NCBI GenBank assembly: GCA_964188305.1 | Contig: OZ076886.1 | Origin: Podarcis bocagei | Taxonomy: Eukaryota | Length of the DNA stretch: 64,000 nt | Direction: 5' to 3' (one strand) | Shown here: piece after piece, positions 1-64,000 of the stretch | Layout of the letters: every line of letters starts with the position of its first letter | Position numbering within the stretch: the first letter of the stretch is position 1 | The notes under the pieces: model-generated | What the model saw: the letters and a program-made list of their open reading frames with translations, nothing else | The model's database searches: none | Told to the model about the DNA's origin: nothing | Translations under genes and position numbers: made by a program

Positions 1-312
1 TATTGAAAGAACCAAAGTTTAAATGTTAAATACAACAATATGTTTTATTTTTAGAGTAAATGGATAATAAGGGATTTAAACTTAAATTGCAATTGAAAGT
101 ATAAAGGAACACATGAAACAAGATTATAATTTGCTGACAAATTTATTGTTAAGAATGCATTGTGCGGGAGATGTGGGGAAGTTCGATAGAAAGATGAAGT
201 AAGCTGTTGAAAAGTCATACTTTTTTCTTCTTTTGTCTTTTATCTTTTTGTTTCTCTTTCTTCTGTTTATGTTTGAAAAAATGTAATAAAAACTATTTAA
301 AAAATAAATAAA
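1..312 (+). mobile_element. Probable LINE (L1-like) 3' end with A-rich tail
   Basis: AT-rich sequence, T-rich 3'UTR-like tract (220-270), AATAAA and A-rich tail (285-312); family assignment by resemblance only. Confidence 0.35.
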
Positions 313-1689
313 TGTGTATCTGCCTCAAATATGTAGGAAGTGGAGGAGACTGGTTTTAATTGGGGTGCAGATGAGAAGTGTAGAACCCTTCTGCTGCTCA
401 TAGCTTACACCTCTCTTCAAGAGCAGCTAAGGAGAATTCTTTTTGGGGAAACCAATGGTCTTTGTTGTGAAATCTTTGTTAAGATGCAGAGTTGAGCACT
501 CCTAAACCATGAACCCACTTTTCTTCTTAAAATGGACCCCTGCCCCTATGACTGGGGCAGATCCATATATAAACACATGGTTTGCCACGATCATATCCGA
601 GTTTGGCTGTTAATAGCATACATGCAAATTATTCTACAGGGTACATAACAGTGAAACATAATGATGCTAGTAATGACCTCCCATCAAAATGTGGTTATTA
701 AGGAAAGGCTATATTCAGTTTCTCATCTACATGCAGTATTCCAGTTAATATTTATAGCGTGCCCTCTGGGCTATAGTTAAAACAGGGAATCATATTTTTC
801 TACAAAATGGCTCCTTCGCTCCTGAATTCACGGCTTGGGCAATTAGTGGCCTGAAACTGGAAAAAAGAAATAGTGATTCAGACTTGCCAGTTGAATTCAC
901 AACCCAAAACTTCACTCTGCCATCACGGATGTGACTTTCCCCTCTGCTTCAGACCACATGAATGGCAGAGGGGAGAGCCCAATCCAGCCAGCAACATTTT
1001 CTTTGTGTTATCTGAGCAGGCAGTTCTTTCTAATTTAATTTAATTTTGATTAAGGTAGCTGTAGGAGTGGAACGTAACATGAGAGTCAGGAAAGCAGGCA
1101 GGAAGACTAACTCAGAGGCACAGAGAAAAAACAGAGACTGAAATAAGAGAACAAGAACCAGGATGTGACTCAGCACAATTGCAATGGGGGAGGGAGGAGA
1201 AACAGGCCAGTGGAGGTTTAGCAGGCTTTCAGTTAAAAAGAAAGGCTTTATTTTACATATGTCCTCTGACTGACAGTTAAATAATAGCAAGCACCTTTTG
1301 AAACAAAAACACCTGCCATAGTTCCCTCCCCTTCTTTTGTCATTAACAGTATAAATAGATAGAAACTATAAATCCCCCCTTTGCAGTTCTGGCTTTCCTT
1401 GTTTCATTTTGTTTTTCAGCCTTCCTTTATTGCAAAATTTCAAACTTCTGCAGCCGCAGTCCGATAACTAAAGGATGCTTTTAAAAATAAAGGGGTGGGG
1501 GGTGGGAATAGGAAGAAGGGAAGGTCAGGAGGAAAAGTGCCTGCTAATAAATCTGCATTTTTTTCCCCAGGCTTCATTAGCCCATGCCAGGCCATCATAG
1601 TTGACAGGCCTTAGCTCCAATCAGATGATTCTGCTCCTGGTCAGCAACTCCTCTCCTGGCATCCTGGCATACAGCACAAGTATTGAAGG

Positions 1690-2021
1690 CAGCGGCAGGG
1701 CATATGGTGCATATAACCCATGGCAGGGTGTGGAGAGTGCCCCCCCAAGCGCGGGACAGCTGCTCAGGTGCATGGAGCTGCGCAAATTCCCTGCCGCCAA
1801 TGGTGGATATTCAGCACACCGCCTGCCTGTGACTCCCAAGCCTCCCTCAGCTATCAAAACAAAGGGAGAATACCACCGGCAAAGCAGCACAGCTCCCCCC
1901 TTCCCCCAACGGCTTGAAGTAGGCTTGGGAGTCACGGGTGGGCAGCACACCAAATGTCACTCCCTCAGCAAAGACACCCAGGGTGGTCCACCCCCACTGC
2001 ACCCCCCTTCCCCCGCCCCTG
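1690..2021. mobile_element. hAT (Tip100-like) non-autonomous element
   Basis: Perfect 8-bp TSD ATTGAAGG (1682-1689, 2022-2029); termini CAGCGGCAGGG / CCCCGCCCCTG; internal inverted repeat (GTGACTCCCAAGCCT / AGGCTTGGGAGTCAC). Confidence 0.75.
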
Positions 2022-2169
2022 ATTGAAGGGTGTGCATAAGCTTTCACGTGATATGGAGCTATCATCACTTGGGGTGCAATTCCTCCCTTCAGGCATTTAT
2101 GCTGCCTGCATGACCACTGGAGGTAGAACTATTTGGTACTGATGGGATGCTAAGTGTTAAGATCTAAAG

Positions 2170-2305
2170 CAGGCATAGGCAAACTCAGCCCTCCAGATGT
2201 TTTGGGACTACAACTCCCATCATCCCTAGCTAACAGGACCAGTGGTCAGGGATGATGGAAGTTGTAGTCCCAAAACATCTGGAGGGCCAAGTTTGCCTAT
2301 GCCTG
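2170..2305. mobile_element. 136-bp palindromic hAT (Charlie-like) MITE
   Basis: Near-perfect hairpin CAGGCATAGGCAAAC...GTTTGCCTATGCCTG; perfect 8-bp TSD ATCTAAAG. Confidence 0.9.
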
Positions 2306-2828
2306 ATCTAAAGGTTTGTCTCATTCTCCATGCATGGATGTCAAGGGGATGGGGCCAGGCAGTAGGAGGCAAGGGCAGCAACACAGCTTCCCTTCTGTTT
2401 GTCCTCACTAGCCATCATGAAGAAGGACATTTTGCTAGTTTTTGATAAAATAGAAATCACAGTATTCTAAATCTTCACCCAGTATAACTGAGCTTGACAA
2501 TGGCTAGGCAAACAAATGGGTTTGTTGTTATGTAACAGATTTACATTAAATAGAGTGCTTTCCCCCTATCCCTCATCCTTTCTAGCAATGAAAAGAATAG
2601 CAAAGGCTTTTATTACCTCTGCAAGGCTAAGGTCCCACTTGCCTGGTTATCCCAGTTTGTGGCTGGGCGGTCCCTTCAGTTTTTCTGGCAACAAGCTGCC
2701 CATACGATAGACCTCTTCTCTTCTGTGAATGTGTGCAAATTCTATTTTTAAAACCAACCAAGCTAGGAATAGTGTGTAAAGGAAGCTAAACTCTCAGTAT
2801 AATTTGTGACTGCGCACCTTTTGTGTGA

Positions 2829-2995
2829 GGCGGTATGGTGAATGTCAGAGTAGGACTGAGGACACTTGTGCCCAAATTCCCCCACCCATCTCCATGAAGT
2901 TGGAAGGGCAGAGAGTGATGACTTTGGGATAGGCCAGTCATAGTGGTAGAGTTGGAAGGACCAAAAAGGCCATCAAGTCCAACCCCCTACAGGAA
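2829..2995. mobile_element. Degenerate CORE/MIR-like SINE fragment (+) followed by CR1-type 3' tail fragment (-)
   Basis: Resembles the copy at 36100; TCATAG...GAGTTGGAAGGACC...CATCAAGTCCAACCCC is the reverse complement of the CR1-type tail at 52880-52944. Confidence 0.45.
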
Positions 2996-3104
2996 TCACA
3001 GCTAAATAATAACTCCACTCTTAAATCCCAATACATTCCTAGCCATGACCATCCCTCCTTCTGTTCTGAGAGCCATGGAGACCTCGATGTACCATAGTAA
3101 TCTA

Positions 3105-3480
3105 TGCATTAAAGCAGTCTTTGAGTACTGCATCCCCTGGTGAGAGCCAGTACATCTCCAGTACTGCCATCCTCAAGCATCTGAAGGTCTCCAGGCTCCT
3201 CAAAAAACTCTACTCTGTCTGCCTTGCTTCCCCTTATGCTTGGAGCTGTCTCCTGGAACAACTGCATGACGCTACCTCTGTTATTTCCTTTAAATGCCAT
3301 CTTTTCGTTGAAGCCCTTGGAGTAACTCACCTCTAGACTCCATACCCACTACTCTACTGAGTTAAAGAAGATGAAAAAAAGCATCTTCTCCCCCTGTTTA
3401 CTTTACTTCTTTTCCCTTATTTTGTCCCCCGTCTGTTGAATTTTAAATTGTAAGCCCCTTGCGATAGGAGGCATGTTTTC
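3105..3480 (+). mobile_element. Old L2 LINE 3' fragment
   Basis: Decayed L2 C-terminal/3' signature (GCTTCCCCTTATGCTTGGAGCTGTCTCC...TTTAAATGCCATCTTTTC...TTGTAAGCCCCTT). Confidence 0.5.
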
Positions 3481-4607
3481 TCATTCTTTTAAAAAGTCCC
3501 ATGGACACAGCCAGTTTGAAGACCCGCTTAGTCTTAGAGAAAGGGAGGCTTCCGTAACGACAGCCAATCCAGCTACACAATCAGCACAACAGCAACAATG
3601 CAAACATTGTCCTCCCAAGAAGACCTTGACTGTCACAAGGTGGGCAACCATTTAATTAAACAGGGAGTTTTTTTGAAATGCTGGGTCAGAATGAACTAAT
3701 AAAAAATATTCAGACACCTCATATCTAATACTTTACCTCTTTCGACCCATCAAAGTATTTCAATGGATCCTTTGTTTCTCCTCAAGCTGACAACTGACAC
3801 TCATTTCCTGGATAGCAAAAGGCCCATTCTGCTCCTACCAATGGCACAACATTTATTTAGTAAAAAAATAGAATTAAAGGGGTGGGAGGCAAACACCCTA
3901 CCCCCTTTAGCCTTATATATTGACATAGTCCTGGACTTTACCTTTTAAAGGATGACATATGGGTTATGGAAGCCACAAAGGCAACAGTAAGTTCCATCAC
4001 TGCAGAGATACATTCAAAAGTGATTGACAAAGTGCTAATCTAATGGCTGGAAACACATGAAAAGAAACTGAAAGTTATTGTTCTGTGTATTTCATATATG
4101 CAGACTTGTCAAAGAAACATATGACACACATTTTTGAGATGTGAGAGTAATAATTTTGGAACAGGAGCACTACAGAGAAGCATTCCAGTCCAAAACCTTT
4201 AGATGGAAATAATTTCTTTTGATGTCAGTGGAAGTTGCTTCCAAAAAAATGTAGTCTAGGATTTCAAGCACCTGTCTACCAAATGTAGTGTTGGCATCTG
4301 TTAATGAAAAATATTCCCAAACTATCTGTGGCTCTCCACTTCATTAAAAAAAATATAGAAGCTAAGGTGGGTAACGTGGGGTTTGCAGTCATCTCTCACC
4401 CAGATGCTGACTCGATCCAAACATGCTTAGCTTCAGTAAGAAGCTTCAAGTGGTCAAACAGACCCATGAGGGCCCAAACTTGGCAAGAGGTGCAAAGATA
4501 TACATGCCGCCTTCACCCAACTCTCAGTGTAGATGTGCATGGTGCCCCACCCATTCCTCTTTGGACCTTTGCATTCCAGTGTAAAGATCCATAGAGAGGT
4601 TCTAACC

Positions 4608-4744
4608 CAGGCATAGGCAAACTCGGCCCGCCAGATATTTTTGGGACTACAATTCCCATCATCCCTGACCACTGGTCCTGTTAGCTAGGGATCATGGGAG
4701 TTGTAGTCCCAAAACATCTGGTGAGCTGAGTTTGCCTATGCCTG
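4608..4744. mobile_element. Palindromic hAT MITE (same family as 2170-2305)
   Basis: Same TIRs; TSD TTCTAACC/TTCTAAGC. Confidence 0.9.
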
Positions 4745-5596
4745 TTCTAAGCATTCATTGGTAGATGTTATCCTTCCTTTAATCAGCAGCCCTGATTGTG
4801 CAGAATCCCCAATCATGAGGGGGTTTCTAACCATTGAGAGAGGAGCTGGCACATGAATGGATGCTGGGGGCATGTCGTGTTTGAGTTTCTGTTATGACGG
4901 CTTTTCAGCTCTGTACGGATGCTCATGAAAGTGGCAGGACAGGCATGGAAGCAAACACAGGTTATCTTTAAACCATCCAAGTTGACACAAGGAAAAGACT
5001 GAGGTGTGGTAGAACTCATCCTGCTTTGCTGCCGCTAAAATTACAGAGCACTGGCCCAGACATCATTATGCAAAGTCTCAACAGTGCTCACCATTTGAGG
5101 AAAACACTGATTAGCTCCAAACTAACTAGAATAGCCGTTTGAGGTAATGAAGGTCCTTTCAGCACCAGCGTAGCTTTGATTTTATTTACAGATAAAGCAA
5201 ACTTTACCAGGGTATCATTTCCTATGTTAGAGCCTGTATCCAAGAGTGGCATGTTTTCTTGCATCTCACATTTCCCTATAAGCAAAACATCCCACATTAC
5301 CTCACCCAGGGCCAGTTCAGAAAACCAGTAGGCAGAAGTAGTGAACTTCATTTTGCTCTCTAGAGCTCAGCATGGACCAGAAATTGTGGAGCACAATGGA
5401 AGCTTAAAGCCTTTATTCTGCACTTTATTTCTTATTTTTACAGGCTTTCCCAGAAGAATGGGTTGACTCACAGACTGTATCTGATTTCGTTTTTGAGAAA
5501 TGTTTTGTCTATTTTTATCTGTTGCATTTCTGTTGCTTTATCTTTTTTTATGTAATGTTTGGCAGTTTATAAACTTTCCAAAATAAGTGAATTTTA

Positions 5597-5608
5597 TACA
5601 CACGCACG

Positions 5609-5647
<39 letters not shown>

Positions 5648-5648
5648 A
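5597..5648. repeat. (CA)n microsatellite
   Basis: Seen directly. Confidence 0.95.
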
Positions 5649-5784
5649 CTAGAGTTCCCTTCCCCATTTTTTTTTTATTGTGTACACAACAAAAAATGTA
5701 AAATTACACCAGCTCATCATCCAGTTACAACCATGGCATTTTGACTACAAATCAAAACTAGTAAGAAACAGTTTTGAGTGTTAT

Positions 5785-6340
5785 GTATCCTTCAAATCAA
5801 GCACCTCTGATGACCATCGTTTTGTCAAATGCTCTTTGTTAGAAATCTCTAGCCCATTGACAAACTACAGTTACTAGCTTTCCAGAAGACAGTGATAAGC
5901 ATTGATCAGGTTTGAAACCAGCTTACATTTATAGCGTAAGATTGTACTCCAACTCAAGAAACATTGTCATTGAAAGAGGAACAAAGCCTGTTTTGTACAC
6001 AATGAGCATGACCACAGATTTCCCTCTCTCCCAATATTTTCCTGGGATGCCATGTTCTCGTATATAGGCTTTTGTGATGTTGAACTAACCCTCCCCCCCC
6101 CACACACACAATCAGTGGTGATCCTTATTATGACAACACAAAAATGCCTCCAGTTGGCACAGCACACAAAGATGTAGCAACGTCTGCAGCATTCCCAGGA
6201 TCAGGCCATGCAATAAAAATCCATGGAAGCCAGTTCCTTAATGACACAATTGTGTCCACAGTGAATCCAAAATGCAACGCACAATGTATTGGGAAGTGAA
6301 AGAAGAAGCAACTCCTCCCACCAAACCTTTTGCCTTCAGA
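5785..6340 (-). promoter_or_regulatory. Copy 1 of duplicated candidate Pol II promoter (TATA, Inr-like site, Sox sites)
   Basis: Direct-repeat homology with 12763-13350; minus-strand TATAAAT at 5933-5927; TCA(+1)AT 30 nt downstream (5903); ACAAAG-CCTG-TTTTGT at 5981-5996; CCAAT near 6031. The duplication is certain; promoter function is inferred. Confidence 0.5.
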
Positions 6341-6667
6341 GCTTTCTGGAGATAGCCTCAGCCTTTTAACCTAAAAAGAAATGAAGATATATTAGCTAAT
6401 ATATATTAGCACTTGTGAAGGGCTGTGCAGTTGTAATTCATCCAGAACTGCCTGTGCCAGGGCTGGGCAAGCCCTCCACATGCTGTTGCACTCCTGCTCT
6501 CATTTTCCCTCACCTTTGGCCATGCTGGCAGGTCTGAAGGGATCTGGAATCCACCAATATCCACCAACCTTGGACACAAAAAGTGGGGAGTGTAGCTGGA
6601 AAGCTGATATTGTTTAATTTGAACAAAATGGTAATTAGACATATTAGGTGCATATGTTGATTAAGCA

Positions 6668-7410
6668 CGGGGTATTCAAACTTTTTAAACAGGGGGCTGG
6701 TTCACTGTCCCTCAGACACTGTCGGGGGCTGATGGGAAGTTTTGGAGAGTGGGTTGGTGTGCTCGTGGGAGCTGGGTGCCTCGAAAGCCGGGAGCCTACA
6801 GGAGCTGACCAAGAGTGGCACGCACTGTCTGATGCTCCGCTTCAAGGAACATGGACACTGAGACAAGGATGAGCTGGTGACTCACTTGCAGCTGCCGCCC
6901 CATGCAGGTGTTTCCTCCCCTTCACCTTCCTGCTCCCTGGAGGTAAAGGCCACTTCATCACCAGCCTCATCATCCTCCACCGTCACGTTGGCCACCAATG
7001 GGAATGCGACGGTGGCAGCCCCGCTGAGTCCTAGCCCAGGCCAGCTATCCTCCTCCAGGAATGCTGCTGCCACCCCCCATGGGGACGCAGAGCGGCAGCA
7101 GCCACAGGAGCACTAGGGTGGCGGGGGCGGGAGGAAGAGGCCAAGCAGCGGGCGGCTCCGCCAATCAAACGCCGTGCCTGGTTTACCTCAGAACAGCGTG
7201 GGGATGACTCTGCCAATCAAGCACCGCACTGCGCTGAGGTAAACCAGGCGCGGCGTTTGATTGGTAGAGCCACTGCTGCTCAGCCTCTTCCTTCCGTCAC
7301 CGTCGCTGGGAATCTCGGCTTCGCGGCAGGTTCTTAAATGGCTGGGTGGGCTGGATTTAGAGCTCTGGTGGGCCTGATCCAGCCTGGGGGCCATAGTTTG
7401 CTGACCCCTG
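6668..7410. mobile_element. hAT (Charlie-like) non-autonomous element, GC-rich
   Basis: Termini CGGGGTATTCAAAC / GTTTGCTGACCCCTG; TSD ATTAAGCA/ATTAGGCA; internal inverted repeat about 7130-7292. Confidence 0.8.
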
Positions 7411-9044
7411 ATTAGGCATTTAAATGCCAGGCAATGTCAGGGATAGTGTGCACCCAAATTATATATAGATAGAATGTGCTCAGTTTCTGTACGTAGACTG
7501 CCCAAGCTATATGTTTTAAAACTCCTACTTGCTTTTGCCTGGAACCTCCTCTTCTGGTAACACTTTGCCACGCCCTTGTAAATAACCTGTGTCCCTGTTA
7601 GTTACTGAGCTAAGGCAAAGTCATAAATAATGGTTACTGCCACTGATACAGGGGGTAAGCATGGACTAGAGCACACTTTGTGTCCTTTCAGCTGCAGTGT
7701 TGTGTCCAATGGGAAATTTGTGCAGTTGGAAAATGTACTTTGAAAAACCTGGAGTCCACCAACAACTAGAAGGGCACAGATTCTTCATACGTGTCCTGCA
7801 CACTTACACACATACGTACTGAAACCAATCCAGGAAATAAAAGAAGGCTGCAGAGAAATAGAGGGAAACCTACAAATGGAGGGAAGAGGAGAGCAAAGAG
7901 CCACAACAGTGACTGAGAAGAAGCAGAGCAGACCTTTCCTTTCACAGGAGCTCCTGGAGAGGCTGTCCCATGGAAAATTATAAAGGAGCTCCCAGCTCTT
8001 ATTTTGGGTGCAGAGCATTCATTGGTAGGTCTTTACTCCAAGTTTGCAGCAGCAAACTTAGATCCATGGCTTTGAGCCAGTGGAGAATGCAACAGCCATT
8101 CCTGAGCAAGGGAAATATTTGGGCAGGGGCAGGTGGTGGTATTAAACAGCCTTGCCTCTTGCATTTCTGGAAATTAGTCTGATTTAAAAACAAAAACAGG
8201 CAATTTTTGTGGATTGTATTTTTTATTTTTTTCTGGCACATTGGCAACTCTAATCATGAGCAGGAAAAAGTGAGGTCTCCTGTCTGGTCGGCCTCCTGCT
8301 CATGTTTTGTACCGAGAAGTTACATTTGTGTTCTCCCTGCGACTGCAGTCATAGAACCTCTTATTTCCAGTAATAGCTGTGATTCATTCTCCTTCTATTG
8401 TGCTAAAGTTCAGATAGTGTGGCTTTTTGTTAAGGATTCTAATCAGAAATAATATGTCATTAGACCAACTGCTGTACGGGATGGATCAGCAATCATCCCT
8501 ATCTGGCACTTATTTTGGCAGACAATGATGTTATAGTTGTTTGCTAACATTTATGCTTGCAGGTATACGTTAGTTTGTGGGTCATATTCTAACATTCCTT
8601 ACATTGCACTAGGACACACACACAGAAACACACACAAAAAATACGCATCACAGTCTCTAAACAAGTCAGTCAAGCTTTATTTATTTATATCCCCCTTTTT
8701 CTGCAACTACTGCACTCTTGAGGGTGCCTCCAGCTGACCTGTTTAATGAGCATTCATTCTGCTTTGCTTGCACAAGGCTTATGCAGAGGTTAGATTACAC
8801 CCGGTCTGAGCATTCATTTGGATTTGTTTGTGGGGCAGTTATAGGACCATAAGCATTCATTCTGAATTTATTCCCCCATCTTCCCACTGATCAAGTCCAT
8901 ACTCTATCCATTATTCCACACTGGCCTGGTTTGTACAACATGGTCAACCAGAGTATAGCTTGCTGTGGCTGTGCAGATGTGCTGGCTCTTGGTGAGTTTG
9001 TGCCCACTTTGTGCTTGCTTCCTCCCCAAGTCAGCACACGATAG

Positions 9045-9375
9045 CAAGTAAACCAAGATTTGGCTTAGCATGTTGTCTGAACCCATGATCAAGGTTAAGG
9101 TTTCTCCTCTTAAACCATGAACTATAATAACCATAAGACAAACCTTGGCCACAGATCATGGTTAAAGAGAAGAGACTTCAACCACAATCCCAAACTGAGA
9201 TGTCACACTAAACCACCCCTTGCTGCACTGCCCTAGAAAGCCCGGGGGGGGGGAGCTGTGATCTCCTCCATGGGTGCCAGCATGTCCACACATTCATGCT
9301 AAGCCATGGGTTGGGTTGGCATGTTGTGAAAATGTGGCCAGTGACTCCATGGGCTTGTCCACACTGGGAGACTGC
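9045..9375. mobile_element. Degenerate MITE (AAACCATG/GCTAAGCCATGG-type)
   Basis: Recurrent motifs shared with about 500-620, 23270-23310 and 24585-24620; boundaries approximate. Confidence 0.35.
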
Positions 9376-11094
9376 AAAAGTGTGTGTTGAGAATTTATAG
9401 TTGACTCTTTGCTTTTGCATACTTCCTGGGCTGGGATTCATTAAGCAAACAAACAAACAAACAAACAAACAGAACCAAGATGCACACGAAGCTATCTGTT
9501 CACATGCCCAGCTGGTACTTAACTGGCATAATAGAACCAACAAATTAGAAGGTGGGGACAAACACAAAAGGGAATTCCTACTACTATCAATGGAAAAGAC
9601 CAATGTTGCTCCTCATATACAGATTCAAATATCTGTGGATATGTGCAACGTGGTCTAATTCAAATGTGGAGGAAGTGGATTAACAACTAAACAATGCTCA
9701 AATGTGGACCAGCACTACAATTCACATTCACATACAGTAACCCCCCCCCCACACACACACATACACACATGAGCCAGGGAAGAATTTCCCTGCCTGGATC
9801 AAAATTTAATCCAATAATGAAGACACAATAAGAACGCAGACATCTATTTCAGTGAAGACATCTGACCTGTCAGTTACAGAAACAGATTAATCTAATTAGA
9901 GCTTATTATGGGATAAAGTGCTCATTGTTTTAAAAATCAGAGGGAGAAAGAAAAAGAGAGGGAAGCCTGATCTGAATTACCAAAATGTTGCCTGATAATT
10001 CTATTATTATGCACTTTGTAATGCCCTGGAAGCTTCTTTAAATAAGCACTGCTGTGGACTTTGATTTTAAAAAAATTATAAACCTCATAGCATTCTTGTA
10101 TTGTATCTTCATCTTCAGCAAAAAGAGGCATCACCATTGCCGGACCATTGCATAAGCGACCTGTTTGAAATGTGATAAAAACAAAAAGTAACCAGGGAAT
10201 GTGCATATTGCCTGGAGAATGTACTAAATGCTGTCAATATGCAAATTCTCCAAGGCCTGTTGGAGATTATGTGTATTAACTGGAAAATGTGTACAATTTC
10301 CCTTCTTAAACAGATTATATGCTCATTCTCCATGAAGCCTGGTGAACATGCACAATGGTCAGTTGTTATATACATTAACCATTCGGCTTACATTACCACT
10401 AAAATATACATTGGTGCAACTTCAGTTAGGTTTAAATGTGAAATATTTTTCAAATTAATATACACAGAGGATGGTAGCCAACTCAAACTGTCCATCAGTG
10501 CAAGAATCTCCACTTACAGAGCAGAGCTTCTCTCCTCCCCTTTCACCACGTGGCTCCTAAATCTGTTCTCCCAACACCTCTGGAGCAGATTTGGGAAGGG
10601 CACAGGGTGTGCGTGGGGAGAGGGGGAGGCCGGCCCATTGTGCATGAAAAAATCCTTGCACTGACAGATACCACACACTTGTTTTTCATACGCAATGGCT
10701 CTCAGTTACAGAGTTTGCAGAATTTATGCTTCCTGTTCCACGAAGAACATGATTCAGCATTCGTTTAATTCAGTAAAATTCAGACCTTTCGAGTTTGCAC
10801 CACCCAGTTGAACCCTGCCTACCACTTTGTATGGCACTGTGATGAACATTTGCCATTCTGTTAAATGCTCAGCTATTCCTCTCCTCCAGTCCAGGTTGCA
10901 GCTGAATACTGCTACCAGCAACATCATGGCTGAGGACAAACTGTGCATTACTCACACATCCTTAATGCATTGAAACAAGCCGGGCTCCAGGAACTGTAGC
11001 CAGTGGTCAAATGCACAATGCCTGGAGTTTACATACTCTCAAGGGGCCTATGATTTATTTATATTTGATGACTTTGTTGATAGAAATTGTCATT

Positions 11095-11716
11095 GATAGC
11101 TCAGCAGGTTAGCATGTGGTGTTGATACGGCCAAGGTTGCATGTTCGATCCTTGTATGGATGGCAGAGGTTTTCAACCTTTATTGGTCCATGGGTCCCTT
11201 GGCCAACTAAATTCTTTCTGCAGCACCCCTGTGGGGCTCAGCAGCCCAGTAATGTCACCATTTGCCTGCAGAGCCAGCGGCCCCTCACCTCTTTTTGAAC
11301 ACCCTCCCTTGGGGAGTGTTCCTTCAGCCTCCTCTCTTCTCCCCTCTCCTGGGTGGCTGCAGCTGCGCCCCCCCCCAATTTCTGAGGTGCCCCCCCTGCC
11401 CCAAAGAGAGGTGCCTCCTCACACTGCCCCCCTGGAAGCACCCCCTGGCCAGCCCCAGAAGACCATTTACCTACAGAGCTTCTAGCCAGGGCTGCTACAA
11501 CAAACAGCTGTGCAAGCATTTGGAAGGCAGTGATGTGAGAGGGCATCAGACGAGGGAGGGAAAGAAAGAGGGACAGAGGCCAGTGTTGCCTGCGGCACAC
11601 CTGACCAGGGCACCCTGGTCAAAAACCACTGTTGTATGGGATAGCTGCATATTCCTGCATTGTGGGGAGTTGGAATAGATGATCCTCAGGGTCCCCTCCA
11701 ACTCTACCCTTCTATG
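11095..11716 (+). mobile_element. tRNA-headed, CR1-tailed SINE interrupted by a hAT element
   Basis: A box GATAGCTCAG, B box GTTCGATCC; resumes at 11632; ends GGTCCCCTCCAACTCTACCCTTCTATG. Confidence 0.75.
11164..11631. mobile_element. hAT (Charlie-like) non-autonomous element
   Basis: Termini CAGAGGTTTTCAACC / GGTCAAAAACCACTG; TTGTATGG on both flanks (left copy followed by extra ATGG). Confidence 0.75.
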
Positions 11717-12762
11717 TTTCTGTGTTCTTTAAAGGCATAAGCCTGAAACAAATGGACACATATATTTTTTCAAGCTTTCCACAGTGATCTTTACTGTCTG
11801 GGATGAAGACCACACCAACAGTGAGTGTGGGCAGGGCGAGGGGAGCACAGGTCTGTCTGGTCACTGATACTACTTGAGATGCAGAGCACTTTGGAGCAGA
11901 AATTTAATCCATTACTATGTTTGTGAACCCTGCACTGAAACATTACCTTTTGGTTTAGTCTTACAACCATCAAGCTCAGTTACATGGGAGCCCAGGAGAA
12001 GAAAGAAATGCACCGCTAACAATATGAAAATGCTGTCGGCCTCTTTAGAATGTGTGTGAATACATGCTCATCATATATGTTAACCAGGACTCAAGCGACA
12101 TTGGACAGCAGCAGGTCCTCTTATTTCAAACCAAGTCACATATAAGGAGGAACAGAGCAAGCTACCAAGTCTGTCTGCTGGTCCATCTAACTCTGGTTGC
12201 TTTAGTATGCAGATCATGTGCTCTACCACTTTCCTTTTCCTTTTTGGCACTCTCGCCCTTTTGCTCTAAAAATGGATTCTTGATCTCCACCCCTCCATTT
12301 AAATGTGACCAGGACAGGGCCAGGCTCGCCACTGTCAAATTTCATTTGAGCTTGCTCATCCATGTTTCCATTGCTTCCCCAAAAGCAATTGCCAAAATTG
12401 CTTGGATAGTTGTCTGTTCTGATACGGGTTTTCAAAGAAGGAAGATGGCACGTAGGGTCAGACGAGGTTACAGAAAATGTGCTCCTTGCATATCTTTGTG
12501 GTCTCAGTATTGTCTCAAAATGGTTCACAAGGGGGGCTTGCAACAAAGCATTGTGCTACAGCCTGCTCCTATTCGGTGTTCCAGCCAGCCAGCCAATCTG
12601 GAATTCCTCTAGGATACTTCATTTCATTCCCTCTCCCCACTCCAGTTTTCCAGGTCTCCTCTGACAGACAGCCCCCTGTTTGGGTGGGTGGGCCTTCCTT
12701 AAGACCCCCCCCCCAAATAACTTATTGAACTTTTGCAAACCCTGGCACTCCCCTAAACAAAC

Positions 12763-13350
12763 TCTTTCCAATCACCCACCTTTGAGGATTCCGCCTTTTG
12801 TCACATTTCATAGGGATTCCTGGCAAGTAATACGATCAACACAGTTCCTAGCTTCCCATAGGGCAGGGATCATAAGCACTGATCATGTTTGAAACTAGGT
12901 TACATTTATAGTGTAGAATTGCCCTCCAAGGAACATTCTCACTGAGAGAGGAACAAAGCCTGCTTTGTACACAATGAGCTTGACCAGCAACCACAGATTT
13001 CCCTCTCTCCCAATATTTTCCTGGGATGCCATGTTCTTGTATATGGGCTTTTGTGACGTTAAACTAACCCTCCCACTGACAAATACCACCCCCACTGGCC
13101 ATAATCAGTGGAGATTCTTACTATGAGAAAACCAGAAAAAAGCCTCCAGCTGGCACAGCTCACAACGATGTAGCAATGTCTGCAGCATCTCTGGGAGCAT
13201 GCTGTGCAATCAAAAGCCATGGAAGCCAGTTCCTTAATGACACAATTGTCAACTCCTCATATTTCCACAATGAATCCAAAATGCAACGCACAATGTATTG
13301 TGAAGTGAATTGCAGCAGCGAATCCTCCCCACCTGAGTTTGCTATTAAAG
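12763..13350 (-). promoter_or_regulatory. Copy 2 of duplicated candidate Pol II promoter
   Basis: Minus-strand TATAAAT 12910-12904; Inr-like TCAGT with A at 12880; perfect ACAAAG-CCTG-CTTTGT 12953-12968; donor-like AAG|GTGGGT at 12780/12779. Confidence 0.55.
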
Positions 13351-13671
13351 GGGGTGATGGAGCTGGAGAAAAACTTGTTGGCCGTCTAGTGCAATTTCCC
13401 ACTCAGGGCAGGAAATCTGGGGCCAGAAGATACACAACAGCTGCCCGCCCAACCTGTGTTTGAAGACCTCCAATGCACCCATCACTTGGCTTGACTTGGT
13501 CCTTGCACTCTTGGGCAGCAGATGTGGGAAAGACATTCTTTTTGTATCCTTCCCAGTAGTTTTCTTCTCTCTTCCTCTCTCCCCCTCTCTGAACAGGCAA
13601 TATATTACTCAGTCTAACTTCTGACATTTTCAGCTCTACTAATGTGTGCATTTCATTTCATTTTTAAAATA

Positions 13672-13928
13672 CAGTGGACGCTTGGGTTGCGAACATGATC
13701 CGTGCAGGATGCACGTTCGCAACCCGCAGCATCTGCAACCCGCAGTGGCGCATCTGTGGCGCAGGTTGTAATTTGGCGCTTCTGCGCATGCGCAAAATGC
13801 GATTTAGCACTTCTGCGCATGCATGACCATTGAAACCCGAAAGTAACCTCTTCCGGTACTTCCGGGTTTTGGCGGTCCATAACCCAAAAAAACGCAACCT
13901 GAAGCATCTGTAACCCAAGGTATGACTG
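13672..13928. mobile_element. Tigger/pogo-like (Tc1/mariner superfamily) MITE
   Basis: TA|CAGTGGACGCTTGGGTT...AACCCAAGGTATGACTG|TA; internal palindromes such as TGCGCATGCGCA. Confidence 0.8.
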
Positions 13929-14855
13929 TATGTTTTCATCATCAATTCCCATCCAAAGAGGGGGTGTGCTACATGCATGCATACAAACATTTGAATCAAA
14001 GTGTTACCAACTGTAGTTTATTCATTTTCATTAATTTCGCAACATTTATATACCATTTGATTGTAATACAGCCTCCAAGCAGTTAAAACACAAAAACCAC
14101 ATTAAAATTATCAATAAAAGACTGCTAAAAATAGGTGTTTAAAACATTCAAAAGATAATGAAAAATCAGCAGCAAGAAAATGAGATTAAAACACATGTCA
14201 GCATACCGCATGTCTGGCTAGGTAGGTGTAGTCTTTTTATTATTATTATCAGATACGACACACATGTTTTGCCAAGATCTTCTGCAACCTGGCTGCGAGA
14301 GCTGCCCAGGCATGGTTACAAGCTACATTTAAGGAGAGGAGGTCAAGAATAGAAATGAATAAATATATGGCTAGATAGAAACTCTATGCAACAGTGGGCT
14401 GGCCGGGTGGGGACATGGAACTGGCCTAGCTTGCTAGGTTGGCAGAGACAAGTTCAACAGCAAGGCTGGTATTCAGCAGAGCTGTTATCAGGTCTGCAGA
14501 AGGGCATCTCCCAAGAAGCGGCAGTGGAGGCAGACACCAGGCTGGTGAGGGAGAGTTCAGCTGCTGATGACTCAAGGGTCGTGACTCAGCACCTTTGGTT
14601 GGGTGTGGTTCACTGCAACAGCAGCAGCTGCAGTCACAACTGAGTCTCCTGATACTGACTGAGAGGAAAGTATCTATTAAAGCAGATTAATCATTGCTTT
14701 GGAGACAGTTTTGGATGGACTAGCCTCCTCTTTGAGCATAAGCCTAGGACGCCTTAGCAGTACTTATCAGCTCACGGCTCGGGGTGGCTCAGTGTTGGTT
14801 TCCCCCTCTCTCTGTGCAGCAGGTTTCCTCTGCAAGCAGAATAACAACAACAACA

Positions 14856-15243
14856 ATTTATTTAGTTATACCCTGTCCATCTGGATTGGATTTCCCCAGC
14901 CACTCTGGGCGGCTCACAACAGAATATTAAAAACATGATAAAACATCAAACATTAAAAACTTCCCTAAGCAGGGCTGCCTTCAGATGTCAGATAGTTGTT
15001 TATTTCCTTGACATCTGATGGGAAGGTGTTCCACTGGATGGATGCCACTATCGAGAAGGCCCTCTGCCTGGTTCCCTGTAACCTCACTTCTCACAGGGAG
15101 GGAACCACCAGAAGGCCCTCGGAGCTGGACCGCAGTGTCCGGGCAGAACAATGGGGATGGAGACGCTCCTTCAGGTATCCTGGGCTGAGGCCGATTAGGG
15201 CTTTAAAGGTCAGCACCAACACTTTGAATTGTGCTCAGAAACA
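14856..15243 (-). mobile_element. L2 LINE 3' end
   Basis: Reverse complement of the family at 62836-63165 (CAGCCACTCTGGGCGGCT, GAGAAGGCCCTCTGCCTGG); repeat tail on the left side. Confidence 0.85.
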
Positions 15244-15664
15244 TGCTGGGATGGGAGCACTCCCTGTATCATCACAGAGAAGGCGCCTTCGGGAGCTACA
15301 CACAGACTCACGGGCCGCTCTTGGAGTAGGCAGCTCCTGCTGTGAACTGGGAGCCTGTATTGCAGAGGATTCTGGGGCAGATGGCACAGCACAGAGATGG
15401 GGAAACTGTGAACCGTCCCAAGTTGCCAGGCTACAAACTTCCATCGTTCCTTGACCATTGGCCTTGCTGGCTGGGCCTGGTGGGAGCTGGAGTCCAACAA
15501 CTTCTGCTGGACCACAGGTTTTCTGCTTCTGGAATAGGGAGAAAGCTACACCAGGAGCAGCACTGACACAGAAGAGCACGCTCCCTTTGAACTACGTCAT
15601 CCAGGGCAGCTGCCAAACCTGCTTATTAGTCCACTTGGAGCCAGACGCAAAAAGGGGGTGTTTG

Positions 15665-15850
15665 TGTGAGCATGATGTAATGGTAGAGTTTTCAACCTGG
15701 AATGGGAAGACCCAAGTTCACATCCCCCCTCAGCTGTAACACTCACTGGGTAACTTGAAGGTCTGTCTAATCTATTTTGAGGGTCTGTGTGAGACATATG
15801 CAGTGTTGGCTCCTTGGAGAAAAGGCAGAATATCAATGGCATAAATACAA
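15665..15850 (+). mobile_element. Degenerate CORE/MIR-like SINE
   Basis: Resembles 36100-36345 (ACTCACTGGGTAAC, GGCTCCTTGGAGAAAAGG). Confidence 0.45.
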
Positions 15851-16495
15851 TGGAGCAGGATAAAAGCAACCTGCTTTAGATCACGGAGGAAGAGAATACA
15901 GAAAGGCAAAGAATGCTGTTTGAATGGTGCAGCAAGATTTTTAAAGTGTTGGCTCTAGCTGGGTTTGGCAGGGCGGGGGTGTAGCAACCAAGGTTTTGCT
16001 TCAGGGTGTCTTGGTGTGTTACTGAAAAGATGTCTATCTATATGCAAGTATGTAAATAACTTACCTTTTCCTTGTCTTCTTAAGTTTACTTTTCACTTTC
16101 TAAAAGTACAATCTCATATACCCCCTCCAACAAGCATTCCATGCATATTTAATGCAAATAGTGCAATCAAACATTAAGTTTGGTAAATAGTTGGAATTGA
16201 TTGCATCAGTTAGGTGTCTTCTACTTCTCCGACTTGACAGATTGTGCCAGAGCGAGCCATGGATAGCTGGTGGCAAGGGGGCTACACTGTCCTCCCCCCT
16301 GTACTGAATCAACATGTACTACATAGTTTCTAAATTGTCTTTGTGTTCCTGAACACTCTGATTCTTCATTCATTTATCCCAAACATTGTGATCAGATAGG
16401 ATCTCTGGACATGAAAGTGAAACCTGCCTGCTAAAGGTTTTCTAAATATCCATGGCATTTCCCCCCTTGGATCTTGAGCCACCAGTTCCCCCTTG

Positions 16496-16967
16496 CAGTG
16501 GCGTAGCATGGGGGGTGCCAGGGGTGCCGGCCGCACCGGGCGCAACATTTGGGGGGGCGCGTTTAGCCGGCCCTCCTCGAGGAAGCAGGAACCCCACTGT
16601 CCTCGGACCTCCTCCAAAGGCTGGCGGTGGGGCGGAGAGACTTCCTCCCGCCGCCAGCCTTCGGAAGGCTGCTCCGAAGCCTGGCGGTGGGGCGGAGAGA
16701 CCTTCTCCCCGCGCCAGCCTTCGGAAGGCTGCTCCGAAGCCTGGCGGTGGGGCGGAGAGACCTTCTCCCCACGCCAGCCTTCGGATGGCTGTCCTGAAGA
16801 CTTGTGGTGGGAGCAGTGGCGTAGCGTGGGGGGTGCAGGGGGGCCTGCTGCACCTGGCGCAACATCTGGGAGGGGCGCGGAAGAGGCTCGAGTGCTAAAA
16901 TCCACGGGTTAGGGGGCGCAAATTACTTGCCTTGCCCCGGGTGCTGAGAACCCACGCTACGCCAGTG
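16496..16967. mobile_element. hAT (Tip100-like) element with internal 3 x 60-bp minisatellite
   Basis: TIR CAGTGGCGTAGC / GCTACGCCAGTG; perfect TSD CCCCCTTG; 60-bp units at 16621-16800; second left-end copy near 16814. Confidence 0.9.
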
Positions 16968-19620
16968 CCCCCTTGTCCTGAAAATGCCTTGAAAACTCGT
17001 GCTACATATGTGCGCGAAGCCTAAAAGCATCTGAGCAGAGCTGTCTGGTTAGTGACACTTCCAAGCCTGGAACAGTAATTCCTTGTTTGCAGACCTCTTT
17101 ACCGTTAGGGTTAAATGTGATTGTAACTGAAGTACATTGATTAACCCGAAATAACTTTCTCTCAGTTTGCTGGCTGCTCAAGAATACTCAGGGGACCTGC
17201 TTTTGTTCTGAGTTAGTCATTCAGGAGCCCTGGCTCCAATTTTTATGTAGCTATTGAAACTGAGTGAACCAGAAAAGCACCCGGAACTACACAAGGACAC
17301 ATAGTACAGTTTAATTAGTTTAGAGAGAAGTTTAATCCCCCCCCCACTCTCCCTAAGCATTACTCAGACAGAGACTTTGCTTTTACGTATATGGTCTTGT
17401 TAAAATAATTTCATAGATGGTATATACAGTAGTTTAGAGCAAGCTGGAGGCTGAGGAACCAGGGCAAAGGTGGTTGTGGGGAATAAGTACACTCATTCAC
17501 TTGGTGCAAAATCCTAGAAGAGTGTTTTACGTGGCTGCCATTTGCAGATTTGTGTGTTGAGGAAAGCGAGCAGGCGACGATGGCGACACTGCCAGTGCAA
17601 GAAGTGGGGCTAAGGTGTCTATTAATAGACACAGAAATTCCTCTCCAGAATATAAGCAAGCATTTTCCAGGTTATCAGGGTGAAGAACAGCTAGAACATA
17701 ACATAGTATTGTATATAAACAGCAGAATGTATCATTTGATGTAATAAACCAGAAATGGAAGCCAAGGGAAGTCAACGGGGTGTGTGTGTGTGAAAAACTT
17801 AGGTTTAGTATTGATATTGGATATTTGTTTTGAAAATGGAAAATCAATCAAATCTTTAACAAGAAAAAGAAAAGAAAATGGCCATAAATTTAGAGGTAGA
17901 GCACATTCTTTGCATGCAGAGGGTCTCAGCTTCAGTCTCCACCCTCTCTAACCCTGAAACCCTGGGGTCGGTTGCAAGTCAGTGTAGACCAAGAGTAGCC
18001 AGGAATAGTCCTCCAGTTGTGGCCGGACTTCAGTTCACATGAGACTCAGCCGGCATGGCCAATGTATAGAGACCAAATACACGGTTACTTCAGATTCCTC
18101 TTCGAAAACGGCACGTGGTGGTGCATTTTATTTTATTTTTTACTTAACAATATTTATATACTTCACGACTGAAAATTAAAAAAACACAAACATCTCCAAG
18201 GGGTTAGAGTTTTAAACTCTGGACTCAACTGTTTGACAACAAAACCCCCTTTTAGATGGTAATGTGATTTACGTCACTTCCTTCAAAATGTGGTAAGCTG
18301 GCCCTGCTGGAAGGTCTGCCCAGCCTACGCTACTTCTTCCGAGGTGGCACAGGCCGGGTGCTGCGGAGGACGACTGGAGAAAGGTAGGTGGCGGACGGAA
18401 GGAGGGGGATGCGCAGGGGTTGGTAGCAGGGAAGGGGGCAAGGGACGGGGTCAGCAGGGTGGTGGTGATGGTGCCCCGAATTGCCCTCCCAAAATGTTGT
18501 GGGGTATGGTACAAGTTGAACCAAGTGCCAGGATTCATTGAGGTGGATCAAGAAGACCACCTGCCGGTTGTCTTACCAAAAGGAAAAGGTCATGAGGATT
18601 ATCTTCAGGGGCAAGTTTCCCTGCATGGAAGCAGACCAGAGGAAAAGCTTACAGCTGAAAGCAGAATCAACAGCCCTTGCTTCATAGGAGCAAGCACAGA
18701 GGAATTTGGCAGCAGTTAGTTAGATGCTATGCTTGTTTCTGCTTTCATGCGAGAGCTTAAGAAGTGATTGAAGGGCAATTTCCCAGTTAACAACAAAATG
18801 AATAGAATAAAAGAGCAACAAAATAGAAAATACAGGACAGGACCTTTGTATGCAGTAATTTTTAATGGTTTGCTATTCCATTCTATCTATTGTTCTCTCT
18901 GCCTCAGATGAGAGCTGCTTTTAATGAAGCTCTTTGGAATCAGTAGCAGGTACTTACTGGAACGCTACATCCAGGGCAGTTGGCGATTGTCCTTTTAACA
19001 GTCTGGCGGAGGCAGACAATTTATTTATTTTTTTGGTAGGGAAGAGTATTCTAAATTTCGCTTCTCAAAACCAGACATTCTGCCCACAGCATGGAATTTA
19101 TGTCAACCCAAGACAATCTGGGAGCTTGATGCTCAAGGTGGGAACTCTGGCTATGTTAAAACAACAATTCTCTCTTATGTTCCAGTGCTGGCTTTATTAT
19201 ATTTTGAAGTAGATTCATTGCATACCCTACAGAGAAGCCCCTGAATCAACGTTAAAAATGTTTAAAAATACATAAAATAATAAAACCAATAAAACTATGT
19301 TAATTTATCATAAACAAAGCATTAAAAACACAAATAACCAACCCATCCGCAGTGAGACTTAAAAACTCGGAAAGATAGCTAAATAGTCCTTAACTGTGCC
19401 CTGAATAAATATTACAGATGCTGCTAAAGATGGCATTGCATTCGCATAACTTAAGATGCTATGTAAGCCAGGCAACAAAATTTTCAAGCAAAATTATGCC
19501 ACTCACTTTTAATGACACAGTATAGCAACACCACTCCATCAATCACAGTGTTACATGCTGATACCTGGAACGAACCAGGGTATGGCAAGGGCCAAATGAT
19601 GCCATGATAACCATGAGCAA

Positions 19621-19661
19621 TTACTACTACTACTACTACTACTAACAACAACAACAACAAC
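19621..19661. repeat. Compound (TAC)n(AAC)n microsatellite
   Basis: Seen directly. Confidence 0.9.
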
Positions 19662-19990
19662 CCAAAAGGCAGGGTGTAAATGTTTTTGGGAAATGAAATG
19701 GTGTAACCCTACCCTGCAGCGCTCAGGCAAATCACAAAGAGGCACAACTCCACCCAGTGCCCAACACCACGGCACATTCAGTGGCAGGAGTCCAGGGGAA
19801 TATAGGAAGCTGATGGGGGGGGGCTTTCCACTGACTGTAAGGAAAATTTTTCTTAACTTTTGCCTCCTCTAATGCCCTAGTAGCATTATGCTGTCCCTGG
19901 TGGCTATTCACATCTCCCACAGTGCCTCATAGTGATGCTATGCCAGGAGCACTATGGGAAATTTAAACAGTGTCTCCTTGAATCAGCCTA

Positions 19991-20233
19991 CAGTGGTACC
20001 TCGGGTTACAGACCCTTCAGGTTACAGATGCTTCAGGTTACAGACTCCGCTAACCCAGAAATAGTACCTCGGGTTAAGAACTTTGCTTCAGGATGAGAAC
20101 AGAAATCGGGCTCTGGCGGCAGCAGAGGCAGCGGGAGGCCCCATTAGCTAAAGTGGTGCTTCAGGTTAAGAACAGTTTCAGGTTAAGAACGGACCTCCGG
20201 AACGAATTAAGTTCTTAACCTGAGGTACCACTG
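19991..20233. mobile_element. Tigger/pogo-like MITE
   Basis: TA|CAGTGGTACCTCGGGTTA...TAACCTGAGGTACCACTG|TA. Confidence 0.9.
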
Positions 20234-20514
20234 TATTTTAAAAAAGGGAATTTGTGGCATTGGTGCAGATGGCAAGATTTCTCACGCCAAAGTGCAAGGG
20301 TTAATTTGTTTTTCACGTGCTAAACATGTAATAGCAAGAGTCACACAGGGTGCGGAGCTGATTAACAGCTCTCGCTGCATCCAGAGAGCCCTGGCTGCAA
20401 ACTGGGCTCACAATTGGGATGGGGAGTGTTGCTTAGCAACCAGGTGGAGCCAAAGAAGTTGCCTTCAGCCTGGGTTTCTTGAACGTAAAGAGGCCAGTGT
20501 GCTTTTATACATTT

Positions 20515-20723
20515 AGTTCCATTTCGTACATTTATTTCCCAGTTTTCCTTCAAGGAATCCAAGGTGGCATACATGGTTCTTCCTTTGTCTGTTTTCTCCT
20601 CACAACAAAGCTATGAGGTAGATTACGCTGACAGTGACTGGCCCAAGGTCACCTAGTGAGCTTCATGGCTGAGCAAGGATTCGAACCCTGGTCTCCCAGG
20701 CCCTAGTCCAACCCCTACACCAG
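20515..20723 (-). mobile_element. CORE/L2-tailed tRNA SINE (Squam3/MIR-like)
   Basis: Reverse complement of the 36100-36345 family; B box seen as GATTCGAACCC. Confidence 0.75.
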
Positions 20724-20775
20724 TGTACTGGAAAGAGACTAGCATTTTTTGTACGCTACCCCAATCTCTGAGTGG

Positions 20776-21304
20776 TGTGAGATTCTTGGGGTTTGAGGCG
20801 CTTACCCAAGGTTCATGTTTCCTTTTGGGAATGAGGCACAGCGGAGACAGTGGTGTCTTTATGATATATGGTTTATTTACACATATTTACAATCTGAACC
20901 TCTGATGGAGGCGTTCACTGCATCAACACCCCGAAAAGGGTCTTGCTTCTCCCATAGCCACAGCCTTGGATTGAAACAGGCATCAAACATAACTTTCTGA
21001 CTTTCTATCCAGCTTGATGCTTTACTTATAGTTTGCATCACAGGAAGCTCTGCTTGCAGCTCAGGAATTATCCTTACAACTATCTAAGAGTTGAAGGAGG
21101 AGCACCATCCATTTGTTATTTGGCAAAGAGGCTCCTTTCCTTCGTTCTCTTAATGGCCGATCACCTAGGCGATCACCTCAACAGGATGCTAGCCTGCCTT
21201 ATATTTTAACACTTGCTAGATCAAGGGATTCAGGAAGCTAGCCTGGCTTTTGATTAGCTTCCAACACTTGCTAGATCCAGGGATTAAAGGGGTATGGCAC
21301 CCAC
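20776..21304 (-). mobile_element. Possible solo LTR
   Basis: TGTG...CACA termini, TTTATT (reverse polyA signal) near 20872, internal direct repeat AACACTTGCTAGATC x2; no convincing TSD. Confidence 0.35.
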
Positions 21305-21459
21305 AAACTCATAACACTATTCAGTATGTGTAGTGGTTTCATTCTGTTAGTTGCCTGGTTCGCTCTTCCCTTCAATATGTCTGACTGCTTCAGCTCTGCT
21401 TGTGCACTACTAGTTTCGACAACAACACAAACAATGTAACAGGCTGTATGTAACTGTAT

Positions 21460-21660
21460 AAATTCTTTTTCAAATGCAATTCAACATATCATATAAAAAT
21501 ATATGGTTCTATAGACCAACTTACCAAATAAACAAAACGTATTATGAGAAATTAAAGTCCAGCATGTTGACCAGGAAATACAATCTATTCAATTCTTATA
21601 TTAGCAATATCCACGGTGTGGAATTCTAATATCTTGTAGAGTTCCACGTGAAGATGCATT
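21460..21660 (-). mobile_element. Possible L1-like fragment
   Basis: AT-rich, decayed RT C-terminal-like sequence; weak. Confidence 0.25.
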
Positions 21661-22149
21661 TTGTGTGTGTGTGAAGATGGTTTTAAGAATTCTAGCGTTC
21701 CTCATATGCAGGTTTCAGACGAAGAACTTGGAAGAATGGTACATGCAGAAAACAAGACAAGGATTCCAGGATAATTCCTTGTTTTGCCTTGTCTTATTTT
21801 CTGGATTCAGTCTGCTCTATTCAGCCACTTCTGCTAACGTGCTGGAGCATGGCAGCCCTAACAGTGGCCAGGAGGCTTTGTAAATGCTGGTTATTATAAA
21901 CACAGCATATGGTATTAATTGGCGTATTACAAGATGTTTAGGCTTCTCTAAAAGTAAAGTTGCTATAGTGTTCACCTTCTGCTTTAAACATATGGAAGCA
22001 GAGCACAGCAAGTCTTTCAACAGTCAGCTTCAGGTGGAAAAGAAAAAAGGAAAAGGAAACAAATGGCAACAATAATATCAGAGGAAAAAGCTGGAGGAAC
22101 CCATGAAATCAGACTATTTAAGGCTTTCAGCCATCATACATGATTGTGC

Positions 22150-22540
22150 TTTAGAGAGCTAAAAGCCAGAATAACATTGACTAGCTGATGAGTGTAAAGA
22201 CCATCAATGGCAAAAAGTGAATACCAACTAAACTGTAAATAAGAAAATACTACGCCTTTACCTATATAAAAGAGCAACTGCTTAAAACCAGGCAACATAG
22301 AAATAATAAATAAAGCAAAAAAAAATTAAATACAAGAAAAACCAAAAGATATCTGTAAAAGCACATTATACAGTTCTTACAAATAGAAGAGCAAAGTGTT
22401 ATACATTGAACATACATATTGGTGTACATAGAAAATAGAAGGAGAGAGCGGGGATATAGGATTGTCAGATATATTTTATTGACTCAACCATAGTCTTAAA
22501 TGTTGGATTTAATTTTTTAATAAATAAATAAAAAAATGAA
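22150..22540 (+). mobile_element. Possible L1-like 3' end
   Basis: Strong A skew ending in AATAAATAAATAAAAAAA. Confidence 0.35.
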
Positions 22541-23353
22541 GAAAACAATTCATCTTCAAACTGAGAGGAATTTTGTTTTTGTATTTTTTAAAAAAGAAAA
22601 TTAAAAACCTGACATTTATCAGGAAACTGCCCCTTCTAATGAAATAGCCATTTTCCATTGGGGGGCGGGGAGCCAGTTCTAAACATCAGGGCCTCAAACC
22701 AGTACAAAACCTACTGAATACAAAGAATTCAGCACTGTGTTGGATTGCAGCCCAGAACTATGTCAGACTCCCAGATACGAAAGGTTGCATTTTAGCTAGC
22801 TGGATCATGGGACCAGCAGCCAGACTCCTTGTTGCCCCATGATACCCGTCTGACAGACAAGCTGGACTGTAAAATGAAAGACTCTGGAGTTTCTGTGTCA
22901 TCTAATGCAAGAGGTCAGCTTCTAATGCAGAATAAAGTACTTATTCCCCACTGGGTCCTAAGAATCTGAGCTTTAGTTTGTGTTCTTTTTGCTTTTTATT
23001 TTGCAGGTTTCTTGTTTAAGGGGAAAACTGTCAACGTATCCTGGGGACTTAGACAAATGTTAGCAGAGCCAGTAGGCCAAGACACTTCTCTGGAGTGAAG
23101 CAGTAAATGATACCTCCTCCCTCCCCAAATCAAGGTGCATAATACTTAAGGCACCTCAGGCAGAAAATTGTACAAGTGCTTCTCTGTCTCTCTGGCAGTA
23201 AAAATACAGTAACAACACATTAGGTAACAAACGGTGAGCAGCCCTTTCATGACACTCTGGGGGAGACAAACCATAAGCCCATGTCTGGATGTACCGCTAA
23301 GCAGCAGTGTAGTGGCAGATTCAGAAGTGATTTTGAAGGATCTCTTCTTTATA

Positions 23354-23566
23354 CAGTGGTACCTCGGGTTAAGTACTTGATTCGTTCCAGAGGTCTGTTC
23401 TTAACCTGAAACTGTTCTTAACCTGAAGCACCACTTTAGCTAATGGGGCCTCCCGCTGCTGCCGCACCGCCGGACCACGATTTCTGTTCTTAACCCAAAG
23501 TATTACCGGTATTTCTGGGTTAGCGGAGTCTCTAACCTGAAACATATGTAACCCGAGGTACCACTG
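23354..23566. mobile_element. Tigger/pogo-like MITE (opposite orientation to 19991)
   Basis: Same TIR CAGTGGTACCTCGGGTTA; TA TSD. Confidence 0.9.
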
Positions 23567-24185
23567 TAGTCACAGCCACACACCCTTCTAAAGCTATACA
23601 ACATTCTAAGGTTACACAATAATCTTATAATTATAGAATAATGATAATTTGCTATTGGTTGCAATGATCAATGCTGCTCTCCATGTGTCGCCTTTCAGCT
23701 AGGTCTACTATTTTCTGTGCGTGTACTTGGGCAAATTATTTGGAGCACTCCAATATCTCCTTTTGGAGAAGTTCTGTTTTCCTCAAAGTTCCATTCTACA
23801 AAAGAGAAGCTGCATGCCATTCTCTTGAAACCAAAGCACCATGTGTTTTCAGTGTTCCTAAGTGCTGAGCTGTGGAGCACACATGACTCCTCGGTGTTCT
23901 TTTTGCACGGCTTCTCCAGAGTGACCTCAGGAGCCAATCCTTAGTGGCGTACTCACTTCCTTTCACTCTGATTGGCTCCAATCAGCCCAAAGGGTGAGAA
24001 GGTTTCTTCTCAATGGGTAAAATCATGCTACTTGGGCAGCTCATTAGAGGCAGAGACCTAGTTATGGAAGAAACAGGAATGGGTTTTCAACACTGGACCA
24101 CCTCACCTATGCTGCTAAGCGAAACCTGGGCAGCGCAGCAGCAACATGACCAGGCGAGGGCACAGCGGCAGAAACCTTCGCTGTA

Positions 24186-24563
24186 AAAGGTAAAGGTAAA
24201 GGACCCTGGGATGGTTCAGTCCAATCAAAGGCAACTATGGGGTTGCGGGGCTCATCTTGCTTTCAGGCAGAGGGAGCCGGTGTTTGTCCACAGACAGGTT
24301 TCCAGGTCATGTGGCCAGCATGACTAAACTGCTTCTGGCACAACAGGACACTGTGGCGGAAACCAGAGTGCATGGTAACACCGTTTCCCACCACAGCGGT
24401 ACCTATTTATCTACTTGCACTGGTGTGCTTTCAAACTGTTAGGTTGGCAGGAGCTGGGACAGAGCAACGGGAGCTCACCGTGTGGTGGGGATTCGAACCG
24501 CCAACCTTCCGATAGGCAAGCCCAAGAGGCTCAGTGGTTTAGACCACAGTGCCACCCGTGCCC
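24186..24563 (-). mobile_element. Sauria SINE (Squam1-type)
   Basis: (AAAGGT)n tail, tRNA-like head with B box GATTCGAACC; TSD CTTCGCTGTA/CTTTGCTGTA. Confidence 0.92.
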
Positions 24564-26604
24564 CTTTGCTGTAGCACATTTGTGCTAAGCTATGATTTGG
24601 CTTAGCATTATGTCCAAATTGGATCACTGAGGCAGGATGTGACCAGTGAATCTTTTACTTCATTCTCTCACTGGTCATCTGTTTTCTCTTACCCACCCTC
24701 TTTCCTTGCCTATTTTTGATCAAAAGTTTAATTCCTTTTCAACAGCTAGAAGAATTTCCTCTTTAATTAATTGCCTGGTCAAGCCCATTCAGAATGCTAA
24801 ATTAAAAACTGAAGTCTATCTCACAATGATAGCAAAGGCAACCAGCAGAAAACTGCTGCAGCCCATCTCCACCTCTGTCTTCTTTTGCCAGTGGAAGGAT
24901 GAATATGGCTATTTTAATTCACAAGCAAAATGGTTTTTAACAAGGAAGGACTATTTACTGTTGTCAGAAAATTCAGCAGAGACATGATCAAGGCTCTTGT
25001 GTAAAATGTGCAGGGGTTCTCGCTACCTATAAAAAGACATAAATTAATTGGGGGGGAGAGAGATTGGCGGGCAGGAGAGAGACAAACTGGCACAACTACA
25101 ACTGGTTTATTATTGGAGGGTTAAGCTACCCTGAAAAGAGTCATTGTCACTGCAGGTTGCACCAGTACTAGAAACCCAGATTTGGGGACTGTGAAATCCT
25201 GTTTGCACAGCTTCCGCCAAAAGTGCTTTATTAGCAAGTTGCAAAGTCTCTCGGGCTGGAATTTCTGCTGCAAAATGGCATCCAGGCCAAGCTCACAAAT
25301 CATTAGCCCTGCAATCTTGTTTATCCTGCTAGGGATTGGAGTTTGGCCTGTTACAAAATCGGAGCAGCAAGTTTGAATGGTTCCGAGCAAAATAATAAAT
25401 AAACCGGCTGGCGCTTTGAAGAGTGGAGGGATGCTCACTTGATACTGACAGGATCAAGGCTGGCCATGGAAGCCTGCCTGTGGGGAAAGGGGGGGGGGGG
25501 ACACTTGCAGACAGCCAGGGCCAGCAGCCAGCTCCACAGCCATTCTCGTTCACCGCAGAGGAGCTCTAATTCGGACACATCGGTTTTTGAAAAGGGCTAG
25601 CCAGGCGCCCATTCTGGGTACAAATCACTTTCTAAATGTGAAAAATACGCAATTAATGTAAGGACTGTTACCTAAACTATTCATTACCCTTCTTAGCAGG
25701 GTGAGAACTGATTGCTTGGTTGCTTCTGTACACACCTTGCTTTTCCTCAATGGAACTCCTGTCAAGCGTTGTATCTTTACAGCAAACCTAGGAGATGGTT
25801 TCTACATTGAGTCAGAGAGAGCATTTGATTTAGGAATTTGCTGGCTGGTCAGCAAGCTCATCCCTCAGTGAGGACTACCCTGCACCTGCCTAAACCCATT
25901 CCTCGCTGTGTTTGTTTGCTTTTCTTTTATGTGTGTGTTTTTTGTAGTTACATGATACACCTCTGCTTTCCACAGACTGATTTGCATATGCTGTGCTTTT
26001 GGAAGGGGGACATTTTTTAAACATCACCTCTCCTTTAAAGCTTTATTTGCAAAACAGACATTGCGAAAGCCTCGGCTATGAGAGCAGCCTAATAAACAGC
26101 CCAAAACACTTAAATAATCAGATCTTTGGAAAACAGGATGCTCTGTTTTCCATAGGGCTGTTTTGTGCATTTTGATAACTAGCAGGGGTTGTATAATGAC
26201 CCTTTAAAGAATGGTGTTTCTAGCATTTCCTAACATTATAACATTTGCATGATTATATTACACTTGGCATCCATATTAAGATTGTAAATAAATATACCGG
26301 TCACCCAACAGAGGAATATATAACATGGTGTTAGACTAGATGACTATCTGCGGGCATGTATAATTTGGGACCAGGCAACCCCCTTTCAAAAAAAGTATTC
26401 TATTTGTTTGTGTGCGCGTGGCATAAAAATTGCAGCTTTGTTTATTATTATAACCTCCATCATCTCTTCCTCTTACGATATTGTCAAGTGCTCATCGTTT
26501 TTGAGAGGTGAGAAGTTCCAGAAGAAAAGCTACAGGGGTTGGCTTCCTTTCAGTGGTCAAGCCCAGCGTGCCTTTGTGGTGTTTCTTTTGTTTATAAATA
26601 TGTA

Positions 26605-26841
26605 GGGTGGAATTCATTGCAGCGCTAAGTGGAGTATGCTTGCCTGAAATGAGGTCTGCTTGCACAATGGAGCTTTCCCCTCTTCTCCCCCTGCATGCAC
26701 CCTGCACACATTCTAAACATGTTCTGGTTTTCCGCCATCCCTCCAGAGCACATTTAGGGTGGGTGCATGGGGCACTGGGTGGATGGAGTCCCATTGCACA
26801 AGTGGACCTCATTCCATACACACAATTACTTAACTGAACCC
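26605..26841. mobile_element. Probable PIF/Harbinger-like MITE
   Basis: Imperfect inverted structure (CTGCTTGCACAATGG / CCATTGCACAAGTGG) with GGG...CCC ends. Confidence 0.45.
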
Positions 26842-27233
26842 TGCCCATAACTAGAGCATAGTGGAAGCAAATGGACCCTCTTCTATAGCAGGCAGTAGAC
26901 CTGTTCACCCTGAATCAGAACTCAATGAGACCCTCCCTAATTAGGGTGTTTCAGTCAACTCACTGTCCACTCTGTCTCTTCAAACTGAAACTGCTTGAAT
27001 CTGCTTCTCTGCTCCCTTCCACTAGCTGAAGGATGTCATCTTGCAAACTCTGGTGGATATTATAGTCTAAAAGCTAGAAATATATTATTAGTTATCTAGA
27101 GAACATAACATTTTATCATTTTAGCAGGGCTAGCACACAGAAAGCCCCAGCAGAGTATAAAATCAAGTCATAACTTGTGCAGCAGAACTGCATATGGATA
27201 GGCTGTTAAACCTGTTTAAAATTCCATTTAATT

Positions 27234-27605
27234 TGCTGAAACAGCAGCCCCTTTCTACCTCTTTTAGCATTGCACAGACCACACACTGGTAAGTAAGTTT
27301 AAAATTCTTTACTTACAGATTGAGATGTCTGATACATGCATTGTTCCATGCAGCACCAAGGAGAACACAAGCAAAATATACAGCAAGGTAGCTTCAAACA
27401 CATGCTCTAAGCTTGGGAGCAAACTTAGCCATTTCATCCTTTGTTACATGGTGGAGAGAGGAATAAGCTTCACTTCCTCCCTCACAGAGGGAGCGTGACA
27501 TAGTTTAAGTCATAGTTTAAGTCTAGGAACAGAACTCTGTGGTCTTAACCCCTTCTAACTAGCTCTTATGCATACTGTAGTTATGTTTGACTGCAATTTC
27601 TCACA
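27234..27605 (-). mobile_element. Possible solo LTR
   Basis: TG...CA ends and LTR-like composition; no clear TSD. Confidence 0.25.
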
Positions 27606-27964
27606 GATGAGACATCAACTGATCATTGTTTAGTTGGAAGCCATCAGGTGAATGCAAAATAGTTTCCCAATGTGTGTAACAATACTATTTCTACTAGTAG
27701 TAGGATTTCCCATTTTTATCCTAACATATGTCAATATTTATTGTATTGTTATCAGCTCTATGCTTCCCCCAGAGAAAAAAGTGAGACAGAAATTGTTTTT
27801 ACTAATGTGAAATATAGGTACCGTACATCCAGTGATGCAGTTAAATAATGAATGAAGGGGCTATCAGAGGAGAGGAGGTTGTTTCTATATGATACTGGGT
27901 GGTATTGCAGAACCACACTATTAACTGAACCACACTATTAATTAAAAGCACTATTAATTGAAGG

Positions 27965-28110
27965 CAAGGCTTCCCCCAAGAATTCTGGGAACTGTAGTTT
28001 GTTCAGTGGGCTGAGAATTGTAGCTGTGTTAGAAGGAAACTACAGTTTCCAGGGTTATGGGGGGGGGAGAGTGCCATACACATTGAATGTGCTTTAAATG
28101 TATAGTGTGA
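27965..28110. mobile_element. Short palindromic repeat (GGGAACTGTAGTTT family)
   Basis: GGGAACTGTAGTTT / AAACTACAGTTTCC arms; related copy at about 62690-62815. Confidence 0.55.
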
Positions 28111-28129
28111 CTCTGTTTTGCTCTTAGTA

Positions 28130-28504
28130 AAAAAAAGGTAAAGGACCCCTGACAGTTAAGTCCAGTCGCAAACGACTCTGGGGTTACGGCGCTCATCTTG
28201 CTTTACTGGCTGAGGGAGCTGACATGTGTCCACAGACTATTTTTCCGGGTCATTGGGTCAGCATGACTAAGCCGCTTCTGGCGAAACAGGAGCAGCGCAC
28301 AGAAACGCCGCTTACCTTCCCGCTGGAGCGGTACCTATTTATCTATTTATCTACTTGCACTTTGATGTGTTTTTAAACTGCTAGGTGGGCAGGAGCAGGG
28401 ACCGAGCAATGGAAGCTCACCCTGTCACGGGGAATTGAACTGCCAACCTTCTGATCGGCAAGCCCTAGGCTCTGTGGTTTAGACCACAGTGCCACCCGCG
28501 TCCC
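28130..28504 (-). mobile_element. Sauria SINE
   Basis: Full length; perfect 12-bp TSD TTGCTCTTAGTA. Confidence 0.95.
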
Positions 28505-30296
28505 TTGCTCTTAGTAGACCCATTTAGATTATGGTCCTAGTCTATTCTGAGTAGAACTAAGTTGAACACCACCCAATGTGCCTGACTTCACTTGCCTCAA
28601 AATTCATGATCCAGTTCTGCTGCATTTGGGAGCTCTCCTACTCAATCTACTGAGTGGTGCTCTGGACTTCTGCCTCTAAATCCTGTCCTGACAACGCCAC
28701 TGAGCACACCCATTCTGGCACACAAGAATGGGCCTGTATGGAGAGGTTTTTTGTGTGTTTTTTTAAAGCACTGGGATAAGTACTTTGTGGAAGATGGAAC
28801 AAAAAAGCAAGGCAGCATTCCGCCAAACCCCAGAGCCATTTAGGCACCCAAAGAAAGCACGTGCATCAATTAAACATGCACATAGTTTAATCCTCACAGC
28901 CCAATCTGATTCTTACTGATTTCTAAAGCAAGACAGCCTTGGACCGCAACTATGTGGCAGGAAAACTAGGGTGACTTGTCAGTGCAAAGGTTGGGATATT
29001 TCCAGATGTCTTGATTATCTCACCTTGATGGGATCTGAGTTTCATGTGAAAGACTAGGGCTTTTAAAGTGCCTGTTGGGCTGCAAAAGCATAGTCTGCTT
29101 TGGGAGTTTTGTAAAGGGCCTGAAACTGCGATATGATTCTGTCTTAAAGCAAGCACTCCCCACACTCCCCAAAAAACTAGCCTCTCGGTTTCATCATGGG
29201 AGAGAGCAATAGATTCCTGCAGAGATTATTCTTATTTGTGAGAGCTTTGTGTTTATTTTAGTCTCCCTTCTTTGCATATGAACAGTCCATGTGAGCCGAA
29301 GTGCTTTCCATGTGACTTTCTCATTCCTATGCTTGCAGTGTAGCAGGGCATTTAAAGCAACCGGCAAGGTCAGTCTCTGTTTGTCGGTGGCATTGCAAGA
29401 GCAACGCTACGGAAAAGATGTTTTAGAAACACCACAGCCATCGCCGCCCACCCATGGGCGAAGTCTGCATGAGGAACGCTGCATTCCTCCAAGGAACACT
29501 GGCACCACAAGGAAAGGTCATCTATCTTTCTGTCAAATGCCGCCGGGTTGGGATTCCACATTTGGGAATCCTGAAGAGGACACATTAACTAAGTCAAAAC
29601 AGCTACTCCAGCTCCCCTGCACAGTGCCACAGCCCTATCTGTGCTGCAGTGTTCAGAAGCTGCTCCCTTCCGCTGCAGGACAAGAAGCAAACTGCAAGGG
29701 TTCATTTTGCTTTTGCATATGTGCCAAGAACCCCACTTCCTCCCTTCGCCAGGCCTGCAATGCTACCAGGTTGTGAAGCCAGCCAGGAGACCAGAGAGCA
29801 GGTGTTATTATATTGCCATTTATAGACCGCTTTCCTGCCAATCGGCTAGTAGAGGAAAAATAAAAACAAGTCACAAATCAATACGATTGCAGAACGTCCA
29901 TACTAAAGCAGCACCCAGAAGTTTTTACAAATTGAACAGGAGATCAGCAAGCAAGAAAATAGCCATTCTGTGTGATAAAGGAAGCGTGTTTTTAAATTCA
30001 CTAAATTTTGAAACAAGGAGGGTCCCCCCTCCTTTTATTTAATAAAGAATCCCCTCTATAAAAATGGGAAATATTGATCAGTAGTCAGAGATTGAAATGG
30101 AAGCCCTCAATAGCTGAGCTTAGACAGTGCAGAACTTTTATTGGAGATGGCTTTAATTTGAGCCAGGTTTAGCCCCAGAGATTGTAAGTCTATGAGCACT
30201 GCTATGGAATATGTGAACTAGCAATAAATAAAATATTGGTTCCGAGCATGTGCAGAGTACACTTCCTTTACTACTACTTTACTACTTTACTACTAC

Positions 30297-30336
30297 TTTA
30301 TTTTGACTATGGCAGACCAACACGGCTACCTACCTG
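30297..30336 (+). mobile_element. Ultra-short Penelope-like 3' terminus
   Basis: TTTTGACTATGGCAGACCAACACGGCTACCTACCTG is the exact reverse complement of 45054-45089; flanked by TTCCTTTACTACT (30263 and 30337). Confidence 0.8.
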
Positions 30337-30387
30337 TTCCTTTACTACTGTCACCCACTATGCAGAATATGCACAGTGCTTCTAGAT

Positions 30388-30719
30388 CACGGGTAGGCAA
30401 ACTAAGGCCCAGGGTCCGGATCCGGCCCAATCACCTTCTACATCTGGCCCATGGACGGTCCAGGAACCAGCGTGTTTTTCCACAAGCAGAATGTGTGATT
30501 TTATTTAAAATGCATCTCTGGGTTATTTGTGGGACCTGCCTGGTGTATTTACATAAGTAGAATGTGTGCTTTTATTTAAAATGCATCTCTGGGTTATTTG
30601 TGGGGCATAGGAATTCATTCATTTCCCCTCCCCTCCCCCCCAAAAAATATAGTCCACCCCCCCACAAGGTCTGAGAGACAGTGGACCGGTCCCCTGCTGA
30701 AAAACTTTGCTGACCCCTG
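30388..30719. mobile_element. hAT (Charlie-like) MITE
   Basis: Termini CACGGGTAGGCAAAC / CTTTGCTGACCCCTG; perfect TSD TTCTAGAT; internal tandem duplication. Confidence 0.9.
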
Positions 30720-31343
30720 TTCTAGATCTTCCAGTGATTTGTAGGGTGTGGAGGACGGAATAACACAGCTGAATGCTCCTCCACCTAAAAATAAACTTAA
30801 AATGCATACAGAACGAGCATTTTAGGGAGAAGGGCTGAATTGAACATTCTCCCTGAAATTCCAACTTTCTCTATACAGGGTGGGGGCTGGACACCCAGGT
30901 ATTAGCAGGAGCTTGCGGGGATGGAAGAAGCATGCAGCAGGCAACTACATGTCTATAGCCTGAAGTAGCACACTCCAGGAAAAGCTACCACCTGATTCTT
31001 CTGGATGTTCCGTTCCTCCCATTATGAGATAGAAATAAACCACACAGGCCTCCGCTTTCTTTACCAAAGAGTTTCCCAGTAACATGAAGATAGCAACCAG
31101 ACACCATAGCAACAAGTGTTTCATTTTTGTAGAGTTTAGTATAAAGTTTTGATGCTTTGATCACCTGACTTGAAAATTAGCAGAATTGCTAACCTTGCTA
31201 ACTGTTGTGCATGTGGAAGTCTGCCCACATCCCATTGGATGCAACTCTTTGCAACTTTAAACAGATTAATCAAATATTGTTGGGTAGTTTTTGTTTTTCA
31301 GAGGGAATGTTAGTCATCTAATATGTTTTATTATGTTCTTATA

Positions 31344-31569
31344 CAGTAGTACTTCGGATTACAGACGTTTCGGGTTACAAACTCCGCTAACCAGGAAGTG
31401 GTTGCTCCAGGTTAAGAACTTTGCCCCAGGATAAAAACAGAAATCACACGCCAGCAGTGCAGCAGCAGCAAGAGACCCCATTAGCGAAAGCACGCCTCAG
31501 ATTAAGAACCATTTCAGGTTAAGAACGGACCTTTGAAACGAATTAAGTTCTTAACCCGAGGTACCACTA
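31344..31569. mobile_element. Tigger/pogo-like MITE (older copy)
   Basis: Homologous to 19991-20233; TA flanks. Confidence 0.85.
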
Positions 31570-32258
31570 TATATGTTGGAAGCAGCCCAGTGGTTGGGGC
31601 AACCCAGTCAGATGGGTGACGTACAAAAAAACAAACAAACTGCAGTAAGTACCATATAACTCAATGGCACGTCCCTCTTCAATCTGCTTTGCACAATGAC
31701 ACCAAAGCAAAACTGCCCGATGAAGCCAATTATATGAACTCGGTTTATTCAACAACTTGCTACATGACAACATTGGAGTCAAAGGTCACAGCAGCTATCA
31801 GGACATGCCTGTTCACTTTCATTGTGCTGAAATCCAGTATGCTAACACTTGTTTCCTGAAAAGAAGCAGGTAAGGGAATTCATTTGTTCTTACTGAGAAA
31901 GGTCAATTGGTTCCAAGAAAAGCCATTTTGCTGACTTTTAAAGAGCCTGGGCTCATCCAGACTTCCTCTTGTGCTGTGCTTTCCAGACTTTGGTCCATGG
32001 TTTAAAGCTCTGTGTCTGGGTGTGTTTCATTTTTTATTTTTGTCCTGGTGCTTTCCCTGGGAAAAGCCACGCTTTACAGTTGAATTGGAGCAAACAGAAA
32101 TCTGCAGAAAACCCAATTGCTGTTTGCTCTGCTTCAACAGTAAAATGTGGGTTTTCCCAGGGCAAACACTGGGACAATAAATAAATAAAACTCACTCAGA
32201 CAGGGCATTTTAAAGCCCGGACCTGTGCCTAGAAATGTGGCCAAAAGGAAGTCGGGAT

Positions 32259-32394
32259 CAGGCATTGGCAAACTCAGCCAGCCAGATGTTTTGGGACTAC
32301 AATTCCCATCACCCCTAGCCAGTGGTCCTGTTAGCTGGGGATGATGGGAGTTGTAGTCCCAAAACATCTGGAGGGCCGAGTTTGCCTATGCCTG
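32259..32394. mobile_element. Palindromic hAT MITE (third copy of the 2170 family)
   Basis: Same TIRs; TSD GTCGGGAT/GTCTGGAT. Confidence 0.9.
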
Positions 32395-33753
32395 GTCTGG
32401 ATGATTGTTGAACTCCCAGTTCCCATCAGCCCCACCCTGTGAGGCCAACCATCAGGGATGATGGGCAATACAACATCAGGAGAGCACCAGGTTCCCCATC
32501 CCTAAGCCAATCGCTTGTGTGAAATCAATGCTAAGCAACAGAAGAGGAATAAATCTGTTAATCAGTGTAAAGGTTAAGAAGAGCCTGTGCATCCATTTCA
32601 ACAGGGCTTGCTTAGTGACCCTCAACCCCACCGACTGTTGCTGGGGAAAGCTCGAGTTATTTTGCAAGCAAACAAGCAGAGCAAAAGGCAATGGAAAGGT
32701 TGGGTTTTGATGCTGAGTAATTATTAAGCTGTAATTAGCGCAGGGCAGCCGTGGTCTGTTCAAATCCCAGTTCTGCAGGTGGACAGGGTCAGAGAGCAAA
32801 AGGAGCTACAGAGCAGAATAGGTAACCCTTTAAGCTACTAACTGCAGAGAGAGATTGGGTCACTCGAGTGTCTTGTGCTACATCGGTGTCAAGGCCAACC
32901 AGGCAACCCGTATCCCAAGGCATAACGGCATACCCATGCATGCTCAGCACCAAACGTGTCAGGAGAAAACTGTAGGAGAAGGGAGAAGAACTAAGGACTC
33001 GGGAAGGGTGCAGGGATCAGATCAGGCAGTGGCAGATTCAAGAGAGACGAGAGAAGCTACTTCATCACTTGACAAAAGGCTATAGAAACAGCATTTTTTC
33101 TTCAAGCAGAAGAAGGCGTGCTGCTGATCAGGGAGTTGCCATCAGAACCAGCAGCAACCTAATGTCAAGTTCAGCCTTTGTAACGTTTAATAAGGGAAAT
33201 GTGTAACACGACACCATCAAAACATGTATTTCCCAAATATAGGTTGTTAAGGGGATTGGAAGAGTGCTGACTACATTTCCCTTACACTGAAGCGGGTAAT
33301 AAAAGGTCCGGCTGCTGTCTTTGCTGGTTACTTCATGTTCACTGTCATTCCTAGTTCTGCCCTGAAAACCATTAACAAAAACTTCAAATCAGTGTTTGAC
33401 AGCCGGGACATAACTGAGCAAGCAGTCCTTCCCATTCCAGTACCATGTGCTTGGGGGAAAACAACCAACCAACCTAAGCATGTTCAGGCTGCCTTCCTTA
33501 AAGGTGAGGCCTCTTAGAAGAATGTTTAGTAGCTATGAAGTGGTAACATAACATTGCTGAACACATCATACATGTGGCTATAACCCTAACATGTATGTGA
33601 TGGACCTAAGTTCCCGTTACCTTCAGGGTGACTCGAGGGCCGCAGAAGCTATGTGTAGGGGTTCCTGCTCTAGCTTTCTTTTTGCAAAGCCAGTAGGCTC
33701 ATACCCGCCAACATTTCCCCCGATGAAAATAGGAACGTCCTAAGGAAAAGCGG

Positions 33754-34103
33754 GGGACGCGGGTGGTGCTGTGGGTTAAACCACAGAGGACTTGCTGCTC
33801 AGAAGGTTGGCGGTATGAATCCCCGCGATGGGGTGAGCTCCCATTGCTCGGTCCCTGCTCCTGCCAACCTAGCAGTTCGAAAGCATGACAAAGTGCAAAT
33901 AGATAAATAGGTACCGCCCCGGCGGGAAGGTAAATGGTGTTTCCATGTGCTGCTCTGGTTCATCAGAAGCAGCTTAGTCATGCTGGCCACATGACCCGGA
34001 AGCTGTACGCCTGCTCCTTCGGCCAATAAAGCGAGATGAGCACCGCAACCCCAGAGTCGGTCACGACTGGACCTAATGGTCAGGGGTCCCTTTACCTTTA
34101 CCT
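33754..34103 (+). mobile_element. Sauria SINE inserted in an older repeat (about 33695-34190)
   Basis: Head GGGGACGCGGGTGG, tail TTTACCTTTACC; TAAGGAAAAGC on both flanks. Confidence 0.95.
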
Positions 34104-36099
34104 TAAGGAAAAGCAGGAATCAAATCAGAAACTGGGATGGCTTCTGTAAATCCAGTACTGTCCCTAGAAAATAGGGGCACTTGGAGGGCTTGCCAGCTGT
34201 TGAGCTGGCAAGCCCTCCAAGCCCTCCTGGAGCAACCCAGCAATCCGAACCATTCAGTCCCAAGTACAGGTTACATTCAGTTCAACTCAGTTTGAAAGCA
34301 TGGTGGTTTGCAGTGGTGTTAACAGAGTGTCCTCTGTGCCTGCGATAATAGAACCATATTCCCACTTGCCTACAGCTCCCTCTCCAAAATCAGCTGACCA
34401 CAAAGTGTGGTCATGGACTGAAGACTGTGGCGGAAAGGGCATGACTTCTGAGTCTCCCTTTCTTCTCCTTCCCTCTTGCTCCCCACCACTTGGAGGAAGC
34501 TGTGCCTTCATCTCCCTGCGTTGACTCAGGGTCACAGCCTCTAAAAATAAACTGTTTGTATTGATTAACTTGGCTGTACCAGCAGCAGTGAATCAGCGAT
34601 AAGAAACTGAACCTAAACAAACCTTTACAGCACTTACGGCTGCCGGATTATCCCTGCAGCATGCGGCTCCCCAGAGGCCTTCTGTTTTCCACTTTCAGAT
34701 TATTAGTATATGGACAAAGAGAAGCTTTCAAACCAAGGGGAAAATTACAAATCTGAAATCGTCACTTCTTTCTCAGTAAACCAGAAAAAGATTTGTGTGG
34801 GTTCTTTTCCCTTTGCCAGGCACAGCTTTTCTAATGCAGTTCCATATGAATTGTTGATTGTAAACTGACCCTGTATAAACTTTCTGGAGAAGTTTAGTGT
34901 CAACTCCCATCATTTATTCCGAGGGGCACCTGAGTGTATATGAAATGATAGGATGCAATTAATTTCTCACCAGGGTAGAAAGCTTTAAAGTATGTTATTA
35001 ATCTTACCCTACTGGAAGAAGAAACAGCAGCTAGCATCTCAGCAGATCAATCTTTCACCTTATGTGGAATTAAATAAAAGAGAGCGGAAATATGCTTGTC
35101 CTTTGGTCCTCTTATTTCCAGGTTTCAGGTAGGTTGTTAACGAAGTCTAATTAAATTCCTGAGCCAATAGAAGGTTCCCAGTCCTCATTTCCATCAAAGA
35201 GAGTTTCTTATTAGACGAGAGGTGGCATGCTACCCTAAATGTAATACCTGGGTGAAAAGCAGATATGCTTCCAAACATTACTGTGTTACTGTAGGAAATC
35301 CAATTACAATAAGAGCATAGATACCCATAATTATGGCAACCTCATGATGTCTTTTGCTCCCATATCTCAAATAGCTAGCAATAAAACTGTAATCAGCATA
35401 TATAAACAATATGTGGATGTTGATCTCTGTTATTATGACCTCTCTCCTCAGGAGCATCCCATCTCTCCCCATAAGGATAGGTAATTGCTATATCAAGTTC
35501 GCAATCATGCATTGGGTTGCCTATAGCATTAAGTCACTCCCCATTCCAATTGTCCTGTAAGACTGGTTAGCAATTGCCTGGGCTGAGAGGAGACATTGCA
35601 GAATGTTACACAAACAAAGAATTATCACAGTGTGCGAGGTAATGGAAGATTCTGTCAAGGGTGCAACAAAAGGTGAATTCACCGGCCAACGACTTGCGGG
35701 ATTGTCAACTTTTAAAACATAATCTGGCACCACAGGTGGTATATCTCTGAGCATGTACAGAATGGAAAATACTTTAAAGCAAAAGCAAAGGACATCTTAG
35801 CCCATGCAGAGTGCCTTTCCTTTCTAAGCACTATAGGGTCAAGAGTGCCTTTGAAAGAAAGGCTGTAGCTCAGTGGCAGGTCACATTTCTTTAATGCTAA
35901 AGCCCCCAATTTCAAACCCTGGCACCTCCAGGGAAAGTCTCCTGTCTGAAACCCCAGAGATCTGTTGTGTGCTGCCTGTCATGCCACCCCACCCCCTGTA
36001 CAATTACCTCTGCTTTCAGGGGCTTTTTAATAAAATGTTTTCAACAAATGCAGTAAATACCCCACCTTCTAGCTGCTTGGCTATAAATGTTTTTTTCAA

Positions 36100-36345
36100 G
36101 CCAGTGTGGTGTGGCCATTAGTGTCGGACTAGGACTTGGGACACCATGGTTCAAATCCCAATTTGGCCATGAGACTTACTGGGTGGCCTTGGGCAAGTCA
36201 CTGCTTCTCTGCCTTACCTACCTCACAGGGATACTGTGAAGATAAAATGAGGAAGAGGAGAACCATGTAGGTCACCTTGAGCTTCTTTGAGAAAAAGATG
36301 GGAAATAAATGCAATAATTAAATGATAAAAATAAAATAAAAATAA
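36100..36345 (+). mobile_element. CORE/L2-tailed tRNA SINE (Squam3/MIR-like)
   Basis: A box GTGGTGTGGCCATTAG, B box GGTTCAAATCC, CORE-like CCTTGGGCAAGTCAC, (TAAAA)n tail. Confidence 0.8.
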
Positions 36346-37508
36346 AGCAGCCAGAGAAGCCCTCTCTTTATAATTTTTAAACTGTTTAAAAAGGATGCCA
36401 GTTTTTCATTAATCCCCTTAAAGAATGTTACATGGACATTTGACAGAATGGTATTTCCTGGTTACTTATGTGCAAGGGACATGAAGTGGATTCAGACCAG
36501 TCCATCCATCTCTGAGTATGAATGGTACACTTATTAAAGCAGTCTCAACATTTCGCCTTCCTGTAGAATTTGCAAATTCACAGATTATGTATTAATCATG
36601 CTTAATGTTGCTTTTATTCAATCAATTTTAGCCTGAACTTGTAACTTATTGTCTTTTAATGCTTATGGTTTCAATCGATACGAGGATGCAGAGATCTATT
36701 TTATCTCCTCTGGTTGGGCACTGCGTTGTTGTGTGGGCAGAAGTGAGGGGGAGAAAACCTGTTTCACAGAAGCAGAGTGAAAACATGTCACATCTTATTT
36801 TACTGAGCACATTAGCCGGCTCTTCGTAGGGAGCAAACACCAAAAGCTGCGGTTGTCCACTCTAGCGCTCTGCTTTTCATTAGCAGGATATTGCATTATG
36901 GCGTGAACCTCTTCTCACATCAGGCTAGCCGGCTTGCTATTGAAGGCAGCCATGTGCATTATTTCAGGCCTGTTGGGCCATCAGCATTACCATGGTTACT
37001 AGAACAGAGCGGTATTGCGCCAACACACATTTGCCATCATAATATCACAACTAGGCTGATAGTCTCGGAAATTCAGAAGGGGCCACGTCCACTACTATAC
37101 ACTGACCTTTTGAGAAAATGCTTCATACTTGTGGATCTATGCTGAGCCTTTGCAAAATATAATACAGTATTCTTGCTGAGGGAAGGACATTGTTCTGAAG
37201 GGCTCCTCCACCCCCTGCAAGGTGCTCCCTTTCCATAGTGTGTAAGGTGCAAGTGTCTCCATCTGAGGCCTTAGACAGATAGGCTGCAGCACTTTGGTAA
37301 AGCAGTGGGCATACCAGCAGCATTAAAAGCCTCAACGTCTGATCAGGTGACTCACTACATCTCCATTTTATCCTCTCAATAACCCTGTGAGGTAGGTCAG
37401 GTTAACCACCATGCTGCACACTTGGCCCTGTAAGCACACTTGGCTCTGAGCAGAACATCTCCTCTGAGCAGCTTTTATAAGACCGAGTTCCTGTGTACGT
37501 CTTTCCCA

Positions 37509-37960
37509 GCAGTGGCTGCTGTCCATTGGGAGTGGTGGTGCGGAAGGCAGGAGGGCCAACAGTAGGTGGAGCTAAAGCCCATAAGAAACAGAGCTAACTA
37601 ATCCTGGTTTTGCCCACATCCTACCTGTTGAGTTCTGCAAAGACAACATGGAGTCTAAGATGGAGGGAGCTGACCGCCAGTCCTATCACCAGGGGCGGAT
37701 TTGTTAAAATGGTGCCCTGAGCAAGGACAAAATTTGGTATACCTCTCTAAATATTTCTTATTTTCACAATAGTTCCTTTTGAGTAGGTACCTGTATAAAT
37801 ATAGGTTATTATTATCAGCATTGTCACCATTATTTTGCAAACCCCCCCCCCCCATTTCAGTGCCCTGTGCCCACACTGCCTTAATTCTGGTGCTGCTACC
37901 ACCTGAAGTAGATGCAAGGAAGGAGGTGGGCAAGTGAGGGCTGGCTGAGAGCAGACTGAG
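37509..37960. mobile_element. Nested hAT-like elements (inner element about 37690-37895)
   Basis: CAGTGG and CAGGGGCGGATTT termini; imperfect flanking duplication CTATCAC/CTACCAC. Confidence 0.4.
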
Positions 37961-38230
37961 GCTGGTGGGGCTGTGCCCTGTTTGCCCTTAAGGGAGCAGT
38001 CTTCACTGCTCTTACCTTAAGCTTCTGTTTCTTTCCTGGCTGATTTCCCCATGGCTTCCCAAGGAGACATGATATTCCAAATTTATTTTCAGATGAAAAT
38101 GGGTGGAATAATAGATTGTGCAGCCGACAAAAGACTACCTGGAATGCCATGGAGAGATGGACTGGTAAGTCCGAGGATAAGAGATAATGATGAATATTGC
38201 ATGGTATATATATAAATTGTAAAAATGCAT

Positions 38231-38231
<1 letters not shown>

Positions 38232-38301
<70 letters not shown>
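38232..38301. repeat. (AAC)n microsatellite
   Basis: About 23 perfect units. Confidence 0.97.
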
Positions 38302-38302
<1 letters not shown>

Positions 38303-41300
38303 GACTTTCAGCAACTGGTCACCCTTTCCCAGGGCTTTGCCGACAAAAGCTGCTGCAAGTGCTGGTTTAATTCAGTGTGGTTTTCCCTTCCTCGCTGTAT
38401 CAAATATATTTTTGTTTGCACTTCTGTAAGAAGCTGGAGGCTGCCCAGTTTTGTAAAATTAAAAACAAGTCCCAATCACCTCTACTTTGCAATCCCACCC
38501 CCCGCAATATTTACAGTGGCTGCAAGGCGTTTTATCCATTACATTTAGAGTGAACAGATGAATATCAGCCATTTGATGTACTAGACGAAGTGTCCGTAAT
38601 GATGGGATCCATTCCAGCATGTTAATTGAGTAAACTGGAAACATCTCTTAATATGATTGAAATAGGAACAGTCAGCAAAATTGCCTTGCACTCTTTCGAA
38701 AACGGTAGCCTGATTACACAATGCAAAGGCCTTGTCCTTCTCAAGGACCTTTTATCCATAGTCATCACAATGCTCTTAATGCTATAATGAATAGGACTTG
38801 TCTGCACCACAGCCCCAATTCATCGATCCTCACAGAGAAATGGACTATATGCATGATGCTGTGAATGAGGGTCTTTTGATACTTTGTGGATGGAGAAGGG
38901 GTGCCTGGATTATTCTCCATCCCCCGTCCCTTTCCCAAACAGGTGATTGGCATTGTGAGGGCTGACTACAAAAGATAAATCTTTACCAGATGAGCCCATC
39001 CTCCACACCTGTTTCCTTCATGATGAAATGTCATATTAAAATCTCTTTAATTCACCCCCCCCCCAACAAAACCCCCTGACTTCTGGCCTTCAAAGGTCCT
39101 TACTATTGTGAATTCAGCTGAAACCTCAACACTTTGTTTTGAAAAAGGACCATAAAACACGTTGAAACTAAGCCTGGAAAGGTATTGTAATTTCAGCTGG
39201 AAAAACTGATGAAGCTGCAAAAAAACCACATTTTGTTTAAGCCTACAAGGGGAGTAGGTGATAGAAGTGTTCAGTCAGGAGAGTTATCAGCCGGATAATA
39301 AACTCACCCTAGTGGCACAGATGGCCACAACACTGATGGAATTTCGCCCAGGATAAAAACATTCTTGTTGGGGTTTTTTAGGTTTTGGAGGTTATTCTGG
39401 ACTGTTTTCAGCTGTAGTTTTCCCTGATATTATTGATTGTAATAGTTTTATCACTAACACTTTATTATTTGTGCTTTTATTATTTTTGATGGGTATATGT
39501 AAACTGCTTTGCACTCACTTGGAACAGTAAAAGGTACACAAAAGCTTTAAATAAATAAATTGTGTGTTTGCGCACGTGACCTGTCCCTATGCAGAGCCTA
39601 TGGGACTTTGATGGAGCAAAACTTGCAAATGGTTAAGGTGAACCATTTTTCTTAGCCAGAACCTAAATGATACAAAACAACATAGCAATTGCCCACAAAG
39701 AGCTAAGTGCATAAATAATTGGTTTAATACATGAACAATGCAACAGACCCTCTTGAGTCCAAAGAGAAAATTAGTCAATTCCTGTCTGCAAACTTTTTAG
39801 ACAGCCAATCTAAACTTTTCTTTAATCCATTACAGTGCTAGACACTGTCTTTGTGAACAGCTTTGGTCCCCAAGCTACAGCAAATGGCTAACTTACTTGA
39901 AGGATATAGTCCTGCCATTGTAACGCAATCATAGCAAATAATACCAGTTCAGCTATACAAGCACTGATTCCCCATTCCTTTCACTGTGTGTATAAGTAAT
40001 TTCAATTTACCTTGTGCAAGGAGATAAGAGCCCAAGAATATTATCCCACTCTCCTGCACAACAAGCTTCCATTTTTCTAATGCCCCACTAAGTGGCTGCT
40101 CCTTATTGGGCTAAACCAGGGTGCAAGATGGTACCCTTCAGATGTTCTGGACTACAACTTTCTTCAGCCCTAGCCAGCGTGCCCAATGCTGAAGGGATGA
40201 AGGGAGCTGTAGTCTTAGTTCTGAAAATGTGCCTAGTTTTGGAGAACCCATGCATACCCTGTTCCGAATGACTCTTCAAATTGCTCAGGTTAGAACAAAT
40301 TCACCCTCAGTTCCTTCATTACTTGATGCTGCTACCCTTTTCATGGTACAGGAGAAAGAGCATGTTAGTGAGCAGCTGTGTGGGTGCCCCCATTCTTCTG
40401 GGTTCTCATTTTTACTGATATAGCTGATGTAAAAGACCTTGATGCTTGGACCCCTTGTGACAATGGAACAGCAGCTGTAGCATTGTTTGGCCAAAAAGAA
40501 TAAAAGTGCCAGTGCTGAGATGCAATTACTCTACCACCTACATGTTGTAGATGAACATTCTACATCAGACGCTTTGAGATCATTGGCTTCTCACTTTCTT
40601 CGCTAAGAGGCCAGAGGGTGTGTTTTTCTTTTTTGGGGGGGGGCAACAACCTTTTTAGATTATTCTTCCCCTTGATATTCACACAAACATTTGCATTATC
40701 AGCTGAGCCCCAATCAAATGTCACAGTTTCCTCGTTAATCTGAAATTGGGGGTGGGGAAGGTAAAATATATTATGTTTTGTATTTTTCTCTATAAACCTT
40801 AATAAAATTTATTTTAAAAATAATAATAATTTGAAATTGGGGTATCCCCAACTGCTTAATAGGAAGTGGGAAGCAACAGAGGAAGAAGCTGGGTAGCAGG
40901 CAGATATTGTCTCTGTTTTCGCAGCATCTACAATTACTGTACCAGCTAAAAGCCTTTGATAAATATGCACATTACACATTACTGTGGGTGGATTTATTAA
41001 ATGATTTTACAGTACAGATTGATGTTTCCTTTGCAATAATTTAAGAAGCTGCACATTTCTTTTTTATTATTATTTCTTTTTTCCTTTTGGAAGGAGAAGA
41101 ATAGTTGCCAAAGGAACAAAAATGATGCCTACAATAAATGGACTCTCAAATGGAGTATGCATTTGTTTATCCACCCTTGTCTTTACATCACACCAAGCTG
41201 CTAGAGCGGCTGCAGAATTTCCAGCCATCTTACTGGGCTATTTGCATTTAAATAGTTTTCTCTGTCATTATGTAAATGCCTCTTAGTACACTCAAAGTGG

Positions 41301-42672
41301 CCATTTTTCACTCAGCACTTCAAACTCAGATTTCCCTGCCCCACAACAACACCTAGAGCTATCAGGTCTCCTGTATTTTCTAGGACCTAGCACTATGGAG
41401 GCCTTTGGGGTTATCATCCTGCTCCCTCCCAGAATAGGAACATCGTGCATCCCACCACTTTCAGGGAAATCCGTGATGAAGATGCTGCTGATGCCCAATC
41501 TGCAAACAATTAACTATTTATATTATATTTATGAAATGATGGCTGCCCCATGGTCTTTTTTTCAGACTGGTGGCTCTGTTTGGTTTCTTCAATCTAGTTA
41601 TTACTTTTCCTGCTAGCCATACCCTAACCTTTGTAGCTTATGCATTAGAAATTATTAATATGTTGTGCAAATTTACCAAACCTTAAAAAGGATATAAAGC
41701 AGTGCAAATCACTAGGTAATCTCAATCTCTCTTATAATTTGGTATAGAGAGTGTTTTAGAACTGACTCAAAGAGACCAGGAACTTCCTGCCCCCTCACAC
41801 CATGCACAAATATGGGGCGTGCCCTTTCAAGAGGAAGTCCTGATTAGAGTCTCTTTCTCTACTTTGGCTGCAAAGACAGCCCTATTCACAAGTAGCTGTA
41901 CTTCTGGAGGCTACACAACACACTGGTTTGAGGGAAAATGCATCAAGCAGCAGTATTTCTCAAGAAACTATAAGATAGATATGGATTGTGGCTAGCGTCA
42001 TGTGTGCACGGCTTCAAACACCAGCAGTGGGTGTTCACTGCAGCCAGAGTAGATGCCAATGTGTACACAGCCTTAATCTCAACCCTGTCACACAGGCAGC
42101 AGTCATGCCCTTGTGCCAAGACTGAGAACCATATACTCTGTTCTATGAGCAGCTGTATTGGTTGTCATAATAAAACATGCAACCTTTTTCTCTGTGTGAG
42201 AGAAAATAGGCCTGCGTTCCTGAAAACCAGCAAATGCAAGATTATTTGTGCACCAGCAGCTGTATTGTGTTTGAGCAGACTGAATATTTGTATTCAGAAT
42301 GTTCTTAAAAAAAAAAAGTTCCTGGGTTTAAATCTTGAATGCTTTCCACTGCTGTCCATTATATTCAAGGCTTAATCTAATGAACCAATTCAATTCTGTT
42401 TCTAAATAAAGAGATCCACTTGAATAATTTTGCTTTTGTCCAGACAAAAATTAATGAAGCTAGAGGACATACAGGAATTATAATCCTCCCTCTCATAGAA
42501 GGAAAAAGTGGGGGGGGGCACCTTGAAAATCTGGCAGGCAGCAGTAGTAGGGTGTGTGTGATTGTGACTCATGGCTGCCTGCTGATACGCCTGATTCAGA
42601 ACAAGGCCAAAAGAACAATAATGCCATCTAGCCTTTGAGCCTAGTTGTAATTACACACATATTGAATTATTG

Positions 42673-43014
42673 TAAAGGTAAAGGTAAAGGTACCCCTGAC
42701 CATTAGGTCCAGTCGCAGACGACTCTGGGGTTGTAGCGCTCATCTCACTTTACTGGCCGAGGAAGCCGGCATTTGTCCACAGACAGCTTCCGGGTCATGT
42801 GGTCAGCACGACTAAGCCGCTTCTGGCGAACCAGAGCAGTGCATGGAAACACCATTTACCTTCTCACCAGAGCGGTACCTATTTATCTACTTGCACTTTG
42901 ACTTGCTTTTGAACTGCTAGGTGGGCAGGAGCAGGGACTGAACAACGGGAGCTCACCCCGTTGCAGGGATTCGAACCGCCAACCTTCCAATCAGCAAGTG
43001 GTTTAGACCATAGT
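42673..43014 (-). mobile_element. Sauria SINE (5' end damaged)
   Basis: (AAAGGT)3 tail; body homologous to the other copies. Confidence 0.92.
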
Positions 43015-43166
43015 TTAAAATGCCCTGTTCTCATAGGTTTAAACTTAAACTGCGAGCGGACTGGAGAGGCAGGGAGGGTATTTAGAAAGCACAATACTCA
43101 GAGGCACACAAATGTCTGAGCAGAATAGTCTTCTCTCACACAACCCCTCTGGCCAATCTGCCATGA

Positions 43167-44270
43167 GGAAGTCACTATAGCATTCGTCCTCTCAGTTTTC
43201 TTCTGTTGCTGCTTTGGGAGCACTCCTCGTCATTCTTTGAAAGCTTCAGTGAAGACCAGCTCAAACTTCAGCTGGCTGATGTGGTCATGGTTATGAAAAG
43301 CTGGAAGAAGCATGTCTGGATTAAAGTGCTGCAAGATTTTTCAGTCCTTCTGAAGAAGGCCAGACAACATCCTTCTGTAGAGCTTCCCACATCCATACTG
43401 GGTTGGCTAGTGGCCATTTACTGTCTCTGTGCTACGGATGCAGGCATGGAGTACAAGCAGCAAGCAGCAGATACCCTCTGCTATCTCATTCCCATGGTAC
43501 TTTACAAAGAGATACTGGCACGTACAATGTGGGGCCAAACCCTGATAATAAGGCCTCAGAGTGAACTCAACTGGTGGACCAGTTCCTGCATTGTTCATAA
43601 ATAATTGCTATGCTCTTGCCAAGGTCTTTGATGCTTTCCTTCACGTGTGATCATTTTAAGGAGGTGTTAACCAGAGCTGGGGACCTCATCACGCAGAGCT
43701 CATTCATGCCCTTGGACATTTCCCACTCGACCCAAGTGTTTATTAAGCAGTTCAGTGACAAAGTGGTGAAGGTTGAGGTGCTGCTGGAGACATTCCATAA
43801 AAACACCCAGAAGCCTACAATGTGGCCTTCTAGGCTTTCTTCATCTTAGCTTATCATCGCCTGAAGAAAGTGATTGGATACCTCCTCCAATTTCTGATCA
43901 GTGACTGTGAGGGAATTTGGCAGGAGGCTTTTACATCGGCTGACCACCAAAAAATGCTGCATCTGATGGCCAGGCAAATGTATCAGAGCCTTTTGGTGGG
44001 GTCTGCCACAGCTGTGCAACATTTGACCAACTTGTTGCACACCATCCTCAAGATGGAGGAGTATGAGGCAGCTGTGTGCAGACAGTTTCCAGAGCTGCTG
44101 ATTGCTGTCCTGGGGATGATCATAAACTTCCTGCACGGTAAGGAGTTCCTCATAGGGGCCGAGGAACCTCTGCAGCTCCTCAGCACTGTAGGAGAGCAAC
44201 CTGAGACAGCCATCTTAGACCAGCTTTTGAGGCTGGAGACCTTCTGCTATGGTGAGGGCTTTTGGCCTGA
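43167..44270 (+). pseudogene. Intronless, frameshifted maestro HEAT-like repeat (MROH-family-like) pseudogene
   Basis: Three consecutive ORFs in three frames (43206-43604, 43610-43849, 43870 onward) with amphipathic-helix character; segments SILGWLVAIYCLCATD...QQAADTLCYL and NLLHTILKMEEYEAAVCRQFPELLIAVL resemble MROH proteins from memory; not database-verified. Confidence 0.5.
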
Positions 44271-45050
44271 GTTTCTGAGTTTTATTTTCCTCTGCCCTCC
44301 TTGCCCTTTGTGTGTTGTATTTTTGTTTGCCTGTCTGTATGCACTGCAAGGTTTCAAGGCTTCAATAGCAAAATCTGGGCCTAATCATTCAAGGGCTGCT
44401 GGACCTCTCCTGTTCCACTGTCTCCCAAGACAGGAATTGAAGTGGGAGGAGCAGAAATAGGTTCCATGAAGGCATAGTCTGCACCTTCTTGCATGTAGCT
44501 CAGGTGGGGAAGATGCATAAGCTGAGGTCAGGGCGAGGCTTTTCTGTTGCTGCAACTGCCTCATTGGGTGCACACCTAGGAGTAGCTGAGAGACATACAC
44601 CCTGGTGCAAATTAATTCAAACAAGCAATGTAGTTTATTGTACAAAACTCACATATACATGTACAAAACTCACATATATGTACATTAGTAATGGATATGA
44701 CCTCCGCTATTTTTAAGCAGCATTTGAACACAGTTTGGCATGGAGTCTATGAGTTTCGAACAGTCACTGTTGATTTTCGGGTCCCTGTACCACACCTGAA
44801 TCAGCGCCTGAATGAGCTTCTCCATAGTCTTACACAGTCTACAGCACGGAGGCGACTTTTGCATGTAGCCCACAAATTCTCAATGGGATACATCCGGGGA
44901 ATTCCTTGGCCAATCAAGTACCTGTATTTGCTGTTCTATAATGAATTTCTTCACCACTTTCAATGTATGGCAGGGGGCTAAGTCCTGCTGCAATATCCCA
45001 GTACCGTCAAGATACCTCTTTTCCACCTCTGGAATAACTCTCTTTTGTAG

Positions 45051-45250
45051 TTACAGGTAGGTAGCCGTGTTGGTCTGCCATAGTCAAAATAAAAAAATTC
45101 CTTCCAGTAGCACCTTAAAGACCAACTAAGTTAGTTCTTGGTATGAGCTTTCGTGTGCATGCACACTGTGTATCTGAAGAAGTGTGCATGCACACAAAAG
45201 CTCATACCAAGAACTAACTTAGTTGGTCTTTAAGGTGCTACTGGAAGGAA
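45051..45250. mobile_element. Palindromic Penelope-like terminal derivative inserted into the Tc1
   Basis: Perfect 12-bp TSD TCTCTTTTGTAG; arms about 45097-45167 and 45181-45250 are inverted; homologous to 45697-45780. Confidence 0.9.
45170..45207 (+). ncRNA. Minimal type-I hammerhead ribozyme motif (G12A variant, probably inactive)
   Basis: GTAT-CTGAAGA-A-GTGTGC(AT)GCACAC-AAAA-GCTC-ATAC: stem I GTAT/ATAC, CUGAnGA core, stem II, palindromic AGCT at stem III, CUC triplet; the opposite arm retains GAAA. Confidence 0.65.
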
Positions 45251-45696
45251 TCTCTTTTGTAGAACCTCAATATATTGTGGCGAGTGCATCATTCCTTCTA
45301 TTGGCTGCAGGCTTCCGACATCATAATGATCAACTGACTTTTTGTGTTTGCTTTGAGTACAGGATTACAAGTAAGATAGAAAACATGCTTTGTTTCAATT
45401 AATTTGCACAAGGGTGTAGGACTGATAGATATGCCTTTTTCCTAACTTTTGACAATAAAGAGTAAATTCCTCACTCTCAACTTTCCTTGCCTAACAACAC
45501 CATGACACAGCATTCTCTTGTGTTGGCAGGGCTTGGGTAAGAATGAGGCATGCAGAACTAATAATAAATAACAAGATGAAAGACTTTTTAAAAAAATATT
45601 AAAAGATAATCCAAAAAGAACTCCCTTAAGAGAGTCAAGTCTTTTTGTCTTAAGACAGTCTTTAAAAGAATCTTTCCCCCCAATTTTTTTTAAATA

Positions 45697-46850
45697 ATTC
45701 CAGTAGCACTTTAAAGACCAACTAAGTATAAGCTTTCTAGTTATGAGCTTTTGTGTGTATACATACTTCTTCAGATACTCTGAAGCAGAGGTCGCTACAA
45801 CCTTATAACTGTTGGTTACTGTTAATGATGGCAGTTGGTTCCACAGAGAAGGGCAAGGGATTTTTAAAGGGATAGATGATAAAAATTAGCTTTAGCATGT
45901 ATAATGGGACATGAATCCAATATCTCTATTCAGACCAGGTCTCTCCATAGTTTTTAGTTTGGTAATGAGTTGTAATTCAACAACTTCTCTTTCAAGTGTA
46001 TTTCTAACATTCTTTTGCAATACGACAGCTACTTTAAGATCTTGTATAGAATGTCCTGGGAGATTGAAATGTTCTCCTGTTGGTTTCTGTTTCGATTCCT
46101 GATGTCAGATTTATGTCCATTTATCCTCTGGCATAAGGTTTGTCCTGTGTGTCCAATATAGAGAGCTGAAGGGCACTGTTGGCATTTGATAGCGTATATA
46201 ATGTTGGAAGACGAACAATTAAATAGGCTTGATGTTTGGTGTTATTGGGGCCAATAATGCTGTTGTTTGGGTGTATATGGCAGCAAAGTTGGCATCTAGA
46301 TTTATTACAGGCTCTTGTGCCAGTGTCCATGTTAAGTCTAGTTGTTGTATTATTGTGTTGTGAGGAGTTGTTTAAGATTGGGTGGGTTTCTGTGGGCAAT
46401 GCAAGGTTTTCCTCCCAGAGCTTGGGAAAGAGAGCTGTCATTATCTGAGAGAGTTTGTAAATCTCTGATGATGTGTTGAACTGCTTTAACTTGAGAGCTG
46501 TATGTAATTACTAGTGATGTTCTTTTGTTTTCTGTTTTGGGTCTATCTTGCAGCAAGTTCTCTCTGGGTATCAGTTTGGCTTCATTGATCCTTTTTTAAA
46601 CTTCATCAGGTGGGTATTTTAGTTCCAAAAAGGTTTGCTGTAGGTCTCTTAAGTGAGAGTCCCTGTCTGTAGAGTTGGAGCGGATGCGGCTGTAACGTAG
46701 GGCCTGGCTATATACAATTGATTGTTTGGTATGTTTGGGATGGTAGCTGGAGGTGTGTAGATATGATTGTCAATCAGTTGGTTTTCGGTATAACTGAGCA
46801 TAATTGAGAAGCGCACAATCCTTGATAGACCAGTGCAGAGCATAAAAAGG
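45697..46850 (-). mobile_element. Penelope-like element (Neptune-type), 5'-truncated: RT C-terminus, Cys linker, GIY-YIG endonuclease
   Basis: Minus-strand HPKHTKQSIVYSQALRY..., CNKSRCQLC linker, NIIYAIKCQQCPSALYIGHTGQTL.QRINGH, GLNRD; frameshifted; second hammerhead motif at 45741-45778. Confidence 0.93.
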
Positions 46851-47140
46851 TTTAGCTGGGTTGGGAAAATGAAACAGGTACATCCATCGGGCTGCCATCT
46901 TATGTATTTTTGTTTGAGTTTATAACTTTTTATTCTAACATGACTCCTAACCCCCAGACAAGCTCCACATGGTACTGCTTAGCAGTTGTGTAGCCCCAGC
47001 GTGAAAAACCTAGCCAAGCAGGTTTTCGTTTTTCTGGGTCATTTGGCAGCTCTAGTTCATTGGGACTAACCCCCTAAGTAAACATAGATTGAATTGCAGC
47101 CTTTGGCACATGTCAGCCTCCATAAAGTCCCAGCTGACCT

Positions 47141-47385
47141 TAGCCCTATTCAAGCATTCATAGATGGCTTAACTGAACACGTGTGGCGGTAGAGCAGGGA
47201 CGAGCATGCTCCCTCTGCCTGTTATTGTTCCAGCGACCCTGCATGAGTTGGAGGGTGAATGTCTGCAATGGGGAGCCTCCACAGGACTCTAAGGAAGATG
47301 GGTGATGGAGCTAGCCTGCTTGTCAAGCAACCGCCCCCTCCCCTGCACATTCATTTAAGCCATATATGAGCATCTGAATAAAGCT
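47141..47385. mobile_element. Probable Harbinger-like MITE
   Basis: Long imperfect TIRs (TATTCAAGCATTCATAGATGGCTTAA / TTAAGCCATATATGAGCATCTGAATA). Confidence 0.55.
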
Positions 47386-49146
47386 CTTGTTATGAATTGA
47401 TTGGTGCTTTTTTAGGCACATGGTTAGATAATCAGATGACTACTTCAGCACAGATTGAATTATTCTCAAACTCACCATATGCCAGTAATCCACAAGTACA
47501 CAGTGAAAAAAATCATTGCATAAATCATCCCTTTGTTTGAAATTTCTAGGCTATAATGTAAATGTGCATACCACTCCTCTCCCCCTCTACCTAGGCTGTA
47601 GAGGCAATTGTAGTTTGTTTTTCTCAGTGAGTGAAGACAGTTTGAAAAAGGGATTGCTGTTTTTTCTGTGTTCTGTAGACTGAGCCCTATTTGGCTTTTG
47701 CAAAAAAAGGAAAAAAAAGTTTGGTAAGTTTTTGCATTTCTTTTTGAAAAAAGCCTGTTTAGATGCAACACTGAAACAAAATAAATACATATGTACACTT
47801 TAAGAAGCAATACCTCTCAAGCCAACTCTCTTAAAAATTGTGGCCCATCTCCGGTTTAGTTAATATTGTACCTGGTTTCTATTGAATGCTGGCATATATG
47901 ACTCAGCTTTAGCCATCTGACTGTTTTTTAAATATATATGCAGATTTATAAATAAATATGTGCACGTCTGTGATGGTATTTACATGTTCAGATGTTTCAT
48001 TTTGCAGTTAAGAGTTTTGAAAATTCTTTAGCAAGGCATTGTGTAAGCGTAGTTGCACTTTTATGAAGAATGACTCCGTAGTATAATGTAAAGCAACCAT
48101 ACTGGCCTTCCTCTTCCAAGTCTTCTAAAGTGAGTATGAAAAGGTTGTTCAATGTGTTTGGATTTGAAATGATTTTATGTATGTGCTGTTGTTTAACACT
48201 AGTTTTATATTTGTAATTATTTTTCACGTTGTTATATATGCAATTGTTTAGACTGTTTTATATATGTAACTGTCTGATATAAGTTATTAGACTGTAAATC
48301 ACTTCAGGATGCCTCATGGGAAGCAATTCATAAATTAAAATTCACCCAAATTTTAATGTAAATATCTCCTAATATACACATTTTCCTATGCAATTTTGCC
48401 TAGTATGCACGTTTCTGCAAACCAATTCTCACCAATAAATGCATTTTTATGCCCTACTAGATGCATTATTTACTTGCTTAGCTGGAGAGCTTGATGTGGC
48501 CCCCCCTGTCCCAACATTGCATACCTAGAGGTTCTGGGACATGATACCTGACTACAGGGTATTATAGGAAGTCTGTAATCTGCATAAAACTCTCCTGTTA
48601 GCGAGAAAAGTCTTCTGAGGACAGATTGCTGATTGGCTTTGTTTTGTTTTCCTCACCTGATTCTTTGTTCTAGTGTAACCTTGAATTATGAACCTCAGCC
48701 TTCTGGCCTGTTCCATATTTTCATCTCAATCCAAACACTGTCTGCTGGACTAATTTCTAATAACAAGAAAGCGTTTTTGTTTTGTTTTTTAATAGAAAAG
48801 GAGTTCTGTCTCCAGAACTATCCAAACAGCTGCTCTCGCCCTCTGCCAAATTTGCTTTAAAAAACAAAAGAGCAAAAGAAAAGCGAGATTAGGAGGGGAT
48901 CTCTCTACACAAAGGGCAGAAGCAATGCAAGGCTGCTTCTATAGCTGAGGTGGGGACAGGGCCGAGTGAAGCACCCTCTGGGAAAATACAGCCGCTTCAG
49001 TGGAATACCCCATTATTTGCTGACAAAGTCATCCCCACCCTCATGGCATAGGGCACGCGCTGAACCTACTCCAGTGGGCTGGCAATACCCAGCACACTTT
49101 CCCCACCCACAGCTGCAGCAGGAGCACGAAGATGATAATGATCATG

Positions 49147-49164
49147 GTAGTAGTAGTAGTAGTA

Positions 49165-49205
<41 letters not shown>
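49147..49205. repeat. Compound (TAG)n(TAA)n microsatellite
   Basis: Seen directly. Confidence 0.95.
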
Positions 49206-49206
<1 letters not shown>

Positions 49207-49807
49207 TATCCACTCTGGGCCACTATTTCTATTGGCATGGCTCAAGCAAAAATGGTTCCACATGCAAGACTGCAGGTCAAAAACAGTGAATGGGGTGTAG
49301 AGCTGATGAGAAGCCAATATTGTTGTCACGGCAATGCTCCATATTGTTGGTTTGCTTTGTTATGTATTTCTCTGGCATTCCCCAAAGCAGCTCACAGAGA
49401 TTAAAATTCACTACACAATGCTGCTGGTATTGCTGCTACGTAAAAATGCAACTGTGACTCAAGTCCTGGGCTTAGGCTTCCCATCTTAAAACAAAACAAA
49501 TCAAGAAGTGCAGAAAGGAAGGGCAATAGCGGGAACAAAGCAGAGGATGGGAACTAGTTTGACAACGCTGGAATGAAGGGGTGAGTTGTGTGTCTGGCAG
49601 TGGCCAACACAGAAACCCTCACACCACACGGCACTTACAGAGATGGGAAAGAAATCTGGGCCCTCCCTGCTCCTCAGTGCCACAAGAATAATGAAGGTCC
49701 ACACAACCATGGAGACACAGAGACAGGAGCGACCCAAGCCATTTTGCTGCCTGAGGTGAAGGACAAGAGGGTGCATTTGCCATTCTGTACACAAAATGTA
49801 AACCAGA

Positions 49808-49836
49808 GTGCTTGCTTCAGCAGTGCATATACAAAA
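49808..49836 (+). pseudogene. Retroposed 5' fragment of U6 snRNA
   Basis: GTGCTTGCTTCAGCAGTGCATATAC versus U6 5' end GTGCTCGCTTCGGCAGCACATATAC (two CpG transitions among the differences); flanking duplication ACAAAATGTAAACCAGA/ACAAAACGTAAGCTAGA. Confidence 0.65.
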
Positions 49837-50360
49837 CGTAAGCTAGACCGGTAGCTGAATCTTACTTCAGCTCTGGTGATGGAAAGGAGTCCTTCACCAC
49901 AGCCTAGGGCAGCAAGTTAGTTATGGGACTGCAGGGCAGACCACAGGGCATACATTTCTAGCCACTTCCCGCACTTCAGAAATTGCCACCTTAGATAGCT
50001 GCTTCACTCTGCCTCATGCAGGGGCCAGCCTTGCACACCCACCCACCCCCCTCCGTCAATATGAATGAATAAGCTGAGGAGAGGAGGCAGTGAACAGGCG
50101 AGAGGGGAGGCAGAGTGTGTGCCATAGGCGCTGGCTCCAAGGGGCCGCCCCCTGGCTCCTCACGACAGCACGGCACATTGCACATGCGAGGCACATCACA
50201 TCGGGGCCCCTCAATCATCCTGAGAAGCTGGCGCCTCTGGTGTGTGCTAAGTCTTTGGGACTGTGCGTGCATAGTCCTGCCCACTTTGGAAGGCAGCCCC
50301 TAAGAGCTTTCGGCCCAGATTATGCCGCACTTAGACCCCAGAAAGGCTCCTTTAACTATA

Positions 50361-50721
50361 AAGGTAAAGGTAAAGGTACCCCTGCCCGTACGGGCCAGTC
50401 TTGACAGACTCTAGGGTTGTGCGCCCATCTCACTCTATAGGCCGGGAGCCAGTGCTGTCCGAAGACACTTCCAGGTCACGTGGCCAGCATGACAAGCTGC
50501 ATCTGGCGAGCCAGCGCAGCACACGGAACGCCGTTTACCTTCCCACTGGTAAGCGGTCCCTATTTATCTACTTGCACCCGGGGGTGCTTGCGAACTGCTA
50601 GGTTGGCAGGTGCTGGGACCGAACGGCGGGAGCGCACCCCGCCGCGGGGATTCGAACCGCCGACCATGCGATCGGCAAGTCCTAGGCGCTGAGGTTTTAC
50701 CCACAGCGCCACCCGCATCCC
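50361..50721 (-). mobile_element. Sauria SINE, CpG-rich variant subfamily
   Basis: Perfect TSD CCTTTAACTATA; (AAAGGT)n tail; intact B box. Confidence 0.95.
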
Positions 50722-51318
50722 CCTTTAACTATACAAAAGGCTATATCACTTATGCCCCACACCTGTCGTTCATGCTATGCTTGATGGGATAGATAGAGAG
50801 CTGTGCTTCTAATACTGATCTTAAGGCTCAAGCAGGTTCACGTGGGAGAAGGCAGTTCTTAAAGCTTCCAGTTCATTGGGATCAAAACTAGCACTGAGCT
50901 TGGATACAAATTGATTAACAACTACTGATAACAACCGCCTAGGATCCAATCTTTGTCACCAGTGAAGTATAGGCGAGTTCCAGCATGACCTGAGGCCTAG
51001 CTCAATAGGAACAAGAATGACAAACAGGCACTCGACCCAGTATATATACCTTAAGGCTGCCCAGGCAACCCCTCCCCCGACGCCTGTGATAGGTCGTCTT
51101 TGGCTGCAACTAGCGAATCACAACACTGGCCTATTGCAGCAGGGCTTGGTTGCCTACCAGCAAATACCACTGGAGCGTTTTTAGAATCCTTCGTGTCTTT
51201 TGCTATGCAACTGAAGCTCCTGAGCTCCAGGAGACATCATGGCCTAGGCTTGCAATGGCATGCATGCAGAATGGGTGTGGCCAACACTGCCTGCATACAT
51301 AACACATCATGCTGTATC

Positions 51319-51562
51319 TGTTAAATTGTGGGTGAACATATCAGACGACGCAGCGATTTCTCCAAAGCAGCTCTTTATTTGTAAGCTGGAACAGAACTGA
51401 ACAGCAAACAGTTCAGCTGGCCTGCTATTATAAGCAGCCGGCTGTCAACATTGTAGCAACAACAACCCAGGGTTTCCCACCTAAAGTAACTGACGTGGAC
51501 CTGAGTGAAAACTATATACACGATACTCCTGGTGGCCAGGGTGAGAACTTCAATACATAACA
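51319..51562 (-). mobile_element. Solo LTR (244 bp)
   Basis: TGTTA...TAACA termini; perfect 5-bp TSD GTATC; TTTATT near 51374 and TTATA near 51428 (polyA signal and TATA on the minus strand). Confidence 0.85.
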
Positions 51563-51649
51563 GTATCATTGACACAGTGTGGTTCCTTCTACAGCCCCAG
51601 TGCCTGTTTTTATGCTCTGACAGCCTTACAAGGACACTGCATGGAGTCG

Positions 51650-51788
51650 GCTGGGATGGTTCACTTGGAAAAGCATGAGAGTCTTACTCTCAGAGTCATG
51701 GGTTCAAGCCCTCTTGCATTGCAAGAGGATGGACTAGATAGACGACCCCTGTGGTCCCTTTCAACTCTAAAAGCCGATGATTCCATGA
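51650..51788 (+). mobile_element. Degenerate tRNA-Lys-headed, CR1-tailed SINE
   Basis: Homologous to 52823-52944. Confidence 0.7.
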
Positions 51789-52714
51789 AAAGGGAGCTGC
51801 CTCCATTGCTTATATGGGTGGCAGTTATCTTTTTCTGTATTCAGTTCTCAGGAACGGTCTGCGCATTATGATGAACAACTACTTCCTGGGACCATTTTGA
51901 ATCATATTTATTTTTTATTTTTACAGAGCAGCTATTACCTTCCCTAAGCATCTGAAAAAAGAACAAAGGTAGCCCTTGGATCACCTCATAAATACATTCA
52001 TTTGTTTATGAAACTGAGTGAATTTTTAAGCACCCCCCCCAAAAAAAACCCTGCCCAAAACAGAGCCAATTTTGCAAACAATCTGCAAGCAGGACAGAAA
52101 TAGGTAGATACAACCATCTCTAACTTCATTATTGTGTTTCTGGGTATATGAACAATTCATAGGTCCCTACTTTACTAGTGCCTCATAATATTTTCAAGCC
52201 TGCCAGATTTTTCTTCTGGTAAATAATGCATTTGTGGTATTTAAACACACACACAGAATCCAAATAATACTAAAGGTTTAATAGGGTAAATGCCAGCAAA
52301 GGTCTGTCAGACAGAATGGAGGAGAAATCTGAGAAAGGTAAACTCCCCTATTGATCTGTCTGGGCACAATTCTCCTTCCATCTGAAACGGAAGGGAGGGG
52401 GGATGCAGTTCTTTTGAAAATGCCCTGAAATGTTCAGAGGTCTTGGTTTTTATAGGGCTGGCAAAAATGAATTTAGGAAGATGTTTCAGCAGCGGCCCAA
52501 TACCACTGCTGCACAAATAATTTTTTAAAAATGGAGTACTTTGCAATAGATTTCCAATAAAAGGGGCAGATGTTTCCTGCCCCACAGCCTGTTTTTTCTG
52601 CAGCCTTGATTGCCTGTTTAGCTCTTGTAGATCGGATGTAGTGCTTTAAAAAAAGAATATAAGTGTCAAAGGGAAATTGGCTGAGCCTTTCACTTCTAGC
52701 AGTTCAGCTATGTG

Positions 52715-52716
<2 letters not shown>

Positions 52717-52760
<44 letters not shown>
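52717..52760. repeat. (GT)n microsatellite
   Basis: Seen directly. Confidence 0.97.
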
Positions 52761-52765
<5 letters not shown>

Positions 52766-52822
52766 CGAAACAGGGAAATAGATTTCGGTTTCTGCTCCTC
52801 TCCTTGAATTCACCTTGGGCAA

Positions 52823-52944
52823 GCAGGGATAGCTCAGTTGGTAGAGCATGAGACTCTTAATCTCAGGGTCATGGGTTCTTGCAGGGGGTTAGACTAGATG
52901 ACCCTTGTGGTCCCTTCCAACTCTACAATTCTATGAGTCTATGA
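52823..52944 (+). mobile_element. tRNA-Lys(CTT)-headed SINE with CR1-type tail
   Basis: GATAGCTCAGTTGGTAGAGCATGAGACTCTTAATCTCAGGGTC head; tail GGTCCCTTCCAACTCTACAATTCTATGAGTCTATGA. Confidence 0.85.
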
Positions 52945-53749
52945 CTACATGACCCATTCGGAAGGCAAAGCAAAGAAAAAAGATCCCAGGGTGCCTTTGT
53001 AAATATTTTCATTCCTTCACACTGTATTCCTTAATATGTGTTAAAAGCTAAACTGTTATGATGCACATGACCGTGTTTTCAGGCAGCACAATAAAGTCTT
53101 CTGTTTTGTTTGCTGATTCTGAACTCCGCAGCACAGTGTACTTGCATCATTGTATATTGTTGTGGTTTTCAGTTATACTGCGAATCTGGTTTTATGTCTC
53201 TCTCTGCTGGGAATTTTTATGATGCCATTTTTAAATGATAGTTTAAATATTTATCTTTATTATTTTATGTTTGTGAGACGCCCAGAGATATATGTTATTG
53301 AGAGGCCAGTATAAATAAATACCAAACATACACAAAAGGCCTCAGATCTATGCAATCTAGCAGCTCCGATGCAGTTTATCTGAAGTACAGTGCAATCTCG
53401 TGCTTGTTTACTTAGACACACTCTGTTCGGCAAGGGTTACTCCCTAGCAAGTGTGTTTTGGATTGCAGCCTTAATGAGCAAAAGAGCTGAGGCTTTGCTT
53501 TATCCTTATTTTAAAATAAAAAGGTCAGCTGTGGACAGCTTTTTTTTTTTAAAAAAAAGTATAGATGCTGCTGAAGTTTGTCATTTCTAGGTTTGGATGA
53601 TAGATTATGACAACTCCTAATAATTACCTCAGAGTGAGCAATGCAGCCCCATCTATTCCCTGGAATCTGAAGTCACGAAAAGGTTCAAATCACCATTTTA
53701 TTTTATTTGGCAGGCGGGGGGTGGGGGTGGAGAGGCATAATTACTAGAG

Positions 53750-54180
53750 TTTAGTTTAGTAGACTAGATTTGTTCAACGCGTCCAAAAGGAGTCTTGAAG
53801 TGACTCACAGAAATAAAGTAAAAACTCAGAAATGCGGTTTATAACATAGTATAACAAGTATACTAAAAGCATGCAACCACAAAGATAACCAAACATGCCC
53901 AACACACACACACACAAACACAACAGTACTAGGAGCCAAACGGTTAATGCAGTCCAAATACATATTTGCCTGGCACTAAAAGGATGACAATGTCAGTGCC
54001 AGGCAAGCTTCCCTGGGTGGAGCATTCCACAAGCTGGGCTCTACCACAAAGGGGCTTTTGTCTTCTTACCACCTCCAAATGTCTCTAGGAGGCAGAGAAG
54101 GGTGTCAGATGTTGATCTCAGGGTCCAAGCAGATTCATGTAAAGAAAGGCAATCGTTGGGGTATTAGGCTTTAAGCTATG
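53750..54180 (-). mobile_element. Degenerate L2 3' fragment
   Basis: TTTGCCTGGCACTAAAAG...GGAGCATTCCACAAGCTGGG, similar to the other L2 ends. Confidence 0.55.
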
Positions 54181-54399
54181 TATGCGAATTGATGCTTACT
54201 TTTAAATTCCCGCATGTAGGCCCTTTTTTCCCCAACTGGAACTCACCAGAACTCAGTTCCGGCACCTCTCAGGTGAACACTGAGAGGCCGCAACAGCACT
54301 TTCCCTCCTGGTGCCATTGGGCCCACCCTCACTTAAATAAAGAGCACCCACCTCACAGAACACCACTTCCACGAATTCCCACAAACTACCCCAGATTAT

Positions 54400-55307
54400 C
54401 TTGTTGGAGAAGTGAAGTGACATCAGGAATATTGAGTGCCCTTGCGCCGTCAATGCTGCAGTCCTACCTCAGAGCTTGGTCGCATTTTGAGCGATTCAGA
54501 GCTAAGTTTGGTCCACAACATAGATGCACAGCCAGGGAGTCTGACGTCCTGAAATACTTCGTCTATTTGAAACAGAGAGGCCTGGCCCTCAGTCTACACA
54601 AGGCCACAATTTCCTATTTTAGTAATTGTTTGTGGCACCCTGACCCTTGTAACACGTTCCACGTAAGGAAACTAATTGCAGGCTGGCATCGCACACATCC
54701 TCCTACTCCAGATAAGAGAAAGCCAATCACCATTGAAACCCTCCAATTGATATGGGACATGCTCCCCAGTATTTGTTGGTCCAGCTATGAAGTCAGGCTC
54801 TTTCGAGCCCCCTTCTCTCTGGCCTTTTTTTGGTACGCTCCGGATTAGAGAGTGCGTTAGTGGCACACTGTCACCCCATCATAGGGGGCTGATGTCAGTT
54901 TCTGCAACCGCAGGGTGCACATCAGAATACGCGCCTCAAAAACCAACCAGCTAGGCAGGGGTACCATCCTTATGTTAGCACCCTCCTCTCAAATTGGTCC
55001 CTGCCCTGTCTCTGATACACGCAAATTCCTGAACGTGCGTCCACCTGGGCTGGGCCCTCTCCTGATTCATGCAACGGGTCGCCCTAGAACCCATTGCCAA
55101 TTCATTGCAGTGTTGCAGAACGCCATTCATGCTTGTGGAGGCAATCTGACATAATTCTCTGGTCATTCCTTCCGTATTGGTGCAGCAACCACAGCAGCTG
55201 CCAGTGGGCTCACTGCAGAGCACATAAAAGCAATGGGGCGGCGGTGCTCAGCCGCCTTTAAGGGCTATATTAGGCACAATCAACAGGCACTGACAAATAC
55301 TGTATAA
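54400..55307 (+). pseudogene. Tyrosine recombinase of the Ngaro element (disrupted)
   Basis: ALAPSMLQSY...PDPC...RKPIT...AFF/GTLRI.E, ASKTNQLGRG, CPV, stop at 55152, then GHSFRIGAAT...MGRR.S.AFKGYIR. Confidence 0.92.
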
Positions 55308-55319
55308 TTTTTTTTCCAG

Positions 55320-55903
55320 GCCTGACTCCCAAACATGTGTGGATCTTCAGCCACAGCATAGTGCATTGGGCAGCTGTCCATGCCACCACGGGTTCATCTG
55401 GCAAACATCAGGGCCTTCAGCCGAAGGTCACCATTTCCTGGTTTGGCCATCGTGGAATGTGCTCGGATGCACCTTGGTTGCGTCAAGAGCTTGCGTTCCG
55501 TCCCCCGCCAGATGCGGTTGTGTTCCACCTTGGCGAAAATAACTTGGTTGTTTGTAAGAGCAGAGTGCTGATGAAAACAGCAATCACAGACTTGGAAAGC
55601 TTACATGCCATGCACCCTAACATAACTATTTTCTGGTCAGAACTCCTCCCACTCTTACAATGGCGTGACAACCTCAAACCCACCAGACTTAACTACACTA
55701 TCGAAAAAATAAATAGGGCACTGCGCTCGGCAACCTCGTGCATCGGGGGTCGCGTTGTGAAGCATCCCAGCATCAAAATCTACCAGGAGGAACTCTTCAG
55801 GCCTGACGGAGTACACCTCTCAGCCATTAGTAATGATTATTGGCTGAGCGACCTTAGGCATGCCCTTTTGGAATGGATGGCGAATGGCGAAGGGTCTGTT
55901 TAG
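55320..55903 (+). CDS. SGNH/GDSL-family hydrolase ORF of the Ngaro element (open, no ATG start)
   Basis: Blocks VWIFSHSIVHWA (S), GHRGM (G), PDAVVFHLGENNL (N), DGVHLS (H); preceded by a 3' splice-site-like sequence. Confidence 0.8.
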
Positions 55904-57223
55904 GTGTAGGTAGTCTTGGAGGCAAGACATCAATTTTGCAGCCTCGGGTGGTGGTTTCAGGCCTTGGGCGGAATCCTTTAGTCTATCTTCCTAAATGGGG
56001 GGGGGGCATGAAGCGGTGACCCACGCTCCCCTTGTGGCAGTGATCTCAGGGTTCCCCGTTAAAGTGTTCTTGAGGGGAGGCATTGGCCATACGCCGAGAG
56101 GTTGTCATTGCTCTCCCCTCCAACAGTGGGGAAACAGGGGGCAGGCTCTCTGCTTGAACATATGTTCTCCAGAGCCAGCCCAATCCCCACACATTCTGGA
56201 TAACCCTGATGTCTCCCAGGTCTCCCAGGCTGGGTACTGGGAAGGATAAACACCCAATGCCTGAGCCAAGGTCTCCGTACATCTGAAATATAATAAAGTT
56301 GTGGCCAATTTTAATCCCATAGCATGTTGTCTTGAGTCATTATTCCGCTCAGGGGTCGCCTGGGGGGTGGGGGGACTCTGCCTGTCCACGCAATAAGCTA
56401 CTCCTACTTCAAAGGAAATAGTTCTGTTCATTCCAAGTAAATTTGAGGTAAACAAGGAGGAAAGGGCGGAATCACCATTAGGAAATTTCAGTGAAGATGA
56501 AATCTGTCAATGTATAGTCAAATCTGGAGTGTAGGGTTCAAAATAAAAATAAAAGTGAAAGGCTGTTTTCCCTGTCTAGAGTTCAACAAGCACAGCATTT
56601 TCTGTTGGGGGCAAAAGGGTGACAGGCCTAGAGAATAAGTAGCGGACCACCATATTTAATTGTTTCAAAGTCTAAAAATAAACATGAGCAAACATCAAGG
56701 GAGTTTAAAATGTTTGTTAAGAAATTCAGGGCAACAAGTGGCATGCCATATAATCTCTGGTTACATTCTACTCTTCAGAGCATAATGCCCCATTGTAAGA
56801 ATAGTACAATGTGCTGCGATTCCCTTACAATGGGAGTGTTGTACAACTGTCAGTGAATATTCAGAAGTGTGTGGTTGGTTATCACATAGACATAACAAAT
56901 ATTCATACATATTTATTTAAATGTCCAGTCTGACTTTCCAGAGGGAACAAACACACACACGTAAGAATGTACAGTATGGGCTAGGAGCAGCGACTGTCTT
57001 CAAAGTCTCAGGCAAAAAGGGTTCTCATCCCTGCAATTTGGGATTCGTTTTTAGTGGAGTTGGTAGAGACTGAACCTGGGGATTTTCCACATGTGAAGAA
57101 GAAACACATCAAACGAACCACGGCCTTTTCCCATTATGTAAAATCTAAAATATTATTTTATATCATTTAAAATCAGGCTAAAATAAAAGATGTGCTTAAA
57201 ACCCAGGCACTTACTTAACTCTA

Positions 57224-57519
57224 GGGCTTGCCCACGCTTACTGTTGGCCTTGCTCTTTCCCCACTCTTTCCAGTCACAGGTCCATGCTTTAAAGCTGCAT
57301 GTCTGAGCATCCTTTTTCTGGAGGTTTCCCTGTGAAAACCTGCTCTTTAGTGTTCAATCGGAGCAAACGTCAATTTGGGATTTCTGCAGATTGCCGATTG
57401 AGCTTTAAAGAGCGGGTTTTCATGGGGAAAGTTCTGGAGCAAAAAAGAGGGAGCTGGATACGGAGCTTTAAAGCGTGGACTGTGCCTGGAAAGTGTGGAG
57501 GAAAGTGGGGATAAATCCC
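57224..57519. mobile_element. Palindromic Harbinger-like MITE
   Basis: Arms CTTTCCAGTCACAGGTCCATGCTTTAAAGCT / AGCTTTAAAGCGTGGACTGTGCCTGGAAAG; TAG flanks. Confidence 0.65.
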
Positions 57520-59589
57520 TAGTACTGAGAACCAGCCAAAATAGAAGTTCTAGCACCATTTTATGGGGACAATGGATGCATTCCCTTTGCATTGTATGAA
57601 TATGGGGATGAGGATCCCACACTCATCTATTGGATTTCTCTTTTCTCTGCAGTGAATAGCTTGCGGGGGGGGGGGGATCTGACAGCAGCAATGCTGAGAC
57701 ATAAGTATTATGTTTCCCGTGTGCGCAGGATAGCTATAGCAACCCTCGTTTCAAATATCTCTTCTCAATTGTTCTGTTGATGGACAGTGGTACATCAGAG
57801 TATGCAAGCCTCTCCCAATGCCTTTGACACTCCCCCAGCGGCCAGTGCCACGAGAGGGAAACAAACACAATCCTAATAACTTTACATTGGTGTGGATAAC
57901 TGGCAGGGGGTGGGAGGAAAGGCAAAGGTCGTGTTGCCAAAGTCACATTCATTTCATGTTGCGAGTCAGCCCTTTCTGTTGACACAATGGTTAAGCAGCT
58001 TGGAGATTAACTGTTTGCTCTGTCCCAAGGAGATGATCTCATCGGAGATAGATTTTGCTATTGTTCCTCCGAGGGATTGACTTCTTTCAAACAGGGAGCT
58101 TCAATGCGGCTTGTGCAGCAGAGATAGGCAGTACAAAGCAGGCCCCTGGCAGTTCAAACAGAGCTGGGAATGCTCAAGGCTTTCAAGCACAACGCTGTAT
58201 GTTTTGGCCGGTGGCCAGATGCATGGAGAGTGTGCAGAATCGCTTGAGAGGAGGAAGGAGGGCAGAGAAAAACCATATGCCTTCAAAACGTCCAGCGTAA
58301 AATGTGACGGTGTCTAGAGCTCAGATAAGCAAGGTGGACAGCAAATAAGACTGACGGTTCCTTCAGTGGAGCGAATCTTCTTTTAATGTAAGGACCAAAA
58401 CCTGGCACCATGGGCCCTTTCTTTTTGCTACACATGGGCCACTAGGGCAGGACCATGAGTAGCCAGTAGGCAACACATTCTACCTGCAGAAATGGGCAGA
58501 AGACCTGGGTGCAGCTGCTTGGTCCTCTGTTATCTTGCATCCACGGTATCTAACTGTGTAGCTGCCTATAAGCAGTGCTGCACTTGGGTAACTTTAGACT
58601 CTGGATTTAATAATCTTTTGGGAGAGGGCTCTTCAAATAGTAATGAGCATTATTTCAACGTGGCTAAGCCAGGCATTCTATGTTTGGGGGCCCTGTTGCT
58701 CCTTCTGCTGTGTGGGCCCTGGACAACTGACTGCAAGTTCTCCCTTGAAGGCCCCACTGCCTGTCAGGCATGCCTCTGCCTCTCTCACATGCAAACAAAC
58801 ACACCATATACCCTGGCATAGCAATATTGGTGGGCTTGGAGAAAGTAAAGGATGCCCACCTTTGAAATATGACTAAGAACAGCCAAAGAAAGCAGAATTA
58901 AGCTAGGACAAGGGGGAGCGGAGCAAAGAATCAGGGTCTCCACACTGCTTGTGTCAAAGGTGACAATGAGCTTTAGATGTCCTTGTACCAGAAATGCCTT
59001 TGCTGTGTGTGTTGTGCTTACTTGTGCTCCCCTCCACACGCAGGCCAAAGAACTGAGAGGCAGGAAGCATTTCACACAGTAAAATCCCCCCCCCCCGGCT
59101 TTCCTTCTCATTCTCTTACTAAGTCCTCACATGCACACCCGTAACCGAGCAACAGAGGATGGGGCACAGGGTGAGGTGTGAGGAGGAAGAGTAAGTTACT
59201 TCATTTATTTATTTGTTTGTTTATTAAAAGGGATCCTGGTGCCAGCAGGTGGAGCAGGAAGGAACCGGTTGAGATGCTATCTGATGCCCAGTGTTCCTTA
59301 AAGGACTCTTTGGCAGAGCAGGCTGTGGAAAACACATAATGGAGCACATTCTCTCCTTGATGCTCTGTGTAGTGACTGATACGTTGGTGCGCTAATTCCT
59401 GGCCCCCTTCTAAACAGAAGCCCTTCAGTTCAAAGTGTTCGAGGGAACTCTATAGCCATCTCATCTGCTACATCGATGCCAGCTAGTATCATAATTGCCC
59501 CGCTCCCTGCAATGGAAAAATAGTTCTGCAGATTTCACTCTACCTTTTCTTTAGGCTTCAATACAATTTTCCCCTTTTATTGCTGTTGT

Positions 59590-59949
59590 CAGGAGGTCCC
59601 GCTGGGTGCGCGAGGCTTGGGGCGGCAGCGGACTGCTTGCGCGCACCTAGAAGCTTGGGGCGGGCTGAGCTCAGCTGGCCCCAAGCTTCTAGGTACGCGC
59701 AAGCAGTCCGCTGCCGCCCCAAGCCTCGCGCACCCGGCGGGACCTCCTGCCGGGTGCGGGAGGCTTGGGGCGGCAGCGGACTGCTTGCCGGCACGCAGAA
59801 GCTTGGGGCGCACTGACCTCAGCTTGCCCCAAGCTTCTGGATTAGCGCAGCGCACCTGGGGGGGAAATAAATTTTTTTTCCTTTATTTCCCCCCCTAAAA
59901 TCTAGGTGCGTCTTATGGGCCGGTGCGTCTTATGGGGCGAAAAATACGG
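59590..59949 (+). mobile_element. Right half of a Tc2-like (Tc1/mariner superfamily) MITE
   Basis: Ends GTGCGTCTTATGGGGCGAAAAATACGG|TA; GC-rich palindromic interior shared with 61210-61706; only one TIR. Confidence 0.85.
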
Positions 59950-61048
59950 TATTCAACTTCTGCAGCAAGGCTACTTGTTTCGTATTTTAGTGGATAAGTG
60001 CACAAAATGTTATGTCAAGTGAACTTCTGTTAAGGATTTACCTTTAGAGATCACTGACAATGGGGCCTTTGAAGTCCATTATAAATCTGTGCTTCTATGA
60101 TACTTTTATTCTACCCACAGACTGAATTCACAAATGCATCTCTAACCCTTGATGATGACAACATCACATCACCTAAAATACGACTGAGACAATTCCACAG
60201 TCCTAGTGAAGAGGCATTGGGTGATCTGATGTCCAAGAATGCCTGTGTGAATCAATCCTGCTTTTCAGCAAAATATTATCTGGTCAGGCTCAGTAGAGCT
60301 ATAACAAAACAGATTTGCAAGCTATGCTCCTATTTTTGGCCTCTGACTAATCTGCGGGTTCTGAAATTTCTCTCTGCAGTGTTTTGCCTCAGCACTTGCC
60401 TTGCTTCGTGTCCTAGTGATTTGAGGCACAATGACGTCACAGGACTTGGCCATGAGATAGAAAGCATCAAATCAGAATTTGTACTTTGGCACAGGCTGTT
60501 CAATCATTTCATTCAGCAAATTTGTCTGGTACGTTTGGACATTTTGATGAGTAAACACCCATGAGGCCGTTGTTGACAAAGCTAAAAAAACACACCAGAA
60601 AAGAGCTCCATTTTTGGAATGGAGCCATTTAAATTAGCTAAACTAAACAGACATGAACTTTTGTGAATACATTTAATTAATCTGTAATGCTCAGATGCTA
60701 TATTACTAACAGATGCACTTGACTAGGCAGAAGATAACCATATCCTAAAGCAAAGATACCTGCAAAATACAGCAGGCTAAGATATATGTTATAAAAATGG
60801 AAGCATATGCTAAAGAACTCTCTGGCCCATAACACTGAGATTCAAAATGTTATGACAGAACGTATCACAAATTTCAGGGGTGCGTGGGTGGGTGTCTGTT
60901 GTGGGTGTTTGATAAAGGAAACAGAAAAGAAAGAAAGAAGCAGAGCACCCAAAAATGCAGATAGCATGCATTCTTAGACATTTCATAAATAGAGGGCCAC
61001 CTTATTATTGACTGAATGGTTGTTTTCTGCTTTAATATAGTCAACAGC

Positions 61049-61168
61049 TGTCAGAGCTGCTTCAAGATCCTAGCTCACAGAGGATCACGCTAGCCAGCGG
61101 TCATTAAGTAAAAGTCTTTATTGAGTTACAGTTTCCATTCCCAAGCTACTGCGTGCAACTCTACGTCT
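61049..61168 (-). mobile_element. Truncated solo-LTR fragment
   Basis: ACAGC|TGTCA terminus; TTTATT near 61117; matching terminus and TSD (GCTGT|TGTCA) found inverted at 59582-59591. Confidence 0.6.
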
Positions 61169-61209
61169 AATACAGCAGGCTAAGATATATGTTATAAAAA
61201 TGGAAGCAA

Positions 61210-61706
61210 GAGGTCCGACCGGGTGCGCGAGGCTTGGGGCGGCAGCCTGTCGCCCGAAGCACGGGGAGCCCTCTGGAGGGCTCCCCCTGCTTCGGGCGAG
61301 TGTCTGCAAGCCTCGCGCACCCGGCAGGAGGTCCCGCTGGGTGCGCGAGGCTTGGGGCGGCAGCGGACTGCTTGCGCGCACCTAGAAGCTTGGGGCGGGC
61401 TGAGCTCAGCTGGCCCCAAGCTTCTAGGTGCGCGCAAGCACTCCGCTGCCGCCCCAAGCCTCGCGCACCCAGCGCGACCTCCTGCCGGGTGCGCAAGGCT
61501 TGCAGACACTCGCCCGAAGCAGGGGGAGCCCTCCAGAGGGCTCCCCGTGCTTCGGGCGACAGGCTGCCGCCCCAAGCCTCGCGCACCCGGTCGGACCTCC
61601 TGCCGGGCGCGCAAGGCTTGCAGGCATTCGCCCCATAAGACGCACCCCGATTTCCCCTTCATTTTTGGAGGGGAAAAAGTGCGTCTTATGGGGCGAAAAA
61701 TACGGT
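61210..61706 (-). mobile_element. Left half of the same Tc2-like MITE, inverted relative to the right half
   Basis: TIR ...GGGGCGAAAAATACGG|TA at about 61680-61708; subterminal inverted copy TTCGCCCCATAAGACGCAC at 61628; nested palindromes. Confidence 0.85.
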
Positions 61707-62835
61707 AATTGATTTTGGCTTGATTTTAGGCGTGCAAAACTGCTAATTCTCAGCAGTGCAGATTAGTTCTCTTCTTCGTTCTTATTCAGTGACAGGATAT
61801 TGGGTTAAAGCTGGCAGATCTGGGTTTTTCAGCCTTGAACTGCCTGAGTAGATTATTATTCTCAGTTTCCTATAAGTAAAATGGGAACATTAATTTCCTG
61901 TTTACTGCATACATATTTTTACATCCATGCAAGCAGCATCAGTGTACATAAGCCCAGCCCCCAAAGGTTCTACCCTACAGAACTCTCAGTTTGACAACAG
62001 GGAGATAACAGAAGGAGGGACGGTTTGGGAAAGGCAATGCAATGTTGTGATTAGAGATCTAGTGAACTTGATCCAGCCACTCAGACTAATCTGTTGTTTT
62101 AGATATAAAATGGGGTAGTGGGGAGAGTTCCTTAGAGCAAATGCCTTACGTAAATGTGAAGAAATCCACTTATAGGTCTACTTAGACTTTCTGTGGTTGG
62201 GAATGAAGACGCCAACCATAGGAATGTCAGAAGGGCACAGGCAATGAAGACTGCACAACTCACTGTATATAGGAGTCACACAACAGCCATAACAAACAGT
62301 TTATTTTAAAAGCTTCCTAAATAATATTGACAGGTATTTTTTTAAAAAACCAACCCCCTCCTACTGAATATCCATATAAGTGTTCTGAACAGGTGCATGT
62401 CACAACAGGCTAGGTTTTAAAGTTAGTAAATATGAATTCCCAAGTTCAGTTTAAATTTATAGCCATTGAAAAAGAAGTTTTTTTTTTCTGAGGCAGCACC
62501 TTATTACTGCCCCAAGTGCTTAGATAAGCTGCTGCTTTGCTTATGCTCCACCAGCAGTTGAAGACTTTTCCTTAAATTATTGTATGCTTTTCTCTGAGTC
62601 TCTGGATTATTTTTGCTGCTTCTAGTATGATTATGTGTTTTTTATAATTTTAAATTGGATTTTAATCATTTTAAAATTAAAAGTGTATGACTTCCCCATA
62701 AGAATTCTGAGAACTGTTGTTTTTGCTGGGAATTGTAGCTCTGTGAGTGATAAACTACAGTTCCCAGTATTATTTGGGGGAAGTCACATACTTTGAATGT
62801 ATGGTGTGTAAGCAGCCTTAGCTCTGTTTAGAGAT

Positions 62836-63121
62836 ACACTGAGGTCCAGCGCCGAGGGCCTTCTGGCGGTTCCCTCATTGCGAGAAGCAAAGCTACAGGG
62901 ATCCAGGCAGAGGGCCTTCTCGGTAGTGGCACCCGCCCTGTGGAACGCCCTCCCTTCAGATGTCAAAGCGATCAACAATTACCTGACATTCAGAAGACAT
63001 CTTAAGGCAGCCCTGTTCAGGGAAGTTTTTAATGTGTGGTTTTAGTGTATTTTTGGGTTCTATGGAAGCCGCCCAGAGTGGCTGGGGAAACCCAGACAGA
63101 TGGGCAGGGTACAAATAATAA

Positions 63122-63165
<44 letters not shown>
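62836..63165 (+). mobile_element. L2 LINE 3' end with (TTA)n tail
   Basis: AGGGCCTTCTCGGTAGTGGCACCCGCCCTGTGGAACGCCCTCCC (RAFSVVAPALWNALP); GGAAGCCGCCCAGAGTGGCTG; (TTA)n tail 63123-63165. Confidence 0.9.
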
Positions 63166-63167
<2 letters not shown>

Positions 63168-64000
63168 GCTTGGGTTTCCCTCTTCACATCCTCAGGTGAT
63201 CAAAATAATAGGAATTCTGCTTTTTCTATAGCAGCATCTTCATAAAGACCAAATGTCTGTAATATGCCATCAGAACTCATATTTCTTTGTGAGTTTTTGC
63301 ATCACAAAGGCTGCAATCCTAGACCCAGATACTGGTAGTAATCCTCATTGAACTCAGTAGGGCTGACTTCTGAGTAGACATGTTTAGAATTGTGCTGTAA
63401 TCCCCTGAAAGATGTAAGGGGTGGGTAGGTCGCAAGAAACTCTGATTTCTTCTATGTTAGCTCCTGCACTCAGTAGACTATATTCCTTCCCAGACCACCC
63501 CAACATTGCAGCAGCAAGAGAATGGAAAGCCTAGGTGTGTACTTCTTGACACTGTGGTGCAGGAGACACGCATAAGAGCCGTAAAATTAAATTGTCATTA
63601 AATTAAAAACAGACTGCATATGCATTGAGCTAACGCCAGAGCCTGAAGATCTGCAAGCCAGATCCCATAGGAAACTAAATATGCCTCGGTATAATTAGCG
63701 ATTACTGCTTTGTGAATCTATAATAGATTATGTGGCCATACATGATTTATGCAGCACGGAGAAGAGCTTTGTATGCAGCTGTGATGTGACGTCGGTGTCT
63801 CTTTATGTGCCTCCATTGCGAGTGCAGGGGCTTAATGAGGAGGTTGTTCATATCCTGGCTGTGCTCGCGATTCTGCCGTTTTAGGTGTACTGTATACATA
63901 GCCACATGCTCATTAATATGCCATTCAAACAAAACACAAAGCCCTTCAAGCTGGAGGAAGAAGGTCTCCTAGACAAGCAAACCCAAGCTGCCTAGCATTA

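What the first reader, a model, noticed from the sequence alone, without database searches (positions are those of the whole stretch)
5785..13350. Tandemly duplicated TATA/Inr promoter with SoxE-type dimer site, driving an unidentified minus-strand transcript pair
Seen: about 550 bp at 5785-6340 recurs at 12763-13350, with a much better conserved core and no TIR, TSD or LTR hallmarks. Both copies keep minus-strand TATAAAT with an Inr-like TCA exactly 30 nt downstream (5903, 12880). Both keep a head-to-head ACAAAG-CCTG-YTTTGT followed by ACACAATG, plus ACCACA and CCAAT motifs. Both have a donor-like AG|GTG 99-101 nt after the putative start (5805, 12780). Known: head-to-head ACAAW-N6-WTTGT sites bind SoxE (Sox8/9/10) dimers. 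Inference: two paralogous tissue-specific promoters (pigment cell, glia, cartilage or testis) for a fast-evolving small gene or lncRNA pair that I could not name.
Basis: partly seen in the sequence, partly recalled or inferred. Interest (0 to 1): 0.75.

Follow-up and report, generated by a model that had tools for sequence, protein, structure and literature searches.

The report
Duplicated Sox-site regulatory module, function untested
A roughly 550-base non-coding piece of lizard DNA really is present twice, 7 kb apart, with patchy conservation and a textbook SOX9/SOX10 dimer site, which suggests a duplicated gene switch; whether it starts transcripts, as first proposed, could not be tested.

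Summary
Window 5788-6326 recurs at 12763-13336 in the same orientation (blastn core 79% over 494 columns, E 4e-122; 85% without gaps). A profile search finds no third copy in 64 kb.

- **Sox site.** Copy B carries ACAAAG-N4-CTTTGT exactly and copy A carries it with one mismatch. This is the commonest SOXE dimer motif reported by Huang 2015.
- **Patchy conservation.** Identical runs reach 44, 33 and 30 nt. The upstream part is 83-88% identical and the putative exon 1 only 65%.
- **Boundaries.** Homology stops about 17 nt past the donor-like GT.
- **Excluded.** It is not coding, not a structured or known RNA, CpG-poor, and has no TIR, TSD or LTR ends. The DNA downstream of the two copies shares nothing and holds no recognisable gene.

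The promoter reading stays untested. TATAAA with an Inr-like site at that distance occurs at 10 of 57 TATAAA sites here. Donor A is weak.

My best reading is an old local duplication of a constrained cis-regulatory module, promoter or enhancer, about 27 and 34 kb from the noted CPEB4 leader. Rivals are a low-copy transposon relic and a neutral duplicate homogenised by gene conversion. The finding is ordinary in kind and of modest interest.

The parts
5788..6326 (-). Copy A of the duplicated module (about 540 nt)
12763..13336 (-). Copy B of the duplicated module (about 575 nt; carries a local 19-nt duplication at 13062-13097)
5927..5933 (-). TATAAAT, copy A
12904..12910 (-). TATAAAT, copy B
5805..5903 (-). 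Putative non-coding first exon A (99 nt), from the Inr-like TCA (A at 5903) to AG|GT. Only 65% identical to B. Transcription not tested.
12780..12880 (-). Putative non-coding first exon B (101 nt). Transcription not tested.
5799..5807 (-). Donor-like site A, GAG|GTGCTT (weak: lacks +4A and +5G)
   Evidence: read directly; consensus from general knowledge
12774..12782 (-). Donor-like site B, AAG|GTGGGT (8 of 9 consensus positions)
   Evidence: read directly
5981..6004 (.). Sox palindrome ACAAAG-CCTG-TTTTGT (1 mismatch to the SOXE dimer motif) followed by ACACAATG, copy A
12953..12976 (.). Exact SOXE dimer motif ACAAAG-CCTG-CTTTGT followed by ACACAATG, copy B
6015..6058 (.). Longest identical run (44 nt; matches B 12994-13037); holds the inverted CCAAT box and lies next to ACCACA
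6221..6253 (.). 33-nt identical run (matches B 13217-13249) with the palindrome ACAATTGT
6262..6291 (.). 30-nt identical run (matches B 13271-13300) with ACAATG

Best explanation
An old local duplication produced two same-orientation copies of a roughly 550-nt, CpG-poor, non-coding cis-regulatory module. Parts of both copies have since been kept by selection. The module is a cluster of Sox sites built around a canonical SOXE (SOX8/9/10) dimer palindrome, with further conserved blocks. It would be bound by SoxE dimers in a SoxE-expressing lineage (pigment cell, glia, cartilage or gonad) and switch on transcription. The nearest known gene is CPEB4, whose leader lies about 21.5 kb before the window start. 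Shown here: the duplication, its limits, the patchy conservation, the motifs, and the absence of coding or RNA-structure signal. Inferred: selection, Sox binding, any transcription, and the target gene.
For: Only two copies exist in 64 kb. They lie 7 kb apart in the same orientation, and a profile search finds no third. That arrangement is far more likely for a local duplication than for two independent insertions of a dispersed family. No TIR, TSD or LTR ends are shared. Conservation is uneven. Identical runs reach 44, 33 and 30 nt. With gap columns removed, the longest run reaches the observed value in 166 of 10000 permutations and the window variance in 65 of 10000 for the core; for the whole homology the counts are 16 and 0 of 10000. 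Upstream blocks are 83-88% identical against 65% in the putative exon 1. ACAAAGNNNNCTTTGT is exact in B and has 1 mismatch in A, against 0.43 hits expected per window at up to 1 mismatch. It is the most abundant SOXE dimer motif in melanoma-specific open chromatin and binds SOX8/9/10 cooperatively (PMC4445065). ACAAWG occurs 6 times in copy A and 5 times in B, against 1.9 per kb in the window. For the promoter sub-reading: the TATA-to-Inr block is 84% identical, and homology runs through AG|GT and stops about 17 nt later.
Against: There are no expression, open-chromatin or cross-species data, and genome-wide copy number is unknown. Both ends of the homology are sharp, which also fits a mobile unit. 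With gaps removed the unevenness is only moderately significant (p about 0.01-0.02 in the core), and gene conversion could produce it. TATAAA plus an Inr-like site is common by chance (10 of 57). Donor A is weak. There are no shared downstream exons or recognisable ORFs. The Sox-site enrichment is marginal once the roughly 140 possible 450-nt windows are allowed for.
Confidence: 0.5

Rival explanations
1. Two old copies, or fragments, of a low- or medium-copy transposable element or solo LTR of an uncatalogued family. They have no present function, and the TATA box and transcription-factor sites are remnants of the element's own promoter.
For: Most repeated non-coding DNA of about 500 nt in lizard genomes is transposon-derived (general knowledge). 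Both ends of the homology are sharp and the flanks share nothing. The size and layout, about 420 nt upstream of a TATA box and about 115 nt downstream, resemble an LTR. The surrounding window is full of mobile elements.
Against: No TG..CA ends, TIRs, TSDs or poly(A) signal are shared by the copies. There are only two copies in 64 kb, adjacent and co-oriented. Divergence is uneven (65% against 83-88%), unlike neutral decay. Blank protein-word and metagenome searches say nothing either way.
Confidence: 0.2
2. A neutral relic of a small local duplication. The high-identity tracts are kept alike by occasional gene conversion between the two nearby copies, not by function, and the motifs are chance.
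For: Direct repeats 7 kb apart are good substrates for conversion (general knowledge). With gaps removed the unevenness is modest. Promoter-like motif pairs are common by chance.
Against: Three separate identical runs are interrupted by diverged stretches and by 13-14-nt indels. That pattern fits site-wise constraint better than a single conversion tract. The exact 12-base SOXE palindrome is expected only about 0.006 times per window (my estimate from base composition).
Confidence: 0.15
3. A tandem pair of small protein-coding genes, for example defensin-like or epidermal-differentiation-type, each with a non-coding exon 1 and a fast-evolving coding exon downstream.
For: The layout TATA, roughly 100-nt non-coding exon, then donor matches such families (general knowledge).
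Against: BLASTN (word size 7) and TBLASTX find no similarity between 1-5900 and 6300-12900. None of the 7 minus-strand ORFs tested downstream of the two copies (78-131 aa; 10 ORFs scanned in that call) matches Pfam, and all look like random reading frames.
Confidence: 0.05

Closest known systems
SOXE-dimer regulatory elements (ACAAAGnnnnCTTTGT class; Huang et al. 2015, PMC4445065)
   Same: Copy B carries the exact 4-bp-spacer palindrome and copy A a 1-mismatch version. Further Sox half-sites (ACAATG, ACAATTGT) lie nearby.
   Different: Binding has not been tested here. The known examples were defined by open chromatin or ChIP in mammals. This one is a duplicated pair in a lizard, with an unknown target gene.
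Duplicated ('shadow') enhancers, and arrays of alternative first exons that each have their own promoter (protocadherin and UGT1A type; general knowledge)
   Same: Paralogous regulatory units lie in the same orientation a few kb apart. Conservation is confined to the regulatory part, and perhaps to a short first exon and its donor.
   Different: There are only two units. The first exons would be non-coding. No common downstream acceptor has been shown.
Solo LTR of an endogenous retrovirus or LTR retrotransposon
   Same: A discrete unit of about 550 nt with an internal TATA box and clustered transcription-factor sites.
   Different: It has no TG..CA termini, no target-site duplication, no shared poly(A) signal, no other copies in 64 kb, and uneven divergence.

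Membership tests
RNA polymerase II TATA/Inr core promoter | TATA box about 30 nt upstream of an initiator | tested here: met
   TATAAAT starts at 5933/12910 and the A of TCA lies at 5903/12880. The same loose criterion is met by 10 of 57 TATAAA sites in the window, so it discriminates weakly.
RNA polymerase II TATA/Inr core promoter | Transcripts actually start there | not testable with these tools
RNA polymerase II TATA/Inr core promoter | A first exon ending in a usable splice donor, or a poly(A) site | tested here: inconclusive
   Donor B (AAG|GTGGGT) is good and donor A (GAG|GTGCTT) is weak. Homology ends about 17 nt past the GT. No junction data are available.
SOXE dimer binding site | Inverted ACAAAG half-sites with a 3-5 bp spacer | tested here: met
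   12953-12968 is exact and 5981-5996 has 1 mismatch. The motif definition comes from PMC4445065.
SOXE dimer binding site | Cooperative binding or occupancy by SOX8/9/10 | not testable with these tools
   This needs EMSA or ChIP.
Transposable element or solo LTR | Terminal hallmarks (TIR, TG..CA, TSD, poly(A) tail) | tested here: not met
   nothing is shared by both copies.
Transposable element or solo LTR | Many dispersed copies in the genome | tested here: inconclusive
   There are only two copies in 64 kb. No whole-genome search was available, and searches were blank but uninformative.
Tandem gene duplication | Homology of the gene bodies as well as the 5' ends | tested here: not met
   BLASTN (word size 7) and TBLASTX of 1-5900 against 6300-12900 give only microsatellite noise.
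Known or structured non-coding RNA gene | An Rfam match or an unusually stable conserved fold | tested here: not met
   No Rfam hit at E up to 1 inside either copy. Mean folding energies of 100-nt windows are -18 and -21 kcal/mol against a background of -23.

The most novel reading that the evidence does not exclude
The two units may be SoxE-driven distal alternative promoters of CPEB4. In SoxE lineages this would give an mRNA that skips the uORF-rich leader. It requires CPEB4 to lie on the minus strand to the left of the window. That orientation fits the absence of CPEB4 RRM/ZZ motifs from the window but is not shown.
Probability: 0.06. Interest if true: 0.65.

Novelty: new member of a known kind. 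Interest (0 to 1): 0.3.

Why it matters
If the reading is true, this is a clean natural example of a duplicated, Sox-dependent regulatory module in a squamate gene desert next to CPEB4. It could be used to study how paralogous enhancers or promoters are retained. Through the novel reading, it could also explain an unexplained conserved acceptor in front of the CPEB4 start codon. As it stands, it is a well-defined candidate element without functional data. The kind of element is ordinary.

Tried and rejected
- **Coding exon:** rejected. The indels are 13, 14, 7, 4 and 3 nt, no ORF is shared, and no ORF in the copies exceeds 95 aa.
- **Whole-gene tandem duplication:** rejected.
- **Third copy or tandem array:** none found.
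- **Known RNA family or stable fold:** none. The weak SCARNA7 hit at 5584-5747 lies over a microsatellite and squeezes the whole 330-position model into 164 nt, so I take it as spurious.
- **TIR, TSD or LTR ends:** none.
- **CpG-island promoter:** no. CpG observed/expected is 0.12-0.2 in the copies.
- **Pfam scan:** 20 ORFs of the window gave only a weak GDSL-lipase hit in a distant mobile element.
- **Reads:** Nothing was laid, so there is no evidence on expression, junctions, copy number or cross-species conservation.
- **Attempts to reach other genomes through proteins:** the exact look-up of 8 ORFs and a word search with a 66-aa ORF over the conserved core were blank. They are uninformative, because not even the orthologous ORFs of the related species were found.
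- **Metagenome scan:** a 25-mer of the core was blank, as expected.
- **Scan-note look-ups:** searches by sequence, relatives and words were blank or irrelevant.
- widened my stretch by 1,500 letters on its own, to 4285-7840, and so covered those places unintentionally. Local scripts that scanned the whole window only computed on it. The profile search left the places out.
Full report

Yes. Self-BLASTN of 5001-14000 against the window gives one strong pair, 5867-6319 against 12841-13329. It is 79.15% identical over 494 columns, E 4e-122, on the same strand. The repeat finder shows the same pair as blocks of 84-96% identity with spacing 6972-7009. A MAFFT alignment of the minus strands (A1) and local alignments against shuffled sequence set the limits.

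- Homology is significant through the putative first exon (score 43 against a null of 16 +/- 3).
- It runs down to 5788/12763.
- Beyond that there is none (p 0.85), and there is none upstream of about 6326/13336 (p 0.5).
- An nhmmer profile of the two copies finds only these two in the 64 kb; the next hit has E 0.7.

| Feature | Copy A | Copy B |
|---|---|---|
| Minus-strand TATAAAT, first T | 5933 | 12910 |
| TCA with its A 30 nt downstream | 5903 | 12880 |
| AG\|GT, last exon base | 5805 | 12780 |
| Putative first exon | 99 nt | 101 nt |
| Sox palindrome | 5981-5996 | 12953-12968 |

Each palindrome is followed by ACACAATG. ACCACA and an inverted CCAAT box lie in or beside the longest identical run.

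**What the element is not**

- **Not coding.** The copies differ by indels of 13, 14, 7, 4 and 3 nt, and no reading frame is shared.
- **Not a known or structured RNA.** There is no Rfam match at E up to 1 inside either copy. Folding energies are no better than the window background.
- **Not a CpG island.** CpG observed/expected is 0.12-0.2.
- **Not the visible head of a duplicated gene.** BLASTN with 7-letter words and TBLASTX find nothing but microsatellite noise between 1-5900 and 6300-12900. None of the 7 minus-strand ORFs tested downstream of either copy matches Pfam.
- **No shared transposon hallmarks.** There are no terminal inverted repeats, target-site duplications, TG..CA ends or common poly(A) signal.

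**What speaks for function**

*Arrangement.* There are two copies only, 7 kb apart and co-oriented. For a dispersed family of N copies in a genome of about 1.8 Gb (assumed size), the chance of a second co-oriented copy within 7 kb, with none in the other 50 kb, is at most a few per cent. By my estimate it is about 0.004 for N = 1,000 and about 0.05 for N = 30,000. A local duplication predicts this arrangement directly.

*Uneven divergence.* Identical runs reach 44, 33 and 30 nt. With gap columns removed, the blast-aligned core is 85% identical. Its longest run is reached in 166 of 10,000 permutations and its 30-column window variance in 65 of 10,000. Over the whole homology the counts are 16 and 0 of 10,000. 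By segment:

| Segment | Identity |
|---|---|
| -38 to -207 | 88% |
| -208 to -423 | 83% |
| TATA to Inr | 84% |
| Putative exon 1 | 65% |
| 17 nt past the GT | 76% |

Neutral decay of two transposon copies should be even.

*Sox sites.* ACAAAGNNNNCTTTGT is exact in copy B and has one mismatch in copy A. The window has 3 hits at up to 1 mismatch against 0.43 expected from shuffles. Huang et al. 2015 report precisely this sequence as the most abundant Sox dimer motif in melanoma-specific DNase-hypersensitive sites. They also show highly cooperative SOX8, SOX9 and SOX10 dimer binding at 3-5 bp spacers (PMC4445065). ACAAWG occurs 6 times in copy A and 5 times in copy B, against 1.9 per kb in the window. 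That enrichment is nominally strong but marginal after allowing for about 140 possible windows.

**Promoter or enhancer?**

For a promoter:
- The TATA-to-Inr block is well kept.
- The poorly kept 100 nt that follow end in a small conserved island around AG|GT.
- Homology stops about 17 nt later, as expected for a unit of 'promoter, non-coding first exon, donor' followed by a free intron.

Against a promoter:
- The same loose TATAAA plus Inr-like rule is met by 10 of 57 TATAAA sites in this window.
- Donor A (GAG|GTGCTT) lacks +4A and +5G, whereas donor B (AAG|GTGGGT) matches 8 of 9 consensus positions (consensus from general knowledge).
- The best conserved blocks are not the core promoter.
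- There is no downstream exon candidate.

I put the promoter sub-reading at about 0.3 and the enhancer sub-reading slightly lower.

**Expression**

Expression could not be tested. The look-up of sequencing runs listed 17 contig sets from six related organisms that hold at least half of the words of 4500-14000. Genome-wide copy number, cross-species conservation, transcript starts and junctions therefore all remain open.

**Context**

A note of this scan (s1-356523) places the uORF-rich CPEB4 leader 21.5 kb before the window start. The window holds none of a set of CPEB RRM/ZZ peptide motifs, which I recalled from memory, in any frame. It also holds no other recognisable gene. It is therefore probably the gene-poor flank upstream of a minus-strand CPEB4, although that orientation is not shown.

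If the orientation is right, the two units point the same way as CPEB4. This allows the speculative reading that they are distal alternative promoters whose donors use the conserved acceptor 27 nt before the CPEB4 ATG described in that note. I give this reading about 6%.

**Verdict**

The kind of element, a duplicated regulatory module, is well known. Interest is modest until copy number, conservation and transcription are measured.

One search widened my stretch by itself to 4285-7840.

Noticed in passing
window 2165-2310 and 4601-4750: Hairpin (MITE-like) repeats. Arms 2165-2275 and 4639-4749 are 94% complementary. Rfam mir-5408 hits on both strands score 44-60 bits, below the gathering score of 90. 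This looks like a lizard-type palindromic mobile element rather than a microRNA gene.
   Followed up: partly
window 6750-7302: A GC-rich patch (GC about 0.6, CpG observed/expected 0.5-0.57) lies between the two copies. It ends in a 182-nt palindrome (7122-7302, 76%) whose arms carry CCAAT boxes. It could be a foldback element or a weak bidirectional promoter.
   Followed up: no
window 4500-14000: Three small 'RNA?' contig sets of a related organism, from two studies, each hold 5-6% of the sampled words of this stretch (about 500 nt). Their position is unknown because no reads could be laid.
   Followed up: no
window 13350-14000: A CpG-rich stretch (observed/expected 0.72) that looks like a young insertion abuts the upstream end of copy B. 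It may have cut off further homology.
   Followed up: no
window 16609-16811: Three tandem 60-nt units (83-92% identical to the reference copy over an 83-nt span), GC-rich and internally palindromic, inside the only CpG-island-like 500 nt of the first 20 kb (GC 0.67, observed/expected 0.68).
   Followed up: no
window 19988-23569: A unit of about 3.6 kb is bounded by long inverted repeats (for example 20128-20236 and 23351-23459, 95% complementary). The ends look like Tc1/mariner-type terminal repeats.
   Followed up: no
window 24214-24566 and 28155-28506: Three co-linear direct-repeat blocks (80-93% identical) lie 3.94 kb apart. This is either another local duplication or two copies of a SINE-like element.
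   Followed up: no
window 55337-55903: The 188-aa ORF gives a weak Pfam GDSL-like lipase match (E 1e-4, below the curated cut-off). This agrees with the scan note on a Ngaro SGNH hydrolase ORF.
   Followed up: partly

Follow-up and report, generated by a model that had tools for sequence, protein, structure and literature searches.

The locus described here raises the question of how a hydrolase frame without an ATG of its own, located directly behind a dead recombinase gene, could be expressed, and whether the fact that it has stayed open means anything for this particular copy. The stretch of Podarcis bocagei DNA that was analysed as a whole (64 kb, hereafter the window) contains no N bases. 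Its best protein matches are to lacertid lizards, and squamate-type SINE copies are present in it. An earlier note on this DNA had recognised a Ngaro element here. The Ngaro family was first described in fish, its defining feature is the set of split direct repeats A1...B1 A2 B2, and for two decades its hydrolase ORFs have been catalogued as additional frames ‘with no proven function’.

Related loci provided the layout of an intact element, which is A1 - ORF1 - RT/RH - YR - SGNH - B1 A2 B2, where YR stands for the tyrosine recombinase. The element of Zootoca vivipara (L001) encodes, in this order, ORF1, an RT (RVT_1, 52.9 bits), an RNase H, a YR of 304 residues that scores above the Phage_int_SAM_1 cut-off, and the SGNH protein. 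The loci of Podarcis muralis (L002) and P. lilfordi (L004) carry the same genes together with the A1...B1 A2 B2 repeats (98-100% identity), and the same gene order was found in the frog Mixophyes fleayi (L006) and in Hemicordylus capensis (L008). The closest relative of the window copy (L003, 47% in SGNH) has a truncated outline like that of the window copy itself. The six loci used for comparison each retain an undamaged YR and an undamaged SGNH, but all of these were reached through intact SGNH proteins, which makes them a biased sample, unsuited to a comparison of SGNH and YR disablement. The element comparison covers lizards and one frog. For four further proteins (P0014, P0105, P0022 and P0090) no database records were found.

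The Ngaro-like fragment occupies 54.4-56.4 kb of the window and begins with the remains of the recombinase gene:

54396..55307, + strand: YR pseudogene, whole 304-residue span (tblastn and three-frame reading)
54825..54831, + strand: YR lesion 1, a T7 run with one T extra, which shifts the frame just before the box-I FFGxLRI motif (translation)
54885..54890, + strand: YR lesion 2, a second frameshift back to the original frame, position approximate (comparison with the intact L001 YR)
55152..55154, + strand: YR lesion 3, an in-frame TAA just before the GHSFRIGAAT motif (translation)

Residues 1-304 of the Zootoca YR align to 54396-55283 with 40.5% identity (tblastn, E 7e-62). Reading the region from 53.7 to 55.95 kb in three frames recovered the landmarks AFFGxLRI, SKTNQLGRG, GHSFRIGAAT and the C-terminal Tyr region; the gene ends with ...QQALTNTV, followed by a TAA at 55305-55307. 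A Pfam search with three pieces of the YR gave no match, so its homology rests on the tblastn alignment with the intact relative instead. At lesion 1, frame 0 gives ...SLAFF and the motif resumes in the next frame as GTLRIRE; at lesion 2, the shifted frame reads ...HHRGLM, after which frame 0 continues with DVSF...RIRASKTNQLGRG. With two frameshifts and one in-frame stop the recombinase is dead, as the earlier note had stated. The gene codes for a tyrosine recombinase instead of a DDE integrase, as is characteristic of Ngaro/DIRS elements, and its full-length match to L001, together with an SGNH frame placed after the YR as in amphibian Ngaro, upholds the assignment of the fragment to Ngaro.

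Upstream of the YR the element is missing. When ORF1 and the RT of the Zootoca element were used as tblastn queries, no match was obtained anywhere in the 64-kb window, and the only regions matching that element were the YR and SGNH. No RT/RNase H could be detected upstream of the YR within the window. Scanning the DNA 5' of 54396 with relaxed settings for traces of RNase H gave nothing but noise, which places the 5' break of the copy between about 54190 and 54396. The 3' end, by comparison with the lizard loci, is composed as follows:

55904..56400, + strand: 3' UTR, corresponding to the B repeat of the split direct repeats, with conserved islands, end approximate (alignment with four lizard elements, blastn islands)
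56292..56307, + strand: AATAAAGTTGTGGCCA, polyA signal with conserved downstream motif (exact 16-mer match)

A polyA signal had been proposed near 56292, and an AATAAA is indeed found at 56292-56297; it is kept in L001-L004, where the 16-mer containing it lies 353-429 nt past the SGNH stop in all four of these lacertid loci. L002 and L004 carry this 3' segment twice, as B1 and B2, and accordingly have two copies of the 16-mer, whereas the window has one, within a single B-like segment without a repeat partner. As the matches are restricted to YR and SGNH, and the B-repeat 16-mer is single, the window copy is a fragment that begins at the YR start and stops near the end of B1. What survives of it is a dead YR gene, an SGNH exon and a single 3' repeat of the B type, polyA signal included, and every feature listed in the earlier note was located at the position given there. 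The 3' region of the lizard elements also holds further conserved non-coding islands.

The hydrolase itself lies between these two parts:

55320..55903, + strand: SGNH esterase exon, phase 1, first full codon 55322, stop TAG 55901-03 (homology, profile, predicted fold)

Its frame, which differs from that of the YR, is open from 55274 to the TAG at 55901-55903 (209 codons), and the only alternative start before the nucleophile Ser is a GTG at 55337, in-frame ATGs being absent there. All the catalytic blocks are present, i.e. S12 (55355), G45 (55454), N73 (55538) and D162/H165 (55805/55814), numbered from 55322, and these five residues fall in columns that are invariant or nearly so among 141 and 41 homologues. 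Next to them, the Gly of block I is changed to Ser and the Asp adjacent to the Asn is changed to Asn. A word-index protein search with the window ORF found no match; 1130 relatives (505 below 1e-10) emerged once the search was made exhaustive, so the former result reflects a limit of sensitivity. Homology to these relatives always starts at query residue 17-22, that is at or just past 55320. The nearest named proteins belong to lacertid lizards, a gecko and frogs.

The assignment to the SGNH superfamily was examined at three levels. In Pfam, the window ORF remained below threshold for Lipase_GDSL_2 (23.2 bits, cut-off 32.9), as did its intact relatives; judged by their sequences, these proteins form a divergent branch, with GHS in block I, that is poorly captured by Pfam. 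The best solved relative of the single sequence was 4c1b, the ZfL2-1 esterase (E 0.016), and a family profile built from 42 domains retrieved the same PDB entry at E 5e-9, followed by acetyl esterases and GDSL lipases. The AlphaFold2 model (mean pLDDT 91.7, pTM 0.88) has the three-layer alpha/beta/alpha SGNH fold. Foldseek found 137 PDB matches for it at E <= 0.001, and the best 50 of these 137 are all of the SGNH/GDSL type; TM values reach 0.73 among the matches listed, which include PAF-acetylhydrolase-like proteins and 4c1b. Since homology, profile and predicted fold agree, the assignment, originally made from the S, G, N and DxxH blocks, is sound.

Immediately ahead of the exon, two candidate splicing signals are found:

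55288..55294, + strand: branch-point-like CACTGAC within the last YR codons (sequence)
55308..55319, + strand: predicted 3' splice site, T8 CC AG directly after the YR stop (matches the position and phase of five gene-model acceptors)

The T8 occupies 55308-55315 and is followed by CC, by the AG at 55318-55319 and by a G at 55320 as the first base of the exon. Acceptor-like motifs of comparable strength occur 56 times on both strands of the window (4.4e-4 per nt), and by chance ~0.03 would be expected within the 66 nt that separate the stop opening the frame from the first strand of the fold. Shortly past the YR stop, an AG in the same codon phase is shared by seven related loci, which represent six species (one frog and lizards of the lacertid, cordylid and anguid families); including the window, a canonical acceptor is thus conserved in position and phase in eight loci. 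The distance between the AG and the Trp codon of the first beta strand is exactly 20 nt in the window and in the lacertid loci L001-L004; it is 26 nt in L006 (frog), 29 nt in L007 and 32 nt in L008 (cordylid), with the phase kept. The A residue of CACTGAC lies 26 nt 5' of the AG, and the branch-like motifs of the relatives are found at varying distances from theirs. CACTGAC is therefore plausible as a branch point by its sequence but is not a conserved element, and of the signals whose conservation the earlier note had proposed to check, the AG stood and the branch point did not.

The sequence to which this acceptor may be joined is indicated by five database gene models (P0008, P0015, P0012, P0041 and P0133), in all of which an N-terminal stretch precedes an SGNH domain that occupies the very C-terminus. 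They originate from two annotation sources (NCBI and the P. lilfordi genome annotation in ENA) and five species (four lizards and one frog), and are possibly in part ab initio. Each of them fits a unique two-exon GT-AG structure at its own locus and is translated exactly by it; exons of related loci were joined only to test their translation against the database protein, which fixed the junction. Exon 1 is in every case the start of the element's own ORF1. The donors (CAG|GTTCGT, CAG|GTACGT, CTG|GTACGT, TCG|GTGAGT and CGG|GTGAGT) are good matches to the 5' splice consensus. In four of the five models the donor follows codon 153-241, counted from the model ATG; in P0012, whose ATG sits within a longer open frame, it follows codon 98. 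The intron measures 3382-3895 nt, is in phase 1 in all five models and contains the remaining part of ORF1, RT/RH and YR; in L002 its donor is at 8706 and its acceptor at 12111. At its end a pyrimidine tract and C/T-AG are found shortly past the YR stop (about 11-50 nt past it in the lizard loci). As the ORF1 frame continues through the donor in L001, L004 and L008, the splice would be alternative. In lacertids, the N-terminal part of ORF1 that is retained ends with a cluster of basic residues and then a stretch that is acidic or rich in serine.

The same architecture was found without an intron in a Logan contig of 1677 nt (L005), a cDNA or a genomic copy, which contains the N-terminal region and SGNH; its N-terminus resembles Anolis sagrei models of this architecture, and its run accession, SRR6291285, appears in no searchable paper. 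A search for transcript-derived (Logan) proteins of the spliced type, with P0015, returned none, only genome annotations. We infer that the gene models reflect real mRNAs, and by comparison between the loci the splicing of the SGNH frame is well supported.

Two other explanations have to be weighed against splicing. The pyrimidine tract and the AG might be kept as a signal for replication or recombination, in which case the gene models would be prediction artefacts at strong-looking sites. The conserved non-coding islands elsewhere in the 3' region of the elements would be in keeping with such a role. However, five models from two sources and five species agree on a donor in ORF1 and on phase 1, and artefacts would also have to account for the quality of the donors and for the existence of the intronless contig. 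Moreover, either the distance or the phase of the AG is constant with respect to the coding frame, a restriction that a non-coding signal would not have to obey. We regard this explanation as improbable.

Slightly less probable still is the translation of SGNH from unspliced RNA, be it by read-through or frameshifting from the YR, by re-initiation, or from an internal start of its own. Single loci would allow it: in L001 the SGNH frame is that of the YR, with one TAA between them, and in L003 an ATG is located four codons ahead of the first strand, from which the depositor annotated a protein of 189 residues. Across the loci, however, the relation of the YR frame to the SGNH frame differs, the spacer between the YR stop and the AG ranges from 11 to about 590 nt, and in-frame ATGs ahead of the nucleophile Ser are confined to three of the eight loci, where they are at non-homologous positions, and are lacking in the window and the remaining four. 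Such variability of frame and spacing, combined with the lack of a conserved ATG, argues against read-through or independent initiation. The constant features are the AG and its phase; nothing tied to the YR stop is constant.

We therefore return to splicing of the SGNH exon onto ORF1 as the preferred explanation. In intact relatives, the SGNH frame would be the 3' exon of an alternatively spliced message, in which a GT donor inside ORF1 is joined to the AG past the YR stop and a phase-1 intron of 3.4-3.9 kb is removed. The message would end at the AATAAA of the B repeat. Its product would start at the ORF1 AUG and consist of the disordered N-terminus of ORF1 (about 150-240 residues) and the SGNH esterase domain; the use of the ORF1 start codon would explain why the SGNH exon needs no ATG. 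By analogy with ZfL2-1, lipids or acetyl esters are the probable substrates or ligands of the domain in particle assembly. The earlier note had envisaged a spliced, env-style RNA. Splicing is supported by the conserved AG and the five gene models, but the idea of a separate, env-like ORF is not, because an in-phase intron whose donor falls within ORF1 would make the product a fusion of the ORF1 N-terminus with SGNH. That note had also named observations that would speak against it, and none of these was made: the acceptor is conserved, neither a consensus ATG nor read-through emerged, and spliced products are represented, though through gene models alone.

In the window no donor is found in cis, and a transcript of the copy, lacking ORF1, donor and RT/RH, could not itself give rise to the fusion protein. 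The earlier note had singled out the open state of the SGNH frame beside a dead YR, but the numbers do not support reading a meaning into it. The YR has 3 lesions in 912 nt, and at this density about 1.9 would be expected in the 579-nt SGNH exon, with a probability of about 0.15 of finding none. Among 141 homologues, 30 columns are at least 85% conserved, and the window departs from six of them (G10S, L30Q, W48S, D74N, R111L, G170S); the median homologue departs from 2, and only 6 of the 141 from at least 6. The losses comprise the block-I Gly, which is invariant, the Asp that follows the oxyanion Asn, and four further residues on which at least 92% of the homologues agree. When the count is taken over columns invariant in the six intact loci, departures of the window number 4 of 30 (13%) for SGNH and 6 of 52 (12%) for YR, the broken YR being read with X at each break for this count. 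Since the SGNH part departs at the same rate as the dead YR, the open frame is probably due to chance; there is no sign of differential constraint, and the exon is probably a relic.

It is very improbable that the acceptor-ORF-polyA cassette of the window was itself adopted as a host terminal exon and kept open by selection, since, although 209 codons are open against three lesions in the YR, the full set of catalytic residues (S, G, N, D, H) is there and host gene models ending in such an exon occur in Elgaria, Bombina and Zootoca, a lesion-free exon is well within chance, six strongly conserved residues are lost, departures are as frequent as in the dead YR, and no upstream exon or donor was identified.

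Taken together, we consider it likely that the 54.4-56.4 kb segment is a truncated and mutated copy of a squamate Ngaro retrotransposon, that its SGNH exon is one that is spliced onto ORF1 in intact relatives, and that its frame is open by luck. Nothing functional is implied for the window copy, which is an ordinary decayed fragment; the interest lies in the mechanism at the family level.

The earlier suggestion that such an exon can be captured by host transcripts is, in general, a plausible one. A ZNF318-like model of Elgaria (P0057) ends in an SGNH exon that is entered in phase 1 at a pyrimidine-rich CAG, and at this locus a C-terminal remnant of the YR lies just upstream of the exon, with a remnant of RNase H further up. 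Other models with a C-terminal SGNH exon are those of the Bombina PRP39 locus, a ZNF638-like gene of Zootoca and a ZNF318-like gene of Eublepharis. With a strong acceptor, an ATG-less frame in fixed phase and a polyA signal of their own, fragments of the element might trap host transcripts.

A wider proposal can be formulated, namely that the tetrapod Ngaro SGNH protein is in general a spliced fusion with the N-terminus of the gag-position protein, that fragments of the element act as traps providing host terminal exons, and that teleost cold-shock-domain proteins, which end in a related SGNH domain, either acquired it by an ancient capture or are where the Ngaro domain came from. Taken as a whole we hold this only tentatively, its chances being somewhat below even. 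If it is true, the ZNF318-like, ZNF638-like and PRP39 models are candidate host captures. If the fusion is real, the place where the enzyme works would be the gag-like protein together with the element RNA, which would tie it to the esterase ORF1 proteins of LINEs. There is also a caution for annotation, as many lizard and frog gene models, some of them isoforms of host genes, end in a Ngaro SGNH exon.

Ngaro elements with a hydrolase ORF are known, and its function is unproven (PMC9210276, PMC7192593, PMC6681497). The Xenopus tropicalis elements DIRS-53_XT and DIRS-54_XT (PMC9210276) have the same order of gag-like ORF1, RT/RH, YR and SGNH. The lizard loci L002 and L004 share the A1...B1 A2 B2 repeats with Ngaro, whereas the window copy is without A2-B2, ORF1 and RT/RH. 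Four overlapping ORFs were described for the Xenopus elements; the comparison of lizards and a frog presented here points instead to an ORF1-SGNH fusion made by removal of a 3.4-3.9 kb intron. Splicing is never mentioned in the Xenopus study (zero occurrences of ‘splic’ in PMC9210276), and no report of a spliced Ngaro hydrolase message was found in the searchable literature, which does not extend to the original Ngaro papers. Within that literature, the ORF1-SGNH splice strategy appears to be undescribed.

A precedent for splicing is found in LTR retrotransposons, the ORF3s of which (env or other) are typically expressed from spliced messages (PMC5408684). The predicted Ngaro message resembles those of retroviruses and LTR elements in that an additional ORF near the 3' end, with no reliable start codon of its own, is reached by removing the pol region as an intron and shares the polyA signal of the element. 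It differs from them in the position of the donor, far inside ORF1, and in its in-phase intron, which would make the product a fusion with about 150-240 residues of ORF1 in place of a separate protein; furthermore, Ngaro is classified in the order DIRS and not among the LTR elements.

The closest solved relative in sequence is the ORF1p esterase of ZfL2-1, a zebrafish LINE of the CR1/L2 clade (4c1b), which has the same SGNH fold, although identity is about 20% and block I of the Ngaro family reads GHS in place of GDS. For ZfL2-1, hydrolysis and the binding of negatively charged phospholipids were demonstrated, and the protein was proposed to take part in particle assembly associated with membranes (PMC3905857); lipid binding and hydrolysis have been shown for ZfL2-1 only. 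In ZfL2-1, as in the putative Ngaro fusion, the esterase is part of one polypeptide with the element's first, gag-position protein. However, in ZfL2-1 it is contiguous in ORF1 with a coiled coil, whereas in Ngaro it would be joined to the ORF1 N-terminus only by the predicted splicing. If this holds true, a YR retrotransposon reaches by splicing the same esterase-ORF1 design that CR1/L2 LINEs encode directly.

The Podarcis muralis element (L002) is very young, with 100% identical repeats. Its ORF1 carries a stop codon at 8733-8735, nine codons downstream of the donor (the GT splice site inside ORF1 that gene models join to the SGNH-exon acceptor), so that unspliced ORF1 is interrupted. The spliced frame, in which the ORF1 N-terminus is fused to SGNH, is intact.

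Directly 3' of the SGNH stop lies a GC-rich, hairpin-like island, which is common to all five lizard elements (the window copy and L001-L004) and follows the pattern TTGGCGGCGAGC ... GCTCG ... GGCGGTTAGGC.TTGG. Its positions are as follows:

Hairpin-like island after the SGNH stop
window copy, 55913-55965
Zootoca vivipara (L001), 14687-14745
Podarcis muralis (L002), 12722-12790
Podarcis lilfordi (L003), 8590-8665
Podarcis lilfordi (L004), 12253-12312

Four predicted pairs are maintained across the five elements through changes on both sides, and the island may serve the element as a signal acting in cis on its RNA or cDNA.

The truncated outline of window 54396-56400 recurs in the closest relative of the window copy, L003 6993-8980 of P. 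lilfordi, which starts about 90 nt upstream of the YR start and possesses only a single B-type repeat. A search for DNA similarity upstream of the two copies found none. The similar ends of these two independent copies may reflect either a recurrent rearrangement or a defined sub-element.

The window also contains five copies of a squamate-type SINE starting with AAAGGTAAAGGTAAAGG, which are 66-88% alike and pointed to a squamate as the host:

Squamate-type SINE copies in the window
24185-24562, plus strand
28126-28504, plus strand
33787-34104, minus strand
42673-43040, plus strand
50359-50721, plus strand

A tRNA-like stretch at 52828-52885, adjoining a (CA)n/(GT)n run, resembles tRNA-Lys by eye, with CTT at the anticodon-loop position; ARAGORN called no tRNA there, and the stretch probably represents the 5' part, or head, of a SINE derived from a tRNA. 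Two further repeats are GC-rich. The palindrome at 61206-61603, made of two 199-nt arms that are 97% complementary and perfectly spaced (0 nt between them), has relatives at 59590-59915 and is one member of a small repeat family that includes both inverted and direct copies. The tandem repeat at 16609-16811 comprises three 60-nt units (83-92% alike) and sits within a 179-codon minus-strand ORF.

A ZNF318-like host gene model of Elgaria (L007) has two separate Ngaro fragments, within the model or at its end:

Ngaro fragments at the Elgaria ZNF318-like locus
L007 29525-31777, fragment 1
L007 35712-37630, fragment 2, source of the terminal exon of the gene model

Both retain a near full-length SGNH segment, with RT, RH and YR fragmentary or missing. 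Another ZNF318-like model with an SGNH end is P0022 of Eublepharis. In the gecko Sphaerodactylus townsendi, the model P0001 and its cluster members have about 3100 residues; P0001 contains six separate SGNH-domain matches (about 27% identity), and P0002, P0004, P0005, P0010 and P0011 contain four each. Either the domains are arrayed in tandem, or the models have been threaded through several fragments of the element.

An SGNH domain of the same family as that of the window copy is also found at the C-terminus of teleost proteins (P0074, P0087, P0089, P0099, P0120, P0141, P0145 and P0146). The set spans about 950-1960 residues in Salmo, Astyanax, Denticeps, Nothobranchius, Gymnothorax and Muraenolepis, the Cyprinodon protein having 291, and shares a conserved linker containing EDDIKAKQKKRLEQFN. 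P0074 contains detected cold-shock domains, and the name of P0145 is that of a cold-shock-domain protein. The group looks like a conserved host gene, which either may have captured the Ngaro exon long ago or may itself have given rise to that exon.

Follow-up and report, generated by a model that had tools for sequence, protein, structure and literature searches.

Among the closest described systems, the foldback-type transposon Galileo of Drosophila buzzatii has given rise to inversions through ectopic recombination between two of its copies, and reversed-ends transposition of Ac/Ds yields a flipped segment bounded at either side by a single element end. Human germline inversion junctions are known to carry templated insertions together with short microhomology (PMC7702065), and the fragility of palindromes has been reviewed (PMC7999016). 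The locus considered here lies in a 64,000-nt stretch of Podarcis bocagei DNA (assembly GCA_964188305.1, contig OZ076886.1), referred to below as the window. In all probability it carries a real derived inversion that has split two insertions, one a MITE and the other an LTR-like element, the derived allele being known from this assembly alone. The ancestral arrangement, the two target-site duplications (TSDs), the inversion and the junction sequences can be read directly; we infer in what order the events took place, which pathway repaired the breaks and how far DNA secondary structure contributed.

The arrangement was established by aligning to the window the contigs of four other genomes (n=4), namely another sample under the same species label that is ~0.9% diverged from it (X1) and three relatives at ~1.3% (X5), ~1.2% (X18) and ~2.9% (X13). 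In each of the four, a single contig runs from the left flank (58400-59588) through the reverse complement of 59952-61041 into the right flank from 61706 onward. Both joints are made with zero added letters, the record coordinates are contiguous, and at least 255 letters lie on either side of each; at the joint 59588/61041 of this unflipped allele 7 nt (GCTGTTG) fit both sides, and at the joint 59952/61706 2 nt (TA) do so. Thus 4/4 of the other genomes are without either element and hold 59952-61041 in the orientation opposite to that of the window. With both junctions present and the outgroup orientation reversed in every comparison, the most diverged (2.9%) included, the window has the form of a simple inversion. 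GCTGT and TA are each single in the empty allele and each double in the window, beside exact element termini, which implies insertion of the LTR-like element at GCTGT and of the MITE at TA, followed by inversion of approximately 59590-61168. An earlier note on this DNA had rebuilt a 1.6-kb inversion from the two split elements, and the empty sites and opposite orientation of 59952-61041 in the four genomes bear it out. The derived allele is apparently private to the haplotype of the window. Three events within 1.1 kb since a haplotype split of ~0.9% are many, even with active families, a consideration that weighs against this history. The features of the rearranged locus are as follows.

59582-59586, plus strand: left copy of GCTGT, the 5-bp TSD of the LTR-like element; single in the empty allele of the four genomes, the second window copy being inverted at 61044-61048.
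59587-59592, plus strand: what is left of the 5' end of the LTR-like element, TGT(CAG), with the left junction of the inversion; mirrors the terminus at 61049-61054, CAG being microhomology with the MITE spacer.
59590-59949, minus strand: M1, the now inverted left-hand half of the MITE, comprising spacer and hairpin modules; palindrome centre at 59669/59670, TIR at 59923-59949.
59950-59951, strand not applicable: first copy of the TA TSD; the empty allele has one TA, and 2 nt fit both sides of the joint 59952/61706.
59952-61043, minus strand: 1.09-kb host segment, turned round from its ancestral orientation; on the opposite strand to both flanks in single contigs of X1, X5, X13 and X18.
60766-60805, plus strand: template (ancestral copy) of the 40-bp insertion; within the single-copy segment of all four other genomes, with a 40/40 match to 61169-61208.
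61044-61048, minus strand: right, inverted copy of the 5-bp TSD, ACAGC on the plus strand; from the empty allele against the window.
61049-61168, minus strand: terminal 120 bp of the LTR-like element, cut off at 61168; of a highly repeated family, with AATAAA ~75 nt before the ...TGACA end (minus strand).
61169-61208, plus strand: 40-bp templated insertion where the inversion joins on the right; copied exactly and in direct orientation from 60766-60805, its final 2-3 nt, (G)CA, overlapping the MITE spacer.
61209-61705, plus strand: M2, the right-hand half of the MITE; contains a 2x199-nt palindrome (centre 61404/61405) and the TIR at 61679-61705.
61706-61707, strand not applicable: second copy of the TA TSD; from the empty allele against the window.

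That the two MITE halves belong to one element is evident from their ends. The terminal 29 nt (TIR plus TA) of M1 (59923-59951) and of M2 (61679-61707) are identical on the plus strand (29/29), and this terminus has only two copies in the 64-kb window, where 0 are expected by chance. Each terminus adjoins TA and then host DNA; the single TA of the empty allele corresponds to the two of the window, at 59950-59951 and 61706-61707, and once the inversion is undone the 29-nt ends become perfect inverted termini. By its TA duplication and TIRs, the split element is a TA-inserting (Tc1/mariner-type) non-autonomous transposon, the narrower label Tc2-like being that of the earlier note. Given that both TIRs flank one ancestral TA, a single insertion is indicated, and the earlier description of two half-elements pointing the same way, with one TIR each, stands on these identical ends and their shared TA. 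Two independent 5'-truncated insertions that point the same way, without any inversion, might have been entertained, as each copy consists of array followed by one TIR and both have the same palindrome centre. That account is refuted by the reversed segment in 4/4 genomes and by the single ancestral TA between the termini; the comparison with other haplotypes and species, which had been named as the deciding one, thus returned opposite orientation in all four rather than a pair of truncated insertions lying the same way.

The interior of the MITE is an array of GC-rich hairpin modules with a 148-nt period. The 80-nt arms in M1 are 95% complementary and the 199-nt arms in M2 97%, and 178 nt of M1 are 97% identical to 61325-61502 in M2, the first 105 nt without a difference. 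Fold-back synthesis was considered as a source of the M1 and M2 palindromes and set aside, the arms being only 95-97% complementary against the 100% identity found in the products of the recent event. No further MITE or LTR-like copy was returned when 59400-61900 was compared by self-BLAST with the whole window, exact-pattern scans of public metagenome, viral and genome contig collections gave no match to other MITE or array copies, and Rfam gave none for 57000-64000.

The LTR-like element is recognised by a 5-bp duplication (within the 4-6 bp, fixed-length range), GCTGT being single in the empty allele and doubled in the window, and by its 3' terminus. At 59582-59591 GCTGT is followed by TGTCA, and at 61044-61053 ACAGC is followed by TGTCA. 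The 3' terminus, ...CTGACA, is clear, one contig of the family starting exactly at 61049. The 5' end, TGTCAG, fits TG...CA termini, but T59589 alone is uniquely attributable to the element, because the ancestral sequence has TG there too and CA(G) is shared with the MITE spacer. Accordingly, the proposal of an LTR bounded by TGTCA...TGACA and flanked by the 5-bp TSD GCTGT holds for the coordinates, the duplication and the 3' end, and for one base of the 5' TGTCA. The family of 61049-61168 has a summed contig depth ~10^4 times the single-copy depth in X1, X5 and X18, and its other copies run on beyond 61168 (loose contig ends). To call the element a solo LTR is an assumption; with only 120 bp plus 1-6 nt left, a full-length element is also conceivable.

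The junctions themselves are informative as to how the segment was rejoined. At the left junction the remaining 5' end of the LTR-like element has up to 3 nt (CAG) in common with the MITE spacer as microhomology. At the right junction a 40-bp sequence (61169-61208) stands between the LTR-like fragment and M2 and is an exact copy of 60766-60805; 0 such matches are expected by chance, identity is 40/40, and this copy is missing from the ancestral allele, as expected of a templated insertion. One odd base, A61209, directly follows it, and there is zero microhomology where the LTR-like fragment meets it (61168/61169). Reversal of 59592-61168 had been put forward as rejoining the MITE; it does restore one insertion with TA on both sides, but the halves are not directly abutted, the 40-bp duplicate lying between them. 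Both MITE-side ends sit just before GAGGTCC, mirroring each other within two spacers of opposite orientation, whose flanks, CGCTG and GACCG, differ at 3/5 positions. A hairpin-cap model, in which a cruciform is resolved and opened off-centre so that the loop is duplicated on both ends in the manner of P nucleotides, is ruled out by these differences. The joined partners, LTR-like fragment and MITE, have no similarity beyond 3 nt by self-BLAST of 59400-61900 and inspection of the junctions, and non-allelic homologous recombination (NAHR) between inverted repeats is ruled out by this want of homology.

Given that the inversion is real, a pair of double-strand breaks, repaired by end joining that draws on microhomology together with templated synthesis of the polymerase-theta type, is the preferred and somewhat the more probable explanation. 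The LTR-like retroelement integrated at GCTGT, generating the 5-bp duplication, and the MITE, before or after it, at a TA ~1.09 kb away. Breaks would then have occurred inside both elements, and the piece between them (now 59590-61168) would have been rejoined in reverse. The break in the MITE would fall in an 18-nt spacer between hairpin modules, both halves being kept with little or no loss, and that in the LTR-like element 3-6 nt from its 5' end, the rest of which would have been lost save for the last 120 bp. The left join would have used the CAG microhomology of up to 3 nt, and at the right join a 40-bp patch, its template lying 363-403 bp within the inverted piece, is followed by the odd base A61209.

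Template switching during replication (FoSTeS/MMBIR) might produce much the same outcome. A fork stalled at the hairpin array would switch to the opposite template at CAG, copy back through the segment, slip back 403 nt, recopy 40 nt and return to M2. An insertion of 40 bp copied in direct orientation from sequence a few hundred bp distant is usually read as MMBIR at inversion junctions (PMC7702065), and the microhomologies of 2-3 nt, the lost interior of the LTR-like element and the odd base beside the junction all suit such a process. The zero microhomology at 61168/61169 does not, and the MITE ends, mirror-adjacent with little or no loss, follow automatically from one two-ended break whereas they would be a coincidence of two independent switches. 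Template switching is the near rival of end joining, though the less probable of the two.

An aberrant, transposase-driven reaction was weighed as well: by a reversed-ends or hybrid-element route, MITE termini not linked as one normal element would have inserted together at TA and inverted the segment in the same step. Both TIRs are indeed joined precisely to one TA target, and an inverted segment with one element end per side is what Ac/Ds produces. Yet the reaction needs an inside-out MITE already lying within the LTR-like element and already joined to the 40-bp patch, more events than insertion followed by breakage, and the inner joins resemble end joining and not transposase chemistry. Such an origin is highly improbable.

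It is also conceivable, though quite unlikely, that the inversion is an artefact of assembly, the true haplotype being uninverted, with both insertions or neither, and mis-oriented around the palindromic array. Long GC-rich palindromes are difficult to sequence and assemble, the derived junctions come from one assembly, and X1, under the same species label, has the ancestral allele. Mis-orientation, however, would not yield a truncated LTR-like element, an exact 40-bp patch and joins at microhomology; moreover, the segment is single, with unique sequence on either side, and the joined partners have no long inverted repeat able to confuse an assembler.

Under the preferred reading, of two breaks repaired by end joining, the first of them was probably provoked by the hairpin array. 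The earlier note placed that break at a palindromic centre of the MITE and implicated a hairpin or cruciform. In part this is sustained, as a local 2x40-nt dyad with a 90% match has its centre at the rejoined MITE junction. For the rejoined element (the reverse complement of M1 plus M2, 863 nt, built in silico for folding), however, the predicted DNA fold sets the junction at the foot between the long hairpins (80-nt and 199-nt arms) and not at a tip, and the more cruciform-prone 2x199-nt palindrome within M2 is unbroken. That hairpin-array MITEs of this lizard genome act as structure-driven fragile sites, breaking at the dyad where the array reverses to give two mirror-image ends, can be suggested only tentatively. 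If they do, an excess of such MITEs would be expected wherever small inversions and other structural variants of wall-lizard genomes have their breakpoints. Had the MITE broken cleanly at the centre of a perfect dyad, intact copies would be expected to show head-to-head spacers where the array reverses, ..GGACCTCCTG then CAGGAGGTCC...

As to consequences for the host, the inverted segment holds no recognisable gene; its only ORF, at 60097-60564 (155 codons), has no Pfam match and is taken as chance. The event is of an ordinary kind and involves neither a new mechanism nor a new element type. Its value is that of a natural micro-inversion so cleanly resolved that the ancestral state, the intermediates and the derived state are legible to the base, through two TSDs, a join at 3 nt of microhomology, the 40-bp templated patch and a deletion on one side. 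It thereby offers a worked example, in a wild vertebrate, of repair signatures familiar from human disease and cancer genomes, and it hints that GC-rich hairpin-array transposons may seed rearrangements.

Set beside the known systems, the locus resembles the non-recurrent inversions that arise in humans by end joining or MMBIR, with which it shares the lack of long homology, microhomology of 0-3 nt, a short insertion templated nearby, sequence loss at one breakpoint and breakpoints within repeat elements (PMC7702065). Unlike those, the lizard inversion is only 1.6 kb, and its breakpoints lie in insertions recent enough for the empty sites to survive in relatives, which permits reconstruction base by base. 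With PATRR translocations and yeast quasi-palindromes it has in common a breakpoint in long, GC-rich, multiply palindromic DNA and mirror-symmetric ends (PMC7999016, PMC3855049). Those systems, however, break at the main palindrome centre (PMC7999016, PMC3855049), whereas here the break is in a spacer between modules, at the centre of a 2x40-nt dyad only, with the 2x199-nt palindrome intact and a partner breakpoint that is not palindromic. As for the Galileo inversions, the likeness is a foldback-like transposon at the breakpoints of the inversion. In the lizard, by contrast, one element has been split, the second breakpoint falls within an LTR-like element unrelated to it, and the sequences that were joined have no homology to each other.

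Whole or in part, this stretch of the window is present in 20 public sequencing runs from seven studies and several organisms, and contigs of four of these runs were aligned to window positions 58400-63000.

Runs compared with the window
X1: organism A, the label of the best-matching runs, although from another sample and another study; about 0.9% diverged from the window
X5: organism E; about 1.3% diverged
X18: organism G; about 1.2% diverged
X13: organism F; about 2.9% diverged

In all four runs a single contig carries 58400-59588 and 61706 onward on one strand, with 59952-61041 between them on the opposite strand. The pieces are contiguous in record coordinates (1-644, 645-1734 and 1735-2925 in X1), and each joint is flanked on both sides by at least 255 letters. 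Given that seven letters at the left joint (GCTGTTG) and two at the right (TA) fit both sides, the ancestral allele is L-GCTGT-rc(U)-TA-R, where L and R are the host flanks and U the host segment between the two halves (M1 and M2) of a hairpin-array MITE. This allele carries neither the MITE nor the LTR-like fragment, and its middle segment is opposite to the window orientation. Because the four genomes agree, the most diverged included, and the window state has extra insertions with duplicated targets, it is not in doubt that the window is derived. The 1.6-kb inversion reconstructed in the earlier note is thus real, with the host DNA between both insertions inverted in the window only; rather than sharing its orientation around two independent truncated insertions, all four orthologues show the opposite orientation and empty sites. 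The observation is confirmed and its interpretation supported.

Other differences in the region, namely GTGGGTG or GTGTATG inserted after 61847 in the other genomes and TTCACTCA after 58445 in X5 and X13, are ordinary indel polymorphisms. A SINE-like repeat with an (ATT)n tail (62836-63170) reaches a summed contig depth of at least 10^5 times single-copy in all four genomes, and many contigs end or fork at 62724, 62836 and 62887.

Features of the derived allele (window coordinates)
59590-59951: M1, GC-rich, multiply palindromic block
59952-61043: host segment U, unique DNA, 1.09 kb, between M1 and M2
61049-61168: LTR-like fragment, 120 bp, starting TGTCAG on the + strand
61169-61208: 40-bp patch, exact copy of 60766-60805, following the LTR-like fragment
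61206/61209-61707: M2, GC-rich, multiply palindromic block

The terminus of M1 adjoins TA and the 59952 end of U, that of M2 adjoins TA and R, and in the empty allele of all four genomes these two host ends are neighbours with one common TA. Both termini therefore flank one ancestral TA and are opposite ends of one insertion that duplicated it, which makes M1 and M2 the halves of a single split element, as had been proposed. Their + strand ends (59923-59951 and 61679-61707) are the same 29 nt, a 27-nt terminal repeat plus TA, found only twice in the window with none expected by chance. Also common to both are a 25-nt arm (seven occurrences), two hairpin-core types and an 18-nt spacer with GAGGTCC or its complement, at repeat periods of 148 and 118 nt; the palindromes measure 2x199 nt in M2 (97% complementary) and 2x80 nt in M1 (95%). 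At the breakpoint end of M1, the first 105 nt (59590-59694) match internal M2 (61325-61429) perfectly in direct orientation, with four mismatches in the next 64 nt; the match may have arisen by chance among array units, through gene conversion or from templated repair. Subterminal M1 (59898-59951) has the inner terminal-repeat motif in tandem (GTGCGTCTTATGGG twice), whereas M2 has a partial inverted terminal-repeat copy (61627-61645) forming a mini-hairpin with 61679-61697. Each of the four compared organisms is rich in the MITE terminus.

The LTR-like fragment has its 61049 terminus beside ACAGC, while GCTGT closes the left flank and TGT comes next; this bears out an insertion at GCTGT that duplicated 5 bp, by an element whose ends are probably of the TG..CA type. 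An X18 family contig starts exactly at 61049 and other copies extend past 61168 (as contig loose ends), so that 61049 is the true family terminus and 61168 a truncation; on the - strand, AATAAA stands about 75 nt ahead of the ...CTGACA end. The left TGTCA, previously read as the other LTR end, is less clear-cut: T59589 is uniquely LTR-like, but TG is also ancestral after GCTGT and CA(G) also begins the MITE spacer. An LTR-like 5' end at the left junction is nevertheless the parsimonious reading, since complete integration must leave that end beside the left target copy. That the element was a solo LTR is an assumption: all but about 125 nt of it has been lost, and a full-length element is equally possible. 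In organisms A, E and G the summed family depth is about 10^4 times single-copy, against about 1.5 in organism F (2.9% diverged), where at 88% likeness or more the family is all but missing; this contrast suggests that the family burst or invaded very recently and in a lineage-specific way. Within the inverted host segment lies a 155-codon ATG ORF (60097-60564, +), probably a chance ORF, with no Pfam match; an Rfam search of 57000-64000 likewise gave no match. The inversion affects no recognisable genes.

The right junction is not the direct join first supposed: it runs from the LTR-like fragment (...GTCT) through the patch, copied in direct orientation from 363-403 bp within the inverted piece, and one A to GAGGTCC. 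Microhomology is at most 3 nt (CAG) at the left join, nil at 61168/61169, and 2-3 nt, (G)CA, between patch end and spacer; A61209 fits neither parent. Recombination between repeats is excluded because the joined partners have no common homology in self-comparison. The derived junctions are known from the assembly itself, the runs compared having come from other individuals; a flip made by the assembler is nonetheless improbable, as truncation of an element, a templated patch and joins with microhomology would not result from one. The junction anatomy points either to end joining that used microhomology and templated synthesis or to replicative template switching. Two physical breaks seem favoured, given that the MITE-side ends are mirror-adjacent, each just ahead of GAGGTCC in two oppositely oriented spacers. 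One two-ended break yields this placement automatically; by a rough estimate, two positions falling independently within a 148-nt period would do so about 5% of the time.

Un-inverted, the MITE ends place ..GGACCTCCTG beside CA(A)GAGGTCC.., and a 2x40-nt dyad (90% match) is centred on this point, which partly supports the proposed break at a palindromic centre. However, in the predicted DNA-parameter fold of the rejoined 863-nt MITE, whose two termini would pair, the junction lies not at a hairpin tip but where two long hairpins (80-nt and 199-nt arms) meet at their feet, and the 2x199-nt palindrome, far more cruciform-prone, is unbroken. Cruciform resolution into hairpin-capped ends each keeping one loop copy was rejected, the spacer flanks being different (CGCTG versus GACCG). 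With palindromes known to be fragile (PMC7999016, PMC3855049), it is a reasonable proposal that DNA structure may have provoked the break in the MITE.

Given that the products of the events are all still perfect (termini 29/29, patch 40/40, both target duplications) and that X1, of the same species label, is without the insertions, inversion or patch, the events are recent and may be confined to this haplotype. Microhomology and templated insertion at inversion junctions are a published signature of templated, microhomology-using end joining or of replicative template switching (PMC7702065). The locus adds a new and well-resolved case to a known kind of structural variant and offers no new mechanism.
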